Position numbers and translations under genes: made by a program. A model generated the notes under the pieces. It was not told the DNA's origin. It was given only the letters and a program-made list of their open reading frames with translations, and ran no database searches. A DNA stretch of 64,000 nt, from assembly GCA_964575845.1 (NCBI GenBank), contig CAZNSX010000006.1, positions 5,378 through 69,377 on the forward strand, in the 5' to 3' direction. This DNA comes from an uncultured bacterium. GTDB taxonomy: Bacteria > UBA8248 > CAZNSX01. Below are positions 1-64,000 of this stretch, piece after piece. Numbering within the stretch: position 1 is the stretch's first letter; the number at the start of each line of letters is the position of its first letter.

Positions 1-1
1 C

Positions 2-1123
2 GACGAGCTAGCGGCTCTACCCAAGGCTGAGGCGGCTGAGGCGATGGTCCGGGGTGCGCTGAAACTGCTCAGGAAGCGCCTCGAGGAAGGCGAGCTTCAT
101 GGGGCCCTCGCCCTTGGGGGAGGTAGCGGGGCCGCCATGGCCTGTGCCGTCTTCCGCGGCCTGCCCTTGGGACTGCCCAAGGCGATGGTCTCGACCATTG
201 CCTCGGGCGATGTGACCCACTATGTGGGCACCCGGGACATCACAATGTTCCACTCCGTCGTGGATATCACCCTGAACCGGATAACCAAGCCCATATTCGC
301 CGCCGCCGTTGGCGCTGTCTTAGGGATGGCGAAAGCCCCTCCCGTTGAGGATGCTGAGCCCAGGCCGCTCGTGGCCGCTACTATGTATGGCGTCACGCAG
401 CCCTGCGTCTTCCGACTCCGAGAGCTTCTGGAGGCCGGGGGATTCGAGGTCGTCATATTCAACGCCGGAGGAAACGGAGCCAGAACCCTGGAGGAGCTTA
501 CAGCCGAAGGGCTCGTGGACGGCGTCCTGGACATCACCACCACCTCCATGATTGACGAGGTGGTCGGCGGAGTTCGGGGTGCTGGGAGGGACAGGCTTGA
601 GGCGGCATGTGCGCGCGGGATACCCCTCGTCGTGGCGCCCGGCGCCTGCGAGCTCGTTAACTTCGGCCCTCCTAACACGATACCCGAGAAGTTCCGCGGT
701 CGCATCTTCATCAGACACACGGCTACCACCACGGTAATGCGGGCAAGCGCAGCCGAGATGGAGGAGCTCGGCCGCTGGATTGCCCAAAAGCTGAACCGTG
801 CGGCCAGCCCGGCGGCCCTGCTTGTGCCCCTTCGGGGCTTTTCAAAATACGATGCCGCAGATGGGCCGCGAGCCGTGGATTTCTTTGGAAACCCCGCCGG
901 CACCTTCCATGACCCCGAGGCGGACATGGCCTTCCTGGGAGGAGTTAAGTCGGCCCTGGACCGGAAAAGGGTGAGATTGCTGGAGCTTGACCTCCACATA
1001 AACGATAAGGCTTTTGCTGAGAAAGCAGCAGAGGTTTTTCTTTCCCCCTGGAGGGATGCAAGAGGAGAAAATCTTCCGGCAGGGCCTTTCTTTTTCTCTG
1101 ACAGAATTCAGGATAAGAATTGA
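2..1123 (+). CDS. Tm-1-like ATP-binding domain protein (UPF0261 family), 5' end outside window
   Basis: Frame is open from base 2 into the 359-aa ORF; motifs GGSG, LPLGLPKAMVST, SVVDI, TMYGVT, DITTT, VNFGP, HINDKAFA fit the family. Confidence 0.85.
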   Translation, partial: DELAALPKAEAAEAMVRGALKLLRKRLEEGELHGALALGGGSGAAMACAVFRGLPLGLPKAMVSTIASGDVTHYVGTRDITMFHSVVDITLNRITKPIFAAAVGAVLGMAKAPPVEDAEPRPLVAATMYGVTQPCVFRLRELLEAGGFEVVIFNAGGNGARTLEELTAEGLVDGVLDITTTSMIDEVVGGVRGAGRDRLEAACARGIPLVVAPGACELVNFGPPNTIPEKFRGRIFIRHTATTTVMRASAAEMEELGRWIAQKLNRAASPAALLVPLRGFSKYDAADGPRAVDFFGNPAGTFHDPEADMAFLGGVKSALDRKRVRLLELDLHINDKAFAEKAAEVFLSPWRDARGENLPAGPFFFSDRIQDKN

Positions 1124-1347
1124 GATTGTCTCGCGAGGCGGCTGGACCGGCGGGAGACTGCCGGCGAGGTCATTGAGATATCCTGAGCCGGAGCGGCCGG
1201 GGAGAGGGTGAGATCGCGGCCTGCTCGGGTGTATCCCTTTCTTGCCTCAAGAGGCCCTAGCAGAACACTTGAGGTCTCATTAGTCATTCTCTTCCCCGGC
1301 TAAATTGGTTGGGTGATTATGGTCCCGTAACTTGAGGAGTTGTACGC

Positions 1348-2769
1348 ATGGTCGAAGAGACTCTCTGTTTTTTGAGCCTTCACGAACTCGCGGGGAGAAT
1401 AAGGAAGCACGAGGTCTCTCCCCTCGAAGTGGTCCAAGCCCATCTTCAGCGCATCGAATCGGTGAACCCCAAGCTCTTTGCCTTCATCGAGGTGACGGCG
1501 GAGTCCGCGGTGGAGGAGGCGAAGAAGGCGGAAGCCGAGGTTTCCGCGGGGCGCTACCGCGGCCCGCTGCACGGGATCCCATTCGGCGTGAAAGACATCA
1601 TCAACACGGCCGGGGTTCGAACCACCAACGGTTCGAGCTTCTTCCGGGAGCACGTTCCTGCTGAGGACGCCGAATGCATCGTGCGCCTCAAGCGGGCCGG
1701 CGCCATCCTTTTGGGTAAGTGCAACACCCACGAATTTGCCGCGGCCGCGACCACGATCAACCCCCACTATGGAACGACACGCAATCCCTGGAACCCGGAG
1801 CGCATCGCCGGAGGATCCAGTGGCGGGTCCGCCGCGGCCGTTGCGGCTGGCCTCTGCCCCGGCGCCCTGGGCTCGGACACGGGCGGCTCCATCCGGGGAC
1901 CCGCAGCCCTCTGCGGGATCGTGGGCCTGAAGCCCACCCACGGACGGGTCAGTCTCGCCGGCGTTTGCCCGAATGTTCCAAGCCTTGACCATGTCGGTCC
2001 GATGACGCGGACGGTCCGTGACGCCGCGCTGATGCTCCAGGGAATGGCTGGATACGACCCGCACGACGCAATGTCCCGGGAAGTCCCGGTGCCCGACTTT
2101 TCTGCAAAGATCGACGCAGGGGTTCGAGGGGCCAGACTTGCCATCTGTCCTGACTTCTACGGTCAGGCCGAAGTCGATAGAGAGGTGGCCGAGGCGTTTG
2201 ACCGAGCTGTCGATGTATTTCGCAGTCTCGGAGCAAGGGTCGAAGCCGTTTCGTTCCCGCACTTCGAACGCATGAGGCGTGCTACGATGGCCATCCTGGG
2301 GGCCGAGTTCGCAGAATTCCACCGCCCTTTTTACGAGAGGAATCCGGACGAATACGGAAAGGACGTCCTGGACCGCCTGAAGGGTGCGTTCGAGACGGGG
2401 CTGGATGACTATGTGCGCGCGCTTCGCGAGCGCGAACTGCTGCGGAGAGAGAGTGCAACCTTGTTCAAGAATTTCGATGCCATGCTCCTCCCTTCCTTTC
2501 CGAGCACGGCCTCGCCCATTAAAACGCTTAAGGCAAAGATCAATGGCGAGGACCGGGAATGCCTCTGGATCCATCGTCCGTTCTTGGGCCCGCACAACCT
2601 GACCGGCTCTCCGGCCGTGTCGCTCCCGATGGGATTCTCAAGGGAGGGCCTCCCGCTTTCGCTCCAGGTCGCGGGCCGCGCCTGGGAGGAGGCGGACCTC
2701 TTCAGGATAGCTCACGCCTTTGAGGAGGCGACACCGGAGGTCCGGGCGAAGCGGCCGCCCTGCTCCTGA
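1348..2769 (+). CDS. Amidase signature family protein (GatA/AmiA-like amidase)
   Basis: 473 aa; GIPFGVKD (catalytic Lys), GGSSGGS, GSDTGGSIRGPA; RBS gaggag upstream. Confidence 0.92.
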   Translation: MVEETLCFLSLHELAGRIRKHEVSPLEVVQAHLQRIESVNPKLFAFIEVTAESAVEEAKKAEAEVSAGRYRGPLHGIPFGVKDIINTAGVRTTNGSSFFREHVPAEDAECIVRLKRAGAILLGKCNTHEFAAAATTINPHYGTTRNPWNPERIAGGSSGGSAAAVAAGLCPGALGSDTGGSIRGPAALCGIVGLKPTHGRVSLAGVCPNVPSLDHVGPMTRTVRDAALMLQGMAGYDPHDAMSREVPVPDFSAKIDAGVRGARLAICPDFYGQAEVDREVAEAFDRAVDVFRSLGARVEAVSFPHFERMRRATMAILGAEFAEFHRPFYERNPDEYGKDVLDRLKGAFETGLDDYVRALRERELLRRESATLFKNFDAMLLPSFPSTASPIKTLKAKINGEDRECLWIHRPFLGPHNLTGSPAVSLPMGFSREGLPLSLQVAGRAWEEADLFRIAHAFEEATPEVRAKRPPCS

Positions 2770-3205
2770 GTGCGTCCCGCTCTCACGCCCACCATGTCAG
2801 CCGCGGTACGCTCGTCGAGTCGAGGATTAAACCCTGAGGGATGAAAGGGGGGCCGGAGCTATGGGCGGAAAAATGTTCATGCATTGGATGAGCTTAACCA
2901 TATAAATCCATTGAAGTATCGTTACATATATTTCCAGTCTTTTTTTGTCCTGGACCCTACCTCTCCCCGACTTCCCTTGCGGCTGACCCCTCTGTTTCCA
3001 TCCTCGAGGCCGGCGGCTCGGTGAGGAGTTCCCCCCCCAGGCATCGTCGTCTTTTCACCCTCATCAGGCTTGAGCAGAAGGGAAGCAAGGCGGTTAAAAT
3101 GCTGCGAGGCTCACTCTGAATACCGGCCAGCCAGATGGCTACCTTAAGAGTGATCCAGACGCCTGAAAAACTAAAATTCAGAAGCTTGAGGAAGTAATCT
3201 TACTA

Positions 3206-3823
3206 CTACGTCACGCGCTCCACGGGCGGGATATAGGTATATTCCATCAGCTTTGCTACCTCCCGAGCGAAGTCTCCGCCGCCATTGCCGAAGATGGTCT
3301 CGGCCAGGTCGAGGGCCATGTCGATTCCGGCCGAAACGCCGGCCGAGGTGATGACCTTGCCATCTCTGACCACCCTTTCCTCCCTGACGATAACGTCGCC
3401 CCTTCCTCTGAGCTCATCCATCGAATACCAATGGGTGGTCGCCATCTTTCCCTTCAATATTCCGGCCTCTGCCAGGATGAAGGCTCCCGTGCACACGGAG
3501 GTGACCCATTGGCAGCCCGTTGCCTTCTCCCTCAGGAAATCAAGAAGCCTCGGATTGTGCATCTCCTTCAGCCTGCCCCTCCCCCCGGGTACAACCATTA
3601 TGTCAAGAGGGGGGCAGCTCTCGAAATCGTGGTCGGCAACGACCTTGAGGCCGTTATAGGCCTTTATTATTCCCGCCTTCTCCGCCACCGTGAAGACCTC
3701 AACGGCTCCCTCCTTGACCCAGTTCACCTTGGTCAAGGTCTCGAAGGGGCCCACCACGTCCAGCTCCTCAAATCCTTCAAATAGCACTATGCCGACCTTT
3801 AGCTTCTCCATGCCCTCCTCCAT
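3206..3823 (-). CDS. DJ-1/PfpI family protein, isonitrile hydratase (InhA)-like
   Basis: FEELDVVGP, VVPGG, SVCTGA nucleophile elbow, ATTHW, SAGVSAGID. Confidence 0.88.
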   Translation of the reverse strand: MEEGMEKLKVGIVLFEGFEELDVVGPFETLTKVNWVKEGAVEVFTVAEKAGIIKAYNGLKVVADHDFESCPPLDIMVVPGGRGRLKEMHNPRLLDFLREKATGCQWVTSVCTGAFILAEAGILKGKMATTHWYSMDELRGRGDVIVREERVVRDGKVITSAGVSAGIDMALDLAETIFGNGGGDFAREVAKLMEYTYIPPVERVT

Positions 3824-3829
3824 AATTTT

Positions 3830-5188
3830 TCAATCAAAAAGCTCTTTCGCCCTTTCCCATACCCCGTCGGCCAGCCTCTGCCCCTCCCTCATAGCCTCCT
3901 TCTCATCAACTGTCTTCACAACCCCATCTTCCACCACGACTTGCCCGTCAACTATCACATGAGTCACATCGCTTCCGTTGGCATTATAGACGATGTTGGG
4001 AACGAGCTGGGGCTCCCTTATGGGGTTCACCCACGGGGTCTCAAGGTCAAGGAGAAAGATATCAGCCTTTTTCCCGGCCTCAAGAGAGCCTATCTTATTT
4101 TCCATTCCCAGGGCTATTGCCCCTCCCATCGTGGCCATCCAGAGAGCTCTATAACCGTCTATTATCCCCGTATCACCAGCCTGGACCCTTGCCAGGAGGA
4201 TTGCTGCCCTCATCACCTTCCACATATCATTGGAGAGCCAGTCTGAGCCCAGCGAAACATTGAGCCCCTTCCTGTATACTTCCCGCATCGGCGGGAAGTA
4301 TCCCCGCTTGCCCACGAGGAATGCAGTGTGGGACATCTTGGCCTTCGTCTCCTTCATCAGGTCCACTTCCTCCTCCGACATGAAAACGCAGTGGACGCCG
4401 ATGAAATCCGGGCCCAAGATTCCGAGGTCACGGCAGAATTCGACAGAGCCCTTCCCGTAGCATTTCCGCATGAACTCCACCTCGCCCGGTATCTGGGCGA
4501 GATGAATATGGTAGCCCACCCTCAATCTTTCATTGAGTTCCATAACCTTGACAAAGGTCTTCTCTGAAAGGGTGTCAGGGGAGAAGGGAGCAAGACGGCA
4601 CGTTATCCTACCATCGGCCTTCCCGTCCCATTCCTCTATCAGCTCAATGGCTGCGTCCACGGTTTTCTTTCCTGTATCACCATCAAATTGCCTTGTTAGA
4701 TTTCTTGGGCCGAGCCCGGTGAGGTCGGCCTCATATATGGATTCGGCCAAGACCCCTCTGATACCGAGGTCTCTTACCACCCTTGCGGCCTCCCCTTGAT
4801 ACCACCAGGTCTCATTTATGCAGGTGGTTCCCGTCTTTACCATCTCCATGGCGTGGACCATGGAAGGCAAATAGACCTCCTCAGCCTTTATGTATTTCGC
4901 CTGAAGGGGCATGGCGACCCTGAAGAGGCCGCCGCTCACAGCAGGGAGGTCCTCAGTGAGACCTTTGTTGAAGGCGCCCATGAGGTGAGTGTGAGTGTTA
5001 ATAAGCCCTGGAAGGACGGCCTTCCCCGAGGCGTCAATGACCTTATCGGCCTTAGGCTCCCTCATCGCTTCTGGTTTTCCCAGCCGCGAGATGCGGTCTC
5101 CTTCTATGAGGAGGGAGCCCTTCTCTATCGTCTGCGACTCTCCCGCCATGGGGATCAGGTAACCATTCTCGATTAGAATGCTGCTCAC
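3830..5188 (-). CDS. Metal-dependent amidohydrolase (MtaD/SsnA/chlorohydrolase-like)
   Basis: PGLINTHTH, HIHLAQ, VHCV, LGSD, GSLEAGKKAD motifs; 452 aa. Confidence 0.88.
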   Translation of the reverse strand: MSSILIENGYLIPMAGESQTIEKGSLLIEGDRISRLGKPEAMREPKADKVIDASGKAVLPGLINTHTHLMGAFNKGLTEDLPAVSGGLFRVAMPLQAKYIKAEEVYLPSMVHAMEMVKTGTTCINETWWYQGEAARVVRDLGIRGVLAESIYEADLTGLGPRNLTRQFDGDTGKKTVDAAIELIEEWDGKADGRITCRLAPFSPDTLSEKTFVKVMELNERLRVGYHIHLAQIPGEVEFMRKCYGKGSVEFCRDLGILGPDFIGVHCVFMSEEEVDLMKETKAKMSHTAFLVGKRGYFPPMREVYRKGLNVSLGSDWLSNDMWKVMRAAILLARVQAGDTGIIDGYRALWMATMGGAIALGMENKIGSLEAGKKADIFLLDLETPWVNPIREPQLVPNIVYNANGSDVTHVIVDGQVVVEDGVVKTVDEKEAMREGQRLADGVWERAKELFD

Positions 5189-5479
5189 CTTTTCATTCCT
5201 CTCTTGATGGGGAGAAAAGAAGCCTTCTGCTCCTTCGGGCTATTATCTTGCATGATATTGTTCTGTCGGCAAGAGCCTTGACCAATGGCGGCTGGAATTC
5301 TTGGATTCAGCTTCCAGTCACGAGCAAGAACTGACAACGACGTAAAGAAACTGGAAAAGGACGACTATTCTAACATTCCCACCATTAGCCCATGCGCAGC
5401 GATTGTGGGCCTAATGCACTCTCCCTCCTTTCACCAAAGGCTTCGAAAAGATTCGCCCGTTAATCAGCTTTCTTGATAT

Positions 5480-6973
5480 TCATACTGAAATCTTTAGGCG
5501 CCTGTAAAGTGGAGAGAATATGATGAAGATAGCAATGAGTAGGATTATGAGGCTCATGGGACGGGTGAAAAAAGTTGTTATATCGCCGCGAGACAAGATC
5601 ATGGCTCGCCGGAAATTGTCCTCGAGCAGACGGCCAAGGATAAGACCCAAAATGATGGGAGCGGGGTGGATCTCAACCTTTCGCAAAATGAACCCCAGAA
5701 AGCCAAATAACATAGCCACGCCGACGTCAAAGCAACTGTTTCGAATAGCGAAGGAGCCCACCATGCAAAATATCAGGATCACCGGCAACAAGATGTGCTT
5801 AGGGATCATAAGCATTCGAGCGAAGAAGCGAGCTCCACAGAGGCCCATGAGCCCGGTCAAAATGATGGAGACGGTCATCCCGATGAAAATGGCTGAGACG
5901 AAGACGGGATGAGTCTTGAACAACACGGGGCCCGGCTGAAGACCATGGATAATGAGGGCTCCTATGAGGACTGCCGTCATGGAGTCACCCGGTATTCCCA
6001 GGGTTAGCATGGGGATCATGGCCCCACCGACGCTGGCATTATTGGCCCCCTCTGGGGCGGCTATCCCTTCCGGGATGCCGGTTCCCATCTCTTCGCTTTT
6101 GTGCGATATGCGCTTCTGTATCCCATAGGATACGATTGAGGCAATCGTAGGCCCTGCGGCAGGGATGGCTCCGATAAAGGTTCCGATGAAAGAGGAGCGA
6201 ACAATGATGGAGCCCAAATTCTTTAACTCGCCCAATGACGGGATTATTTTCTCCAATTTTTGCACCACATGAGTGCTGCGCTTGATTATCTCCACCTGGT
6301 AGAGGATTTCGGCTATACCAAAAAGCCCGATCATCACCGGGATGAGCTCCAGTCCACTTATCAGGTACGGCGTGCCCATAGTGAACCGGGGGTAAGCGGT
6401 CATGGGGTCTTCGCCGACGGTTCCAAGGAGGAGGCCTATCACCCCACCTATCAGACCCTTGACGACCGAAACAGCCGAGATGTAGCTGATGATGCTGAGT
6501 CCGAGAAGCACCAGGGCAACGAACTCCTGAGACGCAAATTTCAGGGCAAATTCGGCCAGGATGGGAGCTATGAGAATGAGGAAGAAGAGGCCGACCACTC
6601 CCCCCAGGCATGAAGAGAGAGTAGCAATTCCGATGGCGCGGCCGGCTTCGCCCTTTAGGGCCATGGGATAGCCGTCGAGAACGGTGGCCACCGCTGCGGG
6701 TGTTCCCGGTACGTTCACGAGGATCGCCGAGATTGAACCGCCGTAGACGGACCCAAAGTAGATGCCCATCAGAAAGACGATGGCGCGGTTTGGGTCTAAG
6801 CCGAAAGTCAGGGGGATGAATATGGCGATTCCCATGGTTGACGTCAGTCCGGGGATAGCACCGAAGATAATGCCCAGAAAGGTTCCTAAGAGGGCAAGGA
6901 AAATCATGCCAGGAGAAAAGAAGAGGTCCGCGCTTGCGAAGTATAGATTAGCTGTATTGCTCAGAAATTCCAT
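5480..6973 (-). CDS. tctA: Tripartite tricarboxylate transporter large permease TctA
   Basis: GAIPGL, YGGSISAILVNVPGTPAA, DGYPMA, PEGANNA, IPMLTLGIPGD; highly hydrophobic. Confidence 0.93.
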   Translation of the reverse strand: MEFLSNTANLYFASADLFFSPGMIFLALLGTFLGIIFGAIPGLTSTMGIAIFIPLTFGLDPNRAIVFLMGIYFGSVYGGSISAILVNVPGTPAAVATVLDGYPMALKGEAGRAIGIATLSSCLGGVVGLFFLILIAPILAEFALKFASQEFVALVLLGLSIISYISAVSVVKGLIGGVIGLLLGTVGEDPMTAYPRFTMGTPYLISGLELIPVMIGLFGIAEILYQVEIIKRSTHVVQKLEKIIPSLGELKNLGSIIVRSSFIGTFIGAIPAAGPTIASIVSYGIQKRISHKSEEMGTGIPEGIAAPEGANNASVGGAMIPMLTLGIPGDSMTAVLIGALIIHGLQPGPVLFKTHPVFVSAIFIGMTVSIILTGLMGLCGARFFARMLMIPKHILLPVILIFCMVGSFAIRNSCFDVGVAMLFGFLGFILRKVEIHPAPIILGLILGRLLEDNFRRAMILSRGDITTFFTRPMSLIILLIAIFIIFSPLYRRLKISV

Positions 6974-7476
6974 AACCAGTCGAGTTCGCCCAGGACCCCG
7001 CCCGGGAGCGCTACATTCACCATGAGGTGGAAGACAACATATATGAGCACGGTGGTTCCTCCGGCGATGGCGAGGGCTCGAATTACTGAAGGAACTCTTA
7101 ATGACTCACCATGGAGCTTTAGAATCCCCCCAAAAAGAAAGCCGAACGTGGTGAGAATAAAACCCATGGAGGGCAGGAGCAAAAGATAAGCTCCAAGGAG
7201 AGTAGCGATGAACAGCAGGCTCCCCCAGGAACCCTTCTCGGCAACGTACGGGACGTTTTCTCTGTTCGACCAAGACCTCCCGCGGAAAACTCTCAAACTT
7301 TGCAGCAGCAGAATGATACCCAATATGGCAAAGAGAACCGCCAGAAGGCGAGGATAAGCGGCGGGCCCTCCACCGTGCTTAATGCCCTCGGAGGAAGGAA
7401 AGGTGCCAACGACATAGAAGATAATTAAACTGGTAGTAAGGATAAAGACACCCGTCAGGAAATCCCCGAGCCTCAT
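6961..7476 (-). CDS. tctB: Tripartite tricarboxylate transporter small permease TctB
   Basis: 171 aa, about 4 TM helices, GPAAYP and C-terminal VALP motifs; overlaps tctA start. Confidence 0.85.
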   Translation of the reverse strand: MRLGDFLTGVFILTTSLIIFYVVGTFPSSEGIKHGGGPAAYPRLLAVLFAILGIILLLQSLRVFRGRSWSNRENVPYVAEKGSWGSLLFIATLLGAYLLLLPSMGFILTTFGFLFGGILKLHGESLRVPSVIRALAIAGGTTVLIYVVFHLMVNVALPGGVLGELDWLWNF

Positions 7477-7572
7477 GGATGCTCACCCGCCCAAATCTAC
7501 CGGGCTTGACCTCGCCCGCAGGGAACAAGAGGCCCACTCAAAGATGCTTCCCGGCGAGTTGCTAGTATATCC

Positions 7573-7797
7573 TCACCAGGGCAGCACCGCTGGCTCTGGC
7601 CGTTCGGGCGAGACGTAGATGGCGTCCTCAGGACAGTCCATCTCGCATAGGTAACAGCTCATGCAGTCGTTCGGGTATTTGACAAAAATGTAGCCTTTCG
7701 CCTCGCGGTCTTCTTTGCCGAAGACGTCCATGGGACAGATATTGTAGCAGATGGCGCAATGGTTACATCGCTCGTAGTCGATGCTTTTTATGGTCAT
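7573..7797 (-). CDS. 2x[4Fe-4S] ferredoxin (AprB-like partner of the adjacent flavoprotein)
   Basis: CNHCAICYNICP and CMSCYLCEMDCP motifs; 1 nt from the flavoprotein stop. Confidence 0.88.
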   Translation of the reverse strand: MTIKSIDYERCNHCAICYNICPMDVFGKEDREAKGYIFVKYPNDCMSCYLCEMDCPEDAIYVSPERPEPAVLPW

Positions 7798-7798
7798 C

Positions 7799-9547
7799 TC
7801 AGAGCTTCCTCAAGCCGGGTGGCCGCATTAACTCCAACGGCGGTTTGATGTGGTCGAAGAGGGAGGGGATGTCCTGGGTCCAAACCTTCAGCTCTCCATT
7901 GGCTCTCTGTATGTAGACCCACTTCAGCCAGTTCCCGTTATCCGTGATAGGATAGTCCTCCCGAAAATGAAAGCTTCTGCTCTCTTTGCGGACCAGTGCG
8001 CAGCGAAGCATGGCTTCGGCGATCTCAACCATATTCTTCGCTTCTTGGGCCTTGACGAGCTCGTGCAGGTCGGGCGCGGCGATGTTGCCGCTTTCCTCAT
8101 CGCGGAGGCGCTCCACCTCGGCAAGAGCCTCGAGCAGGGTGGTTTCGTTCTTGATGAAAGCCACTCTGTAAGGCACGATGGTTTTTTGCAGGTGATAGAC
8201 GACGTCGTCGGCCCTCACGCCATCCCCTCGCCCCAGAGGTTCCATCATTTTGTTAGTGAGGGATTCCACGAGCCCCAGGAGCCGAGGGTCGTCCCAATCC
8301 GCGTTCTCAGCAGATGCGATGTATTCTTTGGCATGAGTGGCCGCCTCGTTACCCGACACGACCGCAAAGGCTATGTTCACTCCGCTGAAGGCATAGCCCC
8401 CGTGAGGGGGCTCACAGGTCACGTCCCCGGCGCCATAAAGCCCGCGCACATTAGTCTCGCACTTAGTGTTGATGTCGATGCCGCCCCCGCTCTCCACCGT
8501 CCCGAGAAAGGCGGTCATCCAGGGAATGCGCTGTTTGAATGGGTCGATCCCCGCCCGGTCCCATTTGCGGAAAGTCTCGGGAAGCACCTTTCGCAGCAGA
8601 GCCTGATCTTCGGGCTTAACTGCGGTGAGGTCGAAGTGAATGGGTCCACGGCCCTCGTGGACCTCCCGGGCCAGGGCGAGGCACTTCACCTGCTCGTTGG
8701 CCCGATTTCCCAGAACGGGGTCGTATTTCGGCATGAATTCCTCGTCGCGATTGTTGTACCACTTGCCGCCCGACCCCACGAAGAGGCTGAGGCCGTGTAT
8801 GTCGTGGTCTCGCGAGCCCGTGTTGGAATTCCAGATCTCCATGTTACGCAAGATAACCCCAGCCCGCAGGGCCGCCGCCTGGAGGTCACCCGTGATGTTG
8901 CGCTCGCCCAGGAAACCGCCGCGAAAAGCGCAGCCGGCGCTGGCTATGATGGTGGCCGCAGACCTGATGAGCACTCTCTGGCCGTTGCGATAATCATAGC
9001 CAAGAGCTCCCATACAGCGCCCCTCTCGCACGATGAGCTCGTTCAGCATCACTCTCTCGAGGAGCTGCACTTTCCGCCGAATTGCTCGCTTGCGGAGGGT
9101 CTCCATGATGGGAATGGAGTGCATGGTGGCATGCCCTGTCTGCTGGTGACCTCGGCTGCGGCGCCGCAGGATCCCTCCCGATCCGTCCAATTCAAAGACC
9201 TGGTGGCCGAACTCCTCCCCCCATGCCTTAATTTTCATGCTGATGTCATAACACCTTTCCCACAGGAGCTTGACCCATTCATGGTCGCAGATATACTCTC
9301 CAGACCTTATTGTCTCCTCTATCCAGATGCTGAGTTCATCGCCCGGCAAGGGCAGGGCCCAAATGCCGGCCGCGAAGGTGCTTTGCCCCGTCCTCGCCAT
9401 GCGGCCCTTGTCCGCCAGCACCACGCGCTCGATACCCACATCGCGTGCTACGTTCGCGGCCGTGCCACCCGCAAGTCCTCCTCCGATAACCAGAAGGTCG
9501 GCATCCGCCACGCAATCCACCAATTCAGCAAGCTTCCTCTGGGGCAT
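7799..9547 (-). CDS. FAD-binding protein of the SdhA/FrdA/AprA family (AprA-like, non-canonical)
   Basis: IGGGLAG FAD motif, GLYGAGD, RKESRSFHFREDYP C-terminal motif; 582 aa. Confidence 0.85.
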   Translation of the reverse strand: MPQRKLAELVDCVADADLLVIGGGLAGGTAANVARDVGIERVVLADKGRMARTGQSTFAAGIWALPLPGDELSIWIEETIRSGEYICDHEWVKLLWERCYDISMKIKAWGEEFGHQVFELDGSGGILRRRSRGHQQTGHATMHSIPIMETLRKRAIRRKVQLLERVMLNELIVREGRCMGALGYDYRNGQRVLIRSAATIIASAGCAFRGGFLGERNITGDLQAAALRAGVILRNMEIWNSNTGSRDHDIHGLSLFVGSGGKWYNNRDEEFMPKYDPVLGNRANEQVKCLALAREVHEGRGPIHFDLTAVKPEDQALLRKVLPETFRKWDRAGIDPFKQRIPWMTAFLGTVESGGGIDINTKCETNVRGLYGAGDVTCEPPHGGYAFSGVNIAFAVVSGNEAATHAKEYIASAENADWDDPRLLGLVESLTNKMMEPLGRGDGVRADDVVYHLQKTIVPYRVAFIKNETTLLEALAEVERLRDEESGNIAAPDLHELVKAQEAKNMVEIAEAMLRCALVRKESRSFHFREDYPITDNGNWLKWVYIQRANGELKVWTQDIPSLFDHIKPPLELMRPPGLRKL

Positions 9548-9714
9548 CGTTGACGCTCCTTCCCCCCTTAGGGCAGAGATATACCATCCCCCCTCAATAT
9601 CAGTGACCCTCCCTGGATGTTACCTGAGAGGACACCCAAGGAAGACTCGCCCGACTACCAAAAAGAAGAGATTTTTCCCCTCAGCAGTTCACGGGATCGG
9701 GTTCAGCCGCCCGG

Positions 9715-10716
9715 CTATTTCCGCGGGGCGCGCCACAGTCCGAGCTCTTTGATCAGGGTCCGGAGCATCGCGTCCATCTTATCCGAATACTCCGTGAAAG
9801 CCTCCCTATCCCTGTAGACGATACCCACCAGAGCCTTATTGGCGCGCTCGATAAGCTCTGGGTCTTTCAACGCCTTGGCCATGCTTTTGTCGAGAAATTC
9901 AACTATCTCTTTGGGAGTTCCCTTCGGTGCGAAGAGGCCGTGCCAGCTCCCCATGACGTAGTCGATGCCCTGTTCTCTGAAGGTCGGATACTCGGGATAA
10001 AGTGGGTTCCGCTCTTCGGCGGCTATGCCTAACACGCGAATCTTTTTCGCCTCGACCAACGCGCGGAAGGAGCTCGGAACCGCGAGCTGGGTTTCCAGAT
10101 GACCGCCGGCCAGAGCCACCGAAGCACCGGCATCTCCCTTGTGCGGGATGTTTGCTATCTCGACCCCGGCTGCTTTTGCGAACGAACCGGCGAAGATGTG
10201 TGAGCCAGAGCCTATACCGGCGATGCCGTTGCGAACCTTCCCAGGGTTTTTCTCAGCATAGCCTACCAGCTCCTTCAGGTCGCGCCATGGAGAGTTCACA
10301 TTGACCGCGATGGCCGCAGGGTCAAAGTTTACCTGGCAGATGAGCTCGTATTCTTTGAGGTCTGTCGGAGTGACCTGGGAATACTGGGTCGTCCAGAATC
10401 CGATTGAGAAAAATCCCAGGGTGTAGCCATCGGGCTTGGCCCTTGCCACTTCCTTGGCGCCGATGACGCCGGCCCCGCCCGGCTTGTTTATGATGACCGC
10501 TGTTTGGCCGAGATACTTCTCAAAGGTCGGCATGATGACACGCGCGGTGAGGTCGGTGCGGCCCCCAGGGCTCCAGGGAACTATCACAGTGACCCGCTTG
10601 GCGGGATACTTCGCTGCGGCGGCATATGCAGGTAACGCCACGCAGACCATCAAGAAGCAGATGGCCATTACGAGGAAAAACCCCTGCCACCGCCTTGCTC
10701 TTTGCCTATTTCCCAT
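9715..10716 (-). CDS. tctC: TTT family periplasmic substrate-binding protein (TctC/Bug)
   Basis: Signal peptide; YPAKRVTVIVPWSPGGRTD, NKPGGAG, PDGYTL, PTFREQG, APKGTP. Confidence 0.92.
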   Translation of the reverse strand: MGNRQRARRWQGFFLVMAICFLMVCVALPAYAAAAKYPAKRVTVIVPWSPGGRTDLTARVIMPTFEKYLGQTAVIINKPGGAGVIGAKEVARAKPDGYTLGFFSIGFWTTQYSQVTPTDLKEYELICQVNFDPAAIAVNVNSPWRDLKELVGYAEKNPGKVRNGIAGIGSGSHIFAGSFAKAAGVEIANIPHKGDAGASVALAGGHLETQLAVPSSFRALVEAKKIRVLGIAAEERNPLYPEYPTFREQGIDYVMGSWHGLFAPKGTPKEIVEFLDKSMAKALKDPELIERANKALVGIVYRDREAFTEYSDKMDAMLRTLIKELGLWRAPRK

Positions 10717-11000
10717 GACGTTGCCCTCCTCTCTTTTCTACGATTACCGATTTTGGAAAACCACTTACGACCATAGGTGGATCCCTAGCATTGGCGGCGA
10801 TAAAGAGGTGTTCGCGCGGAAGCCCCTTTATTTCCCTTAGGAAGGCTTGGAGGCAATACTACATTGAAGAACTCGGTGCCGCAACCTCCATAAACTCTAA
10901 GTCTCTGAAAATTAGCTTGATTTATCATTCCAGCGGCAATATCTTTGCCCCCGATAGCTAGCGAAGGCAAGTTTTCGGCGGAAGAAGGGAGGACAGTGAG

Positions 11001-11816
11001 ATGCGCATAGGTCTCATCGGCTGTGGTGCCATAGGCAGCGTCATAATCAAGGCCATTGCGGCGGGCGAGGTTCCCGGTGCAGAGCTTGTAATCGTGGCAG
11101 ATCAAATCAAAACTCCCGCCGCGGAAGAGGCGGTTAAGACCTTGGGCTCTTTCTTCACCTCGGATACCGAAGAGGTTCTTGAGCAAGCCCTGGACCTGGT
11201 GATAGAGGCCGCCACCCAGGAGGTCGTAAGAGAATACGCTCCCAAGGTACTCAAAGCCAAAATGAACCTCATGATAATGAGCGTGGGAGCTTTGGTTGAT
11301 GGGGAGCTCAGGGAGCAACTCCTGACCCTCGCTCGGGAAAATGGCTGTAAGGTTTACTTCCCCTCAGGGGCCATCGGCGGTTTGGACGCGATAAAATCAT
11401 CAAACATCGGCGAGCTGAGGGAAGTGACCATCATTACCATTAAGCCGCCCGAGGCCCTTGAAGGAGCGCCCTACATAGAGAAAAAGGGGATCGACCTGGC
11501 TGCGATCAAAGAGCCCACGCTCATCTACGAGGGCGCCGCCCAGGAGGCCGCGCGCGAGTTTCCGAAGAACATAAACGTATCCGTGGCCTTGAGTCTCGCG
11601 GGCATCGGGCCGGAGCGGACCAGGGTGGTTATCACAGCCGACCCCAAAGAAACTCGCAATATCCACATAATCGAGGCCAAGGGCGATTTCGGTGAAGGAA
11701 AGTTCGAGGTGGCTGGTCTGCCGAGCCCCGATAACCCCAAGACGAGCCACCTGGCCGGACTGTCCGCTGTTGCGACCCTGAAAAAGATCACCGACCCATT
11801 CCAGGTCGGGACCTGA
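11001..11816 (+). CDS. nadX: L-aspartate dehydrogenase
   Basis: GLIGCGAIG, EAA, MSVGAL, PSGAIGGLD, KPP, FPKNINV, ADP, NIH, NPKTS; RBS gggagg. Confidence 0.9.
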   Translation: MRIGLIGCGAIGSVIIKAIAAGEVPGAELVIVADQIKTPAAEEAVKTLGSFFTSDTEEVLEQALDLVIEAATQEVVREYAPKVLKAKMNLMIMSVGALVDGELREQLLTLARENGCKVYFPSGAIGGLDAIKSSNIGELREVTIITIKPPEALEGAPYIEKKGIDLAAIKEPTLIYEGAAQEAAREFPKNINVSVALSLAGIGPERTRVVITADPKETRNIHIIEAKGDFGEGKFEVAGLPSPDNPKTSHLAGLSAVATLKKITDPFQVGT

Positions 11817-11868
11817 AGCTTATCGTTCGCTGCGGACTGAAAAGTCAGTTTTTTCAGGTCTTCGGCCC

Positions 11869-12978
11869 TCAATCTTCCTGGCCCTTCTTCAGCGCATTCA
11901 GCTCGGCCTTGAGGCGCGCGACCTCACCCTCGAGCTCTTGAACCGTTTGGTCCTTTCGCTGCGCCAAGACCGCCGCCGCTTCGTCCTCCCGCCTCACCTT
12001 GGGGAATCCCGCGGTGGTAGGGATCATAGGGCCGGGTCCCAGGTCGAGGCGGACGCAGTCCCACCGCGAATCCTTACCCACCGGGTCTATGTAGCACTTG
12101 CGGCGGATGATGTCGTCCAGGTTGATGTCGGCTATCACGAGGCCCTCCTTTTCTTCCTCGGGGCCGGCCACGTACTCTCCGATGGGGTTGATGACTCCGC
12201 TCCCGCCGATGAACCCCCAGTGGGCGTTCTCCATGCCCGCAAACTTTGTCCGCTCCGCCTTCTCCCTTAGCTTCGGCTCCATCCAGGGTGCGGCAAGCAC
12301 GACGAAGCAGGCGGCCTCCAGCGCATAGCACCGCGAGGCATAATCGTCAACGGGCTTGTTGCTGCGCTTGCCGGGCCCGAAATCCGGCCACCCGGCCCAG
12401 CAGGCACAGTGTATCTCCTCACCCTGCATCATGAGGGAGTACTTGAAAAGGGGCTGCAGATGCTCGTAGCAGATGAGGCCGCCGATTCGTCCGATGTCGG
12501 TCTCGACCACATGGAAGAGGTCCTCGTGGGTGCCCCTCATGTGCAGCACTCTTTCCCTGTGGCTCGGCGTGAGCTTTCTGTGATGGCCTATGAGCTCGCC
12601 CTTGGGATTCATGAAGATGAGGGTATTGTAGAGGACGCCCTGATAAACGGGCACGACCTCGTTCACCCCAATACAGACATAGACGCCCGCCTTCTTGCAG
12701 GCCTCACCAAGCGCCCGGGTCTCCTCTCCGGGCACCTGCACTCCCTCAAGGATCATCGTGGTCAGAAGGTCCGACCATTCGCGTTCCCGCCTAAGGTCCA
12801 TTGACCAGTTTGGGAAAAGGGGGATGAACCCCTCTGGAAATACCACGAGCTGCACGTCCTGCTTTCCCGCCTCCTCGATGATGTGGCAGGCCTTTTCCGT
12901 GGTGGCCTTCTTGTTCATCGGGAGGACGGACATTCCGTTGAAGGCCGCGACCCGCACTTTGCGATGCTTTTGGCTCAT
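11869..12978 (-). CDS. Nitrilase / carbon-nitrogen hydrolase
   Basis: Glu-Lys-Cys triad (FPEG, HRKL, ICYEH); likely start ATG 12978 with ggagga RBS (ORF track starts at 13068); coiled-coil-like C-terminus. Confidence 0.88.
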   Translation of the reverse strand: MSQKHRKVRVAAFNGMSVLPMNKKATTEKACHIIEEAGKQDVQLVVFPEGFIPLFPNWSMDLRREREWSDLLTTMILEGVQVPGEETRALGEACKKAGVYVCIGVNEVVPVYQGVLYNTLIFMNPKGELIGHHRKLTPSHRERVLHMRGTHEDLFHVVETDIGRIGGLICYEHLQPLFKYSLMMQGEEIHCACWAGWPDFGPGKRSNKPVDDYASRCYALEAACFVVLAAPWMEPKLREKAERTKFAGMENAHWGFIGGSGVINPIGEYVAGPEEEKEGLVIADINLDDIIRRKCYIDPVGKDSRWDCVRLDLGPGPMIPTTAGFPKVRREDEAAAVLAQRKDQTVQELEGEVARLKAELNALKKGQED

Positions 12979-13071
12979 GTTTGCTCCTCCCTGCATCTTT
13001 ATCCCTTTGATTTCGGTAGGCTCTACAGCCTTGTTGGCCCTTGATTTTCCCCTTGCCCTTCTCGCCATGGC

Positions 13072-14475
13072 TTATTCCTTCGGCAATGGAGGCAGACCAT
13101 AACTGTCCCACTTCGCTCGAACCCCATCCAGCATCTCCTTGGGAGGCAGGGATATGGGTGGGTACGGATGTTTTCGGGTGGCATCTATGCCCATCTTAGA
13201 GCCGAAAACGCGCCGCTCCGCCGGCATTGAAGGGTCCAAAGAGTGACCTGTGCAGTCCGAGACGATCTCGATGTCACGGTCCGGCTGAACCCTGGTTGCC
13301 ACATGCCACTCGACATCGGCTGGGTCATAGACATCGCAGTCGTCCTCGACCACGATCAGCTGCTTGCAGCCAACAGGATAGGCACTCCAGCATCCATGGA
13401 ATACCTGCTTCACGTGCCCTGGCATCTGTTTTTTAATGCTGACCACCACATGGTACTGGGCTCCCATTTCCGTCACGCAAACAGCCTTCACCCCGGGGAT
13501 GCCGTGACGTTTCAGGGCACCCATAAGGATAACCTCGAGGGCGATGTCCTTCATGCGGCTGCCCTCGCTGGGAGGTTTCTGTTCTATGTAGGCCTGGTAG
13601 ATGGGGTTATCGCGGAAGGTGAGGGCGGTGACCTCGATGAAAGGGCGCTCACCCGCGGGGCCCATAAAACCGGCGAACTCTCCGAAGGGACCTTCTTCCT
13701 CTCGCTGGTGAGGAGGCACCCGCCCCTCTATGACGATCTCCGAGGTCGCGGGCACTTCCAGGTCGACGGTCTTGCACTTGACAAGCTCTATGGGTTCCTC
13801 TTTCAAACCGCCGGCCACATCCAGCTCATCCATTCCGTAAGGTATCCGAGCGGTGGATGTCATGCACACGGTGGGGTCCGGGCCGATGCAGGCGGCAACC
13901 TCCATCGGGCGGTTCAGGCTCTCATACTTCCGGTAGTGGATTCCCACATGCTTAGCCGGCAGGATGAGGATGCCCAGCCTGCGCGGTCCCTTGAGCTGCA
14001 TGCGGTAAACCCCGACATTGCGCTCACCAGTGTCAGGATCTTTGGTGAAAACGCAGCCTGCCGAGATGTAAGGCCCTGGGTCCAGGGCCGGCGTCCAGAC
14101 CGGGATGGGGAGCTTGGTGAGGTCCACCTCATCCCCAAGCAAGACGTTCTCGTGACACGCTCCTGCATCCACCAAAAGGGGCTTGCGGGGATACTCCAGG
14201 GCATGGACCCAATGCTTGTGAATAGCCTTCTGGGGCACATCCAGGGCGATTGCGTATATCTCCCGCAAACCGGCTATGGCGCCCACCGCCACAGGGATAT
14301 CGAAGCCCCTCACATTATCGAAAACAATCGCATAGCGGTGCTCGGGAGGAAGGTTCATGGTGTGGCGGGCAATGCAGGTGAGCTCCCAGTCCTTATCTAC
14401 AGGCGCCCTAATCCTGTGGAGGCGTCCCTTAGCCTCGAGCACCCCTATCAAGCTGCGGAAATCAGGGATTGCCAT
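13072..14475 (-). CDS. UbiD family (prFMN-dependent) decarboxylase
   Basis: NVGVYRM, VPATSEIVIEG, EGPFGEF, PPSE, SLDPS, KMGIDAT. Confidence 0.92.
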   Translation of the reverse strand: MAIPDFRSLIGVLEAKGRLHRIRAPVDKDWELTCIARHTMNLPPEHRYAIVFDNVRGFDIPVAVGAIAGLREIYAIALDVPQKAIHKHWVHALEYPRKPLLVDAGACHENVLLGDEVDLTKLPIPVWTPALDPGPYISAGCVFTKDPDTGERNVGVYRMQLKGPRRLGILILPAKHVGIHYRKYESLNRPMEVAACIGPDPTVCMTSTARIPYGMDELDVAGGLKEEPIELVKCKTVDLEVPATSEIVIEGRVPPHQREEEGPFGEFAGFMGPAGERPFIEVTALTFRDNPIYQAYIEQKPPSEGSRMKDIALEVILMGALKRHGIPGVKAVCVTEMGAQYHVVVSIKKQMPGHVKQVFHGCWSAYPVGCKQLIVVEDDCDVYDPADVEWHVATRVQPDRDIEIVSDCTGHSLDPSMPAERRVFGSKMGIDATRKHPYPPISLPPKEMLDGVRAKWDSYGLPPLPKE

Positions 14476-14490
14476 TCTTTTCTCCCCCTT

Positions 14491-15039
14491 CTAGGCCGAG
14501 AAAAAGGATGGCGGTGCCAGGGCAATTATTACCACCGCGGTCTTCCGGCCGGTGTTTTGTAGCCGGTGAGGAACGCTGCCGTCCCAGATGAAGCTGTCCC
14601 CTTCCTCCAGGTTGTAGGTCTGGCCCCCATAATTTGCCTGGACACTGCCCTCGACCACTAGGTGGCACTCCTTCCCCTCATGGGTGCGATGCTCCTTGGA
14701 GGATGCGCGGCCAGGAGGAATGCGCATGTAGAGCATCTCCAGGGAGTTCTGGCCATAGGGGGATAAAACCTCCACGCTGACGCCTTCCTCCCCCAATCGG
14801 ACCTTGTGGCGTTGTGACCTCTGAATTATCCTGGGCTCCTCTTCCTCCCTGAGCAAAAGGTAGGGAAGGGGAACATCAAGAGCCTCGGCTATTTTCCCCA
14901 ACGAACTGATAGAAGGAGAGCTGCGGTCGTTCTCGACCTGGCTGATAAACCCTCTGGAGAGGCCAGACGCCTCAGCGAGGTCGGGGATCGTCTTGCCCCG
15001 GAGCAAACGGATACTCCGAATCTTCTTGCCCAGCTTCAT
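14491..15039 (-). CDS. XRE-family HTH + cupin transcriptional regulator (PuuR/SutR-like)
   Basis: N-terminal HTH (LAEASGLSRGFISQVEN), C-terminal cupin (HEGKE...PHRLQN). Confidence 0.9.
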   Translation of the reverse strand: MKLGKKIRSIRLLRGKTIPDLAEASGLSRGFISQVENDRSSPSISSLGKIAEALDVPLPYLLLREEEEPRIIQRSQRHKVRLGEEGVSVEVLSPYGQNSLEMLYMRIPPGRASSKEHRTHEGKECHLVVEGSVQANYGGQTYNLEEGDSFIWDGSVPHRLQNTGRKTAVVIIALAPPSFFSA

Positions 15040-15135
15040 CTTACGGGAAGCTACCGGGTTCTTAAAAATTTCCCTTGACTAATCTCATTAGAGAGAGAAA
15101 AATTAGCTATATAAATAAAAATTTCATGCAGCTAA

Positions 15136-15165
15136 AATCTAGCGCTTCTCTCTATCATTTGTCAA
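15136..15165 (-). promoter_or_regulatory. Putative sigma70 promoter for the regulator-UbiD-nitrilase operon
   Basis: TTGACA-N18-TAGATT on the minus strand about 100 nt upstream of the start. Confidence 0.45.
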
Positions 15166-15534
15166 CACAATTTTCGGACCCGGAGGGAGATTTGGGCGCC
15201 AGCGTGGGTCGCCTTTCTCGGCGCTTTTCAGCTCTTGCCAAGAAAGAGGTGGCAACCGCTTACACAATTGCGGAAAGCGATTCGTACCGGGAGAGTTTCG
15301 ACTTTGCAGCCCAAAGCACTGTGTTTCCATTTGGAGCCTCTGTGAAAAATCCTCCGCTGCACTCCCGTCAGAGTGGAGAGAGCCATGCCGGGAGCTTAAG
15401 GCTTCCCAAGGTTTGCTCATGTCCAATCGTTAAACTGAAATGATTCTCACGGAGAGGAACAGGATATTTTTTGCCAGTATGGGTTTTTGAAGCGAAGTGA
15501 GAGCGTATTGCGGGTATGAATAAGGAGGGGAACA

Positions 15535-17826
15535 ATGGCAAGAGGTGCTAGCACGAACGCCGGACGCAAAGAGGTCATCATCAAGACGCCCACGGGTCTT
15601 TGTAAGATGTGCGACCACGACCAATGCCAGGTCAAGTGCGTCATCGAGAACGGTCGTCTTGTTCGCACAGAATCCATGCCAGCGGGCAACCCCTGGACAA
15701 CGTGGTTCAAGATCGAGGGCTGTCGCAGGCAGCAGAACATAGTCGAGCTGGTTTATCACCCGGGCCGTCTCAATTATCCTCTCAAGCGAAAGAGCGCCCG
15801 CGGTGACAACAAATGGCAGCAGATTTCCTGGGATGACGCCCTCGATGAGATTGCCGAGAAATTGGACAAGCTGCGCAAAGAGCACGGGGCCGAGACCCTG
15901 GCGGCCATCTGCGGCTTCTACAATGAGCAATGGGACATCGGCCGCTTCATGCACCTTTTCGGCTCACCGAACATCGAGAGCTGTGACGCTCGCATTTGCG
16001 GCGGCCTCGAAGCCTTCCTGAACGTCGTCACTTATGGCGGGGTGGCCCACTATGGGCCATGCGAGCCCGAGCACACCAAGCTCCTCGTGGTTTGGGCCGG
16101 GCGGCCTTCCATCACAAACCCCATCAAGTGGGAGCGCGGCCGGAAGGTCGAGAAATTGATCATCGTAGACCCCCGCCGGATCGATGAGACGAAAAGGGCC
16201 GACATCCACCTCCGGCTCCGGCCCGGCACCGATGCCGCCCTGGGCCTGGGCTGGTTGCACGTGATCATCAATGAGGGGCTCTATGACAAGGAGTTCGTGG
16301 AAAAGTGGTGCCACGGGTTTGACCAGCTCAAGGAGCGCGTCCAGAAATATCCGCCGCAGGTTGTGGAGGAGATCACCTGGGTGCCGAAGGAGAAGGTCGT
16401 TGAGGCAGCCCGCCTTTACGCCACGACCAAGCCGGCCTACATCCAATGGGGCACGGCCAGCGGCTACTTCGGGCTGAATGCCGGGGAGGCCGAAAGGGTG
16501 CGTTGTGCCCTCCGGGCCGTCACGGGCAACCTGGACGTCCCGGGAGGGAACGTATTTCTGCCGCCCCATAACTTCGTGCCCACGCTGGCCGAGCTCGAGC
16601 TTTCGGACGCCCTCCCCGAGGAACAGATAAAGAAAACCCTGGGCGCGGCCTCTGGGCGTTTCCGGGTGATGTCCTGGGAGGGTTTCGACCTGCTAAAGAA
16701 CAAGAAAAACGTCAGGGCCTGGGTCATTCGGGGAGCACCGTTGCCTTCCATATTCCATGCCATGAAGCACGGCGATCCCTATCCTGTCAAGGCGGCAATC
16801 ATGCTCGGATGCAATCCCATCGTGACCGTCTCCAACTCACGTGGGGTCTATGAGGCCTTGAGCAAGCTGGATCTGTTGGTGTTCAGCGAGGTGGTGATGA
16901 CCCCTTCCTCGGTCCTGGCCGATTACGTTTTCCCGGTCACGATGTGGATCGAACGGCCGCAGGTCTCGTTCCTGGAGCACCAGAACCACATGATCACAGG
17001 CCTCAGGGTGCTGCCCAAGAAAGTGGAAGGCCAGTTCGACCGGGGCGATGACTATGACCTCTTCCGCGGCCTGGGGATACGCCTCGGACAGGAGGAGCAC
17101 TGGCCATGGAAGGACCTCGATGAGTGCTACGACTGGCGTTTCTCCAAGATCAACACGACCTTTGAGGAGTTCGTCGAGAAGGAAGGATGGCGGACGCGGC
17201 CCCTCGAGTACAGGTCTTACGAGAAGAGGGGAGGCTTCAATACACCGACTGGAAAAGTGGAGCTCTACTCGACCATTTTCGAGAAGCTGGGATACGACCC
17301 CGTTCCCGACTACGAGGAGCCGGCCGAGAGCTCGGTGCGCACGCCGGAGCTCGCCGCCGAATATCCATACATCCTTATCAGCACGAAGCCGCGTGTTTAC
17401 CTGCACAGCTCCCAGCGGTACTCCAAGGGGCTAAGGAAGCACCATCCTGAGGCCTTTTGCGAGATCCACCCCGAGACCGCGGCTAAACACGGCATCAAGG
17501 AGGGCGACTATTTCTGGATCGAGACCAAGCGCGGGCGCATCTACCAGAAGGCGAGACTATTCGAGGGGATGGACCCCCGGGTCATAAACCCCGACTTCGG
17601 GTGGTGGTACCCGGAAGAGGACGGGGCATACCCCAATCTCTTCGGGGCCTGGCGCTCCAACTCAAACGTGCTGACCTCGGATGACCTCGAGCACTGCGGG
17701 GAGAGTTGCGGGAACTGGTACCTGGGGGTGGTCCAGGCCAAGGTCTATCGCTGCGAGGATGGCAAGAAGCCCGACATCTCAGAACTCTCCATCCCGGAGC
17801 GGATGCCCTCCCCGCCCGAGCCCTGA
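15535..17826 (+). CDS. Molybdopterin (bis-PGD) oxidoreductase, acetylene hydratase-like (paralog 1)
   Basis: CKMCDHDQC...C Fe-S motif, ISWDDALDEIA, RPGTD, GNLDVPGG, TPTGKVELYS; no Tat signal; RBS aggagg. Confidence 0.9.
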   Translation: MARGASTNAGRKEVIIKTPTGLCKMCDHDQCQVKCVIENGRLVRTESMPAGNPWTTWFKIEGCRRQQNIVELVYHPGRLNYPLKRKSARGDNKWQQISWDDALDEIAEKLDKLRKEHGAETLAAICGFYNEQWDIGRFMHLFGSPNIESCDARICGGLEAFLNVVTYGGVAHYGPCEPEHTKLLVVWAGRPSITNPIKWERGRKVEKLIIVDPRRIDETKRADIHLRLRPGTDAALGLGWLHVIINEGLYDKEFVEKWCHGFDQLKERVQKYPPQVVEEITWVPKEKVVEAARLYATTKPAYIQWGTASGYFGLNAGEAERVRCALRAVTGNLDVPGGNVFLPPHNFVPTLAELELSDALPEEQIKKTLGAASGRFRVMSWEGFDLLKNKKNVRAWVIRGAPLPSIFHAMKHGDPYPVKAAIMLGCNPIVTVSNSRGVYEALSKLDLLVFSEVVMTPSSVLADYVFPVTMWIERPQVSFLEHQNHMITGLRVLPKKVEGQFDRGDDYDLFRGLGIRLGQEEHWPWKDLDECYDWRFSKINTTFEEFVEKEGWRTRPLEYRSYEKRGGFNTPTGKVELYSTIFEKLGYDPVPDYEEPAESSVRTPELAAEYPYILISTKPRVYLHSSQRYSKGLRKHHPEAFCEIHPETAAKHGIKEGDYFWIETKRGRIYQKARLFEGMDPRVINPDFGWWYPEEDGAYPNLFGAWRSNSNVLTSDDLEHCGESCGNWYLGVVQAKVYRCEDGKKPDISELSIPERMPSPPEP

Positions 17827-17850
17827 GAGGAGACTCGCGAGCCGCATCGG

Positions 17851-19206
17851 TTGCGTTCGCTTGCGGCTAAGGGGACCAGACCCGTGAGCAAAGGCGCCGG
17901 AGCGCCCGCTGATGTCACTGGAGCAAGGGGAGGATTACTGAAGAGAAAGGTGCGCTCCAAAGACAAGGAAATTGAACAACCTTCCGTCTTCACTCTCGAC
18001 TTCAAGCGCAAGCTTGGGGTGTGCCTGAACTGTGGTCGCTGCGAGCGACTCTGCCCCATGTTCTCCCGCCTGAGGGAGGTCGCCGAGGGGAGGGGCGAGG
18101 GAGAAGCTTCTCTCAGCGATGCCCATTGCCTTGAGCTCATCGACCTCTGCTGCGACTGCAAGCTATGCATATTCGGCTGCCCCGAGCGCTATGACATTCC
18201 TGAGGAGATACGCCGGGCTAAAGCCAGCCGGTTGGAAAGGTTCGGCCGCACCATTTGCAGCCGGCTTCTGATGAATCCCGAGCGCCTTGGAAGGGCGGGC
18301 AATAGCCTCTGGCCTATCTCTAATTATATGGTGGGGAATCCCCTCAGTCGGTGGGCCGCGGAGAAGTTCCTGGGAATTGCCGGAAAGCGCCCGTTGCCTC
18401 ATTTCGCAAGGCGATCTCTGCGAGGGTGGTTCGAGAGTCGCAGGCCCGGGACTCGCAGACTCAATGGGGGAATCAGTGGTAAGGTTGCCCTGTTCGCCGG
18501 CTGCTATAGCATGTACTTCGAGCCATCCGTCGCGATCACGGCTTGGGAGATTCTCGAAGGCTGCGGCCTTCAGCTTGTGCTCCCGGAGCAGAGCTGCTGT
18601 GGGCTGCCCAGGTTGGTTGAGGGGGATCGGGAAGGGGCCCTGGAATCCATCCGGGATAATCTCGCGAGTCTGGCCCGAGTTGTCATGCAAGGGTATGACC
18701 TCCTCACTCTTTGCAATAGCTGCGCCGTGATGTTCTTCTTCGAATATCCCGACCTCGTGCGGGGAGACGAAGCGCTCCTCGTTGCCGATGCCACCCACGA
18801 CCTCCTGCAATACATGGCCTTGCTGCAACAGAAGGGGAGGCTGGCCCTCAGTTTAAGACCGCACCCTGCGAGGGTTGCCTATTATGTCTCATGCCACCGC
18901 AAGGTATTGCAGGTCGGGGCTCCGGCGCTGGCACTGCTTCAGATGATCCCCGAGCTTGAGGTTGAACCGGTAGATATCGGCTGCTGCGGGTTCGGGGGCG
19001 CATGGGGGTTCCAGAAGAAAAACTACGAAATATCCTTGGGCTGGGGAAATCAGCTTTTCGAAGAGCTCAAGAAAGGGGCGTGGGATGCGGTGGTCACAGA
19101 ATGCGCCCTTTGCAGAGACCAGATTCGAGCAGGAACGGGTCTAAGAGTTTTTCACCCCCTGGAGCTGATGCTCAGGTCGCACTCAAGGAGGGGGGGAAGC
19201 GGGTGA
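17851..19206 (+). CDS. GlpC/HdrD-like (Fe-S)-binding protein with CCG domains
   Basis: CLNCGRCERLCP and CCDCKLCIFGCP ferredoxin motifs plus two CCG motifs; true start may be near 17938-17950. Confidence 0.83.
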   Translation: MRSLAAKGTRPVSKGAGAPADVTGARGGLLKRKVRSKDKEIEQPSVFTLDFKRKLGVCLNCGRCERLCPMFSRLREVAEGRGEGEASLSDAHCLELIDLCCDCKLCIFGCPERYDIPEEIRRAKASRLERFGRTICSRLLMNPERLGRAGNSLWPISNYMVGNPLSRWAAEKFLGIAGKRPLPHFARRSLRGWFESRRPGTRRLNGGISGKVALFAGCYSMYFEPSVAITAWEILEGCGLQLVLPEQSCCGLPRLVEGDREGALESIRDNLASLARVVMQGYDLLTLCNSCAVMFFFEYPDLVRGDEALLVADATHDLLQYMALLQQKGRLALSLRPHPARVAYYVSCHRKVLQVGAPALALLQMIPELEVEPVDIGCCGFGGAWGFQKKNYEISLGWGNQLFEELKKGAWDAVVTECALCRDQIRAGTGLRVFHPLELMLRSHSRRGGSG

Positions 19207-19332
19207 GGTCGGCAATATGAAAGCCGGGCTTGAGTCTCCAGCCAGGATGGTCACGGTAGATCTTTCCCCGTCTGATATCGGGAAGAGGTATAATCCTGAA
19301 AAATAGGCCAACCCTTAACCAGGAGGTTTTCC

Positions 19333-20727
19333 ATGGCTCTCCGTGAGACCCACCCAGCTTCCGGCGGGGACGAGATCTCCCCTGATCTCATCCGTCAGTT
19401 AGACGCGCGCCACGTCTGGCATCCGGTCACCCAGCACGCCGTCCTGGAAACGCGTCCTCTCCTCCTCATCAGAGAGGCCCGTGGTGCCTGCGTCTACGAC
19501 GCGGAGGGGCGGGAGTACCTCGACGCCATGGCAGGCCTCTGGTGCGTGAACATAGGATACGGCCGCAAGGAGGTGGCGGATGCCGCCTACGAGCAGATGT
19601 TGAAGCTCTCCTATTACCCTAATACCCAGATGACCGAGCCGGCGGCGCTACTGGCCGAGAAAGTGGCGAGCATCGCGCCCGGTAACCTCGAGCGGACCTT
19701 CTTCACCAACAGCGGTTCTGAGGCCGTGGAGACGGCCCTGAAGATCGCGCGCCAGTATGCCCGCCAGGTCCATCGCGGCCAGAATCGCTACAAGGTCGTC
19801 GCGCGCTACCGCGGCTATCACGGCTGGACCTTGGGAGCGCTCTCGGCAACCGGCCAGATGCGCCGTCGCAACGCCTTCGAACCACTGGTGCCGGGCTTCT
19901 TCCACGCCCGCCCGCCCGATTGCTATCGCTGCCCCTGGGGCCAGAAAATTGAGAGCTGCGAGCTTGAGTGCGCGGATGAGGTGGAGGAGATAATCCGCTT
20001 TCAGGGTCCGGAGACGGTGGCGGCCGTGATTGCCGAACCCATCATAGGCGGGGGAGGGGTGATCCCTTCGCCTGAGGGCTACCTGCAGAAGCTGCGCGCC
20101 GCCTGCGACCGCTACGGAGTGCTCCTCATCTTCGATGAGGTCATCACCGGCTTCGGCCGGACGGGGGAGCTCTTTGCCGGGATCCTCTATGGCGTCCAGG
20201 CCGACATCATGACTATGGCCAAGGGGCTGAGCAGCGCCTATCTCCCGCTGGCGGGCACGATCACCACGCCGGAGGTCTTCGAGGCCTTCTTTGCCGAGGA
20301 CGACCCCGAGGCTCTGCTTGTGAACCTGTCCACCTTCGGGGGCCATCCCGTGGCGTGTGCTGCGGGGCTCGCAAACTTGGAGGTCCTCCTCCGGGAGCGC
20401 CTCTGGGAGAACGCGCGGACTGTGGGCGCCCACCTGGGCCAGGCCCTGAATGGGCTCCGTGAGCTCTCCTGTGTGGGCGACGTGCGGGGGCGGGGTTTGC
20501 TTTGGGCCGTAGAGATCGTGGAGGATTCGGGGGCGCCGGTGTCAGATGCAGTCATGAATCAGGTCCTTGCCCGGTGTCGTCAGGCTGGCGTCATCATCAG
20601 CAAGAACGCCGAGACCGTGGCGGGCTTTGCCAACGTCATAACCCTCGCGCCGCCCCTTGTCCTCACCAAAGACCAGGCGGACCAGATCGTCAAGGTGCTG
20701 AAGGAGGCGCTCACGCAGGTTGCCTGA
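19333..20727 (+). CDS. Class III PLP aminotransferase (omega-transaminase/BioA-like)
   Basis: AGLWCVNIGYG, NSGSEA, YHG, FDEVITGFGRTG, DIMTMAKG; RBS aggagg. Confidence 0.93.
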   Translation: MALRETHPASGGDEISPDLIRQLDARHVWHPVTQHAVLETRPLLLIREARGACVYDAEGREYLDAMAGLWCVNIGYGRKEVADAAYEQMLKLSYYPNTQMTEPAALLAEKVASIAPGNLERTFFTNSGSEAVETALKIARQYARQVHRGQNRYKVVARYRGYHGWTLGALSATGQMRRRNAFEPLVPGFFHARPPDCYRCPWGQKIESCELECADEVEEIIRFQGPETVAAVIAEPIIGGGGVIPSPEGYLQKLRAACDRYGVLLIFDEVITGFGRTGELFAGILYGVQADIMTMAKGLSSAYLPLAGTITTPEVFEAFFAEDDPEALLVNLSTFGGHPVACAAGLANLEVLLRERLWENARTVGAHLGQALNGLRELSCVGDVRGRGLLWAVEIVEDSGAPVSDAVMNQVLARCRQAGVIISKNAETVAGFANVITLAPPLVLTKDQADQIVKVLKEALTQVA

Positions 20728-20863
20728 TTTGGGGCGGGAGTCAGGGGGACGGCTCCGCGTTCGATAGAGGCAAGCGCAGGGGCTCCCCCGCGCGGCCGAG
20801 CTCGCCGATTTCCGGCGGGACATCAGAGGATAGCGAGACCAGAAGGAAGCGAAGCTTTTCTCG

Positions 20864-20893
20864 TTGACAGATTTTGTCTCCTTTTAGTATCCT
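20864..20893 (+). promoter_or_regulatory. Putative sigma70 promoter
   Basis: TTGACA-N18-TATCCT directly ahead of a structured segment. Confidence 0.5.
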
Positions 20894-20914
20894 TGCGTCA
20901 ACACAAGTACGACA

Positions 20915-21071
20915 AAAGTGGATGTCAGGCTCCCTTTGGGTCAGTTCCCAATTTGGTGGCAGGACCGAAAGAACCTTGCGGCTGAGGCTTCGGGAACAAC
21001 CCCTGCTAGACGGCTGCGCCTTCTAGTAGCTGTCCTTTCAGCGCGTCCGCCTGAGCTCATCCAAACACTTT
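20915..21071 (+). ncRNA. Candidate structured RNA / leader (family unassigned)
   Basis: Closing helix GGATG.TCAGGC/GCCTGA..CATCC encloses stems GGGT..GTTCCC/GGGAAC.ACCC, GCAGG/CTTGC and CTGCTAGA/TCTAGTAG; G-U pairs favour the + strand. Confidence 0.45.
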
Positions 21072-21214
21072 AAGCCCTTTCGTCCCATGGAGATAGGAGG
21101 ACAGGGAGAAAGCCGCTCGCCTCAAACGGAAACACTTGAGAGATGTCTTAGGGGATATCGAGAAGTTCGCGGAGTACGGGCTGCTATGAAGTCAATCCAG
21201 AGGGTGGAAATGAG

Positions 21215-23467
21215 ATGGCAAGGGAGGTAAAGGTCGGGCTCTGCCGGGGCTGCGGGGGGCACGACCAGTGCCACTACAAGGCCGAGGTGGAGGACGGGAG
21301 GCTCATCCGGACCATGAATTTTCCCGAGTCTCCTTTCTCACCCTATTTCACGGCGGAGGGCTGCCCAAAGAACCGGGCCTGGGTCGAGCTCTCAGAGCAT
21401 CCGGGAAGGTTAGATTACCCCCTCAAGAGGGCCGGGGCCAGGGGCGAGAACAAGTGGGAGAGGGTCGGCTGGGACCAGGCACTCGATGAGATCGCAACCA
21501 AACTGGACCAGATCCGCAAAGAGAGCGGACCGGAGTACGTGGGGGCCATCATCGGCTTCTGGAACGAAGAGTGGGACATCGGCCGCTTCTTCAACGCCTT
21601 CGGCTCCGGCAACGTCGAGAACATAAACGCGCGGGTGTGCAGCGGGCAGGAAGCCTTCATGAACCTCGTGATGTTCGGCGGCATAACCCACTATGGCCCC
21701 CCCACGCCCGCGTGCAAGCTCACGGTCTGCTGGTCTGGGAGCCACCACATCACCGGGGGTCTCAAGTGGAAGGCCATGATGAGGGTCCCCAAGCTCATCG
21801 TCGTGGACCCCATAGCCACCTATGAGGCCAAGAGAGCGGATGTCTTCTGCCAGCTAAGGCCCGGCACCGACACCGCCCTCGCCCTCGGCTGGCTCAACGT
21901 CATAATCAACGAGAACCTCTACGACAGGGAGTTCGTGGAGGAGTGGGTCCTGGGTTTTGAGGACCTCAAGGGGCGCGTCCGGGAGTTTCCGCCAGAGAGG
22001 GTCGAGGAGATCACCTGGGTCCCACGGCAGACCATCGTCGATGCCGCTACCCTCTACGCCACAACCAAGCCCGCCAACATCCAGTGGGGGACTGCGTGCG
22101 CCCAGTTGGGGAGGAACGCGGCTGAGAGCGAGCGAGCGCGAAACTGTCTCAGGGCCGTCACGGGGAACGTGGATAAGGACGGAGGGAACCATTTCATAAG
22201 GGCGCATCCAAAGCTCTACTCCTTCAAGAAATTGCTGGCTGATGAGCTCCTCCCCCAATCCCAGGTGGAAAAGATAATCGGAGCCGAGAACGCCCCCGTG
22301 ATGTCGTGGCGCGGGTTCGAGCTCCTGCCCGACAAGGAGAGCCTGAGGGCTTTTGCCCTCAGGGGGCCTAACTTTCCATCCTTGCTGCAAGCCTTCCTTA
22401 CGGGCAAGCCTTACCGTCCGAGGGCTCTCTTTGTGGCCTGCTGTAATCCCGTCGTCACCATGTCTCAGACGGACAAGGTTTACAGAGTTCTGAAGGAGAA
22501 GGTAGAGCTCCTGGTGAGCCTGGAGCTTTTCCACACACCAACCTCCGTGCTCTGCGATTACGTTCTTCCCGTCACCTCATGGCTCGAGCGGCCGACGGTG
22601 AACTTCCTGGAGCGGGCCAATTGCATCATGGCGGGCGAGCGCATCCTGCCCAAGAGCATCCCCGGGAAGTACGACCGCCGGGACGACTACGACGTCTGGC
22701 GCGAGCTGGGCCTGCGCCTGGGGCAGAAGGACCTCTGGCCCTGGGAGACCCTGGACGAGGTTATGGACATGCGCGTCAAGGAGCTGGGGATGCCCTTCCA
22801 GAAGTTCGCCAGGAAGAAATCCTGGGACATCGATCCCCTGGAGTTCGAGACCTACAAGAAGGTTGGGTTCAAGACGCCCTCGGGGAAGATTGAGCTCACC
22901 TCCACGATCTTCGAGAAATGTGGTCTCGACCCCGTGGTCCACTACGAGGAGCCATCTGAGAGCCCGGTCTCGACGCCGGAGCTTTCGAAGCAATACCCTT
23001 ACATTCTTATGAATCCACACAAGCCCAAGATGTTTCTACACTCCTCCTTTCGAGGGCTCAAGTCCTTGCGTCGCAAGCACAACGAGCCCTTCGTTCGCAT
23101 TCACCCTGATACCGCCCTCAAGCACGGAATCTCAGAGGGGGACATGGTGTGGATAGAGACCCCGCGCGGCAGGATACAGCAGAAGGCCGTCCTCACGCCC
23201 GACATCCTGCCCCAGTGCATCGCGCCTGACCCGAACTGGTGGTTCCCGGAAAAGGAGGCAAAAGAGCCGAGCCTCTTCGGAGCCTTCGAGAAGAGCTTCA
23301 ACTTTCTCACCTCAGATTCCATCGAGCATGCGGGCGAGAGCTGCGGGAACTGGTACCTGGGGGGAATGCTCTGCAAGGTCTACAGGGTCAAAGACGGGGA
23401 GGAGATAATAACCCCGACATACGAGGTTCCGAATTACGATCCCATGTCGAAGACGCCGAAAACCTGA
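21215..23467 (+). CDS. Molybdopterin oxidoreductase, acetylene hydratase-like (paralog 2)
   Basis: CRGCGGHDQC...CPK; visibly closest to paralog 1 (shared WDIGRF, HYGP, ESCGNWYLG). Confidence 0.9.
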   Translation: MAREVKVGLCRGCGGHDQCHYKAEVEDGRLIRTMNFPESPFSPYFTAEGCPKNRAWVELSEHPGRLDYPLKRAGARGENKWERVGWDQALDEIATKLDQIRKESGPEYVGAIIGFWNEEWDIGRFFNAFGSGNVENINARVCSGQEAFMNLVMFGGITHYGPPTPACKLTVCWSGSHHITGGLKWKAMMRVPKLIVVDPIATYEAKRADVFCQLRPGTDTALALGWLNVIINENLYDREFVEEWVLGFEDLKGRVREFPPERVEEITWVPRQTIVDAATLYATTKPANIQWGTACAQLGRNAAESERARNCLRAVTGNVDKDGGNHFIRAHPKLYSFKKLLADELLPQSQVEKIIGAENAPVMSWRGFELLPDKESLRAFALRGPNFPSLLQAFLTGKPYRPRALFVACCNPVVTMSQTDKVYRVLKEKVELLVSLELFHTPTSVLCDYVLPVTSWLERPTVNFLERANCIMAGERILPKSIPGKYDRRDDYDVWRELGLRLGQKDLWPWETLDEVMDMRVKELGMPFQKFARKKSWDIDPLEFETYKKVGFKTPSGKIELTSTIFEKCGLDPVVHYEEPSESPVSTPELSKQYPYILMNPHKPKMFLHSSFRGLKSLRRKHNEPFVRIHPDTALKHGISEGDMVWIETPRGRIQQKAVLTPDILPQCIAPDPNWWFPEKEAKEPSLFGAFEKSFNFLTSDSIEHAGESCGNWYLGGMLCKVYRVKDGEEIITPTYEVPNYDPMSKTPKT

Positions 23468-23717
23468 AATTATCACAGGCCTCGTCATTTGCTTCATGTT
23501 CGAGGATAACTTTCGATAAGATATGTTTTGTCTCAGGCTGGTATAACAATCTTTGATTATGCCCTATAAGGCTAATAATAATCAGTTTTCTCTTCCTTTT
23601 GCCTGTAGTAAAGCTCTGGACCTGAATATCGAGAGAATTGAGCAATGATTCGCCGTTTCGAAAGTATGGCTGAAAATAATCTTTTCGACTCAGAAAGAAG
23701 AAGGGGAGGGTATCAAG

Positions 23718-25865
23718 ATGGAAAGAAAAATCATACCGACGAGCTGTTACATAGGATTTCTAGCCTGCGGGGCACTTGCGCATGTAGAGGATGGGAAGCT
23801 CATAAAGGTCACTGGAAACCCTGAGCACCCGTGGAGCGCTATCTGCCCGAAATGTTCTGAGTCCGTCCAGGCGCTCTACAACCCCAACCGGCCTATCCAC
23901 CCTATGAAGCGGACGGGCGATAGAGGGGAAGGAAAATGGGAGCGCATAACATGGGAAGAGGCGCTTGAGACCGTGGCCGACCGCTTCGCGGAGGTCATCG
24001 ATAAGCACGGGCCGGAATCCATCCTCGCCATGGACGGCTCGCCGGGTCGAACTCATGCCCTTTCCATAGCTCTTTTCATGCGGTCTATCGGAAGCCCAAA
24101 TGTAGCGAGCGATTGCGACCTATGCGAGGGAGGCAGCTGGGTCGGCAATATGGTGACAATCGGGGAGTATATCACCGACATACGCTCAGCCCCCGATATT
24201 GAGAACACAAAGTGTTTGATGCTTGCGGCCGTGAATCCGGCGGTATCCGCCCATCCGAAATGGGTGATCCAATGGAGAAAGGCCCGCGCCAACGGCGCAA
24301 AGCTAATTGTTCTGGACCCGAGGCGCACCGAATCTGCCGAGCAAGCCGACCTGTGGCTTCAGGTGAGGCCCGGCACCGACACCGCCCTCGGCCTTGCTAT
24401 GCTTCACACGATCATAAATGAGGGCCTCTATGACAAGGACTTTATAGATAAATGGACCGTGGGTTTCGACAGACTCAAAGACCACGTCCAGCAATATCCT
24501 CCGGAGAAGATGCAGGAAACTACTTGGGTTCCCGCGGACAAGATCAGAGAAGCCGCCAGGATGTTCGCTACCACTAAGCCCGCCGGCATCCATTACGGGG
24601 TTGGGCTTGAGCAATGTATCAATGCCCTGCAGAATGGGCGCGTGTTCTCGATTCTCATAGCGATAACGGGTAACATCGATGTCCGAGGCGGGAACCTCTT
24701 CAAGAAGTCTTACCCAGGCTACAAGGGCGCGTTCTATTTCTGGGCGGACAAGGAGTGGAGGCTCCCCCCGGAGGTCGAAGCCAAACGCCTGGGGGCCAGA
24801 AACTTCCCGCTGTGGTCAGGCCCTGATTCCTACCTCGCCCTCTGTCACACCGCTTCGGCAATCCAAGCTATGCTTTATGGTGACCCCTATCCCGTAAAGG
24901 CCGCATACATCGGCGGGAACAACGTCGTGCTTACTTATCCGAACTCGCCCAGGGTCTGGGATGCCTTGAAGAAATTGGATTTCCTGGTTGTCTCGGAGCC
25001 CTACGACATGACGCCCACGGCAGAGCTGGCCGACATTCTGCTGCCCAAATGCCAGTGGCTTGAGAATAAGGACATCGATTACTACTATGGCGCTAATGTA
25101 TTGCTCATCAGGCAGCCTGTGGTGCAGCCCCGCGGGGAGGCGAGGGAAGAGCTGGAGATCATGATCGAGCTTCGCAAAAAGATGGAGAAGCGGGGGATGG
25201 TGAAGAGAAGCTATCTCCCGTGGAACAGCGTGGATGAATTCGTCCAGTCTCGCCTCAAGGATACGGGAGTGAGCTGGGAGGAATTGAGCGAGAAAGGCTT
25301 TATCATCAACCCCAAACCCATCAAATATAAGGAGTATGAAGAGCGCGGCTTCGCTACCCCTTCGGGCAAGGTGGAGCTATATTCCAGTATATTAGAAAGG
25401 CATAACTATCCACCTCTTCCCATATTTGTTGAACCTTCCGAGGGCTATATCACGACTCCGGAGTTGGCTAAAAAGTATCCCTTAATGCTTCTGACGGGCA
25501 TAAGGGACTATAACTATTGGCAATCTCGCTTCAGGGATATCCCAAGGCTTCGTCAGAAGTCGCCCGAGCCCTGGGCCGAGATTCACCACGAAGTGGCGCT
25601 GGCGAGGGGGATCGAAGAGGGCGATAGGATTTGGGTTGAAACTACCAGCGCGAGAAGGATAGAGCTAGTTGCGAGAGTGACCGACCGGGTCCACCCAAAG
25701 ACCGTGATAACGTCGTTTGGCTGGTATTTTCCGGAAAAACCAGGCCCTGAACACGGATGCTTCGAATCTAACTCAAATGTACTTGTGACCGATGATCCCC
25801 CTTGGGACCCTGGTACAGGGGTGCCCTTCACGAGGGGATTGCTCTGCGAGATAGGAAAAGCCTAG
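23718..25865 (+). CDS. Molybdopterin oxidoreductase, acetylene hydratase-like (paralog 3)
   Basis: CYIGFLAC...CPKC, ITWEEAL, RPGTD, GNIDVRGG, TPSGKVELYS; RBS ggagg. Confidence 0.9.
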   Translation: MERKIIPTSCYIGFLACGALAHVEDGKLIKVTGNPEHPWSAICPKCSESVQALYNPNRPIHPMKRTGDRGEGKWERITWEEALETVADRFAEVIDKHGPESILAMDGSPGRTHALSIALFMRSIGSPNVASDCDLCEGGSWVGNMVTIGEYITDIRSAPDIENTKCLMLAAVNPAVSAHPKWVIQWRKARANGAKLIVLDPRRTESAEQADLWLQVRPGTDTALGLAMLHTIINEGLYDKDFIDKWTVGFDRLKDHVQQYPPEKMQETTWVPADKIREAARMFATTKPAGIHYGVGLEQCINALQNGRVFSILIAITGNIDVRGGNLFKKSYPGYKGAFYFWADKEWRLPPEVEAKRLGARNFPLWSGPDSYLALCHTASAIQAMLYGDPYPVKAAYIGGNNVVLTYPNSPRVWDALKKLDFLVVSEPYDMTPTAELADILLPKCQWLENKDIDYYYGANVLLIRQPVVQPRGEAREELEIMIELRKKMEKRGMVKRSYLPWNSVDEFVQSRLKDTGVSWEELSEKGFIINPKPIKYKEYEERGFATPSGKVELYSSILERHNYPPLPIFVEPSEGYITTPELAKKYPLMLLTGIRDYNYWQSRFRDIPRLRQKSPEPWAEIHHEVALARGIEEGDRIWVETTSARRIELVARVTDRVHPKTVITSFGWYFPEKPGPEHGCFESNSNVLVTDDPPWDPGTGVPFTRGLLCEIGKA

Positions 25866-25922
25866 CCGTCGCATCTGCTCGTTCTTAATCAGAGGCGTGG
25901 CACATACTAGGAGGGGTCGAGT

Positions 25923-27107
25923 ATGTCATTGCGAGGAGTGGACTCTGTGCCGGGAAGGGACCTGATACCCAAGGAGGAGTTTGAGGAAAGAAGGCGTAAG
26001 TGTGCTGAGGCGGCCGGTGAGAGGGGTTTGGATGCAATGCTCGTTTGGTCCAGGGGAAATCGTACCACCGACAGGTGCGCCAACGTTCTCTATCTGGCCA
26101 ATCACTATGCTCAGCTTGTTTATTTCCCCGATCATCCACCTTACTGGATGGCGCTCGGCCATTGTGCAGTGGTGCTCCCCCGCCAAAATGAAGAGTCTGT
26201 CTTGATATCGGACCTTGACTATCGGAACGAATTGGCCGCCATTGATGATTTTCGTGCAAATACCGATGTTATCGGCGAGGTGGTCGAGGTCATTCAAGAA
26301 AAAAAGCTTGGAGGTGGAAGGATCGGCATAGCCGGCACCGATGAATTATCTATGAAGCATTATGCGGTTCTGAGAGATAAGCTGCCCGATGCTGAATTTG
26401 TTCCCGCCGATGATATATTGAACGACCTCAAAAAGATAAAGAGCAAGAATGAGATAAGAGTGATCAGGCAGGCCTGCGATATTCTGAACCAGGCGAGCGA
26501 TATCGGTATGGATGCAATCCAGCCCGGCGTCAGGGAGGAGGAGATAGTAGCCCTCATTACAAGGGAATTCTTATTAAGAGGTGCCGATGCCTGGAGAGTG
26601 GGGCCGTGCTCATCCAGAGTGATAAGGAAAGGAGAGCTTTATCCACTGGCCATAGTCGGAAACTATAAATTCTACCATTTCGACATAGGACGCACTAAAG
26701 TGGTTGGGGCAGAACCAACCGAAGAGCAAGCAAGACTCTTAGAAGTGTGTACGGATTTCGTGCTCGATGTCACAAAGGAAATCAGGCCCGGCAAAACGGC
26801 GCAAGAGGTGGCAGAATTCGGGTTCAGATTCCTGGAGGAGAGGCTCAACATTAAACTGTCGGATATCAAGAAAGGCCTCTGGCGCAGGGGACCTTACACT
26901 ATCTATTGGACCGGCCTGGGGCACAGCCTGGGCCTCGATTGGGAGTCATGTGATCCCTTCATCTTCGACGGCGACAACACAAAGATAGAGCAGGATATGT
27001 TCTTGGCCATCGAAATGGTCCTGACCCAAGAAGGTGTGGGAACGGCTGAGGTCGAACACAACTTCTTGGTGACAGAGACTGGAACCGAGGTGCTCACAAA
27101 ACTCTAG
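25923..27107 (+). CDS. M24 family (creatinase/prolidase-like) hydrolase
   Basis: Creatinase_N-like N-terminus, KSKNEI, DIGRT, GHSLGL, AIE, EVEH; RBS aggagg. Confidence 0.85.
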   Translation: MSLRGVDSVPGRDLIPKEEFEERRRKCAEAAGERGLDAMLVWSRGNRTTDRCANVLYLANHYAQLVYFPDHPPYWMALGHCAVVLPRQNEESVLISDLDYRNELAAIDDFRANTDVIGEVVEVIQEKKLGGGRIGIAGTDELSMKHYAVLRDKLPDAEFVPADDILNDLKKIKSKNEIRVIRQACDILNQASDIGMDAIQPGVREEEIVALITREFLLRGADAWRVGPCSSRVIRKGELYPLAIVGNYKFYHFDIGRTKVVGAEPTEEQARLLEVCTDFVLDVTKEIRPGKTAQEVAEFGFRFLEERLNIKLSDIKKGLWRRGPYTIYWTGLGHSLGLDWESCDPFIFDGDNTKIEQDMFLAIEMVLTQEGVGTAEVEHNFLVTETGTEVLTKL

Positions 27108-27287
27108 CCGCCACCAGTCGAGGCACTCGCTGAAAGATTGATATCATGTGTGGGTAACTAGCAGAAGAAGGGGGAACATCTTTCGCTCTCTTGAAAGGGG
27201 GGACGTAAAGGGAGCAAGATCCTCATTCAGAATGTTCACCCCATCCCGATGGCCCCCGGATGGGGAAGAACTCATAACGGCAAATGA

Positions 27288-27316
27288 TTGACAAAGAAAG
27301 CGCCCCGATATAGGAT
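27288..27316 (+). promoter_or_regulatory. Putative sigma70 promoter of the cupin/AhpD operon
   Basis: TTGACA-N17-TAGGAT about 90 nt upstream of the first cupin. Confidence 0.55.
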
Positions 27317-27408
27317 TACCGCAATGCCCAAATCGCTGTATTTTCCCGGAATCCATTTCGAACAAATGAACATTCGCGTGAACCGGAAACCGATGAGGAG
27401 CTATCACC

Positions 27409-27756
27409 ATGGGTATCATCAACAATGATGAGATAGAAATCAAAGAGCTCTATCCGGGTGTTTATCAGAGACCGATCATATCGAGAGCGACCGGTTCTGC
27501 CGCCATCACCATGGGTGAAGTCGAGATAAAGCCCGGTTGCAAAATACCCCTGCACACCCACAAGGTTGAGGATGTGATCTTGCTCCGCGCGGGCAAAGGT
27601 GAAATCCAATTCGGGGATGAGACCCACTCGGTCGGAGAGAGTATGTCCATCCTGGTCCCTGCTGGATTGAAGCATGAAGTGCGCAATACGGGCGAGGCGC
27701 CCATGAAGATTATTTTCGGGTTCCCCGCCATAGAGGTGGAAAGACACGAACTCTGA
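27409..27756 (+). CDS. Cupin domain protein
   Basis: PLHTHKVED...PAGLKHEVRN metal-binding cupin motifs; RBS gaggag. Confidence 0.88.
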   Translation: MGIINNDEIEIKELYPGVYQRPIISRATGSAAITMGEVEIKPGCKIPLHTHKVEDVILLRAGKGEIQFGDETHSVGESMSILVPAGLKHEVRNTGEAPMKIIFGFPAIEVERHEL

Positions 27757-27830
27757 AACGCGGTCTTCTGCTGGCTTAAAGCTAACCGCAGATCATCAGT
27801 GAATATTCATTAATTCAGAGGAGGAAACCG

Positions 27831-28451
27831 ATGGGCGAGAAGACCAAGGAAGTCGCCTTAGAGAAGATTCGGCTCGTCAAGCCGGATGAGGCCACGGGCA
27901 GGGTCAAGGAGATCTATGATGAAATAGTCCGGACAGAGGGGAAGAAATGGCTCGTCCCCTTGTGGGGTTTCTTCGCCCACGTGCCTAAACTCCTGGAGCT
28001 CACTTGGGAGATGCTGAAGACGCTGGAGGTCGATGAGGGGCTGGTACCGCGAGAGCTCATGAGCAGTATCGCGATGGCATGTGCCGTCGATGCCAATTGC
28101 GAACGCTGCATAACTTACCACCAGACGACCCTGGTGGAGCGCATGGGGATTAGCGATGAAGAGGCGGAGAAGGTCCGGTTCTTCGAGGAATCGGACTTGC
28201 CGGAGGAGCGCAAGAAGGTCTTGAGGTTCTGCAAGAAGGTGGCCTTCGGCCAGCAAGTCAGTCCCGAGGAGTTCACGCAGATCAAGAAGCTCGGCTATAA
28301 CGATGCGCAGATCGTCGAGATGGTCACCTTAGCCCTCTTCGAGTCGGGCCTGGCCAGGCATGGGGCGGTCCTCGCCCAGTATGAGGACGGCATGGATTGG
28401 CCCAGCGAGTACACTCCCTCGCCTCACTACAAGGAGTACGTCGATTCTTGA
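27831..28451 (+). CDS. Carboxymuconolactone decarboxylase/AhpD-like protein (CxxC)
   Basis: NCERCITYH (CxxCxxxH); N-terminal EATGRVKEIYDEI; RBS gaggagg. Confidence 0.85.
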   Translation: MGEKTKEVALEKIRLVKPDEATGRVKEIYDEIVRTEGKKWLVPLWGFFAHVPKLLELTWEMLKTLEVDEGLVPRELMSSIAMACAVDANCERCITYHQTTLVERMGISDEEAEKVRFFEESDLPEERKKVLRFCKKVAFGQQVSPEEFTQIKKLGYNDAQIVEMVTLALFESGLARHGAVLAQYEDGMDWPSEYTPSPHYKEYVDS

Positions 28452-28476
28452 GTCTAATTCATGAGGGGAGCGCAAG

Positions 28477-28830
28477 ATGGTTGATAAGACCGTAGTGTCC
28501 GATGAGAACAGGATATCCTGGGAACAACACCCTGAGCTCAAGAGCATCCAGCGAAAGCCCCTCCTCACCAAGAGGGATCACGGAGCCGACCTCACGGTGG
28601 TCTTGGTCAAGGGGGCGAAGGGGATCACCGTTCCCGAGCATATTCACCAGGGATGCGATGACATCATCTACGTGATGGAGGGGAAATTCAAAATCTTCGT
28701 CGAGGGAACCGGCGAGATTCAGGCAAAGAAGGGGATGCTGATATGTGTCCCCAGGGATGCGAAACATCACATCTACGATGTTGAGGAAGATTACCAGGTC
28801 TTCGATGTCTTCGTTCCTGCAACCTTATAG
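28477..28830 (+). CDS. Cupin domain protein
   Basis: PEHIHQGCDDIIYVMEG...PRDAKH. Confidence 0.85.
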   Translation: MVDKTVVSDENRISWEQHPELKSIQRKPLLTKRDHGADLTVVLVKGAKGITVPEHIHQGCDDIIYVMEGKFKIFVEGTGEIQAKKGMLICVPRDAKHHIYDVEEDYQVFDVFVPATL

Positions 28831-28889
28831 GGAGCTGAATACGGTAGGCTCTATGATGCGGGCTTGACTTTTTAAGAAAGGGATAAAGG

Positions 28890-29489
28890 ATGGACATGGA
28901 GGAGTTGAGGCTCATAAAGCCCGAGGAGGCAACGGGGGAGGCAAAAAAGGTCTACGATGAGATCATCGAGACACAGGGGATGAAGTGGCTCGTCCCCCTC
29001 TGGGGATTTTTTGCCCACGTGCCCGAGCTCCTGCGCTTCCACTGGGAGCTTCTGAAGGTCCTGGAGATCGAGGAGGGGCATGTCCCCCGAGACATAATGA
29101 ACTCCATTTCGATGGTCTGCGCGGTGGCCGCCGATTGTGCCCGGTGCGTAAACTATCACCAGACCACTCTCGTCGAGAGGCTCGGGATAAGCCCGGAGAA
29201 GGCAGAGAAGCTCAGGAACTTCGAGGAGTCGGACATACCCGAGGAGGAGAAGATAATATATCGTTTTGCCAAGAAGGTGGCCTTCGGCGAGCAGCTGACC
29301 CCGGAGGAGTATATGGCGGTCAGGAAACTGGGTTACGGGGACGCCGCCATCGTGGAGATCGTCACCGTGGCCCTTTTTGAATCGGCCATGGCCAGGCATG
29401 GTGTGGTCCTCGCTCAGCACGAAGACTCCCTCGACTGGCCGGCCGAGTATACCCCATCTGAATTCTATAAAGCGCACGCAGATAAGTAG
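28890..29489 (+). CDS. CMD/AhpD-like protein (CxxC), close paralog of 27831-28451
   Basis: DCARCVNYH; shares KWLVPLWGFFAHVP, YHQTTLVER, ALFES, DWP with the first copy. Confidence 0.85.
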   Translation: MDMEELRLIKPEEATGEAKKVYDEIIETQGMKWLVPLWGFFAHVPELLRFHWELLKVLEIEEGHVPRDIMNSISMVCAVAADCARCVNYHQTTLVERLGISPEKAEKLRNFEESDIPEEEKIIYRFAKKVAFGEQLTPEEYMAVRKLGYGDAAIVEIVTVALFESAMARHGVVLAQHEDSLDWPAEYTPSEFYKAHADK

Positions 29490-29604
29490 GTCTCTTGCGC
29501 GAGCCCTTCGGCCCAAGGGGATAGGAGACCGAGAGCTCCTATCTAATAACCTTCGGCTCTGAGAGGGATTATTGGCAAAAACTCCAAATGGAGGGTACAA
29601 CACA

Positions 29605-30174
29605 ATGGCGAGAGTGAAATTGGTTGAACCGGAAGAGGCCGATCCTAAAGCGCGGGCTGTTTTCGAGGATATTGTTAAAACTCACACGCGGGGCAAGGTT
29701 AAGGGAAGGATCGGCAATCTCTACAAGGTCTACGCAAATGTTCCCGAACTCTTTGAAGTCGAGTGGTCCAGAATAAAAACCATGATGAAGGGTTTGGGGC
29801 TCCCCCCGAAATTGAAAGAGGCCATCTGTCTATCCGTTGCGGTTGTCAACATCTGCGACGTCTGAGTGCTCTACCACTCCAACGCCTTCCGTGCTGAAGG
29901 CGGCAGCGAGGAGGAGGTTCAGGCCATCATCGACCTGGATGAGGGCAAATTGAGCCAAAGGGACGCCAAAGTCTTCAAGCTCGTTCGAAAGGCGACCCGC
30001 AACCCTCATGAGGTCACCGATGAAGAGTGCGACGCCCTGAGGGCGAGCGGCTTCTCAGACGCCGAGATCGTCGAGATCGTCGCTGTGATGGCCCTGGCGA
30101 CGGGAGAGAATAAGTTCATGGACGCGCTGGATATCAAACCCGGCGCTTGGTACGCCAAGAAAACCGCTGGCTGA
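29605..30174 (+). CDS. CMD/AhpD-like selenoprotein (CxxU; UGA read-through at 29863-29865)
   Basis: Two abutting in-frame ORFs join as NICDV-TGA-VLYH, matching CxxCxxYH of the neighbours; joined product 189 aa; RBS ggaggg before ATG 29605. Confidence 0.85.
29866..29910 (+). promoter_or_regulatory. Putative bacterial SECIS element
   Basis: Hairpin CGCCTTC-cgtgct-GAAGGCG (29883-29902) begins 17 nt after the UGA. Confidence 0.55.
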
Positions 30175-30183
30175 AACTGTCAT

Positions 30184-30213
30184 AGGGGGGCCTCGGACGA
30201 GGGCCCCCTCCCT
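30184..30213. terminator. GC-rich hairpin between convergent operons (probable terminator)
   Basis: GGGGGCCTC-ggac-GAGGGCCCCC; no strong U-tract. Confidence 0.5.
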
Positions 30214-30291
30214 ATCCTTATGGCAGAGCGAGGGGGAGGGGAGGCGGCCATGAGGAACGTGGCCGCCTCCGAAATGCGCGGGTGCAAATCC

Positions 30292-30540
30292 TCAGGCCAA
30301 CGTCAGCGCGTGGGGAGCACAGTACTTGACGCAAAAAGGGGTTCCCTCATTACGGCAGAGGTCACACGAGGCGAGGAAGCGGTACTCGACCTCCCCGGTG
30401 GCATCATCTCTAAAAATTCTGATGCTGGATTTGGATGGGTCAAATACCTTAACGTGGTGGTATGAACAGGCTATCTCGCAACTCCTGCAGCCGTTGCAAA
30501 GGCTGAGTTCCATCTGTATCTGATAATCAGGTTTAGCCAC
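30292..30540 (-). CDS. Small 4Fe-4S protein (AOR-associated ferredoxin-like subunit)
   Basis: CNGCRSCEIAC and CDLC...CVKYC; GTG start at 30540 with gaggtgg RBS. Confidence 0.8.
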   Translation of the reverse strand: MAKPDYQIQMELSLCNGCRSCEIACSYHHVKVFDPSKSSIRIFRDDATGEVEYRFLASCDLCRNEGTPFCVKYCAPHALTLA

Positions 30541-30595
30541 CTTCCACCTCCCTCGGAATGAAGGACCCTTCGGGGCCCCTCTCGGGGTTTCCATT

Positions 30596-32527
30596 TCAGG
30601 CCAGCCTGCCGGCCGCCTGGAGCTTCTCCCTCACACGTGAGAGCCCCAGTTCCTCCAGAGTCTCAGCCTTCTGCCACCCCGTGGCCCTATCCCATCCTTG
30701 ATAGTCGTAGTATTCATCCAACATCTCATCCCACTTCGCCGCATCCAGCACAACACCCGCAAAGGGGCCGCTCTTGATGGGCTCTTTGTAGAACCGCTCC
30801 GAGAGATAGTCGTCCCTGCGGCCGAAGCCCGTGTGAAGGGTGTTGAAGGCCTTCTCGATGTTGTGAATCCGACGCCCGGCCCTCATGAGCTCCTCGCCGC
30901 TGAGCGGGACACCGGTTGCCTTGGAGAAAAGGGCCGCATATTCATCGGGTCCGAGCAGTCCCACGTTCTCCCAGTAGCTGGTGAAATAGCACACGCCAAG
31001 CGAGTCGACGGCGCATTTGTAAAACTCAAACCAGCCCGTCAGCTTGCCCTTACCCTCATATATCCTGAAATCGCCGGCCGTTGGCACGCCGAAGAGCTTC
31101 TCCCCGACCTCGGGTGATACTCGCTGGCCTTCCGTCGTGGTGGAGCCATTCAAGTGAGTCCCACCCCGGGTGCTGACCGCCACTCCCAGTCCCCAGGCCT
31201 TGAAGATTCGCATCCGGCTCTCGAGTGTTGGAAGGCCCTTCACCTGAGCGACATATTTCTCACTTCCCCGGCCGATGTAGCGGGAGGCGAGATGTGGGCC
31301 CTCCGCCAGGAGATCCCCAAAGCTCTCCCGCCGTGAGATCTTCTCAAGGAGCTTGATCACCGTAGCGCCATCCCCCCAGCGAAGGGACATTCCGTCGGCA
31401 TCTTCCTCGGTGATGAGCCCATCCTCATAGCACTGGAAGGCCCACCCGATGGAGGCCGCCGCCTGGTCAAGGTTCATGCCCATCTGGTTGCAAAAAGCGC
31501 TGGCCATGAGGACCACCTCGGGGTCGGTCACGCCCAGATTTGGCCCGAATAGGTTGACCGAGTTTGCCTCTAGGCCCTCCGCTTTGAGGCCCCCATACGG
31601 GCCCGATGGGATGGAATAGTAATGGCTGCAGTAGATGGGGCAGTTGAAACAGGCCATTCGCCTGACCTCGTATTTATCCCTGAAGACCGCCTCACTCAGC
31701 TTGAAGTTGACTTCCGGGTCCTGATATTCGTCCTGATAGTAACGGACCACAACGGGCTTGGTACCATCGGTTCCACCGACACCATATTGTCCCTGAGTAC
31801 CGCGGACCCTCAGCCCCTCTACGGATGGGTTGCTTTCGATTTTGGCCCAGGCCTGGTCCACGAGTTCCATGAAGCCCTGGGGGTCGGCCACGGCTATGGG
31901 CCGGGTTCCCCGGACGGCGAACGCCTTGAGGTTCTTCGACCCCATGACCGCCCCGCACCCGCCGTAGGCTGCCGCCCGGGCCCTATCCACAATGATGCAG
32001 GCGAATTTAACGAGGTTCTCGCCCGCAGGGCCGATGGCCGCCACTCGTACATCTCTATCTCCCAACTCTTCCTTGATGGCCGCATCGGTGTCCCAGATGG
32101 TCCTCCCCCATAAATGGCCAGCATCTCTTATCTCGGCCTTGCCATCCAGGATGGCGAGGTAGACGGGCCTTTCGGCTTTTCCTTCAACCACCACAAGGTC
32201 GAAGCCCGCGAACTTAAGCTCTGGCCCGAAGTGCCCGCCCGCGAACGACGTCGCCATCCCTCCGGTTTGAACGTTCTTGTTCCCGACGATGAAGCTCGTG
32301 GAGCAGGGGGCCATAGTCCCCGTCAGTGGGCCCGCAGCAATTATGAGTTTGTTTTCCGGGTCAAGCGGCTGGGTCTTGGCCTCGACCTCGTTTAAGAGAA
32401 TCGACTGGCAGATTCCCCTTCCACCGAGAAATTCAAGGTATGGCTCGGTGGATTCTGTCGAAATCTTCCCCGTGGAGAGGTTAACCCTCAAATATTTGCC
32501 CGCCCATCCAAAGATATTTTTGCTCAT
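30596..32527 (-). CDS. Aldehyde ferredoxin oxidoreductase (tungstopterin AOR/WOR family)
   Basis: GGRG, GPELKFAGFD, IGPAGEN, GAVMGSKNLKA, CFNCPIYC, TRGGTH, DSLGVC. Confidence 0.93.
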   Translation of the reverse strand: MSKNIFGWAGKYLRVNLSTGKISTESTEPYLEFLGGRGICQSILLNEVEAKTQPLDPENKLIIAAGPLTGTMAPCSTSFIVGNKNVQTGGMATSFAGGHFGPELKFAGFDLVVVEGKAERPVYLAILDGKAEIRDAGHLWGRTIWDTDAAIKEELGDRDVRVAAIGPAGENLVKFACIIVDRARAAAYGGCGAVMGSKNLKAFAVRGTRPIAVADPQGFMELVDQAWAKIESNPSVEGLRVRGTQGQYGVGGTDGTKPVVVRYYQDEYQDPEVNFKLSEAVFRDKYEVRRMACFNCPIYCSHYYSIPSGPYGGLKAEGLEANSVNLFGPNLGVTDPEVVLMASAFCNQMGMNLDQAAASIGWAFQCYEDGLITEEDADGMSLRWGDGATVIKLLEKISRRESFGDLLAEGPHLASRYIGRGSEKYVAQVKGLPTLESRMRIFKAWGLGVAVSTRGGTHLNGSTTTEGQRVSPEVGEKLFGVPTAGDFRIYEGKGKLTGWFEFYKCAVDSLGVCYFTSYWENVGLLGPDEYAALFSKATGVPLSGEELMRAGRRIHNIEKAFNTLHTGFGRRDDYLSERFYKEPIKSGPFAGVVLDAAKWDEMLDEYYDYQGWDRATGWQKAETLEELGLSRVREKLQAAGRLA

Positions 32528-32540
32528 CCGTTCGCCCCTC

Positions 32541-33287
32541 TCAAAATGATGAAGTCCTTTTTCTCACCGCGGAGGGAAGCTTACTCACGTTGCCTGTGCA
32601 GCCACCCTCCCGCTCGGTGGCGCAGATGGCCCCGGCTTCTGGAATCCGACCGCTCAGCCACAGGATACTCAAAAGCAAGATGCCCAGTCCGATGAGGCCG
32701 ATGAGAGCGGAATTCTCCGCCAGCAAGAGAGCCACACCCCCGCTCAGACCGATGGAACTCAGAAAGATAGACACCGATGAGGCGCCGCAGCACGAACCCA
32801 TGGTCACCGCCGAGCCCATGATACCGCTCAGCGATGATCCCGCTACACCCGCCACACCCGCTACCCCTCCCCCTTTAGTTGGTGAGTGTCTGCGGTGTCT
32901 TATGAAACTGACGAGGAGGAGGAAATAAACGCTCAGCAGGACCGAGATTGGGATCAGATTCAGCACCGTAAGAACAGTGACCTGAAACAGCCAATTGATG
33001 ATGACATACTCGCGCTGGACAAGGCCAAACTCGAAGATCGGCTGGTTTATGAGCATGAAGGCGAAGTCATGCCATGAAACGCTGGCCCTGAAGAGAAGGT
33101 AGAAGGTATCTTGGTACCCTCTCAGTACGCTGTGCGCGCGAAAATAATTGGGTAGCATGCCCCACTGGAGTACCATCACCATGCAGATGAAGGCGAAGTA
33201 CCCCGCCAAAATCAACACGGCTATCAAACCGATCTTCACCTTCCTGTGACCCATGAACCGCCGCAGGACCCTAACATTGCCTAACAC
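32541..33287 (-). CDS. Uncharacterised membrane protein with a vicinal Cys-Cys motif
   Basis: About 4 hydrophobic segments, GSCCGASS; 13 nt from the AOR start; start codon uncertain. Confidence 0.6.
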   Translation of the reverse strand: MLGNVRVLRRFMGHRKVKIGLIAVLILAGYFAFICMVMVLQWGMLPNYFRAHSVLRGYQDTFYLLFRASVSWHDFAFMLINQPIFEFGLVQREYVIINWLFQVTVLTVLNLIPISVLLSVYFLLLVSFIRHRRHSPTKGGGVAGVAGVAGSSLSGIMGSAVTMGSCCGASSVSIFLSSIGLSGGVALLLAENSALIGLIGLGILLLSILWLSGRIPEAGAICATEREGGCTGNVSKLPSAVRKRTSSF

Positions 33288-33411
33288 TTTATCTGCAAGC
33301 CTCGGGAAAGGTCATCGCATGACCAAACAGAAAGAGGATTAATAGGTGGGGGCTAGCTAATAGCTTCTTCGCTTGACCTGTGGCATCGGGATAGGTTGGG
33401 CTCCCCGAGTC

Positions 33412-34116
33412 TCACCCTCCCAGGTATGCGCGCTTCACCAACGGCTCATCCATCAAGGCCTTCGCCTCCCCCTGGAGCACGAGCCTGCCCAGTTCCAAGA
33501 CGCCGCCCTTCTCGGCCACGGTGAGAGCCTTATATGCGTTCTGTTCCGCCAGGAGGATGGTCACCCCCTGCTCGCGCAGCAACTCTATGACCCTGAAGAT
33601 CTCGGTCACAATTATCGGCATCAGTCCCATGGAGGGCTCGTCCATGAGTAAAACTTTGGGCCGCGCCATGAGGCTGCGTCCGATGGCCAGCATCTGTCCT
33701 TCCCCGCCGCTCAAAGTCTTTCCGCGCTGGTTCTGACGCTCCTCGAGGCGGGGGAAAACCTCAAATACCCTTGTAAGGTCTTCGGCGATCCCGTCCCTGT
33801 CACTCCTGGGAAATGCCCCGACAAGAAGGTTCTCTTTCACCGTGAAATCGGGAAACAAGCCTCTGCCTTCGGGCACCATGCTCATACCCCGTCTGGCCCT
33901 TATGAAGGTGGACTCGTTGGAGATATCCTCGCCCATAAAGCGAATTCTTCCCCCGGAGATCTTCTTGAGCCCGATGATGGCTCGCATCAAAGTCGTCTTC
34001 CCCGCACCGTTGGCGCCGATGATGGTATAGACCTCACCTTCCTCCAGTTTCAGGGATACATCCCGGAGGGCCTGGATGCGTCCGTAGAAAACGTCTACCG
34101 CTTCTATTTCAAGCAT
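33412..34116 (-). CDS. livF: Branched-chain amino acid-type ABC transporter ATPase
   Basis: GANGAGKT, VPEGR, LSGGEGQMLAIGR, DEPS, EQN. Confidence 0.9.
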   Translation of the reverse strand: MLEIEAVDVFYGRIQALRDVSLKLEEGEVYTIIGANGAGKTTLMRAIIGLKKISGGRIRFMGEDISNESTFIRARRGMSMVPEGRGLFPDFTVKENLLVGAFPRSDRDGIAEDLTRVFEVFPRLEERQNQRGKTLSGGEGQMLAIGRSLMARPKVLLMDEPSMGLMPIIVTEIFRVIELLREQGVTILLAEQNAYKALTVAEKGGVLELGRLVLQGEAKALMDEPLVKRAYLGG

Positions 34117-34864
34117 GGGTCTCTCTCTTGCCCAGATAAGCTTCGATCACCGTCGGATTGGTGACGATCTCCTCGGGTGTCCCTTCGGCGATCTTCTCGC
34201 CATAGCTCAGAACGATGATACGGTCGCAAAGCCGCCGCGTTACCTCCACGTTGTGCTCGATAAGCATGATCGTCTTACCATCATCTCTGAACCGATGGAC
34301 CAGCTCCACGATGGCCTCGATCTCTCTGTAGCTCAGACCGGCGAAGGTTTCATCCAGCAGGAGCAGCGTGGGATCCAGCGCCAGGGCCCTGGCGAGCTCC
34401 AGCCGCCGCTGCAGCCCAAGCGGCAGGTTTTTGGCCAGCTCCGTTTCGTATCGCTCCAGGCCTACCCGCCGGAGAAGCTCGCGCGCATCCCCGACCGGCG
34501 ACTCATCGAGAAAGTATTTGAGGGAGAGGAAATAATCATTGTAAAACCGCGAACCGTAGGCCGCCAATACATTCTTGATGACGCTAAAATTGGGAAAGGG
34601 CCGGACGACCTGGAACGTACGGCCGATACCCGCCCGGCCGATCTGGTGGTCTTTCAGATTATGGATCGGTTTCCCATTAAAGAAGACTTCCCCGCTATCG
34701 GACCGCAGTATCCCAGATATCAGGTTGAACAGCGTGGTCTTGCCAGCGCCGTTGGGCCCGATGATGCCGAGGATCTCAGCCTCCTCCACACTGAAGCTGA
34801 GATGGCTCACCGCCACCAGGCCTCCGAAACTCTTGGTCAGATTATTGGCCTCTAAAATACCCAC
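34109..34864 (-). CDS. livG: Branched-chain amino acid-type ABC transporter ATPase
   Basis: FGGLVAV, GPNGAGKTT, RTFQ, LELARAL, IEH, AYLG. Confidence 0.9.
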   Translation of the reverse strand: MGILEANNLTKSFGGLVAVSHLSFSVEEAEILGIIGPNGAGKTTLFNLISGILRSDSGEVFFNGKPIHNLKDHQIGRAGIGRTFQVVRPFPNFSVIKNVLAAYGSRFYNDYFLSLKYFLDESPVGDARELLRRVGLERYETELAKNLPLGLQRRLELARALALDPTLLLLDETFAGLSYREIEAIVELVHRFRDDGKTIMLIEHNVEVTRRLCDRIIVLSYGEKIAEGTPEEIVTNPTVIEAYLGKRETHA

Positions 34865-35799
34865 TATCGCTGTTGTTCCACAGGCGCAGCCACGACCTCG
34901 CCGCTGGGAAGATCCTTCCTAAAACCCCTCAGCCGCCGCCAGATAATGCTGTTGTCGCCCAGCAGTCCATCCGGCATGACAAGCATCATGAAGACCAAGA
35001 GCCCGCCGTAGAGGAGGAATCGGTAGTCTGAGATGAAGCGGAACACCTCTGGCATGGCCGCCAGAAGCGAAGCGCCGACAACGGGACCGCGGATTGTACC
35101 TATGCCGCCGAAGACGACCATCACCAGTATGAAGACAGAAGGAATGAAAGCGAAATCAAGAGGGCTTATGAAGGTGGTGAAGTGAGCGTACAGCGCCCCT
35201 CCCAGCCCGCCGTAGGCGCCGCCTATTATGAAAGCCAATATCTTGAACTTGACGGCATTGATGGTCATCACCCTGGCGGCCAACTCATCCTCTCTCAGGC
35301 TTTCCCAGGCAAGGCCGATCCAGGAGGAGACCAGTTTCTTGTTCACTATGATGGCGAGGATCAGGAATCCGAGCACCAGGAGGCAAATGGCCCTGTAGCC
35401 AAATTCATACCCCAGAAGGCTGGGGTAGGGGATCGGTCCAATGCCCTCAGGGCCCCCGAACCAGGGCAAATAAGTAAGGAGAGATTCAAATATGAACACC
35501 ATCCCGATAGTAACGATTGCCAGAAAGTCTTCCCCGACCCTGAGGGCCGGCAGGCTCATGATGAGCCCGAAAAGGGCGCCCGTAAGGATCGCCAAGGGCA
35601 GAGCCGCCCAGAAGGAGAAGCCAGCGTAAACAGTGAGCATCGCGGTGGCGTAAGCCCCGCCTCCCACCACTACGGTGAAGCCGAGGTTGATCTGCCCCGC
35701 ATAGCCCATGATGATGTTAAGGCCCAAAGCGTTGATGCTCGCGATGCATGCGAAGATCGGAATCGTGAGAAGATAAGGGTTTAGCAGAAACCCTAGCAT
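34864..35799 (-). CDS. livM: LIV-type ABC transporter permease
   Basis: GYAGQINLG, FLAIVTIG, REDELAA, GGIGT. Confidence 0.88.
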   Translation of the reverse strand: MLGFLLNPYLLTIPIFACIASINALGLNIIMGYAGQINLGFTVVVGGGAYATAMLTVYAGFSFWAALPLAILTGALFGLIMSLPALRVGEDFLAIVTIGMVFIFESLLTYLPWFGGPEGIGPIPYPSLLGYEFGYRAICLLVLGFLILAIIVNKKLVSSWIGLAWESLREDELAARVMTINAVKFKILAFIIGGAYGGLGGALYAHFTTFISPLDFAFIPSVFILVMVVFGGIGTIRGPVVGASLLAAMPEVFRFISDYRFLLYGGLLVFMMLVMPDGLLGDNSIIWRRLRGFRKDLPSGEVVAAPVEQQR

Positions 35800-35807
35800 C
35801 GTCTCCC

Positions 35808-36665
35808 CTACTTCTTCCCGAGGAGACCCTGAGGCCTGAACAGGATGAGGATAATCATTAAAAGCATGGCCGTGGCCTCGCGTGACATGGGAAGATTTGT
35901 GTACGCGCTTATCAAGGCCTCGGAAATGCCAAGGAAAAGGCCCCCCAGGATGGTCCCCAACACGCTTCCGAACCCGCCGATAACGATCACGGCCAGGGCC
36001 TTATATGCCGGCACATCGCCCATGAAGGGCAGGAGGATATTGTAATGTATTCCCACCAGCACGCCGGCCGAGCCGGCCAAAGCCGAGCCGATGAGGAAGA
36101 CAACCCGGTTGGCCTTATTCACGTCGATTCCCATCACAGCCGAGATGTCGAGGTTTTGTGAGACCGCGCGGATGGACATCCCGGTCTTGGTCCTGAACAT
36201 GATGACCCAGAGCAGAAGAAGGACAACACAGGTAAACGCCAGGATGAAGATGGCGGGGCCTTCTAGATTCAGGTATGGGGTATGAATGCCCCTGCCCATG
36301 CTGACAGGATAAGACTCCGCCAGGGGAGTCACGATGATCCTCACTGAGTCTTCCATTGCGATCAAAAGCCCGATGCTGGCGATCAGGGGCACGATTCTCG
36401 ACTGGCCTGTCATAGGACGGTAGACGAACTTCTCGATTATGATGCCGACCAGGCCGCAGAAGGCCATGGCCGCGACCATAGAGAGGGGGAAATTCCCCGT
36501 TTGTTTGTACACGGTCATGCCGAAATATGCGCCAAACACGTATACCGCAGCATGAGCAATGTGGAGTACGCGCAATGCCCCATAGATCATGGTGAGCCCG
36601 ATGGCAATCAGCGCGTACTCAGAGCCTATGACCAGGCCGTTCACGACCTCTTGGAATAAGAGCAT
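35808..36665 (-). CDS. livH: LIV-type ABC transporter permease
   Basis: NGLVIGSEYALIAIGLTMIYG, HIAH, IGGFGS, RPQGLLG. Confidence 0.9.
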   Translation of the reverse strand: MLLFQEVVNGLVIGSEYALIAIGLTMIYGALRVLHIAHAAVYVFGAYFGMTVYKQTGNFPLSMVAAMAFCGLVGIIIEKFVYRPMTGQSRIVPLIASIGLLIAMEDSVRIIVTPLAESYPVSMGRGIHTPYLNLEGPAIFILAFTCVVLLLLWVIMFRTKTGMSIRAVSQNLDISAVMGIDVNKANRVVFLIGSALAGSAGVLVGIHYNILLPFMGDVPAYKALAVIVIGGFGSVLGTILGGLFLGISEALISAYTNLPMSREATAMLLMIILILFRPQGLLGKK

Positions 36666-36719
36666 TCCTTTGCCGACCTGACGCGAGAAGATATTATAAT
36701 TAAAAGGGATGTGATTATG

Positions 36720-36753
36720 GCGGATGTGAGCTGTGATGACAGCTCACATCCGC
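36720..36753. repeat. Perfect 15-bp inverted repeat after the binding-protein gene (mRNA-stabilising or attenuating hairpin)
   Basis: GCGGATGTGAGCTGT-gatg-ACAGCTCACATCCGC. Confidence 0.7.
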
Positions 36754-36778
36754 TCATTATGGGACGCCCTGGCGTGAA

Positions 36779-37972
36779 CTAGTAATACTTGTACCAGGGC
36801 GCTGGGTCCAGAATCTCAGGGTCACCTACCTCCCCGATGATTCGGTATATTGTGTTATCTGGGTCATACTCGGCCACAAACAACGGCCTGATCACTTCGT
36901 GGATGGGGCTGTACTTTGCCGGTAGGCCGGCCACACTGATGTGCTCCGTGATGGAGGCGAGCCCCTTGTAGATCCCCTCACGGGAGCCCCCGCCCCGTTG
37001 GGCGCCCTCCAAGAGGAGGAGCAAGGAATCATAGGTCAGTCCCGCCTCGTGGCCTATGATGTCGGTGTCATAGGCCTTCTTCCACTTCTCTATGAGCTCC
37101 AGCATCTGGGGTGTCCGGCCGCTCCTCGAAAATGGGACCAGGCCGATGTGCCCCCTACCAGCCTCTCCCACGCTCTTGAAGATCACTTGCTCGATAGCCA
37201 CACACATGGAGAAGGACTTGGTCTTGGGGAAAATTCCCAGGTCTGCCCCCTGCCTCCTGAGGCCTGTTATCTGTATTCCGAAGCCGTTCAAGTAAATGGC
37301 CTCGGGGTTCAGGGCCTTGATAGCGGTCAGATAGGGTTTAAAATCCTGCTCGCGGAACTGGATGATCTTGTCATAGACGAGCTCCCCGCCCCACTTCTTG
37401 AGCCCCTCCTTGAAGCCCCGCAGGCCGCCAAGGGGAAACTCATTATCGACCGTGAGGACGGCCCAGCGCTTGAGGCCCATCACCCTGGAGCCCTCATAGG
37501 CAATGGCATAGCCCATCACATCGGCCAGGTTGGCCCACCGAAAAATGTACTTGGTGCCCTTGACGACCTTCACCGAACCGGCATATGCGGCGATCATGGG
37601 GACTTTCTCTCGGTCGAAGACCCTGGCCGCGGCAATGCAGGGGCCACTATAGGATGAGCAGATAGCGGCATCCACCTTATCGAGCCTGGAAAGGCGGTTC
37701 GCAATCGCCACGGCCTCTCTGTTGTCGAGGCGGTCGTCGTAGAGGTATAGCTCTATAGGTCTGCCGTTTATCCCTCCCTTCGCGTTCACCTCCTTTGCTA
37801 AGAGCTGGGCTGCCAGCTTTGAGTCGGTGCCCGCGTGGGCGACGGGACCGCTCATGGGCCCAAAGACCCCTATCTTGATGGGCTCAGCTGCACTAGCACT
37901 CCCATTCGCAACCAGCATCAGGGCGAGCGTCAGTGCGAAGATGATGAGACTCATTTTCTTTAGTGAACTCAT
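36779..37972 (-). CDS. LivJ/LivK-type ABC substrate-binding protein
   Basis: Signal peptide, IKIGVFGPMSG, NAKGGINGR, YD motif; heads the livHMGF-like cluster. Confidence 0.88.
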   Translation of the reverse strand: MSSLKKMSLIIFALTLALMLVANGSASAAEPIKIGVFGPMSGPVAHAGTDSKLAAQLLAKEVNAKGGINGRPIELYLYDDRLDNREAVAIANRLSRLDKVDAAICSSYSGPCIAAARVFDREKVPMIAAYAGSVKVVKGTKYIFRWANLADVMGYAIAYEGSRVMGLKRWAVLTVDNEFPLGGLRGFKEGLKKWGGELVYDKIIQFREQDFKPYLTAIKALNPEAIYLNGFGIQITGLRRQGADLGIFPKTKSFSMCVAIEQVIFKSVGEAGRGHIGLVPFSRSGRTPQMLELIEKWKKAYDTDIIGHEAGLTYDSLLLLLEGAQRGGGSREGIYKGLASITEHISVAGLPAKYSPIHEVIRPLFVAEYDPDNTIYRIIGEVGDPEILDPAPWYKYY

Positions 37973-38520
37973 TCTCTTCCTCCCCCTCTATGCATGAGAA
38001 ATGATTGGGGGGCTCCCCTTTCCGACTCTGAGCCCGCGCGATTTAATATGCCACGCTCGACTATAGCACAACTCATCCCTTAGCCGAAACCCCACTGACG
38101 ATACTTCATCTATCACCTCCCGTAACTGGCGACCTGATTTTCGACCCTGGCGCCAAACCATTTGGCCTTCTCACTCTTAGTACTACCCCTGAGAGGAACC
38201 CGTCAACGAGAGGTATCACAGATATGGGATCGTGATATTTTGCCTCCGAGACCCTCAAAAATCACGAACGTTCTTACTCGATACACTGGCTAACGCCGGA
38301 AAAGAGAGGAAAAATCAGCTATACTTTACCAGCACCCCAGCACTTGTCAAGTCGAAATCTCTTCTAATAAAGTTAAAAGGCACTTTCCCCAGAAGATCAT
38401 GCTGACTCAAGCCAAATTGATTTCGAGCAATATAGGCCAATTTTTTCATGCCAAATCCAGTATCAGACCAAGACCTGGTGAGTTCTTGTTCCGCCGCCTT
38501 GATCCTCCAAAATCTCGGAG

Positions 38521-38937
38521 TCACTTCTCTTGGATGTAGGCGATAACCTGGATTTCTATCAGGGCTTCGGGCCCCGGAAGCAGACCCTTGACGTTCACCG
38601 TAGCCCGCGGCGGAGGAACCTTGAAGAAAGTCCTGAAGACCTTGTTATAAGAATAGAAGTCTTTGAGGTCCACCAGGTATATCGTCGCATAGACCACGTC
38701 ATCCAGGGTCGCCCCCGCCCCTTGGAGGATAGCCTTTATATTGTTTAGCACCTGGGCTGTCTGGGCCTCGATGGGTGATTCGGGGAATTCCGGCCAGACG
38801 ATTTTGCCCGTCTTGGGGTCATCGCCAAGCTGACCGGCTACGAACACGAAATTGCCGACCTTGAAGGCCTGCGAATAAGCCGCCATCGGCGGGGGCGCTC
38901 CAGCAGCCTTGACTACCTCTCGCACGAGTTTTTCCAT
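38521..38937 (-). CDS. RidA/YjgF/UK114 family imine deaminase
   Basis: YSQA, FVAGQ, PPRATV (catalytic Arg), IEIQVIA. Confidence 0.9.
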   Translation of the reverse strand: MEKLVREVVKAAGAPPPMAAYSQAFKVGNFVFVAGQLGDDPKTGKIVWPEFPESPIEAQTAQVLNNIKAILQGAGATLDDVVYATIYLVDLKDFYSYNKVFRTFFKVPPPRATVNVKGLLPGPEALIEIQVIAYIQEK

Positions 38938-39075
38938 CAGACATCTCCTCTAGAAATGAATCGTACAGAAAAGATGATATTTCTATCTTTTTGTCTTGAA
39001 TAGGGGATTCACCCCACGACCGGATGAGTGGAACGACCGGGAAACTCCATCACAATCCAGTTGTTCCCTCCTGCT

Positions 39076-41265
39076 CTACGCCTTGTAGACTCTAACCGGT
39101 ATTCTCCGCATCCGCGGGGTGCCTGCAACATGGTCGTACGGCGGGTCGGAGTCCGCCAGCACGTTGATGTTCTGCTCGAGGGCCTTCTCGTACCAATCCT
39201 CCTTTTCCGGGCACCACCAACAGACGATGGCCGACACGACCTCGGGATGGGTCTTATCCGTGACGTTTGCCTGCACCCTGATCCGACGCTTCTTAGGGTT
39301 CTCGACGTAGACCCAGTCCCCATCCTTGACCTTGCACTTCTTTGCAGCATCGGGGTGGATTTCCAAGGTGTTATTGGGAACCTTCCTCCGCGCCCATTTC
39401 AAGTTATGCCCCTGAGAGTGGTAGTAAATGTACTCACGGCGCCCCGTAAAAATTAAGGGGTATTCGTCGGCGAGTTCTGGGAACTCGAGCTCGCTCTCCC
39501 AGGGCTCTACGTAATAGGGGAGGGGATTGTAGTCGAACTTCTCGCACAGGCTTGAGTAAAGCTCGACCTTCCCGGAGGGGGTCTTGAACCCGTGCTCCTC
39601 ATATTCGCGGTACTTCCACGGGATCCTGATGATCCCTTTCCGACGGAGCTCTTCGAAGGTTATCCCCGTCTCCTTTAAGCGCCACTCGTTAAAATCGTGG
39701 ATGTCGTTCCATTTGGGGAAATTCTCGAGCTTCATCTTCTTAGCCAGTTCGATGATAAATTTTCTATCTTCCCAGGCCTCGCCGGGCGGGTCGATGAGGG
39801 GCTGCCGGATAATCATGATCCCGTGCTCGTGTTCGGCTCCCAGTTCTTCTTTCTCCGCCCATGTACAGGCGGGCAGGACGTAGTCGGCCAACTCGCCCGA
39901 AGGGGTCATGAAATGCTCCATCTGGACGTAGAGATCCAGGGTCTTGAGGGCATTTATCACCTCGTGGGTGTTGGGTGCCGTGACCACGGGATTGAGCCCA
40001 TGGAGGATGAGGGCCCGGAGCGGGTAGGGGTCATCATGGAGGAGCGCCTTATAGATGGAGACCATGTGGGCCTGGTGGACTGAGCCCGTGGGACCCGACC
40101 AGAGGGGGAAGCGCTTGGCTCCGATCTGCCTCTCTTCCACTTCCTGTGGGAGCATTTTCTCACCTTCAAAGGGTCTTTTCTTTGCGGTGGAATAGGCTCC
40201 CCAGCCCGTGAGGTCCGGCGCCCTGACGAGTCCTTTCAGGCGCTTCGGAAGAATGTTCCCCCCGGGCACATCCAGGTTGCCCGTTATGGCGATGAGGCAC
40301 GCGTAAGCCCGGCACGCACCGAAGGAGTTGGTCTGCTGGGTCAGACCGCAACGGTTGTAGATGGTGGAGGGCTTATGAGTGGCGTACAGGTGGGCAAATT
40401 GCCGGATCTTCTTGGCGGGGATCCAAGTGAGCTTTTCCGCCTTTTCGGGAGGATAGGCCTGCACGCACTCGCAGAGCTTGTCGAAACCTACGGTCCACTT
40501 CGAGACGAAATCCTTATCGTACAGCTCCTCATTGATGATCACGTTCAAGGCGGCGAGGGCCAGGGCGCCGTCGCCCCCGGGTCTGATCTGCAGCCAGAGA
40601 TGAGCCCGGCCCGCGGGCTTTGTCTTGCGCGGGTCGATCACCACCAGCTTGACGTCTTTATCTTCCTGCAGTCTCTTCGTCATTCCCACCCAATGCGGGT
40701 TAAAAGAAACGGAAACATCGGTCCCCCACATGACGATGGTCTTTGCGTGCGCGTAATCGCTCGCGTGGGCGAAGTGCGAGACGAATGCGCCGAAGGTCAC
40801 GTAATCCGAGGCGAACCCCGCTCCCTCGCAGGTATCAGTGGTGTTGTAGAGGTTTGGGCTTCCGAGAGCGCGAAGGAAAGGCGCGAGCATGGTGAATCTT
40901 CCGTAGGTGGGAGCGTGGGCGATGGCCAGAGGGCCGTACTTCTCCTTCACGGCGTTAAGCTTCTCAGCGATCTCATCCAGGGCCTGGTCCCAGGATATGC
41001 GCTCCCACCTCCCCTCTCCCCTCTCCCCGACTCGTTTCATCGGGTATTTCAGCCGGTCGGGATGGTGGGCGTATTCGGCGAAATTTCTCCCTTTCGGGCA
41101 GGTGGAGCCATGAGTCACAGGATTTTCCGGGTCTCCCGTGATTTTGACTATTTTCCCGTCCTGGACATGGCCGAGCACCCCGCACTGGATGTAACACGCG
41201 TGGCAGGCCGACCTTATGATCTTGACCGGACGTTTCTTCTTTCCAGTCTTTGTGGCAGTCGCCAT
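39076..41265 (-). CDS. Molybdopterin oxidoreductase, acetylene hydratase-like (paralog 4)
   Basis: CHACYIQC...CPKG, ISWDQALDEIA, DTCEG, GNLDVPGG, TPSGKVELYS; RBS gaggagg. Confidence 0.9.
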   Translation of the reverse strand: MATATKTGKKKRPVKIIRSACHACYIQCGVLGHVQDGKIVKITGDPENPVTHGSTCPKGRNFAEYAHHPDRLKYPMKRVGERGEGRWERISWDQALDEIAEKLNAVKEKYGPLAIAHAPTYGRFTMLAPFLRALGSPNLYNTTDTCEGAGFASDYVTFGAFVSHFAHASDYAHAKTIVMWGTDVSVSFNPHWVGMTKRLQEDKDVKLVVIDPRKTKPAGRAHLWLQIRPGGDGALALAALNVIINEELYDKDFVSKWTVGFDKLCECVQAYPPEKAEKLTWIPAKKIRQFAHLYATHKPSTIYNRCGLTQQTNSFGACRAYACLIAITGNLDVPGGNILPKRLKGLVRAPDLTGWGAYSTAKKRPFEGEKMLPQEVEERQIGAKRFPLWSGPTGSVHQAHMVSIYKALLHDDPYPLRALILHGLNPVVTAPNTHEVINALKTLDLYVQMEHFMTPSGELADYVLPACTWAEKEELGAEHEHGIMIIRQPLIDPPGEAWEDRKFIIELAKKMKLENFPKWNDIHDFNEWRLKETGITFEELRRKGIIRIPWKYREYEEHGFKTPSGKVELYSSLCEKFDYNPLPYYVEPWESELEFPELADEYPLIFTGRREYIYYHSQGHNLKWARRKVPNNTLEIHPDAAKKCKVKDGDWVYVENPKKRRIRVQANVTDKTHPEVVSAIVCWWCPEKEDWYEKALEQNINVLADSDPPYDHVAGTPRMRRIPVRVYKA

Positions 41266-41353
41266 TTGCGAGACCTCCTCCAGAAAAGCAAGTGGGTTCG
41301 ATCCCCCCGGGCCAGATTTTCGCCCCCCAAAGGGGGGATGATTGCGCGACCCG

Positions 41354-41382
41354 ACCCTAATTCATAAGAGATGGCATGTCAA
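41354..41382 (-). promoter_or_regulatory. Putative sigma70 promoter for paralog 4
   Basis: TTGACA-N17-TAGGGT on the minus strand. Confidence 0.45.
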
Positions 41383-41843
41383 CAAAAAAATTATTAAGTA
41401 TTACAAATGTAGTCTTGAACGCCCCTGCCATAGATGGTATAGAGAGAGGGTGAAATGTTGGGCGAGGCAATGGCTTATTTTTTCAACGGTTAGCACGACC
41501 CAGGCGAACGGCAGCTCCTCATGCCAAAGGGATAACCCGATGAAAGCCCGACAAATATTGTGCGGGTGCACGATGAGGGGGTCGGCGCCTTTTCGACGGG
41601 CTGCGGGCTCCGCTTCAGAGAGGGCATTGGGTGTGCATTGATGAGACAGCCCTTTAAAGAGAGGTTCGGCTGCTTTATCAGAGAAAGGTGCCATCACACG
41701 CGGAGAGAGGGAAACCACTACCACCGAGCAAGCCTGCTGGGTGCTCATGTTCACCTTGGCAAAAGCGGTCCGGGATTGAGAATATAAACCAGCCGCCTGA
41801 GAAAGTTTAGTTTATCTTGTTTTTAATCCAGAGGGATTTGGAA

Positions 41844-42386
41844 ATGGAAGTAGGGAAGAAAATAAAGGGTTTGAGGGAGCTCCACAACCTCTCCCAGGAG
41901 GAGCTTGCCAAAAGGGCTGGCCTCAGCAAATCAGCGGTCTCACTCATAGAACTCGATAATCGTAACCCAAAGATCAACACCCTCAAGAGGATCCTCGATG
42001 TCTTCAACATATCCTTGGCCCAATTCTTCAGCGAGACAAGAGCAAATGAGAAGGTCATCTTCAGGGAGCAGGATCGAACCCTTCTTTTAGGAGACGACCG
42101 TACCTTCAAGATAGAACTCCTCGCACCATACGGCGGCGGAAGGCTCATCGAGCTCACTATGAACACGATTCAACCCCATAGGTCCTTTGACAGCGCCTAT
42201 CGGCACGAAGGCCAAGAGGCCGGATACGTGATAGACGGAGAAGTGGTGCTCACTCTCAGCAATAAGGACCATCACCTCAAGGCCGGTGAGTGTTTCTATT
42301 TCGCATCGAAAGAGCCCCATACCATAAGGAACGATGGCAAGAAAGTAGCAAGGGTTCTGTGGATGATAGTGCCTCCCACGTTCTGA
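41844..42386 (+). CDS. XRE-family HTH + cupin transcriptional regulator
   Basis: LSQEELAKRAGLSKSAVSLIE HTH; HEGQEAGYV...PHTIRN cupin. Confidence 0.9.
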   Translation: MEVGKKIKGLRELHNLSQEELAKRAGLSKSAVSLIELDNRNPKINTLKRILDVFNISLAQFFSETRANEKVIFREQDRTLLLGDDRTFKIELLAPYGGGRLIELTMNTIQPHRSFDSAYRHEGQEAGYVIDGEVVLTLSNKDHHLKAGECFYFASKEPHTIRNDGKKVARVLWMIVPPTF

Positions 42387-42393
42387 CCGCAGG

Positions 42394-44766
42394 GTGAGCC
42401 CTGCGGCTCTTGAGCTAAAACTTCTCAATCCAAAGACAAGGAAAATGAAACCGAAGGGGATGCGGGTGCAATCTTCAGCGGAGAGCCCGTCCGAAAGGTC
42501 GTCCATCGGAGTGGAGACGGCTGAAAAGGCCACGGGCCTCCTCCGGTATCTGGCTGACATAGAATTCCCTGAGATGCTCTGCGCTCAGGTGTTCTATAGT
42601 AGCCGACCCCATGCCCTGATAAGAAATATCCATACCGGAGAGGCCTCGAGAGCGCCCGGTGTGAGGGCCGTGCTGCTTGCTAAGGATGTGCCGGGCCGCA
42701 ATCGCCTCGGAGACGCTCCCAACGACCCCCCCCTCCTGGCCGAAGGAAGAGTGAGATATGCCGGTGAGGCCATCGCCCTGCTGGCCGCAGAGGAGGAGGG
42801 ATTGGCTGATGAAGCCCTGAATTCCATCATGGTTGAGTATGAAGACCTCCCGCCTATTTTCTGTCCCGTGGAAGCCATGGAGCCCGATAGCCCCTCCCTC
42901 CACGAGGGCGGAAACCTCCTCTGCCATCTAAGAATAAATGTGGGAGAGGCTGAGGAGGCTCTGGAGGAATGCGATGCGGTCGTGGAGCATACCTTTCGCA
43001 TTCCTCCTCTGGAGCACCTCTCTATAGAAGCCGAGGGCGCGGTTGCGGTCCCTGGCTCGGACGGGATGACAATATGGGCACCCACTCAGGCTCCCTTTCA
43101 TGTGCAGAGGGCTGTGGCGGCCAGCCTTGCCATCCCGCACGAAGATGTCCGGGTAATTCAGACCCCATGCGGAGGCGGCTTCGGCGGTAAGGCCGAAGGT
43201 TCCATCGCTGTCGCCGCAAGGGCGGCACTGCTTGCTCATCACCTCGAAAAACCCGTCGGGCTTTTCGCCTCGCGGGAGGAATCCATCATAAGCTCAACCA
43301 AGAGGCATGCCTGCATAATTCACTATTCACTCGGGGCCCAGCGCAACGGGAGGCTTCTCGCCGCCCGAGCCCGCATCTTTCTCGAAAAAGGGGCCTACTC
43401 CCACTGGGGCGGCCCCATTCCATCCGCGGCAAGGAGGGCGGCTTACCACATTCCAGGTCCCTACGTGGTTCCCAACGTGAAGGTTGACCTCTATTGCGTC
43501 CATACGAACCGCCAGCCAGGAGGCATAATGAGGGGGCCGGGGGGCTTTCAGGTCACTTTTGCCACAGAATCCTCCATGGATGCCATGGCCCGAAAGCTGG
43601 GAATGGATCCCATGGAATTCCGCATGCTCAACAGCCTTTACCAAGGGGCCGCCGCATCAACGGGACCGAAGCTTGATCACAGCGTGGGGATAAAAGAGAC
43701 CATAAGAGCGGCCAGCAGAGCCGCACGCTGGGGGAGGAGAGGACGACGCAGTTCCTCATCCCCTTCCAAAAGGAGGGGCATGGGGATCGGCTGCTGCTGG
43801 TTCGGAATCGGGAACCCAGACCCTGCCGGGGCGAGAGTGCAACTCGGAAAGGGCGGGAAGTTCCGGGTTGCCGGGGGCCTGGTGGACATGGGTCAGGGTT
43901 CAAAGGCCGCAATGGCTCAGGTCGCAGCCCATGCGCTGGGTGTCTCCCCTGGGAAGGTGTACGTTCAAGAGGTGGACACCAGGGTCGACCCATATAGCGC
44001 GGCCACGACCTCCTCCAAGGGCACCACCTTTGTGGGAAACGCGGTCCTGGCGGCGGCCGCGGATGCCAGGAGGAACATCCTGAGGCTCGCCTCAGAGATT
44101 CTCGAAGCTGATGAAAATGACCTCACGATGGGGGATGAGAGGATATGGGTCAGAAGCTTCCCGAAAAAAAACCTCTCCCTCGAGGAAGCCGCGCTGGCTC
44201 TGGCGGAAATCAGGGACGGGAACCTTGGCGAGGGGCGATGGGCTCCGCCGCCCCCGGAAATCGATAAGGAGACGGGAAGGGCAAAGTTCTGGCACGTATT
44301 CTCCTATGGAACCCAAATCGCCGAGGTGGAGGTGGACGTTGAGGTGGGAGAAGTGAGGTTGCTCAACCTTACGGCAGCCCATGATGTGGGCAGAGCCATC
44401 AACCCGCTCAGCGTGGAAGGACAAATCCACGGGGGAGTGGCAATGGGCGTTGGAGCCGCCCTGATGGAAGAGGTTTATTATGAAAATGGAACCATCGCCT
44501 TCCCCTCCATGGCGGGCTATCTCATACCCACATCCCTCGACCTGCCGGAGATCTTTCCACTCATAGTGGAAGTTCCGAATAAGCTGGGACCCCTGGGCGC
44601 CAAGGGAGCGGGGGAGCCGCCGATTTTGCCGACAGCGGCCGCCATAGCCAATGCCATCTGTGATGCCACCGGCATCCGAATCACTGAGCTCCCATTGACA
44701 GCGGAAAGGCTCAGGTTGGCTTTGAAGAAAAGGGGCGCGGAAGGCGTGGACCAGAAAAGCCGGTAA
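42394..44766 (+). CDS. Xanthine dehydrogenase family molybdopterin-binding (large) subunit
   Basis: GGGFGGK, KRH, MRGPG, DMGQG, DVGRAINP, GQIHGG, GAKGAGE; start uncertain. Confidence 0.9.
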   Translation: MSPAALELKLLNPKTRKMKPKGMRVQSSAESPSERSSIGVETAEKATGLLRYLADIEFPEMLCAQVFYSSRPHALIRNIHTGEASRAPGVRAVLLAKDVPGRNRLGDAPNDPPLLAEGRVRYAGEAIALLAAEEEGLADEALNSIMVEYEDLPPIFCPVEAMEPDSPSLHEGGNLLCHLRINVGEAEEALEECDAVVEHTFRIPPLEHLSIEAEGAVAVPGSDGMTIWAPTQAPFHVQRAVAASLAIPHEDVRVIQTPCGGGFGGKAEGSIAVAARAALLAHHLEKPVGLFASREESIISSTKRHACIIHYSLGAQRNGRLLAARARIFLEKGAYSHWGGPIPSAARRAAYHIPGPYVVPNVKVDLYCVHTNRQPGGIMRGPGGFQVTFATESSMDAMARKLGMDPMEFRMLNSLYQGAAASTGPKLDHSVGIKETIRAASRAARWGRRGRRSSSSPSKRRGMGIGCCWFGIGNPDPAGARVQLGKGGKFRVAGGLVDMGQGSKAAMAQVAAHALGVSPGKVYVQEVDTRVDPYSAATTSSKGTTFVGNAVLAAAADARRNILRLASEILEADENDLTMGDERIWVRSFPKKNLSLEEAALALAEIRDGNLGEGRWAPPPPEIDKETGRAKFWHVFSYGTQIAEVEVDVEVGEVRLLNLTAAHDVGRAINPLSVEGQIHGGVAMGVGAALMEEVYYENGTIAFPSMAGYLIPTSLDLPEIFPLIVEVPNKLGPLGAKGAGEPPILPTAAAIANAICDATGIRITELPLTAERLRLALKKRGAEGVDQKSR

Positions 44767-44820
44767 ACAGAGCTGAGAAGCGCTATTGAGAAGACGGGCC
44801 GGACCACCAACGGATGGGAG

Positions 44821-45711
44821 GTGATGATGTTGCGTGCCGGGATCATTGAAGACACGGTGTTTGAGCTCTTGAAAAAGATGGCCACCCGGGTTCCCCCGGA
44901 CGTTTATGGAGGACTTGCCAAAGCCTATGCAAAGGAGCGGCAGGAATTTGCGAAGAGCCACCTCGCGCTCATCATGAAGAATATCAGGCTGGCCCAAAGA
45001 AAGGGTTGGCCCCTCTGCCAGGACACGGGTGTCCTGCACTTTCATGTGAAGATAGGCCCAAAGGCCAGGCTTCCCGAGAATTTCGAGCAGAAGGTTCTGC
45101 GCGGTGTCGCCAAAGCCACAAGAGAGATCCCGCTCCGGGAGAATGTGGCTCATCCGCTCTCCCGAAAGAACACCGGAAGCAACCTTGGCACAAGGATACC
45201 TTACTTCAGTTACGGACTGGTGCCGCGAGGAGACGCCGTCCAGCTCTCGGTGGTGCCAAAGGCCGGAGGGTGTGAGAACTGGAGCACACTCCGGATGTTT
45301 CATCCGTCGAAGGACTGGGACGACATCCGGGCCTTCATCCTCGAATGGGTGGCCACCTCAGGGGGACGATCTTGTACCCCCAATGTCTTGGGGGTGGGGA
45401 TAGGTGGAACGGGCGCCATCGCCATGGAGTTGGCGGATAGTGCCTCAGTGCGGCCCCTTCATCTTCGAAACCCGGACAGGTTCTGGGCGAAGCTCGAGGC
45501 CGGGCTTTTGAAAGAGGTCAACTCTCTGGGTATCGGGCCCATGGGGGTGGGAGGCGATACAACCCTTTTGGGCGTGAATATAGAGGCCGCTGATACCCAC
45601 ACCTCCATGTTGCCGGTGGGAGTGGTTCTTCAGTGCTGGGCCCTTCGTCGCGAGACGGCGACCATCCGTCCCGATGGCAGGGTGAGGTTCTTCAACAAAG
45701 GAGGGGTATGA
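44821..45711 (+). CDS. Fe-S hydro-lyase alpha subunit (fumarate hydratase/L-tartrate dehydratase type)
   Basis: PLCQDTG, KAGGCEN, GVGIGG, GIGPMGVGG, QCWA. Confidence 0.88.
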   Translation: MMMLRAGIIEDTVFELLKKMATRVPPDVYGGLAKAYAKERQEFAKSHLALIMKNIRLAQRKGWPLCQDTGVLHFHVKIGPKARLPENFEQKVLRGVAKATREIPLRENVAHPLSRKNTGSNLGTRIPYFSYGLVPRGDAVQLSVVPKAGGCENWSTLRMFHPSKDWDDIRAFILEWVATSGGRSCTPNVLGVGIGGTGAIAMELADSASVRPLHLRNPDRFWAKLEAGLLKEVNSLGIGPMGVGGDTTLLGVNIEAADTHTSMLPVGVVLQCWALRRETATIRPDGRVRFFNKGGV

Positions 45712-46304
45712 TGGGCCGCGAAATAAATCTGAGCACCCCGATAGCGGCTGAGGAGGTGAGAAAGCTCAGAATAGGTGATGAGGTGTACCTTTCGGGAACC
45801 ATGTTCACCGCGAGAGATATCGGTTTAAAAAAAATGGCGGCCTTCCTCAAAGGGAAGAAGAGATGGCCCTTCAGCCTGAAAGACAGCGCTCTCATGTATG
45901 CGGGCCCACTGATAGTCCGGGATGAGGAGGGCTTTCGCCTCATCGCCAACAGCCCTGGCACCAGCGCGAGGATGCCCTCGCCCGCCGCCATCATCAAGAA
46001 CTCAGGCATCAGGCTGATAGTAGGAAAGGGCGGTATGGCCGAGGAGGCTGTCCCCGCCCTGAAGAGTGCTGGGTGCGTTTATCTGTCTTTCCCCGGAGGA
46101 TGTGGAGCGATGACAGTGGCCCAGACAGAGGCGATAGAAGCGGGTTATTGGCCCGACCTCGGCCTTCCCGACCGGGTGTGGAAGATGCGCGTCAGAAACC
46201 TGGGCCCCCTTCTCGTAACCATCGATGCGCGAGGGAATGACCATTATGCGAAGGTGAAAAGGGAGGTGCGGCGCAATATCACGGGGTTGGGGTTGAAAAG
46301 GTAG
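45708..46304 (+). CDS. Fe-S hydro-lyase beta subunit
   Basis: LRIGDEVYLSG, TARD, YAGP, TSARM, GKGG, IDARG; ATGA overlap with alpha. Confidence 0.88.
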   Translation: MMGREINLSTPIAAEEVRKLRIGDEVYLSGTMFTARDIGLKKMAAFLKGKKRWPFSLKDSALMYAGPLIVRDEEGFRLIANSPGTSARMPSPAAIIKNSGIRLIVGKGGMAEEAVPALKSAGCVYLSFPGGCGAMTVAQTEAIEAGYWPDLGLPDRVWKMRVRNLGPLLVTIDARGNDHYAKVKREVRRNITGLGLKR

Positions 46305-46373
46305 AGGAAAACCGCTCCCCGAGAAACGGCCTGGTTTGTTTCGACACGCACCTTTTTCAAGGAGGATGAGAAT

Positions 46374-46751
46374 ATGGAAGGCGGCAAAGTTGAGGGAAAC
46401 CGCGTGGAGGTCTTTAAGGCCGAGGACACGCCAAAAGAGGAGGTCTACAAGGGAATGTATCGCCGTCGCCTGGCCCTCGGGAAGAACCTCATGATGAACA
46501 TCTACGAGCAGGAGCCCGGCGCGGTCACCCCCGAGCACAGCCATTCCCAGGAACTCATGGCCATCCTACTCGAAGGCAAGGTGGAAGCGGTCTTCAACGG
46601 AGCCAAACATCTTCTCGGCCCCGGGTCGGGCTACCACATACCCTCGAACGTGACCCACGGCCCCTTCACGGTGGTGGGCAATGAGAAGGCCGTTTACATC
46701 GATGTGCTCTCACCGCCCAGGGCCATCGAGGAGTACGCTGAAAAAAAATAG
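46374..46751 (+). CDS. Cupin domain protein
   Basis: PEHSHSQE...IPSNVTHG, DVLSPPR; RBS aggagg. Confidence 0.88.
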   Translation: MEGGKVEGNRVEVFKAEDTPKEEVYKGMYRRRLALGKNLMMNIYEQEPGAVTPEHSHSQELMAILLEGKVEAVFNGAKHLLGPGSGYHIPSNVTHGPFTVVGNEKAVYIDVLSPPRAIEEYAEKK

Positions 46752-46758
46752 AGCCTTC

Positions 46759-47781
46759 TCAGGTGATGGGCCTTATGGCGATCACTTCTCCGCCGAATAT
46801 CAACCACAGCAGGTAGGGGACGGTGGAGATTGTCGTGAAGGCGATAAATCCTATGACCGAGATAGAGGCCGCCCGTCGCTGGAACTTCGCGACCACCTGC
46901 GCCAGGGAGGGAAGGCCTTTCAGGGGTTCTGTGAACCCCACAGCCAGGCCGAAGAAGGAGCCCCCGAAGAGCGACGCATACATCGGATATCCTATGTAGT
47001 AATATTCGGGCTTCAGCATGTCAAAGGGGCAGTGGTGAGAGGGCATGGCGTATATATAGCTGCTGATGAAAGATATTATGGCGAGGATGGAATAAGGGAA
47101 AGAAAAGACCGAGATGGCGGAAAAAGGATAAGAAAGCCAGCCGACTCCCCGGCGAAAGAGGAGGCCGATCGTGATGGCCGAGCCCATCACCAGATAAAAC
47201 CCGCCCATGGCAATTTCCTCTGAGATTCCCGTCATGCTTGATGCGATGGGAGGGCCTATATCATAGACTATTCCGCAGCACGAGACTATCAGTGTGGGGT
47301 TGAGATTGATGAAATAAAGGGACTGGAGGACACCGTCGGACACCAGGACGGGGATCAGCACCAGAAGGAATTTGAACTTGAACTTAGCGAGGGGGTAATC
47401 CTCAACCCGGGTGTCGAGGTAATTGATGGTGATCCAGGCCGCGTAGACGAAGAAGGCGGCGACCTTCACGTATAGGGTCCAGAACCCGTAAGGGTTGGCG
47501 TTCAGGGAGCCGGTGGCGCACATGGCGCCGGTGAGGATGTCTGATAGTTTGTCGGCGGTAACCACGAAGAGAACAAGAGATAATATTTGAAAGCCCAAGA
47601 CGTATTGCATTATGGTGGAAACCAGGTAGCTCCTCTGCTCAAGTAGCAATTGTTCCTCGGAAGCCGACGAAGGGTCCCACCTCCGCACTATCCCCTGGGC
47701 GACGAAGATAGCGTATCCCGAGAGGCTCAATATGGCCAGCGTGCCGATGAGCTGGGCTATGATCCAAGAATTTAGGATCAA
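46759..47781 (-). CDS. Uncharacterised polytopic membrane protein with Cys/His motifs
   Basis: Multiple TM segments; GAMCATG, SCCG, HHCPF; translationally coupled to the ABC ATPase. Confidence 0.75.
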   Translation of the reverse strand: MILNSWIIAQLIGTLAILSLSGYAIFVAQGIVRRWDPSSASEEQLLLEQRSYLVSTIMQYVLGFQILSLVLFVVTADKLSDILTGAMCATGSLNANPYGFWTLYVKVAAFFVYAAWITINYLDTRVEDYPLAKFKFKFLLVLIPVLVSDGVLQSLYFINLNPTLIVSCCGIVYDIGPPIASSMTGISEEIAMGGFYLVMGSAITIGLLFRRGVGWLSYPFSAISVFSFPYSILAIISFISSYIYAMPSHHCPFDMLKPEYYYIGYPMYASLFGGSFFGLAVGFTEPLKGLPSLAQVVAKFQRRAASISVIGFIAFTTISTVPYLLWLIFGGEVIAIRPIT

Positions 47782-48467
47782 CTCTCCACACCCACTATCC
47801 GGCCGTCCCTCATGTCGTACACCCTGTCCACTGAGCCAGCCTCAAAGATCAACGGGTCGTGGCTTGCGATGATGACCGTTCTGCCCTCACTCTTGAGGGA
47901 GGCCAGGATCGCCAAGAATTCTGAGGATAGGTGAGTGTCGAGATGGGCGGTCGGCTCGTCGGCCAGGATAATAGAGGGGTTGTTTATGAGGGCTCTGGCG
48001 ATGGCCACCCGTTGCTGCTCCCCCCCGGAGAGCTGGCGGACGTAGAAATCCTTCCTCCTCGTCAGGTTGAGCTTTTCCAGGAGCTCCAGGGTCCGGACCT
48101 CCCGCTCCCCGGGAGGGACGCCGAGGGGCAGGAGAGGAACGCCTATGTTATCCATGACGCGCACGTGGGGCATGAGGTGAAACTGCTGAAAGATGAACCC
48201 TATATGGGCCCGGCGGTGGAGGGTCAAGAACCTTTCGGGGAGCTTCGAGACCGTCTTCCCCTTCACGATGACCTCGCCGCTGGTGGGGCGCGCCATGCAT
48301 CCCACGAGGGTCAGGAGGGTGGTCTTGCCCGACCCGCTCGGCCCCTTGATGACCACCAGTTCCCCCTCCTCGACCTCGAAGTTCACTCCGTCGATAGCAC
48401 AAACTTCATTGGGCAGACCCCTGTTGTAGATCTTTCGGACCGCGGCGGTTTTCACTACGGAAGCCAT
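47778..48467 (-). CDS. ABC transporter ATPase (LolD/MacB-like)
   Basis: [34 protein letters not shown]. Confidence 0.92.
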
Positions 48468-48471
48468 CTCG

Positions 48472-49659
48472 CTATCCCCTCATGACCACTTCCGGGTCGA
48501 TGATGGCGGCACTCCAAGAGGGGATGATGGTGCAGGCCATGTAAGGGATCACCGAGACGAAGAAGATGAGGAAGAGTTGCTCCGGATCGATGTAGGGAGT
48601 AATGCGGTATGGAGGATAAAGGATGGACCAGCCGGTGAGCGCGGGCCTGAGAAGCTCCGCCCCGAAAAAGAAGACATGAACGTAAGCCAGGATAACTCCC
48701 AGGAGGAATGCCAGCAGGGAGATCACCAGACCCTCCCAGAACTTGAGCTCGATCACGTCTGAAGTTTCCCATCCCAGAGCCTTGAGAAGCCCTATTTCCC
48801 TCCTCTCCTCAGCCGAGAGGCCGGTGGCTTTATCCCAAGCCAGAATGGCAAAGGCCATGAGGCTTCCGAGAAATACTACCATTACGAGGCCGCTCCGCCA
48901 GTTGAAGACCGCGTCATAGGTCCTCGCCACTTGGCTCTTGGGGACGACCCTGGTGTCGGAAAAGAGCTCGCTGATCTTCTTGGCGATCGTGTCCGCTTCT
49001 GAGTCATTGTAGACATAGACGCAAAGGTCCGTGGCTAAGCGCTTGGGCAGCATGAAGAGGTCTCTGGCCTCGTCGATGTTCATGACGATTAGGTCATAGG
49101 ACTGAAGGTCGGTCAGGGAAGTGAAAGAACCCACTATCTTGAGGGTCTTGAGGGTCGCGTCTGGACGAAAAAGAGAAAATTTATCCCCCACCTTAAGGTT
49201 CCTTGCGCGCAGGATTCCCCCGCCGACCAGGACTTCACCGTTGAGGTCGCTGTCTATGCTCCTGCCTTGGTCTATTGTCAGGTCCAACCTTTCAGCCATT
49301 GGCATCTCGCTGAGGGAGATGCCGAGGATGGTGTAGTTACTTGCGGTAGGGGTGTCGAAATAGTAACCCCACACCCTGGAGACCACTCGCTTGATCCCCC
49401 TGACCTTTCTTATCTTTTCCCCGTATGCCAGCGGGACATTGGTTTGCCTCCCTGCGATGAGGCCCTGCACGGTGACATCCGGCACGCCCACGAGACTCTT
49501 CTTCGCCTCCATCACCAGGGCATGCGTCATGAGGAGCACGGAGCCGAAAAGGGAGATGACGATGACGAAGGTGACCAGGACCAGGGAATTCTTGAGCCAT
49601 CTCCGCAGGAGGGAGGCGATGGCAAAATCCAGGATGTTTCGGCGTCTCTCTATGTTCAC
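48472..49659 (-). CDS. FtsX/LolE-like ABC permease
   Basis: N-terminal TM, large periplasmic domain, ERREIGLLKALGW, C-terminal TMs. Confidence 0.88.
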   Translation of the reverse strand: MNIERRRNILDFAIASLLRRWLKNSLVLVTFVIVISLFGSVLLMTHALVMEAKKSLVGVPDVTVQGLIAGRQTNVPLAYGEKIRKVRGIKRVVSRVWGYYFDTPTASNYTILGISLSEMPMAERLDLTIDQGRSIDSDLNGEVLVGGGILRARNLKVGDKFSLFRPDATLKTLKIVGSFTSLTDLQSYDLIVMNIDEARDLFMLPKRLATDLCVYVYNDSEADTIAKKISELFSDTRVVPKSQVARTYDAVFNWRSGLVMVVFLGSLMAFAILAWDKATGLSAEERREIGLLKALGWETSDVIELKFWEGLVISLLAFLLGVILAYVHVFFFGAELLRPALTGWSILYPPYRITPYIDPEQLFLIFFVSVIPYMACTIIPSWSAAIIDPEVVMRG

Positions 49660-49970
49660 TCGGCAGACTCGATGGATGTGTTGAGGCCGGTGAAGTCGGG
49701 CCTGGTGAAGGTGGAACCCGACGGGAAGTGGTCCAGGCTGGCGGGATGATCTTGAAAGGGGCTGGTCAGGTCGGCCATGGTCGGATGCCTTGTGTAGCGG
49801 GCCTCTGTGGTCAGCGCCAGGTCCGTGAGACCGAGGGCTTCAGTGAGAGTCCGCCTCACCCTCAGTTCCTCCTCCATCCTTCTCTCGGGGCGCCATGAGA
49901 AGTAAAGCAAAGAGCTCAGGGCGAGAACCTCCAGAGCAACCAAGAGGAAGAACGCCGTTGACCCTCTCAA
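49656..49970 (-). CDS. Small membrane-anchored hypothetical protein
   Basis: N-terminal TM then LTDLAL..EARYTRHP..D..PFQDHP; overlaps the permease start. Confidence 0.65.
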   Translation of the reverse strand: MRGSTAFFLLVALEVLALSSLLYFSWRPERRMEEELRVRRTLTEALGLTDLALTTEARYTRHPTMADLTSPFQDHPASLDHFPSGSTFTRPDFTGLNTSIESAE

Positions 49971-50029
49971 TATGAATCACCCCTCCAGACATAGCTGAAG
50001 CTGGGTTTTCCTTCCGCCCGGCTCAGACC

Positions 50030-50539
50030 TCATTTCATGTGCTTCATATCATGCTTGGGCTTTTCTCCGCGCAACACCCGGATCGTCTCGTATCTGACCT
50101 CATGAAACCGAAATATGTGCTTTCCGCCATGGTCCCTGGAGAATTCCTCGGCAGCCTCTCGGGAGGAGAGGGGAACGAGCTCATGCCCCATGGGGCCCAA
50201 TACGTCACTTCCCAACACGAAAGAGGCTTTCTTCGCATCGACCCACTTGAGGGTATAGTAATCCTTGACCCAGAGGGCCGCTATATCCTCTCGCTTCTTT
50301 TGTGTGTACTTTTGGGTGTTGAAGTAGTATTCGAACATGCACTTCGGCCCATCGAAGAAGGCCGCGGAGCCGTCCTTGAAGACGACCTCCGCCCACCACT
50401 TGGGGTATTTGTGAACGAACATGCCGCAGACCGGACACCTGTCCCCACTCTTCGCCTCTATGGGACCCTGGGAAAAGCATGCGGCGTAAGCGAAGAGGAT
50501 TATCACGAGAGCGACGGGAACGATGATTTTCGCCTTCAT
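50030..50539 (-). CDS. nosL: NosL family (copper chaperone-like) protein
   Basis: CPVCGM, FDGPKC, GSDVLGPMGHELVP; signal peptide; His/Met-rich tail. Confidence 0.88.
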   Translation of the reverse strand: MKAKIIVPVALVIILFAYAACFSQGPIEAKSGDRCPVCGMFVHKYPKWWAEVVFKDGSAAFFDGPKCMFEYYFNTQKYTQKKREDIAALWVKDYYTLKWVDAKKASFVLGSDVLGPMGHELVPLSSREAAEEFSRDHGGKHIFRFHEVRYETIRVLRGEKPKHDMKHMK

Positions 50540-50837
50540 TGTGCGACCCTCCTCTCCGAACGATTCTCCATGGATGAAAGTCCCTTGAGTCGTCCCCTCA
50601 GGCCTCGATCCCGTATCGGTCGCCGACTAAAAGGATACGACGTCCTCTTTAGGAATCTTGGCAGAGCCCTCCAGACCGAGGCCAGGGACGTCTGCACCCC
50701 CGGCCGCGCTTGGATTGGTTTTCAGCCTACGATATGGCGCGAAATATATATATTTCATTATAGCAAAGGGAGCGGCCAATTGGGTGAGTGCGGCATTCAG
50801 TAGCCGAGAAGGCTGGCCGGTGGAAGAGTTGTGACCC

Positions 50838-51416
50838 TCAGCCCAGCTTCTCGAGGAAGGGCCTGATTATATCGAAGACTTGCTCATCGTCCAGGTCTCC
50901 GATAGCCTGCCCCCTCACTGTGCCTGAGTCGTCAACGATGAAAAAGACGGGGAGGCCCGCTATGCCATAAATTTTCGTGGCGACGCGGCCGTCCTTATCG
51001 AGGAGGATGGGAAAGGTGAGGCCCTCTTTACCAGCGAAGGCGCGCACCTGGCTCTCATACTGGCGGACGTTGACCGCGACGACCTCGAATCCCATCGGGT
51101 GCATCTTCTTGTAGACCTTGCCTAGCTTTCCCATGCCGGTGCGGCAGAAGCGGCACCAATCCGCCCAGAAAACGAGAAAAACGACGCTGCTTCTGAAGCT
51201 GCTGAAGGAAGCCTCCCCACCCCCAAGGCGAGGCAAGGTAAAATCGGGCGCCTTCTCGCCTATTTTCACCCTCGGGCCCTGACCGCAACCCAAGAGAGCC
51301 ACCACGAGCAGAAGGGCCGGTATTCTCCTAACCCAGCCGCACACGCATGGCAGTGGCCTCTTATTTCCAGCTGACGACCGAGGTCCTATGCTCTCAAGCC
51401 GCCTCTGCATTTCCAA
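50838..51416 (-). CDS. TlpA/ResA-like thiol-disulfide oxidoreductase lipoprotein
   Basis: Lipobox LLGC, APDFTL, FWADWCRFC, GLP; true start probably downstream of 51416. Confidence 0.85.
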   Translation of the reverse strand: MEMQRRLESIGPRSSAGNKRPLPCVCGWVRRIPALLLVVALLGCGQGPRVKIGEKAPDFTLPRLGGGEASFSSFRSSVVFLVFWADWCRFCRTGMGKLGKVYKKMHPMGFEVVAVNVRQYESQVRAFAGKEGLTFPILLDKDGRVATKIYGIAGLPVFFIVDDSGTVRGQAIGDLDDEQVFDIIRPFLEKLG

Positions 51417-51435
51417 CAGCGAATTTTCCTAAACT

Positions 51436-52200
51436 CTAATCAGGAATGACTGCCTTATTGGCCATCTCGGGCTCATGCGAGGGGATGATTATATCGGCCA
51501 AACCTTTTAAATATAGCAGGCTCTCGAAAGCCTTGACGGGGTCAACGTGAATCCCGGGCACGATCACCGGTTGACCAGCCATCAGCGAGCTCTCCCTCAA
51601 GTGCTTCGGCGGGTAGAAGTTGTCATTGATGCAGCAGAAGCCCGCGATGACAGCCTTTCTCTTTTTCGTCTGGATGGCAACGGACTGACCGCCGGGAGTG
51701 TGGCCGGGGCTCGGGATCACGGAGATCCCCGGCAGGACTTCCCTCTCGCCTCTGACCACCTCGAAGTTGAGGTCCCTGAAGAAAGCTTCATCATAGAACA
51801 TCTTGGCAGTTTTATGGGGGGAGAAGGCATATTGAACTTCTTCCTCTTGAACCAGGACCTTCGCGTTAGTGCACTTCTGGGTGTTCATGCAATGGTCGGT
51901 GTGCAGGTGCGTTTGGATTACCAGGTCGATCTCCTCTGGCTTGAGGCCCAGGCTGCCCAGAGCGTCCTCGAAATCCTGCACGGACTCAATCTCGCTTTCT
52001 TTGAGTCCCGGAACATGCTCCAGGTAATCTCTGGCATTTGCGCTCGTGTCGACGATGACGTTGAGGTCAGCCCCTTGGATGCACCAGAAGGTATACGGGC
52101 GCCATTCCTTCACGCCGTAGTTCGAGAGATAGGTCATCATCCCCTTTTCCCGCAGCATCCTCGAAAGCGTCAGAGGCACGATGGTATATTCCGGCATCAT
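51436..52200 (-). CDS. Metallo-beta-lactamase fold, N-acyl homoserine lactonase-like hydrolase
   Basis: THLHTDH, PGHTPG, PSHE; ATG 52200 with ggagg RBS. Confidence 0.87.
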   Translation of the reverse strand: MMPEYTIVPLTLSRMLREKGMMTYLSNYGVKEWRPYTFWCIQGADLNVIVDTSANARDYLEHVPGLKESEIESVQDFEDALGSLGLKPEEIDLVIQTHLHTDHCMNTQKCTNAKVLVQEEEVQYAFSPHKTAKMFYDEAFFRDLNFEVVRGEREVLPGISVIPSPGHTPGGQSVAIQTKKRKAVIAGFCCINDNFYPPKHLRESSLMAGQPVIVPGIHVDPVKAFESLLYLKGLADIIIPSHEPEMANKAVIPD

Positions 52201-52315
52201 TCGACCTCCCCGATGTTTCCTGGCCAAGGAGCCCAGCGTCTTCCCCTCAGTCCGAGAAGCCATTGCCTGCTCGCCATGGTCAGAGGGCCTTGGCCAAAAG
52301 GACTCCGTTCTCTCT

Positions 52316-52957
52316 TCATTCTGGCTCGTAGAGTATGACTTTAAGTGGCTTGAGCTTCCACGAATTGCACGGATTCAACACTTGCGGGCAATTTGAGAGC
52401 GCGGCCAGTACATCCATGTCCGCCCGGAGGTCAATGTAATCCCCCGCCTTATCGACGGGTTCCTCGATCGTCGTCGTTCCGTCATCGCGGATGGGCACAT
52501 TCATGAAGACATTGAGATTATAGGGGATGTCCTTCCACTTCAAACCGTACGGTTCCACCGCCTTTGCGAAGTTGTCCCGGCAGTTCGGGGTATCTTCCGC
52601 GCCGTAACGATAATAGTTGGTATACCGGCTGCAGGCTCCGGCCAGAAGGTCATGCACCTTGGCGGTGTCCTCGATGACGGTGAACATCTTGCCGGCCTCG
52701 TCGGAGAAAAGGGAGTGGCCCGTCGTGAAGCGGATCGACTTGTTTATCATTATCGTGTTCTGAGGCGAGAGCTTCTCCTCGAGCCGATGGAGATTGAAGC
52801 ACACGAAGTCGGCGACTTGATGGCCCTCTATATCGATTATCCGCAGCACTTGCCCTTTCTTCACCTCGATGGTAAGGTATCCGCCTGGTCCCACCGTGAT
52901 TTCCTCGACCACCCCGCCCTTCACGTTCTCGCTCGGATGCTTGCCCGCGCTCTCCAT
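52316..52957 (-). CDS. Urea carboxylase-associated (DUF1989) family protein
   Basis: GQVLRIID.EG.QVAD, HDLLAGAC, NCRDN, NVFMNV, SNCPQ..NPCN. Confidence 0.88.
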   Translation of the reverse strand: MESAGKHPSENVKGGVVEEITVGPGGYLTIEVKKGQVLRIIDIEGHQVADFVCFNLHRLEEKLSPQNTIMINKSIRFTTGHSLFSDEAGKMFTVIEDTAKVHDLLAGACSRYTNYYRYGAEDTPNCRDNFAKAVEPYGLKWKDIPYNLNVFMNVPIRDDGTTTIEEPVDKAGDYIDLRADMDVLAALSNCPQVLNPCNSWKLKPLKVILYEPE

Positions 52958-53160
52958 GTCTCCTCCCTCCCTCGATTCACCGCGGCCGAGTAGCGATCCC
53001 AGAGCAGCCCATGCCTGATTTAACCTGCGAAAAGGTTGGCTAAGACACCCCTCGTTTACCCATCAAACGCCTTCCTTGCGGAGGAGCAAAATCTTGAATT
53101 TACACAGTAGTCGAAAATGGCATTCGCTCTTGGATTCGGATGGAGCCGCTCGGACCTTCC

Positions 53161-53487
53161 TCAGGCTCCGAAGTCTACGACCAGGTCTCTTATAATGGGT
53201 GCGCCGGGGGCCGGCTCTATCGTGATGCTCTCTCCTGGATTCACTACCTCGGTACATCCCCTCACTTTTCTTCCGTTGACTTTCAGGAGACAGGCCATGC
53301 AAATTCCCCGGTAGCAGTTGAAGTTTCTGAAGGCCAAGGTGCGGTCAATATTTTCGTAGATGTGATTGATGAGGGCGAGAACGGTCAGCGGTTCCTTCTG
53401 GAAAACATCATAAGATGAGAACGTGGGGCTTTTGTCTCTTTTGGGGTTGAATCGAAAGACCTTTACCTTTATCGGCTCTTCAGTCAC
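53161..53487 (-). CDS. Stand-alone [2Fe-2S] protein (SdhB/FrdB N-terminal domain only)
   Basis: VFRFNP, DRTLAFR, CYRGICMAC...C, IRDLVVD; 108 aa; ATGA overlap with the flavoprotein. Confidence 0.85.
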   Translation of the reverse strand: MTEEPIKVKVFRFNPKRDKSPTFSSYDVFQKEPLTVLALINHIYENIDRTLAFRNFNCYRGICMACLLKVNGRKVRGCTEVVNPGESITIEPAPGAPIIRDLVVDFGA

Positions 53488-55187
53488 TGCGTGGCGCCCG
53501 GAGGAAGTATTCTTGTTATTTTGACTGGCGCTGATGAGATGGCCATTTCATCAGCCTTCCGAGATATCCTGGTGTGTTTAACCCATTTTTTATTGTCCAT
53601 AAAGGGGAAATCCTTCCTGAAATGAGTCCCCCGGCTTTCCTCTCTGAAGAGGGAGGCCCGCGCCACCATCTCCGCCACATCGAGCATGTTCTTAGATTCC
53701 TCTGTTTCGATGAGGTCATAATTATACTCTAAGAAAGAAGGGGCATCAACACGGGACAGGTCCTCCCTCAGCGCTCTTATCATGTCGATCGCCTCGAGGA
53801 GCCGTTCCCTCTCCCTTATGAGACCTATCTTTTCCCATACGATCTGCCGCAGGAGCTTCTTCACAAAAAAAGGCCTCAAAGACCTCTTCTTGGGTTCCAT
53901 GATCGACCCAAGTCTCTGCAATTCCTCCTCGATGATTTTCCCGTCCGGTTCGACGGACGCCCCCGCCTTAGCTTGGGCGGCCGCCCTTTCCCCCGCCACG
54001 CCCCCGAATACTATGGTTTCCAAAAGGGCGTTCCCCGCCAGCCTATTTGCCCCGTGGACATTGGCGGCCACCTCGCCGCATGCAAACAAACCCGGCACCG
54101 ATGTCCGGCAGTCCTCATCTATCCATATGCCCCCCAGGGTGAAATGAGCCGATGGAGCCACTTCAAGGGGTACCTCTTTGATTTCTATCCCGAACTCCCT
54201 GAGACGCTTTGTCCCCGGAACGAGGTTTGAAATTTCTTCTTTTTCAGAACCCGTGCAAAGGGAGAGGTCCACATGGATGCCATTATGTTCAGTCCCCCTG
54301 CCTTCGCTGACCTCTCTGTACATGAGGTTGGATAGTTCATCCCGGGTGGGGAATTCTCCCGGCGTGGTGAGCTCGTCTCCCCTCCCGTTCAGAAGTCTTG
54401 CTTTCGTTCCCACAAAGGCCTCGTAAGCGACCTCAAGCCCCCTGACGCAGTCGGGATATACCATGATCGTCGGGTAGAAGAGCTGTTGCTCCATGTCCAC
54501 TACCTCCGCCCCCGCTTCGTATGCGAGAGCGAAGCCGTCGCCGGTGCTTTCCGGGGGGCAATCAGTATATTCCCATATCTGCTCACATCCGCCCGTCGCC
54601 AAAAGTATGGCCTTTGCGCTTACGGCTAAAGGGATTCCTTCCCGCAGCTCAAGCGCGACTACGCCGCAGGCAATTCCTTCGCGCAGGAGGATTTTCGTGA
54701 CCAAGGAATTCTGGATAGCCCTTATATTGGGGTATTTTTTGACCTCCCTCCGGAGACCGCCGGTGAATCCCGCTCCTCCCCTCTCCACGTATAACATCCG
54801 CCTATGGCTCATCCCGGGGAGAGGCGGCCAGAGAAAATAGCCGCCCCCCGCCCTCTTGAACCTGACCCCGTAACTCTCCAGGTCGGCGACGCTCTGAGGG
54901 CCACCCTCGGCCATCGCCTCCGCCAGGTTCTGGTCGGAGAGGTATTTTCCGGAGACGACTACATCCTTGAAGTGGTTCTCAATGCTGTCCTCAGGGACGG
55001 CCCCTGTCACCGCGGTATAGCCCGAGTGGATGAGAGGGGTTATGCCGCTCTTGCCCAGGGGGCCCTTGCCGAGAATGAGGACGGATGCTCCCGACCGGGC
55101 GGCCTTTATCGCAGCCTGTGGCCCCGCGCTTCCCAGGCCGACCACCAGGACATCGGTTTCCAGGTTCTCCATCCCGCCGATAGCCAT
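53484..55187 (-). CDS. SdhA/FrdA/NadB family flavoprotein
   Basis: GLGSAG, LATGG, TGDG, AHFTLGG, HGANRLAGN, REESRGTHFRKDFP. Confidence 0.9.
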   Translation of the reverse strand: MAIGGMENLETDVLVVGLGSAGPQAAIKAARSGASVLILGKGPLGKSGITPLIHSGYTAVTGAVPEDSIENHFKDVVVSGKYLSDQNLAEAMAEGGPQSVADLESYGVRFKRAGGGYFLWPPLPGMSHRRMLYVERGGAGFTGGLRREVKKYPNIRAIQNSLVTKILLREGIACGVVALELREGIPLAVSAKAILLATGGCEQIWEYTDCPPESTGDGFALAYEAGAEVVDMEQQLFYPTIMVYPDCVRGLEVAYEAFVGTKARLLNGRGDELTTPGEFPTRDELSNLMYREVSEGRGTEHNGIHVDLSLCTGSEKEEISNLVPGTKRLREFGIEIKEVPLEVAPSAHFTLGGIWIDEDCRTSVPGLFACGEVAANVHGANRLAGNALLETIVFGGVAGERAAAQAKAGASVEPDGKIIEEELQRLGSIMEPKKRSLRPFFVKKLLRQIVWEKIGLIRERERLLEAIDMIRALREDLSRVDAPSFLEYNYDLIETEESKNMLDVAEMVARASLFREESRGTHFRKDFPFMDNKKWVKHTRISRKADEMAISSAPVKITRILPPGATQ

Positions 55188-55197
55188 CGGATTCTTC

Positions 55198-56352
55198 TCA
55201 GCCTCCTATCTTTCTCAAGTGCCTCGGGCAATCCGAGAGAACCTCGCGTCCTTTCTCCGTCACGAGCACCACCTCTTCCACATGGAATATTCCGCAGTCT
55301 TCGACAATGCCCGGTTCCACTGACACCGCCATGCCAGGACCCAAGATGGTTTCATCATAATAAGCTATGTGGGGAAGCTCCGTGAGCATGAGGCCGATGC
55401 CGTGGCCCACCCTTCCGGCCCCGAAGCTGAAGTCGAGGCCCTGGGTTTTCATCTCCCTGCCGCAGGCTTCGACCACATCCCTCACCGGGACTCCCGGGCC
55501 AATGGCCTCCACCCCTCGGGCGGTTACCTCGATGAGCCGGCGCTGGAGGTCTTCCTGACGTCCCGCGGCCCCGCCCACAACTCCCGCCCTCGAGAAATCA
55601 GCCCAATAGCCGCGATAGATGGCGCCGGTGTCGATGTGGAGCAGATCGCCCCCATCGATTCTCCTCTCCGTGGGAGTACCGCTGACCCTCTTGTAATTTC
55701 CGGCGCCCGAGACCATCGCAAAGAAGCCCGCGGCGTCGGCCCCTTCCTCTATCATAATAGTTGTCAGAAGGGAGGCGATTTCCCTTTCCCTCATCCCGCG
55801 CCGGATCCTGGGGAAGCCTTTCTCGTATGCGGAGGAGGTTATCTCGCAGGCTTTCCTCAGGTAGCTTATCTCCCTCTCCGACTTTATCATCCTCGTCTTC
55901 CATATGGCCTCTGAGCCATCCCTGAAAAGAGCCTTCGGGGCCCTCCGCTGGAGTTCTATCAGGTCGGAAAATGGGATCCCTAGGCGCTGCTCCCGACCGA
56001 GCTCGGCTCCTATAGTCTTATCAAGAAGCCTCCTCGAGGAGAGGGCGTCCATCAATTGATCCAGGGGCGAGGAGGTGAGGTCCGAATAGGGCCTGATATC
56101 TTTCACCGGAGAGCTGGCCTTGACGTCCTCCAGATGAAAAAGATGGGCGAGGATGACCGGCTCATCAGAGAGGGGAATGAGCACGATGTTCGCGCGGGTC
56201 AGGGTCGCCCAGGGGCAGAAAGGGCGATGCCCCGTAAAATATCGGTAGTTGGGGTCCGAGGTGATGAGAAGGGCATCGAGGCCCTCCTCCGCCATCAATC
56301 CCCTCACCCTTTCCCACCGCGAAAAGTATTCTTCCTCAGGGAACCACTCCAT
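55198..56352 (-). CDS. M24 family Xaa-Pro peptidase-like hydrolase
   Basis: IDTG, ADFSR, GHGIGL, VEPG, HVEE; full metal-ligand set. Confidence 0.9.
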   Translation of the reverse strand: MEWFPEEEYFSRWERVRGLMAEEGLDALLITSDPNYRYFTGHRPFCPWATLTRANIVLIPLSDEPVILAHLFHLEDVKASSPVKDIRPYSDLTSSPLDQLMDALSSRRLLDKTIGAELGREQRLGIPFSDLIELQRRAPKALFRDGSEAIWKTRMIKSEREISYLRKACEITSSAYEKGFPRIRRGMREREIASLLTTIMIEEGADAAGFFAMVSGAGNYKRVSGTPTERRIDGGDLLHIDTGAIYRGYWADFSRAGVVGGAAGRQEDLQRRLIEVTARGVEAIGPGVPVRDVVEACGREMKTQGLDFSFGAGRVGHGIGLMLTELPHIAYYDETILGPGMAVSVEPGIVEDCGIFHVEEVVLVTEKGREVLSDCPRHLRKIGG

Positions 56353-56720
56353 TTCAGGGCCTCTCCATGATGCCCAAAATCAATTCGCCTCCCGCCAGCA
56401 CCCTGGGAGCTGGCCTTCGGCCCTCAAAATGATACTAAATAAATGACCTTTGGCAAGGCAAATTCTCGCGAAGAGATAAAAGCACTTCTTAAGCCTTTCT
56501 CAGCCCTAACGCTCGGCCCCATTCCCGTGGGCCCGGTGAAGCCTGGCCAATGAGGCTTTGAGGTGCCGAAGCCGAGAGCCCGAAGGCCTCGGGCTAGCCT
56601 CAGGGACAATAGATTGGGCTGGGAGTTGAATTGCTAAGGGACATGTAGCAGACGCGCCACAACTTTTCCAGCTTGATGATTTGTATGGGCGAGGACATCA
56701 ACTGGACAGCTAGAATGATG

Positions 56721-56917
56721 GGAGCCGGGTAGGTCAAGGCCCTGCCTTGACCGGCAGATTCAACGAGGCCCGGCCATGAGGCTACGAGCTGTAGTGTATT
56801 TAAGCAATGACAAGAGATAATCAACAAAGAATTGTGTTTGGTGGGCTCAATGGCAAATTAGCGTGTTAGCCTCTGAAACAGGAATTGTCACGGCGCAGCC
56901 GTGAGCTACCCGGCTCC
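56721..56917. repeat. Inverted pair of 31-bp GTAG-REP-like elements
   Basis: 56721-56751(+) GGAGCCGGGTAGGTCAAGGCCCTGCCTTGAC and 56887-56917(-) GGAGCCGGGTAGCTCACGGCTGCGCCGTGAC. Confidence 0.55.
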
Positions 56918-57175
56918 AATAGCAATTGCTGGCAGATTTTTTAGGTGTTCCTGGGTGATTCTAAAGCTAGGTGTGGATGCTTGACTGCCCACGAAAAACA
57001 TGTCATTGGAGCCGGTCGTCGGAGCCTCAAATCCTTAAGAGGATTTGGGATTTAAAGGGCAACCCTTTTCTCTTAGCAAGGAATTTGCTTATTGTTGAGT
57101 CGGAAGAATTTCAAAAATATTGAGATAATCGAAATTAAATCATACCCCGTTCTATTGATCAGGCAGACGCCGACA

Positions 57176-57844
57176 CTAACTTGTCAACCAGTGGATGTGC
57201 GCAGTTTTGACTTCTTCTTTAGTTATTGTAACCGGTGAATTTGTAGATGAAAGATTACGGATTGAATCGTATTTCATCCATAGTTCGGGATAATAATTTC
57301 TAAAAATAAATTTAATGAAGGTTCCAAAATCAACGCCAGATTTTACTGGAATGCGGCAGCATTCGCTGTTGAAATGTAAATGTGATGCCGGATGTAAGTC
57401 ATATGCTTGTTCAGGATCGAAATCAAAGCGTATAGCAGATATTAGCCTTCCTCTCTCCCTATATTCCTCCGGTCCGATTGTGTAAAGGATACTTTCCAAG
57501 CTATGTAGGTCGATTTCGTCTTCTAGATCAATCGGGCAGGGATAAAGACAAAGGCGATGTCGAATTATATGTCCGCCCCTTAGCCAATATGTGACCTGGA
57601 GTAGAGAACCATCTCGCAAAACGCATGAATAATGCCCTCCCTGAAGCATTTCCATGTATTGGTCGAAGTTGGCATCATCATACCTGTAGGGGTCAAAGCA
57701 TGTTCGCGGAGACCAAGATATAAGGAATAGACCCTTCCCAATCTTTTTTTGCAGGTGATATTTGGCATTAATCGCAATTTCTGTTTCGAGTAACCAGAAA
57801 AAAAAAGATGTAATTTTTTTTGCAAGAGAGGAAGGAGTCATCAA
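57176..57844 (-). CDS. DUF2290 domain protein (Helicase-DUF2290 defence system)
   Basis: YSCVLRDGSLLQ, HRL..YPCP, RFDFD, HPASHLH, CRIPV; AT-rich; 4 nt from the helicase. Confidence 0.8.
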   Translation of the reverse strand: MMTPSSLAKKITSFFFWLLETEIAINAKYHLQKKIGKGLFLISWSPRTCFDPYRYDDANFDQYMEMLQGGHYSCVLRDGSLLQVTYWLRGGHIIRHRLCLYPCPIDLEDEIDLHSLESILYTIGPEEYRERGRLISAIRFDFDPEQAYDLHPASHLHFNSECCRIPVKSGVDFGTFIKFIFRNYYPELWMKYDSIRNLSSTNSPVTITKEEVKTAHIHWLTS

Positions 57845-57848
57845 TATC

Positions 57849-59978
57849 TTAGCGGTTCCGGAAAAGTTGAGAAATCAATGCCTGCAAATCGGCGGGTAAA
57901 CTGCTCAGTGCGATATCGCCTTTGTCGATTCTCTCTTTGAGCCTGATAAGGGCTTGAATATCTTGTTCGAGAGCCAATTTTTCATCTTGAGACATATCGC
58001 GGTGAATTCGCCTTAAATGTTGAATCTGCTCATCGCTAGGATAAATAAATTTGAGCTCAAAAGTGTTGTTAATAACAGATTCAATTTCTCGTGCCAGGGA
58101 TTCCATGGCAGACCCAACACCAGTTATACGAACCCATGCACGCGAACGTGTAATGGCGGTAAACAGGATATTGCGTTTGCGACTCAATTCGAAGCCTTCA
58201 AAGCAATGGTCAGCTGCTATAACATAAACCATTGGAGCTTCGTTGCCTTTTGCTCGAAAAATAGAAGTAATAGCAATAGAGTTTTCGTAGAAAAGAATAT
58301 CACGACTGGCTGTTATGCCAACAAGGTGTGATTCAAGATTTCTAGCTTGTAAAGCGCGCATCATTTTAGAGCCAATGTTTTGAATACCTGTAGAATGTGC
58401 AATGATTATAAGGATATCGTCTGGGTCCAATTCATCATTCTTGAGGTTTTTCTCAATTTGCTCGGATACCCAAGAATATTCATCTTCACTGTTTTCAAAA
58501 ACTTTAACGTTCACTGCATCATCCGGCGAAAGAAGATCATAAAAATACTTGGGTGCTGCATTTGCTCCTCGGGCGAGGCTTACGGTATGTCCCTGTGTCA
58601 AATCGCCGGAGCGGATCTCGTAACCGATATGGAGCCAAAGGGAGGGAGAATCGAACATCTGGACAAGGCCGTTAGTTCGGTATATTCCAAAACCTAAGCC
58701 ATGGGCAATAGTCAAGGCCCAGGGAGTATTACGGTAGCAGATAGGAAGAACGATATCCTGCTGTGGTTGGTCTGGAGTATTTCGCAACCGGACCCTGGGA
58801 TTACCACTAGAATCGTTTCCAAAGAGTTCCTCGGCAGGAGGCATTGAGTAGTCACTTAGATTCTGGAGTTCGTCATATGCCCAAACAATGCGTTTAGGTG
58901 TGGCTGTAAATAAGTATACTAGTTCAAAAAAAGCTTTTGGAAAATCTTGAGCTTCGTCGATTAAGACAACATCATAAAGTTCAGTTACATTTTGAGAATT
59001 AATATTTTGGAGGAGTTCTGAGCATACACCGTCAAACGCTCGAGTACTTCCATAGTGGCTCTTGCCATAGGCAAAGTCTCGAGACCTTATGCCGGCGCTC
59101 GATGCGATCTCAGAATAGACTCCTGCTGATGTAGGACTCCCCCAAGCATGGATTACCTTTAGTTTCGTCCAATCTGGCTCATCTCGTATCAACTCGAAGG
59201 AGAAGCGGCGAATCAAATTTCGAAATTGCTGGTACAGGGAGCGCGTTTGGAAAGTAACAGCGATTCGCCATTCAGGATATTTTGCATGGAGAAAGGAGGC
59301 TTTCTGCGCTAAGACGATAGTTTTTCCCGATCCAGCTAGACCACGAATACGTTGAGGTCCTTCAGGATATTCAATCGAAGCTTTTTTTTGCCAAGCATCT
59401 AGATTTGCGATCTCTTTTTCAATAATTTTTAAAACATTTCCACTGGAGCCAGCTTTTTTTACGTGCGTCCTCTTCTTTCGGGGCTTAATTGTGGTTGTAC
59501 GTTGGATTACTGCATTTAACTCAGAGTGTATGTCTGCAGTTATCGGAGAGAATTTCTCCAGTAGATTGGATAATTGAGCTGGGGACGCAATATAGATGCC
59601 ATTTAAGTTCATCTTTCCGCTATATGTGGGTACTATGGTTACAACATTAATTTCGAACGGAAGTTTTCTGCCCTTCCTGAGAGGCTTATATTCTAATAAT
59701 TTGTTAGAAAGATTGATGTAAATATCATTGTGCTTTTCTTCTATATCGCTTATTTGTGATGGAGCCGGAGGGATGGAAACAGATGTCGAGAAATTAAATG
59801 CAACTATTGCATGTTCCAGGCATGTCAAAAGGGCATCAATCTGAAGTGTACCCTCAATTGAATTTAATATAGGGTAGCCAATATATAGTGTTCCATGGAG
59901 CTTCAAGGTTGTTAAAGCTTTTACGATTGAATCAACTGCAGGCAAATTTCTGGATTCACCGAATACAAGATCAAGCAT
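57849..59978 (-). CDS. Superfamily I (UvrD-like) helicase of the Helicase-DUF2290 defence system
   Basis: QRIRGLAGSGKT, LIDEAQD, YDELQ, CYRN, RAKGNEA, FTAITRSR; AT-rich. Confidence 0.87.
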   Translation of the reverse strand: MLDLVFGESRNLPAVDSIVKALTTLKLHGTLYIGYPILNSIEGTLQIDALLTCLEHAIVAFNFSTSVSIPPAPSQISDIEEKHNDIYINLSNKLLEYKPLRKGRKLPFEINVVTIVPTYSGKMNLNGIYIASPAQLSNLLEKFSPITADIHSELNAVIQRTTTIKPRKKRTHVKKAGSSGNVLKIIEKEIANLDAWQKKASIEYPEGPQRIRGLAGSGKTIVLAQKASFLHAKYPEWRIAVTFQTRSLYQQFRNLIRRFSFELIRDEPDWTKLKVIHAWGSPTSAGVYSEIASSAGIRSRDFAYGKSHYGSTRAFDGVCSELLQNINSQNVTELYDVVLIDEAQDFPKAFFELVYLFTATPKRIVWAYDELQNLSDYSMPPAEELFGNDSSGNPRVRLRNTPDQPQQDIVLPICYRNTPWALTIAHGLGFGIYRTNGLVQMFDSPSLWLHIGYEIRSGDLTQGHTVSLARGANAAPKYFYDLLSPDDAVNVKVFENSEDEYSWVSEQIEKNLKNDELDPDDILIIIAHSTGIQNIGSKMMRALQARNLESHLVGITASRDILFYENSIAITSIFRAKGNEAPMVYVIAADHCFEGFELSRKRNILFTAITRSRAWVRITGVGSAMESLAREIESVINNTFELKFIYPSDEQIQHLRRIHRDMSQDEKLALEQDIQALIRLKERIDKGDIALSSLPADLQALISQLFRNR

Positions 59979-60677
59979 TTATCGATCCTCGTTTCGTTAA
60001 CAAAAAAGTCCGCTCTATTGCCAAGTTAATGTATTATTCTTAGGAATCACTCCCTCGCGCTCCTAGGCTTTCCTCTCTTTTTTGCCAGCTTCGGGAACGG
60101 CATTACGTGAATTCTCTCTTTGGGCCTTCTGTCTCGTCCGTTCGGCGCGCCCTCAAGGTAAAAGCTAACAGAAGCTTCTTCGCCTTGGTTGGGAGACCTC
60201 ATCGCGCGGTTCATGGTCTTGGGAGTGGATTCTTATCTTAAAACTTTTACCACAGCCATGGTTTTTATACAAGAGGAACTTCAAGAAGGTCACTTGTGAC
60301 CTCTGACGTGGGTTTGGCAAAAAGAAATTAAAAATGAATTGGGAGCTTGAGGAGCTTAAAGCCAAGGAGAAGCCTGTAGCTGAGAGACTGGACCGCCCTC
60401 TGGTTTTACACATGAAGTGAGGCCTGGACGGATAGAGTCCAAAATCAAAAATGGGATTCTACAAATATTTATATTTCTTTGCTTTATAAGGACTTAGGCA
60501 TTTCGCACATCCCTAGATATCCCCCTGGCTCATAGGAAAGTACAAGTCGTCCAAGAGGCGGGAGGGTCGCACCATCGGAACCGTCAATAAGGGCTTGCGA
60601 CCTTTAGGGGGGCTCTGAAAATACTGTTGATCCAGACGAAAAATAAGACCATCCGCTTCCCGCCTGTGAACGATATA

Positions 60678-60706
60678 TTGATAGAGACGGTGAGGGGTGT
60701 TAAAAA
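60678..60706 (+). promoter_or_regulatory. sigma70 promoter upstream of the tRNA fragment
   Basis: TTGATA-N17-TAAAAT with extended -10 TG. Confidence 0.6.
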
Positions 60707-60727
60707 TAAAAAAAGCGCTGAAGCCTA

Positions 60728-60765
60728 GCGGGAATAGCTCAGCGGTAGAACACTGCCTTGCCAAG
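60728..60765 (+). pseudogene. 5' half of tRNA-Gly(GCC), truncated just after the anticodon loop (probable att scar)
   Basis: GCGGGAATAGCTCAGCGGTAGAACACTGCCTTGCCAAG; no T-arm or acceptor 3' strand follows. Confidence 0.75.
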
Positions 60766-61028
60766 AAGAGCAGGGGGGTTGACTAAGTCATTGAAGAATG
60801 GCCAATCCATCTGTTTTATTTGGAGTTCTGTCTTTTTGAGAATTCTCTCAATTATCCAGAATTACCCAGATTTTTGCATCCGTTTCACAGTAATTTTCAC
60901 AGCACGCTTTTAGGGCGGTTCCCTGCCCCGAAAAACCAGTGCTCTAATTGCCCCTTGTTCTGATCGTTCGCTTTCGGTATTATTTCGCTCAGAATCTCTG
61001 TTGGAGATTTGAGTAAGGGCCGAACAGA

Positions 61029-61345
61029 ATGCATCAAGAGCTGCAAATCTAAGCCTCTAGCGAGAAAATTGCCTAATTCTGTCGCAAACATAGAATCCGC
61101 AAGCTGGCTTTTTTCGGCTCGGTCCTGCGGCAGGACTTCACTCCGGAGAGCGATGTGGACGTACTCGTGGAGTTTGAGCCCGAGGCGCGGTGGGGCCTCC
61201 TGAGCCTCGCCGAGATGGAGCGGGAGCTCTCGGAAATCCTCGGGCGGAAGGTGGACTTGGTGGACCGGCCCTCAGCGGAGCGAGAGGTACATCCGGCGCA
61301 AGCACATCCTGGCGTTCCCTTGAGTCCATCTATGTGGCGGGATGA
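61029..61345 (+). pseudogene. Minimal nucleotidyltransferase (MNT/MntA-type antitoxin) pseudogene, overlapped by the start of a HepT/DUF86-like toxin remnant
   Basis: [37 protein letters not shown] with two in-frame TAA; frameshifted tail [17 protein letters not shown]; MWRDEA at 61332. Confidence 0.75.
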
Positions 61346-61461
61346 GGCCAAGCTTCAGCTCCTCGTGCCGCCGGAGGAGCCTTGAGGCACAGCAGCCGGG
61401 TGGGGCGAGGCGCTGCCTCGTAGATTCCTCGGGAGAAGGGTCACGGCGCAGCCGTGATCCG

Positions 61462-61725
61462 CCCGACTCAAAAGGTGTGGAAATCCTCGAGGAATTGAAG
61501 CCAGTGGGGGATGAGATCGTGTTTCCAAAGCTTTCGACAAGCCCCTTCACCTCAAGCCCGCCCGACCAAGTGCTACTACACTACATAGGGATCAAGAAAC
61601 TCATCATTGCGGGCGTCAACACCAACTACTGTGTTGAGACCACAATCCGCGATGCCTTCGACCGGGGCTACCGGGTGATGGTGGAGGATGGCGGCGGCAA
61701 CGTCAAACCGCGGGCGTCGAAGTAG
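61462..61725 (+). pseudogene. Isochorismatase/cysteine hydrolase C-terminal fragment
   Basis: EILEELKP..DEIVFPK..S.F, IIAGVNTNYCVETTIRDAFDRGY; N-terminal half missing. Confidence 0.75.
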
Positions 61726-61866
61726 GGCTGGTGAGGCATCAGTAGAGCCAGTAGATGCTCACGCGCGATGGACTTGAGGCCGTCGCGGCATGGGCAAAAC
61801 GCCTGAGGTTGTACGTCGCCATTCTACGCCTCCCGTGATCGTTCACCTTCGCACGGCACGACTTGG

Positions 61867-63339
61867 TCACTTATTGCCGCCCCCCAGAACCGCGTAAAGC
61901 CTCACCTGGCTGGCGAGCCGCGCCAAGCGGAGGGAAACGAGTCCCTGCTGCGCGGCGAAGAGCGAGCGTTGCGCATCGAGGACACCCAGGTAGCTGTCAA
62001 TCCCCTTCTCAAAACGGGAAATGGAAAGGCGATGGGTTTCTGCCAGGGAGTTGACGAGAGATTGTTGCGCGGCGACCTGCTGGTCCACAGTGCCGCGCAC
62101 GGCCAGCGCATCGGCCACTTCTCGGAAGGCGCTTTGAATCGCCTTCTCGTATTGGGTCACGGCGATTTCCCTTTGCACTTTGCTGGCCTTGAGCGCGGCC
62201 CAGGTGCGGGCATCGAAGATTGGCATCACAATCTGCGGCGCGTAGCTCCACGTGCCCGAGCCTGATTTAAACAGGCTGGAAAGCTCGTCGCTGGCAGTGC
62301 CGAGCGTGGTTGTCAGGGAAATGCGGGGGAAGAAAGCGGCCCGCGCGGCACCAATGTCCGCGTTGGCCGCCTTGAGCATGTTCTCGGCTTGAAGCACATC
62401 CGGCCGGCGCAGGAGCACGTCGGAGTGCAGTCCGGGAGAAATCTCCTGGGGCGGGCGGACGCGGTCCAACTCGGCGGGCAACAGCTCACGGGGCACCTGT
62501 GAGCCTACTAGCAGCTTCAAGGCGTTTTCATCCTGCGCCACCAGTTGGGTGTAACGGGCAATGTCTCTGCGCGCTACATCCAGGGGTGTTTGGGCTTGGC
62601 GCAGGTCCAGCTCGTTCGCAACCCCGACCGCATACCTCCGCTGCACCAACTCGTATGCGGCTTTCTGTGTCTGAAAGGTGGTTCCCGCCAGAGCAAGATT
62701 CTCCCGGTCGGCGGCCAGGGCCAGATAGGCGTTGGCCACTGCCGAGACCAGCAGAATCTGTGCGCTGCGGCGGGCCTGCTCCGTGGCCAGGTATTCCTCC
62801 AGCGCGCGGTCTTTGAGGCTGCGAATGCGGCCAAAGAAATCAATCTCCCAGGAGATGACGCCGAGATTGACGTCGTATCGTTCGATCGTTCGGGGTTGTC
62901 CAGGCTGCATCAGATCGGCAGAAGAACGTTCCTTGCTGGCGCGCCCCGTCGCATTGACGGCAGGGAAGAGCTCGGCTCGCTGGATGCCGTAGAGGGCGCG
63001 CGCCAGCTCGACGTTCAAGGCGGCCAGCCGCAGGTCGCGGTTGTTCGTCAGGGCCATCCCGATGACCTGTTGCAGCTTCTCGTCGGTGAAAAACTCCCGC
63101 CAACTCAAGTCCGGGGCTTCATGAGCATTCGTTGACGCCCGGCTTTGCCGGCTTTGTTCGTAGGCGGGGCCACTGGGCCAATGGGACGGGATCGGCGCTG
63201 TTGGACGAGTGTATTTCGGGGCGAACGTGCAGCCGCTCAGAGAAAGCGACACTCCCAGCGCGAGGCACAGGGCGGTGGTGCGGCGCTCCCGGCGGGCGCG
63301 CCCTACCAACGAGAACGGAACTGTGGGGTCGGGATTCAT
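61867..63339 (-). CDS. RND efflux outer membrane lipoprotein (OprM/NodT family)
   Basis: Lipobox [35 protein letters not shown]. Confidence 0.93.
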
Positions 63340-64000
63340 CTCAGCTCACCTCCGAGGCCGGTTGAGGCTGCTTTTCTGGCGAACAGGCGGGAGATCACCA
63401 CGAAGAACAAGGGGATGAAGATCAGATCAATGAACGTGGCCGAGAGCATCCCGCCGGTGACCGCGGTGCCGATGGCGTTCATGGCGCCGGCGCCGGCACC
63501 GGTGGCGATGGCCAGCGGTAATGTGCCGAAGAAAAATGCCAGCGACGTCATGATGACGGGCCGGAACCGGATTCGCACCGCCGCAAGGGTTGCCTCGACC
63601 AGTCCCATTCCTTGGCGGCGCTGCTCTTTGATGAATTGAATGATCAGAATGGCGTTCTTGGTTGAAAGCCCCAGCGTAGTGAGGAATCCGACCTGGAAGT
63701 ACACGTCGTTATGCAGTCCGCGCAGGTAGGTCGCCAGCAAAGCGCCAAACACACCCAGTGGCAGCATCAGCAGGTTGACGAAGGGAATAGTCCAGCTTTC
63801 GTACAGCGCGGCCACGCAAAGGAAGATCACAAGGACGGAAAAGGCGTAGAGAATCGGTACCTGGGCCGTCGCCATCCGTTCCTGGTAGGAAAGTCCGGCC
63901 CAGTCATAGCCGATTCCCTGCGGCAGTTTCGAGACGATCTCTTCCATGGCCTGCATGGCCTCGCCGGAACTGCGTCCCGGTGCCGGTTCGCCCCAGATGT
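63336..64000 (-). CDS. RND efflux permease (AcrB/MexB family), C-terminal part
   Basis: [35 protein letters not shown]; runs off the window. Confidence 0.93.

What the first reader, a model, noticed from the sequence alone, without database searches (positions are those of the whole stretch)
29605..30174. Hidden CxxU selenoprotein: third AhpD-like gene reads through UGA
Seen: the ORF track splits this gene in two, but the halves abut in frame across one TGA (29863-29865), giving NICDV-[TGA]-VLYH. The two upstream paralogs have NCERCITYH and DCARCVNYH at this position, so the TGA occupies the second Cys of CxxC-xx-YH. A 7-bp hairpin starts 17 nt downstream, where a bacterial SECIS lies. Known: CxxU CMD/AhpD-like selenoproteins exist. 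Inference: a 189-aa Sec enzyme that standard annotation would call two fragments.
Basis: partly seen in the sequence, partly recalled or inferred. Interest (0 to 1): 0.8.

Follow-up and report, generated by a model that had tools for sequence, protein, structure and literature searches.

The report
Selenocysteine-containing AhpD-like redox protein gene
This is very probably one real 189-residue redox-protein gene whose in-frame TGA encodes selenocysteine in place of an active-site cysteine, an already documented kind of bacterial selenoprotein that gene callers split into two fragments.

Summary
Window 29605-30174 (+) is one reading frame interrupted only by TGA 29863-29865. That TGA sits at the second Cys of the AhpD motif C-x-x-C-x-x-x-H (here E72, C84, U87, H91).

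Evidence that it is read as Sec:
- The genome has tRNA-Sec, selA, selB, two Sec-type selD copies and an fdhA-like gene with one in-frame TGA.
- TGA is otherwise its commonest stop.
- 136 of 156 homologs have Cys at this column, and none has Trp.
- In 43 of 44 single-TGA homologs fetched from related genomes, the TGA falls on this exact column (CxxU).
- An ortholog about 88% identical is split at the same codon, and both halves are equally conserved.
- A contig from an independent study reproduces the TGA.
- A 7-bp hairpin (29883-29902) meets the published bacterial SECIS constraints. This is only moderate evidence, because 7.6% of ordinary Cys codons in this genome also pass.

The fold is AhpD-like (pLDDT 94, TM 0.85 to 6K40). 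CxxU AhpD-like selenoproteins have been in print since 2005, so this is a new member of a known kind.

One modest twist: it branches among Cys forms, next to two Cys paralogs in the same operon, apart from the sampled Sec clades. That suggests a separate Cys/Sec switch. Selenium insertion itself is untested.

The parts
29590..29595 (+). Shine-Dalgarno-like GGAGGG, 9 nt upstream of the ATG
   Evidence: Read directly. The start at ATG 29605 is supported by the ortholog's gene call (MARVKL...) and by distant homologs that start MARVKLI....
29605..30174 (+). Complete coding sequence of the AhpD-like selenoprotein (189 codons plus terminal TGA at 30172-30174)
   Evidence: Translation with TGA=U. 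Pfam CMD PF02627 at 51.2 bits. TIGR00778 AhpD core at 42.7 bits, above its 27.8 cut-off; TIGR01926 at 76.3 bits, below its 81.8 cut-off. AlphaFold model pLDDT 94.1, TM 0.85 to 6K40.
29818..29820 (+). Codon for Glu72, the position of the proton-relay Glu (Glu118 in M. tuberculosis AhpD), 12 residues before the first Cys
   Evidence: Sequence. The consensus of alignment A1 has E at this column. The relay residues are listed in PMC3141380, Background passage.
29854..29856 (+). Codon TGC for Cys84, the first Cys of the motif (inferred resolving Cys)
   Evidence: Sequence. C84 is nearly invariant (90% or more) in the 76-row alignment A1.
29863..29865 (+). In-frame TGA read as selenocysteine (U87)
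   Evidence: The column is Cys in 136 of 156 homologs and TGA in 43 of 44 relatives' single-TGA loci. Reproduced in independent run X2, record 3. The ortholog is split at the same codon.
29875..29877 (+). Codon CAC for His91, the conserved His of C-x-x-C-x-x-x-H
   Evidence: Sequence. H91 is nearly invariant in A1.
29883..29902 (+). Candidate bacterial SECIS hairpin: 7-bp stem CGCCUUC/GAAGGCG with 6-nt loop CGUGCU (G at loop position 2, followed by U); loop starts 24 nt after the UGA
   Evidence: -9.9 kcal/mol. It meets all four constraints of the published model (PMC13188914, Fig. 2 legend). Background pass rate is 229 of 3000 Cys codons. A competing hairpin with loop AAGGCGG exists.
27831..28451 (+). 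Cys-form AhpD-like paralog 1 (206 aa, CERC-ITYH), preceded by a cupin gene at 27409-27756
   Evidence: (31% identity to the Sec gene).
28890..29489 (+). Cys-form AhpD-like paralog 2 (199 aa, CARC-VNYH), preceded by a cupin gene at 28477-28830
   Evidence: (31% identity).
30184..30270 (.). Two G+C-rich hairpins between the convergent Sec gene and the minus-strand Cys-rich ORF 30292-30594; likely transcript ends
   Evidence: Fold of 30172-30295: -63.5 kcal/mol, z -3.71, 0 of 200 shuffles as stable. No T-run terminator was called there by the consensus scan. The function is inferred.

Best explanation
Window 29605-30174 (+) is one functional gene for a 189-residue AhpD-like (CMD-family, 'peroxidase-related') thiol/selenol oxidoreductase. 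UGA 29863-29865 is decoded as selenocysteine. Inferred translation step: as the ribosome reaches the UGA, SelB with GTP and Sec-tRNA(Sec) is recruited by the hairpin at 29883-29902, and Sec is inserted instead of terminating. Inferred chemistry, by analogy with M. tuberculosis AhpD: Sec87 sits at the N-terminal cap of helix 85-97 in the position of the exposed, attacking Cys133. Its selenolate attacks an oxidised partner (a peroxiredoxin sulfenate or disulfide, or another electrophile). Cys84 resolves the mixed bond into an intramolecular Se-S bond. Glu72 and His91 act as the proton relay. The gene is the last of a cupin-AhpD-cupin-AhpD-AhpD(Sec) run, so it is probably a high-reactivity, selenium-dependent isoform working beside two Cys paralogs. 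Shown here: the frame, the homology, the Sec machinery, conservation of the TGA, the Cys/Sec column and the fold. Inferred: Sec insertion, the role of the hairpin, the substrate and the reductant.
For: Frame and motif. Family: PF02627 at 51.2 bits across the TGA; TIGR00778 over its cut-off. Solved relatives 6K40 and 2OYO align their second Cys with U87. Model pLDDT 94.1, pTM 0.89; TM 0.85 to 6K40 and 0.81-0.84 to 2PFX, 3C1L and 2OYO. Sec machinery in the same genome: tRNA-Sec at 76.6 bits (cut-off 47) with anticodon tca; selA at 561.6 bits and selB at 364.9 bits, adjacent on C10; two selD copies each with one TGA, at GAGU/AGGU; one fdhA-like gene with one TGA. TGA ends 1623 of 3236 long ORFs, so it is a normal stop in this genome. 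Column 87 is Cys in 136 of 156 homologs and Trp in 0. 43 of 44 single-TGA homolog loci from 42 related genomes have the TGA at this column, as CxxU. Ortholog pieces P0013 (86 aa, 9 differences) and P0011 (102 aa, 13 differences) end and begin at the same codon and are reported from the same contigs, so the part after the TGA is conserved about as well as the part before it. The downstream half has the codon-position GC pattern of this genome's genes: GC3 0.77 and GC2 0.39, against 0.62 and 0.77 one frame off. Independent run X2, record 3, covers 29687-29977 with 0 differences; run X1 at depth 21 shows no variant. The hairpin passes my strict coding of the published bSECIS model. So do 3 of 3 other selenoprotein genes of this genome, and the fdhA-like element is nearly the same in geometry (loop 23 nt after UGA, -9.7 kcal/mol). 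Only 229 of 3000 background Cys codons pass. Relatives' Sec forms carry stable small hairpins (mean -10.0 kcal/mol, n=43) and Cys forms do not (mean -3.3, n=27). The exposed role of the second Cys in M. tuberculosis AhpD comes from PMC6626918, Discussion passage.
Against: There is no direct evidence of selenium insertion or of expression. The hairpin is not exceptional in its context. The 66-nt region has z -1.17 and the 63-nt region z -0.11. 36 of 300 mononucleotide shuffles reach the best small-hairpin energy. The MFE fold of the region prefers a competing hairpin whose loop AAGGCGG has no G in its first two positions. The z of -3.83 for the 20-nt hairpin alone comes from a stretch chosen because it folds. 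The loop CGUGCU differs from the GGUC-type loops of most relatives' AhpD-like SECIS elements. The stop codon in the ortholog was inferred from two abutting protein calls; its DNA was not seen, so TGA versus TAA/TAG and hairpin covariation are untested. TIGR01926 scores 76.3, under its 81.8 cut-off. The residue before Sec is Val, not the Tyr or His of the relay position. In B. thailandensis AhpD the first Cys mattered more than the second (PMC6626918 passage), so the nucleophile assignment is not universal. Kin are not independent, so the Sec-versus-Cys hairpin contrast overstates its support.
Confidence: 0.88

Rival explanations
1. Pseudogene: a TGC/TGT to TGA nonsense mutation at the active-site Cys truncated a redundant third paralog, and the downstream frame has not yet decayed.
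For: A single base change turns a Cys codon into TGA. Two intact Cys paralogs lie just upstream, so the gene could be dispensable. The hairpin is not statistically exceptional in context.
Against: An ortholog with 9 of 86 and 13 of 102 residue differences keeps both halves open, at the same lengths, split at the same codon. The differences are mostly conservative and equally dense on both sides. The downstream half keeps a coding GC3/GC2 pattern. The same column is TGA in 43 of 44 relatives' loci, and the genome decodes Sec.
Confidence: 0.06
2. Split gene: translation stops at TGA and restarts at the abutting GTG (29866), giving 86-aa and 102-aa polypeptides that assemble into an AhpD-like fold lacking the second redox residue.
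For: GTG follows the TGA directly. Gene callers produce exactly these two products in two organisms.
Against: No Shine-Dalgarno-like sequence precedes the GTG. The break falls inside the first turn of helix 85-97, at the active site. No full-length homolog among the 156 is split there other than by a stop at the Cys column. It would remove the residue conserved as Cys in 136 of 156 homologs.
Confidence: 0.03
3. Sequencing or assembly error: the true codon is TGC or TGT.
For: None specific. The window comes from a metagenome-type assembly with 8.18% contamination.
Against: Run X1 at depth 21.1 shows no other letter. A contig from a different study (X2, record 3, 291 nt) matches with 0 differences across the TGA. 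A diverged ortholog is split at the same codon.
Confidence: 0.01
4. Alternative genetic code: TGA is a sense codon (Trp or Gly) throughout this organism.
For: None.
Against: TGA terminates 1623 of 3236 stop-to-stop frames of 250 codons or more, including this gene's own end at 30172-30174. selA, selB and other long genes are open under table 11. No homolog has Trp at the column (0 of 156), and Gly occurs in only 6 of 156.
Confidence: 0.005

Closest known systems
AhpD-like selenoproteins with a CxxU motif (COG2128 / TIGR01926 'AhpD-like 1'; pfam02627 'AhpD-like 2' or CMD-like), from Zhang, Gladyshev and co-workers
   Same: Same domain family, same CxxU motif with Sec at the second Cys, Cys homologs far outnumbering Sec forms, and a bacterial SECIS just downstream. 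Sources seen: PMC2398784 Table 2 (299 and 70 sequences, both CxxU); PMC1088965 Fig. 3 legend; PMC13188914 table rows for TIGR01926 and PF02627, both CxxU.
   Different: This gene is 25-35% identical to the 43 Sec forms sampled from related genomes and does not branch with them. It scores just below the TIGR01926 cut-off. Its motif is C-D-V-U rather than the usual C-x-Y-U, and its SECIS loop is CGUGCU rather than GGUC-type.
Mycobacterium tuberculosis AhpD (1KNC, 1GU9)
   Same: CxxC-xxx-H redox motif with a Glu/His proton relay. The second Cys (Cys133) is the exposed residue that bonds to AhpC (PMC3141380 and PMC6626918 passages). Here E72, C84, U87 and H91 occupy those positions.
   Different: The structural match is weak (TM 0.55-0.57, E about 0.1). 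In the M. tuberculosis protein the active site lies in the C-terminal helices. Val86 replaces the His132 relay residue. No AhpC partner or lipoamide system was examined here.
'Peroxidase-related' AhpD-core proteins with solved structures: 6K40 (D. radiodurans AhpD), 2OYO, 2PFX, 3C1L, 2PRR
   Same: Best sequence matches (E 1.4e-12 and 1.5e-12) and best structural matches (TM 0.81-0.85 over about 185 residues). Same length class and same C-x-x-C-x-x-x-H position.
   Different: All of these are Cys forms, at 19-24% identity in the structural alignment.
NCBIfam (seleno)protein models NF053654 (YciW-related) and NF041238 (AhpD-related CFYUT)
   Same: Related AhpD-type proteins that NCBI treats as possible selenoproteins; both give weak hits.
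   Different: Scores are far below the cut-offs (44.3 against 310; 24.9 against 175). The gene is not a member, so these models would not rescue its annotation.

Membership tests
Bacterial selenoprotein gene (SelB/SECIS-dependent UGA recoding) | In-frame UGA with a coding frame continuing on both sides | tested here: met
   Domain matches span the TGA. Coding GC3 pattern continues downstream.
Bacterial selenoprotein gene (SelB/SECIS-dependent UGA recoding) | Genome encodes tRNA-Sec, SelA, SelB and SelD | tested here: met
   All are above the curated cut-offs.
Bacterial selenoprotein gene (SelB/SECIS-dependent UGA recoding) | UGA aligns with a conserved Cys in homologs (Sec/Cys pair) | tested here: met
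   136 of 156 homologs have Cys and 0 have Trp. 43 of 44 relatives' single-TGA loci have TGA at this column.
Bacterial selenoprotein gene (SelB/SECIS-dependent UGA recoding) | In-frame stop conserved in an ortholog, with conservation on both sides | tested here: met
   P0013 (86 aa, 9 differences) and P0011 (102 aa, 13 differences) abut at the same codon. The identity of the stop codon was not seen, because no DNA was available.
Bacterial selenoprotein gene (SelB/SECIS-dependent UGA recoding) | bSECIS: 3-9 nt apical loop, 4-16 bp stem, G in the first two loop positions, 16-37 nt from UGA to loop, energy of -7.5 kcal/mol or lower (PMC13188914, Fig. 2 legend) | tested here: met
   6-nt loop CGUGCU, 7 bp, 24 nt, -9.9 kcal/mol. 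The model is permissive: 229 of 3000 background Cys codons pass. A competing fold exists.
Bacterial selenoprotein gene (SelB/SECIS-dependent UGA recoding) | Compensatory changes that keep the SECIS stem in orthologs | not testable with these tools
   No ortholog DNA was found. The only ortholog is known as protein alone.
Bacterial selenoprotein gene (SelB/SECIS-dependent UGA recoding) | Selenium actually incorporated at the UGA | not testable with these tools
   This needs 75Se labelling or mass spectrometry.
AhpD-like / carboxymuconolactone decarboxylase family (PF02627; TIGR00778 core domain) | Profile match above the curated cut-off | tested here: met
   PF02627 at 51.2 against 23. TIGR00778 at 42.7 against 27.8.
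AhpD-like / carboxymuconolactone decarboxylase family (PF02627; TIGR00778 core domain) | All-helical AhpD fold | tested here: met
   pLDDT 94.1. TM 0.85 to 6K40, and 39 PDB matches at E of 0.001 or lower.
AhpD-like / carboxymuconolactone decarboxylase family (PF02627; TIGR00778 core domain) | Redox motif Glu...Cys-x-x-Cys-x-x-x-His | tested here: met
   E72, C84, U87, H91. The middle relay residue (His132 or Tyr50) is Val86 here.
TIGR01926 'peroxidase-related enzyme' subfamily (the accession listed for the AhpD-like CxxU selenoprotein in PMC13188914) | Score at or above the curated cut-off of 81.8 bits | tested here: not met
   76.3 bits over residues 5-179, with C standing in for U. This is a near miss, so I call the gene AhpD-like and do not file it as a TIGR01926 member.
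NF053654 YciW-related (seleno)protein / NF041238 AhpD-related (seleno)protein | Score at or above the curated cut-off (310 / 175 bits) | tested here: not met
   44.3 and 24.9 bits.
Functional AhpD (reductant of AhpC) | Reduces an AhpC-type peroxiredoxin; reduced in turn by lipoamide or thioredoxin | not tested
   No partner search was made. The neighbours are cupins, an M24 hydrolase, molybdopterin oxidoreductases and an AOR, not ahpC.

The most novel reading that the evidence does not exclude
The Sec codon here marks a separate Cys/Sec switch inside a cupin-linked AhpD-like sub-branch that is otherwise all Cys in the sample. The result is one operon that carries two Cys isoforms and one Sec isoform of the same enzyme. 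That would be a natural side-by-side test of what Sec buys over Cys, and it comes with a SECIS (loop CGUGCU) unlike the GGUC-type elements of the other AhpD-like selenoproteins in related genomes. Support: on a 47-row tree a branch with 97/94 support puts the gene with 18 Cys rows and all 18 other Sec rows on the other side. Forcing it across costs 16.7 log-likelihood units, p-AU 0.0139, for a group I named after seeing the tree. Under the published rule in PMC1794560 (methods passage), this pattern counts as a Cys-to-Sec conversion. Caveats: library rows cannot be Sec forms because gene callers split them, the tree is unrooted, and the branch is long (0.94).
Probability: 0.45. Interest if true: 0.4.

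Novelty: new member of a known kind. Interest (0 to 1): 0.3.

Why it matters
For annotation: the gene is held in public protein collections as two unrelated short proteins in two organisms. It also falls below the NCBIfam selenoprotein-aware models, so pipelines will keep missing it. This is a clean, well-supported correction. For biology: it adds a diverged member to a known selenoprotein family. It also offers a tidy Cys/Cys/Sec paralog trio in one operon for comparing selenol and thiol catalysis. It does not reveal a new mechanism or open a long-standing question.

Tried and rejected
1. Ortholog DNA. The search for related loci found no relative in genome contigs (123 pattern matches, 0 confirmed) or in metagenome contigs (247 matches, 0 confirmed). 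SECIS covariation and dN/dS therefore could not be done.
2. Near-length protein search. Only 8 hits, the best at 36% identity, so no close Cys ortholog exists there. The ortholog appeared only in the 'shorter' search.
3. Rfam scan of 27000-31000 at E up to 1: 0 matches.
4. Expression. No RNA holder is listed for this stretch.
5. Laid runs. X4 laid nothing. X3 covers only 30236-30398, not the gene. X2 records 2 and 4 do not cover the TGA.
6. Unconstrained hairpin search. It picked long, heterogeneous structures and was uninformative, so I replaced it with constrained searches.
7. My strict coding of the bSECIS model (contiguous stem only) passes only 21 of 43 relatives' Sec genes. Many of them have bulged stems or weaker hairpins, so the test is conservative. 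Its 7.6% background rate applies to this strict form only.
8. AU test on the 120-row tree. It did not finish in two 288-s runs. I replaced it with a 47-row subset of my own choosing.
9. FlpD/FrhD family search in this genome: no match.
10. One fold used wrong coordinates (29880-29899). It is void and was redone.
11. The search of earlier findings near this place: nothing to show.
12. Promoter/terminator consensus scan. It found nothing convincing in the 29490-29604 spacer, so whether the gene is co-transcribed with its paralogs is open.
13. Supplementary files of the papers were closed, so any published lists of AhpD-like selenoprotein sequences could not be checked against this gene.
Full report
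**The observation**

The window has two abutting ORFs on the + strand, 29572..29865 and 29866..30174, separated only by TGA 29863-29865. Read with TGA=U from ATG 29605, they give a 189-residue protein...AICLSVAVVNICDV-U-VLYHSNAF.... A GGAGGG sits 9 nt upstream of the ATG. The ortholog and distant homologs start with the same MARVKL.

The two upstream paralogs read NCERCITYH and DCARCVNYH at the aligned place. Its stem starts 17 nt after the UGA and its loop 24 nt after. Every descriptive statement of the finding is correct.

**What the protein is**

- Pfam CMD (PF02627) matches residues 65-110, across the TGA, at 51.2 bits against a cut-off of 23.
- NCBIfam gives the AhpD core domain TIGR00778 at 42.7 bits (cut-off 27.8). 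The 'peroxidase-related enzyme' subfamily TIGR01926 aligns over residues 5-179 at 76.3 bits, just under its 81.8 cut-off.
- The best solved relatives by sequence are 6K40 (D. radiodurans AhpD) and 2OYO. Both align the second Cys of C-x-x-C-x-x-x-H with U87.
- An AlphaFold model from a 76-row alignment has pLDDT 94.1 and pTM 0.89 and is all-helical. C84 and U87 sit at the N-terminal cap of helix 85-97.
- The model superposes on 6K40, 2PFX, 3C1L and 2OYO at TM 0.81-0.85.
- C84 and H91 are nearly invariant in that alignment, and the consensus has Glu at position 72. Those are the proton-relay positions listed for M. tuberculosis AhpD and PA0269 (PMC3141380, passages).
- The middle relay residue (His or Tyr) is Val86 here.

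**Does this organism read UGA as Sec?**

The window's genome (4.04 Mb, 30 contigs, 99.5% complete, 8.18% contamination) has:
- a tRNA-Sec at 76.6 bits against a 47-bit cut-off, which ARAGORN calls with anticodon tca;
- selA (561.6 bits) and selB (364.9 bits) side by side on contig 10;
- two selD genes above the cut-off, each with one in-frame TGA, at ...GAGU... and ...AGGU..., which I recall as the canonical SelD active-site position;
- one formate-dehydrogenase-like gene with a single in-frame TGA, in the context ...ARIUHSAT.... Taking that as the FdhA Sec site rests on my recall of the motif.

TGA ends 1623 of 3236 stop-to-stop frames of at least 250 codons, so TGA is an ordinary stop here and not a sense codon.

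**The Cys/Sec column**

I aligned all 156 homologs returned by the two library searches. The window's own halves and the ortholog halves were left out.
- The column aligned to U87 is Cys in 136.
- It is Ser or Gly in 6 each, other residues in 6 (one each of R, E, N, F, L, M), and a gap in 2.
- None has Trp.
- 108 have the full C-x-x-C-x-x-x-H.

In 61 genomes searched, counting this one, 52 have homologs. Very many of the matches carry exactly one TGA. I examined 44 such loci from 42 genomes: 4 delivered automatically and 40 that I picked from the listed rows, one per genome. The TGA falls on the column of U87, as C-x-x-U, in 43 of them. The exception, L086, has an intact CxxC and its TGA lies outside the alignment.

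**Conservation and error checks**

The 'shorter' library search found only the window's own two pieces and a second pair from another assembly: P0013 (86 aa, 90% identical) and P0011 (102 aa, 86% identical). Both are reported from the same contigs.
- They end and begin at the same codon...NDCEV | VLYH....
- They differ from the window at 9 of 86 residues before the stop and 13 of 102 after it, mostly conservative changes.
- A dead downstream half would not stay open, keep its length and be as conserved as the upstream half.

The downstream half also keeps this genome's coding GC pattern: GC3 0.77 and GC2 0.39, which is reversed one frame off.

On the error question:
- Run X1, possibly the source sample, shows no variant at depth 21.
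- A 291-nt contig from a different study (X2, record 3) covers 29687-29977 with 0 differences.

**The SECIS, told straight**

The published consensus (PMC13188914, Fig. 2 legend) asks for four things: a 3-9 nt loop on a 4-16 bp stem, a G in the first two loop positions (usually followed by G or U), 16-37 nt from UGA to loop, and an energy of -7.5 kcal/mol or lower. The hairpin meets all four: 6 nt, 7 bp, C-G-U..., 24 nt, -9.9 kcal/mol.

How my strict coding of that model behaves on other sets:

| Set tested | Pass |
|---|---|
| This genome's other selenoprotein genes | 3 of 3 |
| Relatives' Sec genes | 21 of 43 |
| Background Cys codons in long ORFs | 229 of 3000 |
| Background Cys codons with a hairpin at least as stable as the window's | 96 of 3000 |
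| TGA terminators of long ORFs | 86 of 1500 |

- The fdhA-like element is almost identical in geometry to the window's: loop 23 nt after UGA, -9.7 kcal/mol.
- The low pass rate for relatives' Sec genes is because my version allows no bulges.
- So passing the test is worth roughly a ten-fold likelihood ratio, not proof.

Against the hairpin:
- The surrounding 63-66 nt are no more structured than shuffles (z -1.17; z -0.11).
- 36 of 300 shuffles reach the best small-hairpin energy.
- The MFE fold prefers an overlapping hairpin whose loop lacks the G.
- The loop differs from the GGUC-type loops that dominate the relatives' AhpD-like SECIS elements.

Across relatives, Sec forms have a stable small hairpin after the codon (mean -10.0 kcal/mol, n=43) and Cys forms do not (mean -3.3, n=27). 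The closest Cys control is the window's own paralog 1 at -11.2, whose loop starts only 15 nt after the codon and has no G in its first two positions. These rows are kin and not independent.

**Surroundings**

The gene closes a same-strand run: cupin (27409-27756), AhpD-like Cys (27831-28451), cupin (28477-28830), AhpD-like Cys (28890-29489), AhpD-like Sec.
- Upstream lie an M24/creatinase-type hydrolase, three molybdopterin oxidoreductases, a CCG-domain protein and a class-III aminotransferase.
- Downstream and convergent lie a Cys-rich ORF that gives only sub-cut-off matches to Fe-S electron-transfer protein models, a tungsten-type aldehyde:ferredoxin oxidoreductase, and a branched-chain amino-acid ABC transporter.
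- These three AhpD-like genes are the only ones in this genome.
- In one of two relatives inspected, the Cys-form counterpart is again preceded by a cupin protein (L028, not L033). Neither has a third, Sec-type gene.
- No ahpC is adjacent, so the physiological partner is unknown.

**Mechanism**

Inferred: SelB with Sec-tRNA(Sec) is recruited by the hairpin and inserts Sec at U87.

In M. tuberculosis AhpD, the second Cys (Cys133) is the exposed residue that forms the cross-link with AhpC Cys61, while Cys130 is partly buried (PMC6626918, Discussion passage). By analogy, the Sec87 selenolate attacks the oxidised partner, Cys84 resolves, and E72 and H91 relay protons. The same passage notes that in B. 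thailandensis the first Cys mattered more, so the assignment is not universal.

**Place in the family**

On a careful 47-row tree (rows chosen by me from the 120), a branch with 97/94 support puts the window's gene with 18 rows that are all Cys forms. These are its two paralogs, 5 relatives' Cys genes and 11 library proteins. All 18 other Sec rows lie on the other side, and the Sec label needs at least 6 changes. Forcing the gene across costs 16.7 log-likelihood units, p-AU 0.0139, for a group named after the tree was seen.

This fits recurrent Cys-to-Sec conversion as described for thiol oxidoreductases. PMC1794560 Table 1 lists 2 such events for AhpD-like COG2128, and its methods passage gives the rule.

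Caveats: library rows cannot be Sec forms, the tree is unrooted, and the branch is long.

**Comparison with what is known, and verdict**

CxxU AhpD-like selenoproteins are in print:
- PMC1088965 (Sargasso Sea, 2005; passages and legends);
- PMC2398784 Table 2 (AhpD-like 1 with 299 sequences and AhpD-like 2 with 70, both CxxU);
- PMC13188914 table (TIGR01926, PF02627, NF041047 and NF041238, all CxxU).

The finding is therefore a correct call of a hidden selenoprotein gene. It is a new and rather diverged member of a known kind, with about 0.88 confidence that the UGA is decoded as Sec. Its interest is modest: an annotation fix, plus a neat Cys/Cys/Sec trio in one operon.

Noticed in passing
window 15535-17826 (+), 21215-23467 (+), 23718-25865 (+), 39076-41265 (-): Four molybdopterin-oxidoreductase genes lie in this one window. 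Genome-wide, the Fdh-alpha model gives 45 matches, none over its cut-off, which is an unusually large expansion of this enzyme class. Only one match (C2:259269-260030) carries an in-frame TGA.
   Followed up: partly
G000 contigs C8 (144345-145826; 173498-175075) and C11 (13848-15329; 43001-44578): Two pairs of molybdopterin-oxidoreductase matches have identical scores and the same roughly 29 kb spacing on two contigs. This is either a large duplicated region or redundant assembly, in keeping with the 8.18% contamination figure.
   Followed up: no
window 30172-30295: The spacer between the convergent Sec gene and the minus-strand Cys-rich ORF is very strongly structured: -63.5 kcal/mol, z -3.71, 0 of 200 shuffles as stable. 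It includes a perfect 13-bp G+C-rich stem. These are probably transcript ends, but they have no T-run.
   Followed up: partly
window 29487-29606: The 115-nt spacer before the Sec gene contains a 9-bp hairpin (GGAUAGGAG...CUCCUAUC) inside a larger fold. It is not significant against shuffles (z -1.50, 12 of 200) and has no Rfam match. Whether it ends the upstream transcript or regulates the Sec gene is open.
   Followed up: partly
related genomes, e.g. G021 (17 matches), G019 (14), G043 (14), G010 (13): Related genomes carry many AhpD-like genes each, a large share with a single TGA at the CxxU column. This genome has only three and a single Sec form. The family is a major selenoprotein family in this order.
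   Followed up: partly
G042:C33:6344-6862, G010:C34:5475-5996 (1 TAG each); G021:C125:65419-65937 (1 TAA); G048:C94:30727-31188 (2 TGA): A few AhpD-like matches in relatives carry an in-frame TAG or TAA, or two TGAs. They may be broken genes, alignment run-ons, or other recoding.
   Followed up: no
window 28119-28138 (paralog 1, just after its second Cys codon): Paralog 1 has a 7-bp hairpin (CCACCAG...CUGGUGG, -11.2 kcal/mol) starting 8 nt after its TGC codon. It fails the bSECIS spacing and loop-G rules. It is chance or a remnant; undecided.
   Followed up: no
model m7ec58946e1b7 against PDB 6OHJ and 6OHI: The fold also matches the thiol-dependent debrominase Bmp8 (TM 0.75-0.80). This is a reminder that CxxC proteins of this fold do chemistry other than peroxide reduction, which bears on the unknown substrate of this cupin-linked cluster.
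   Followed up: no
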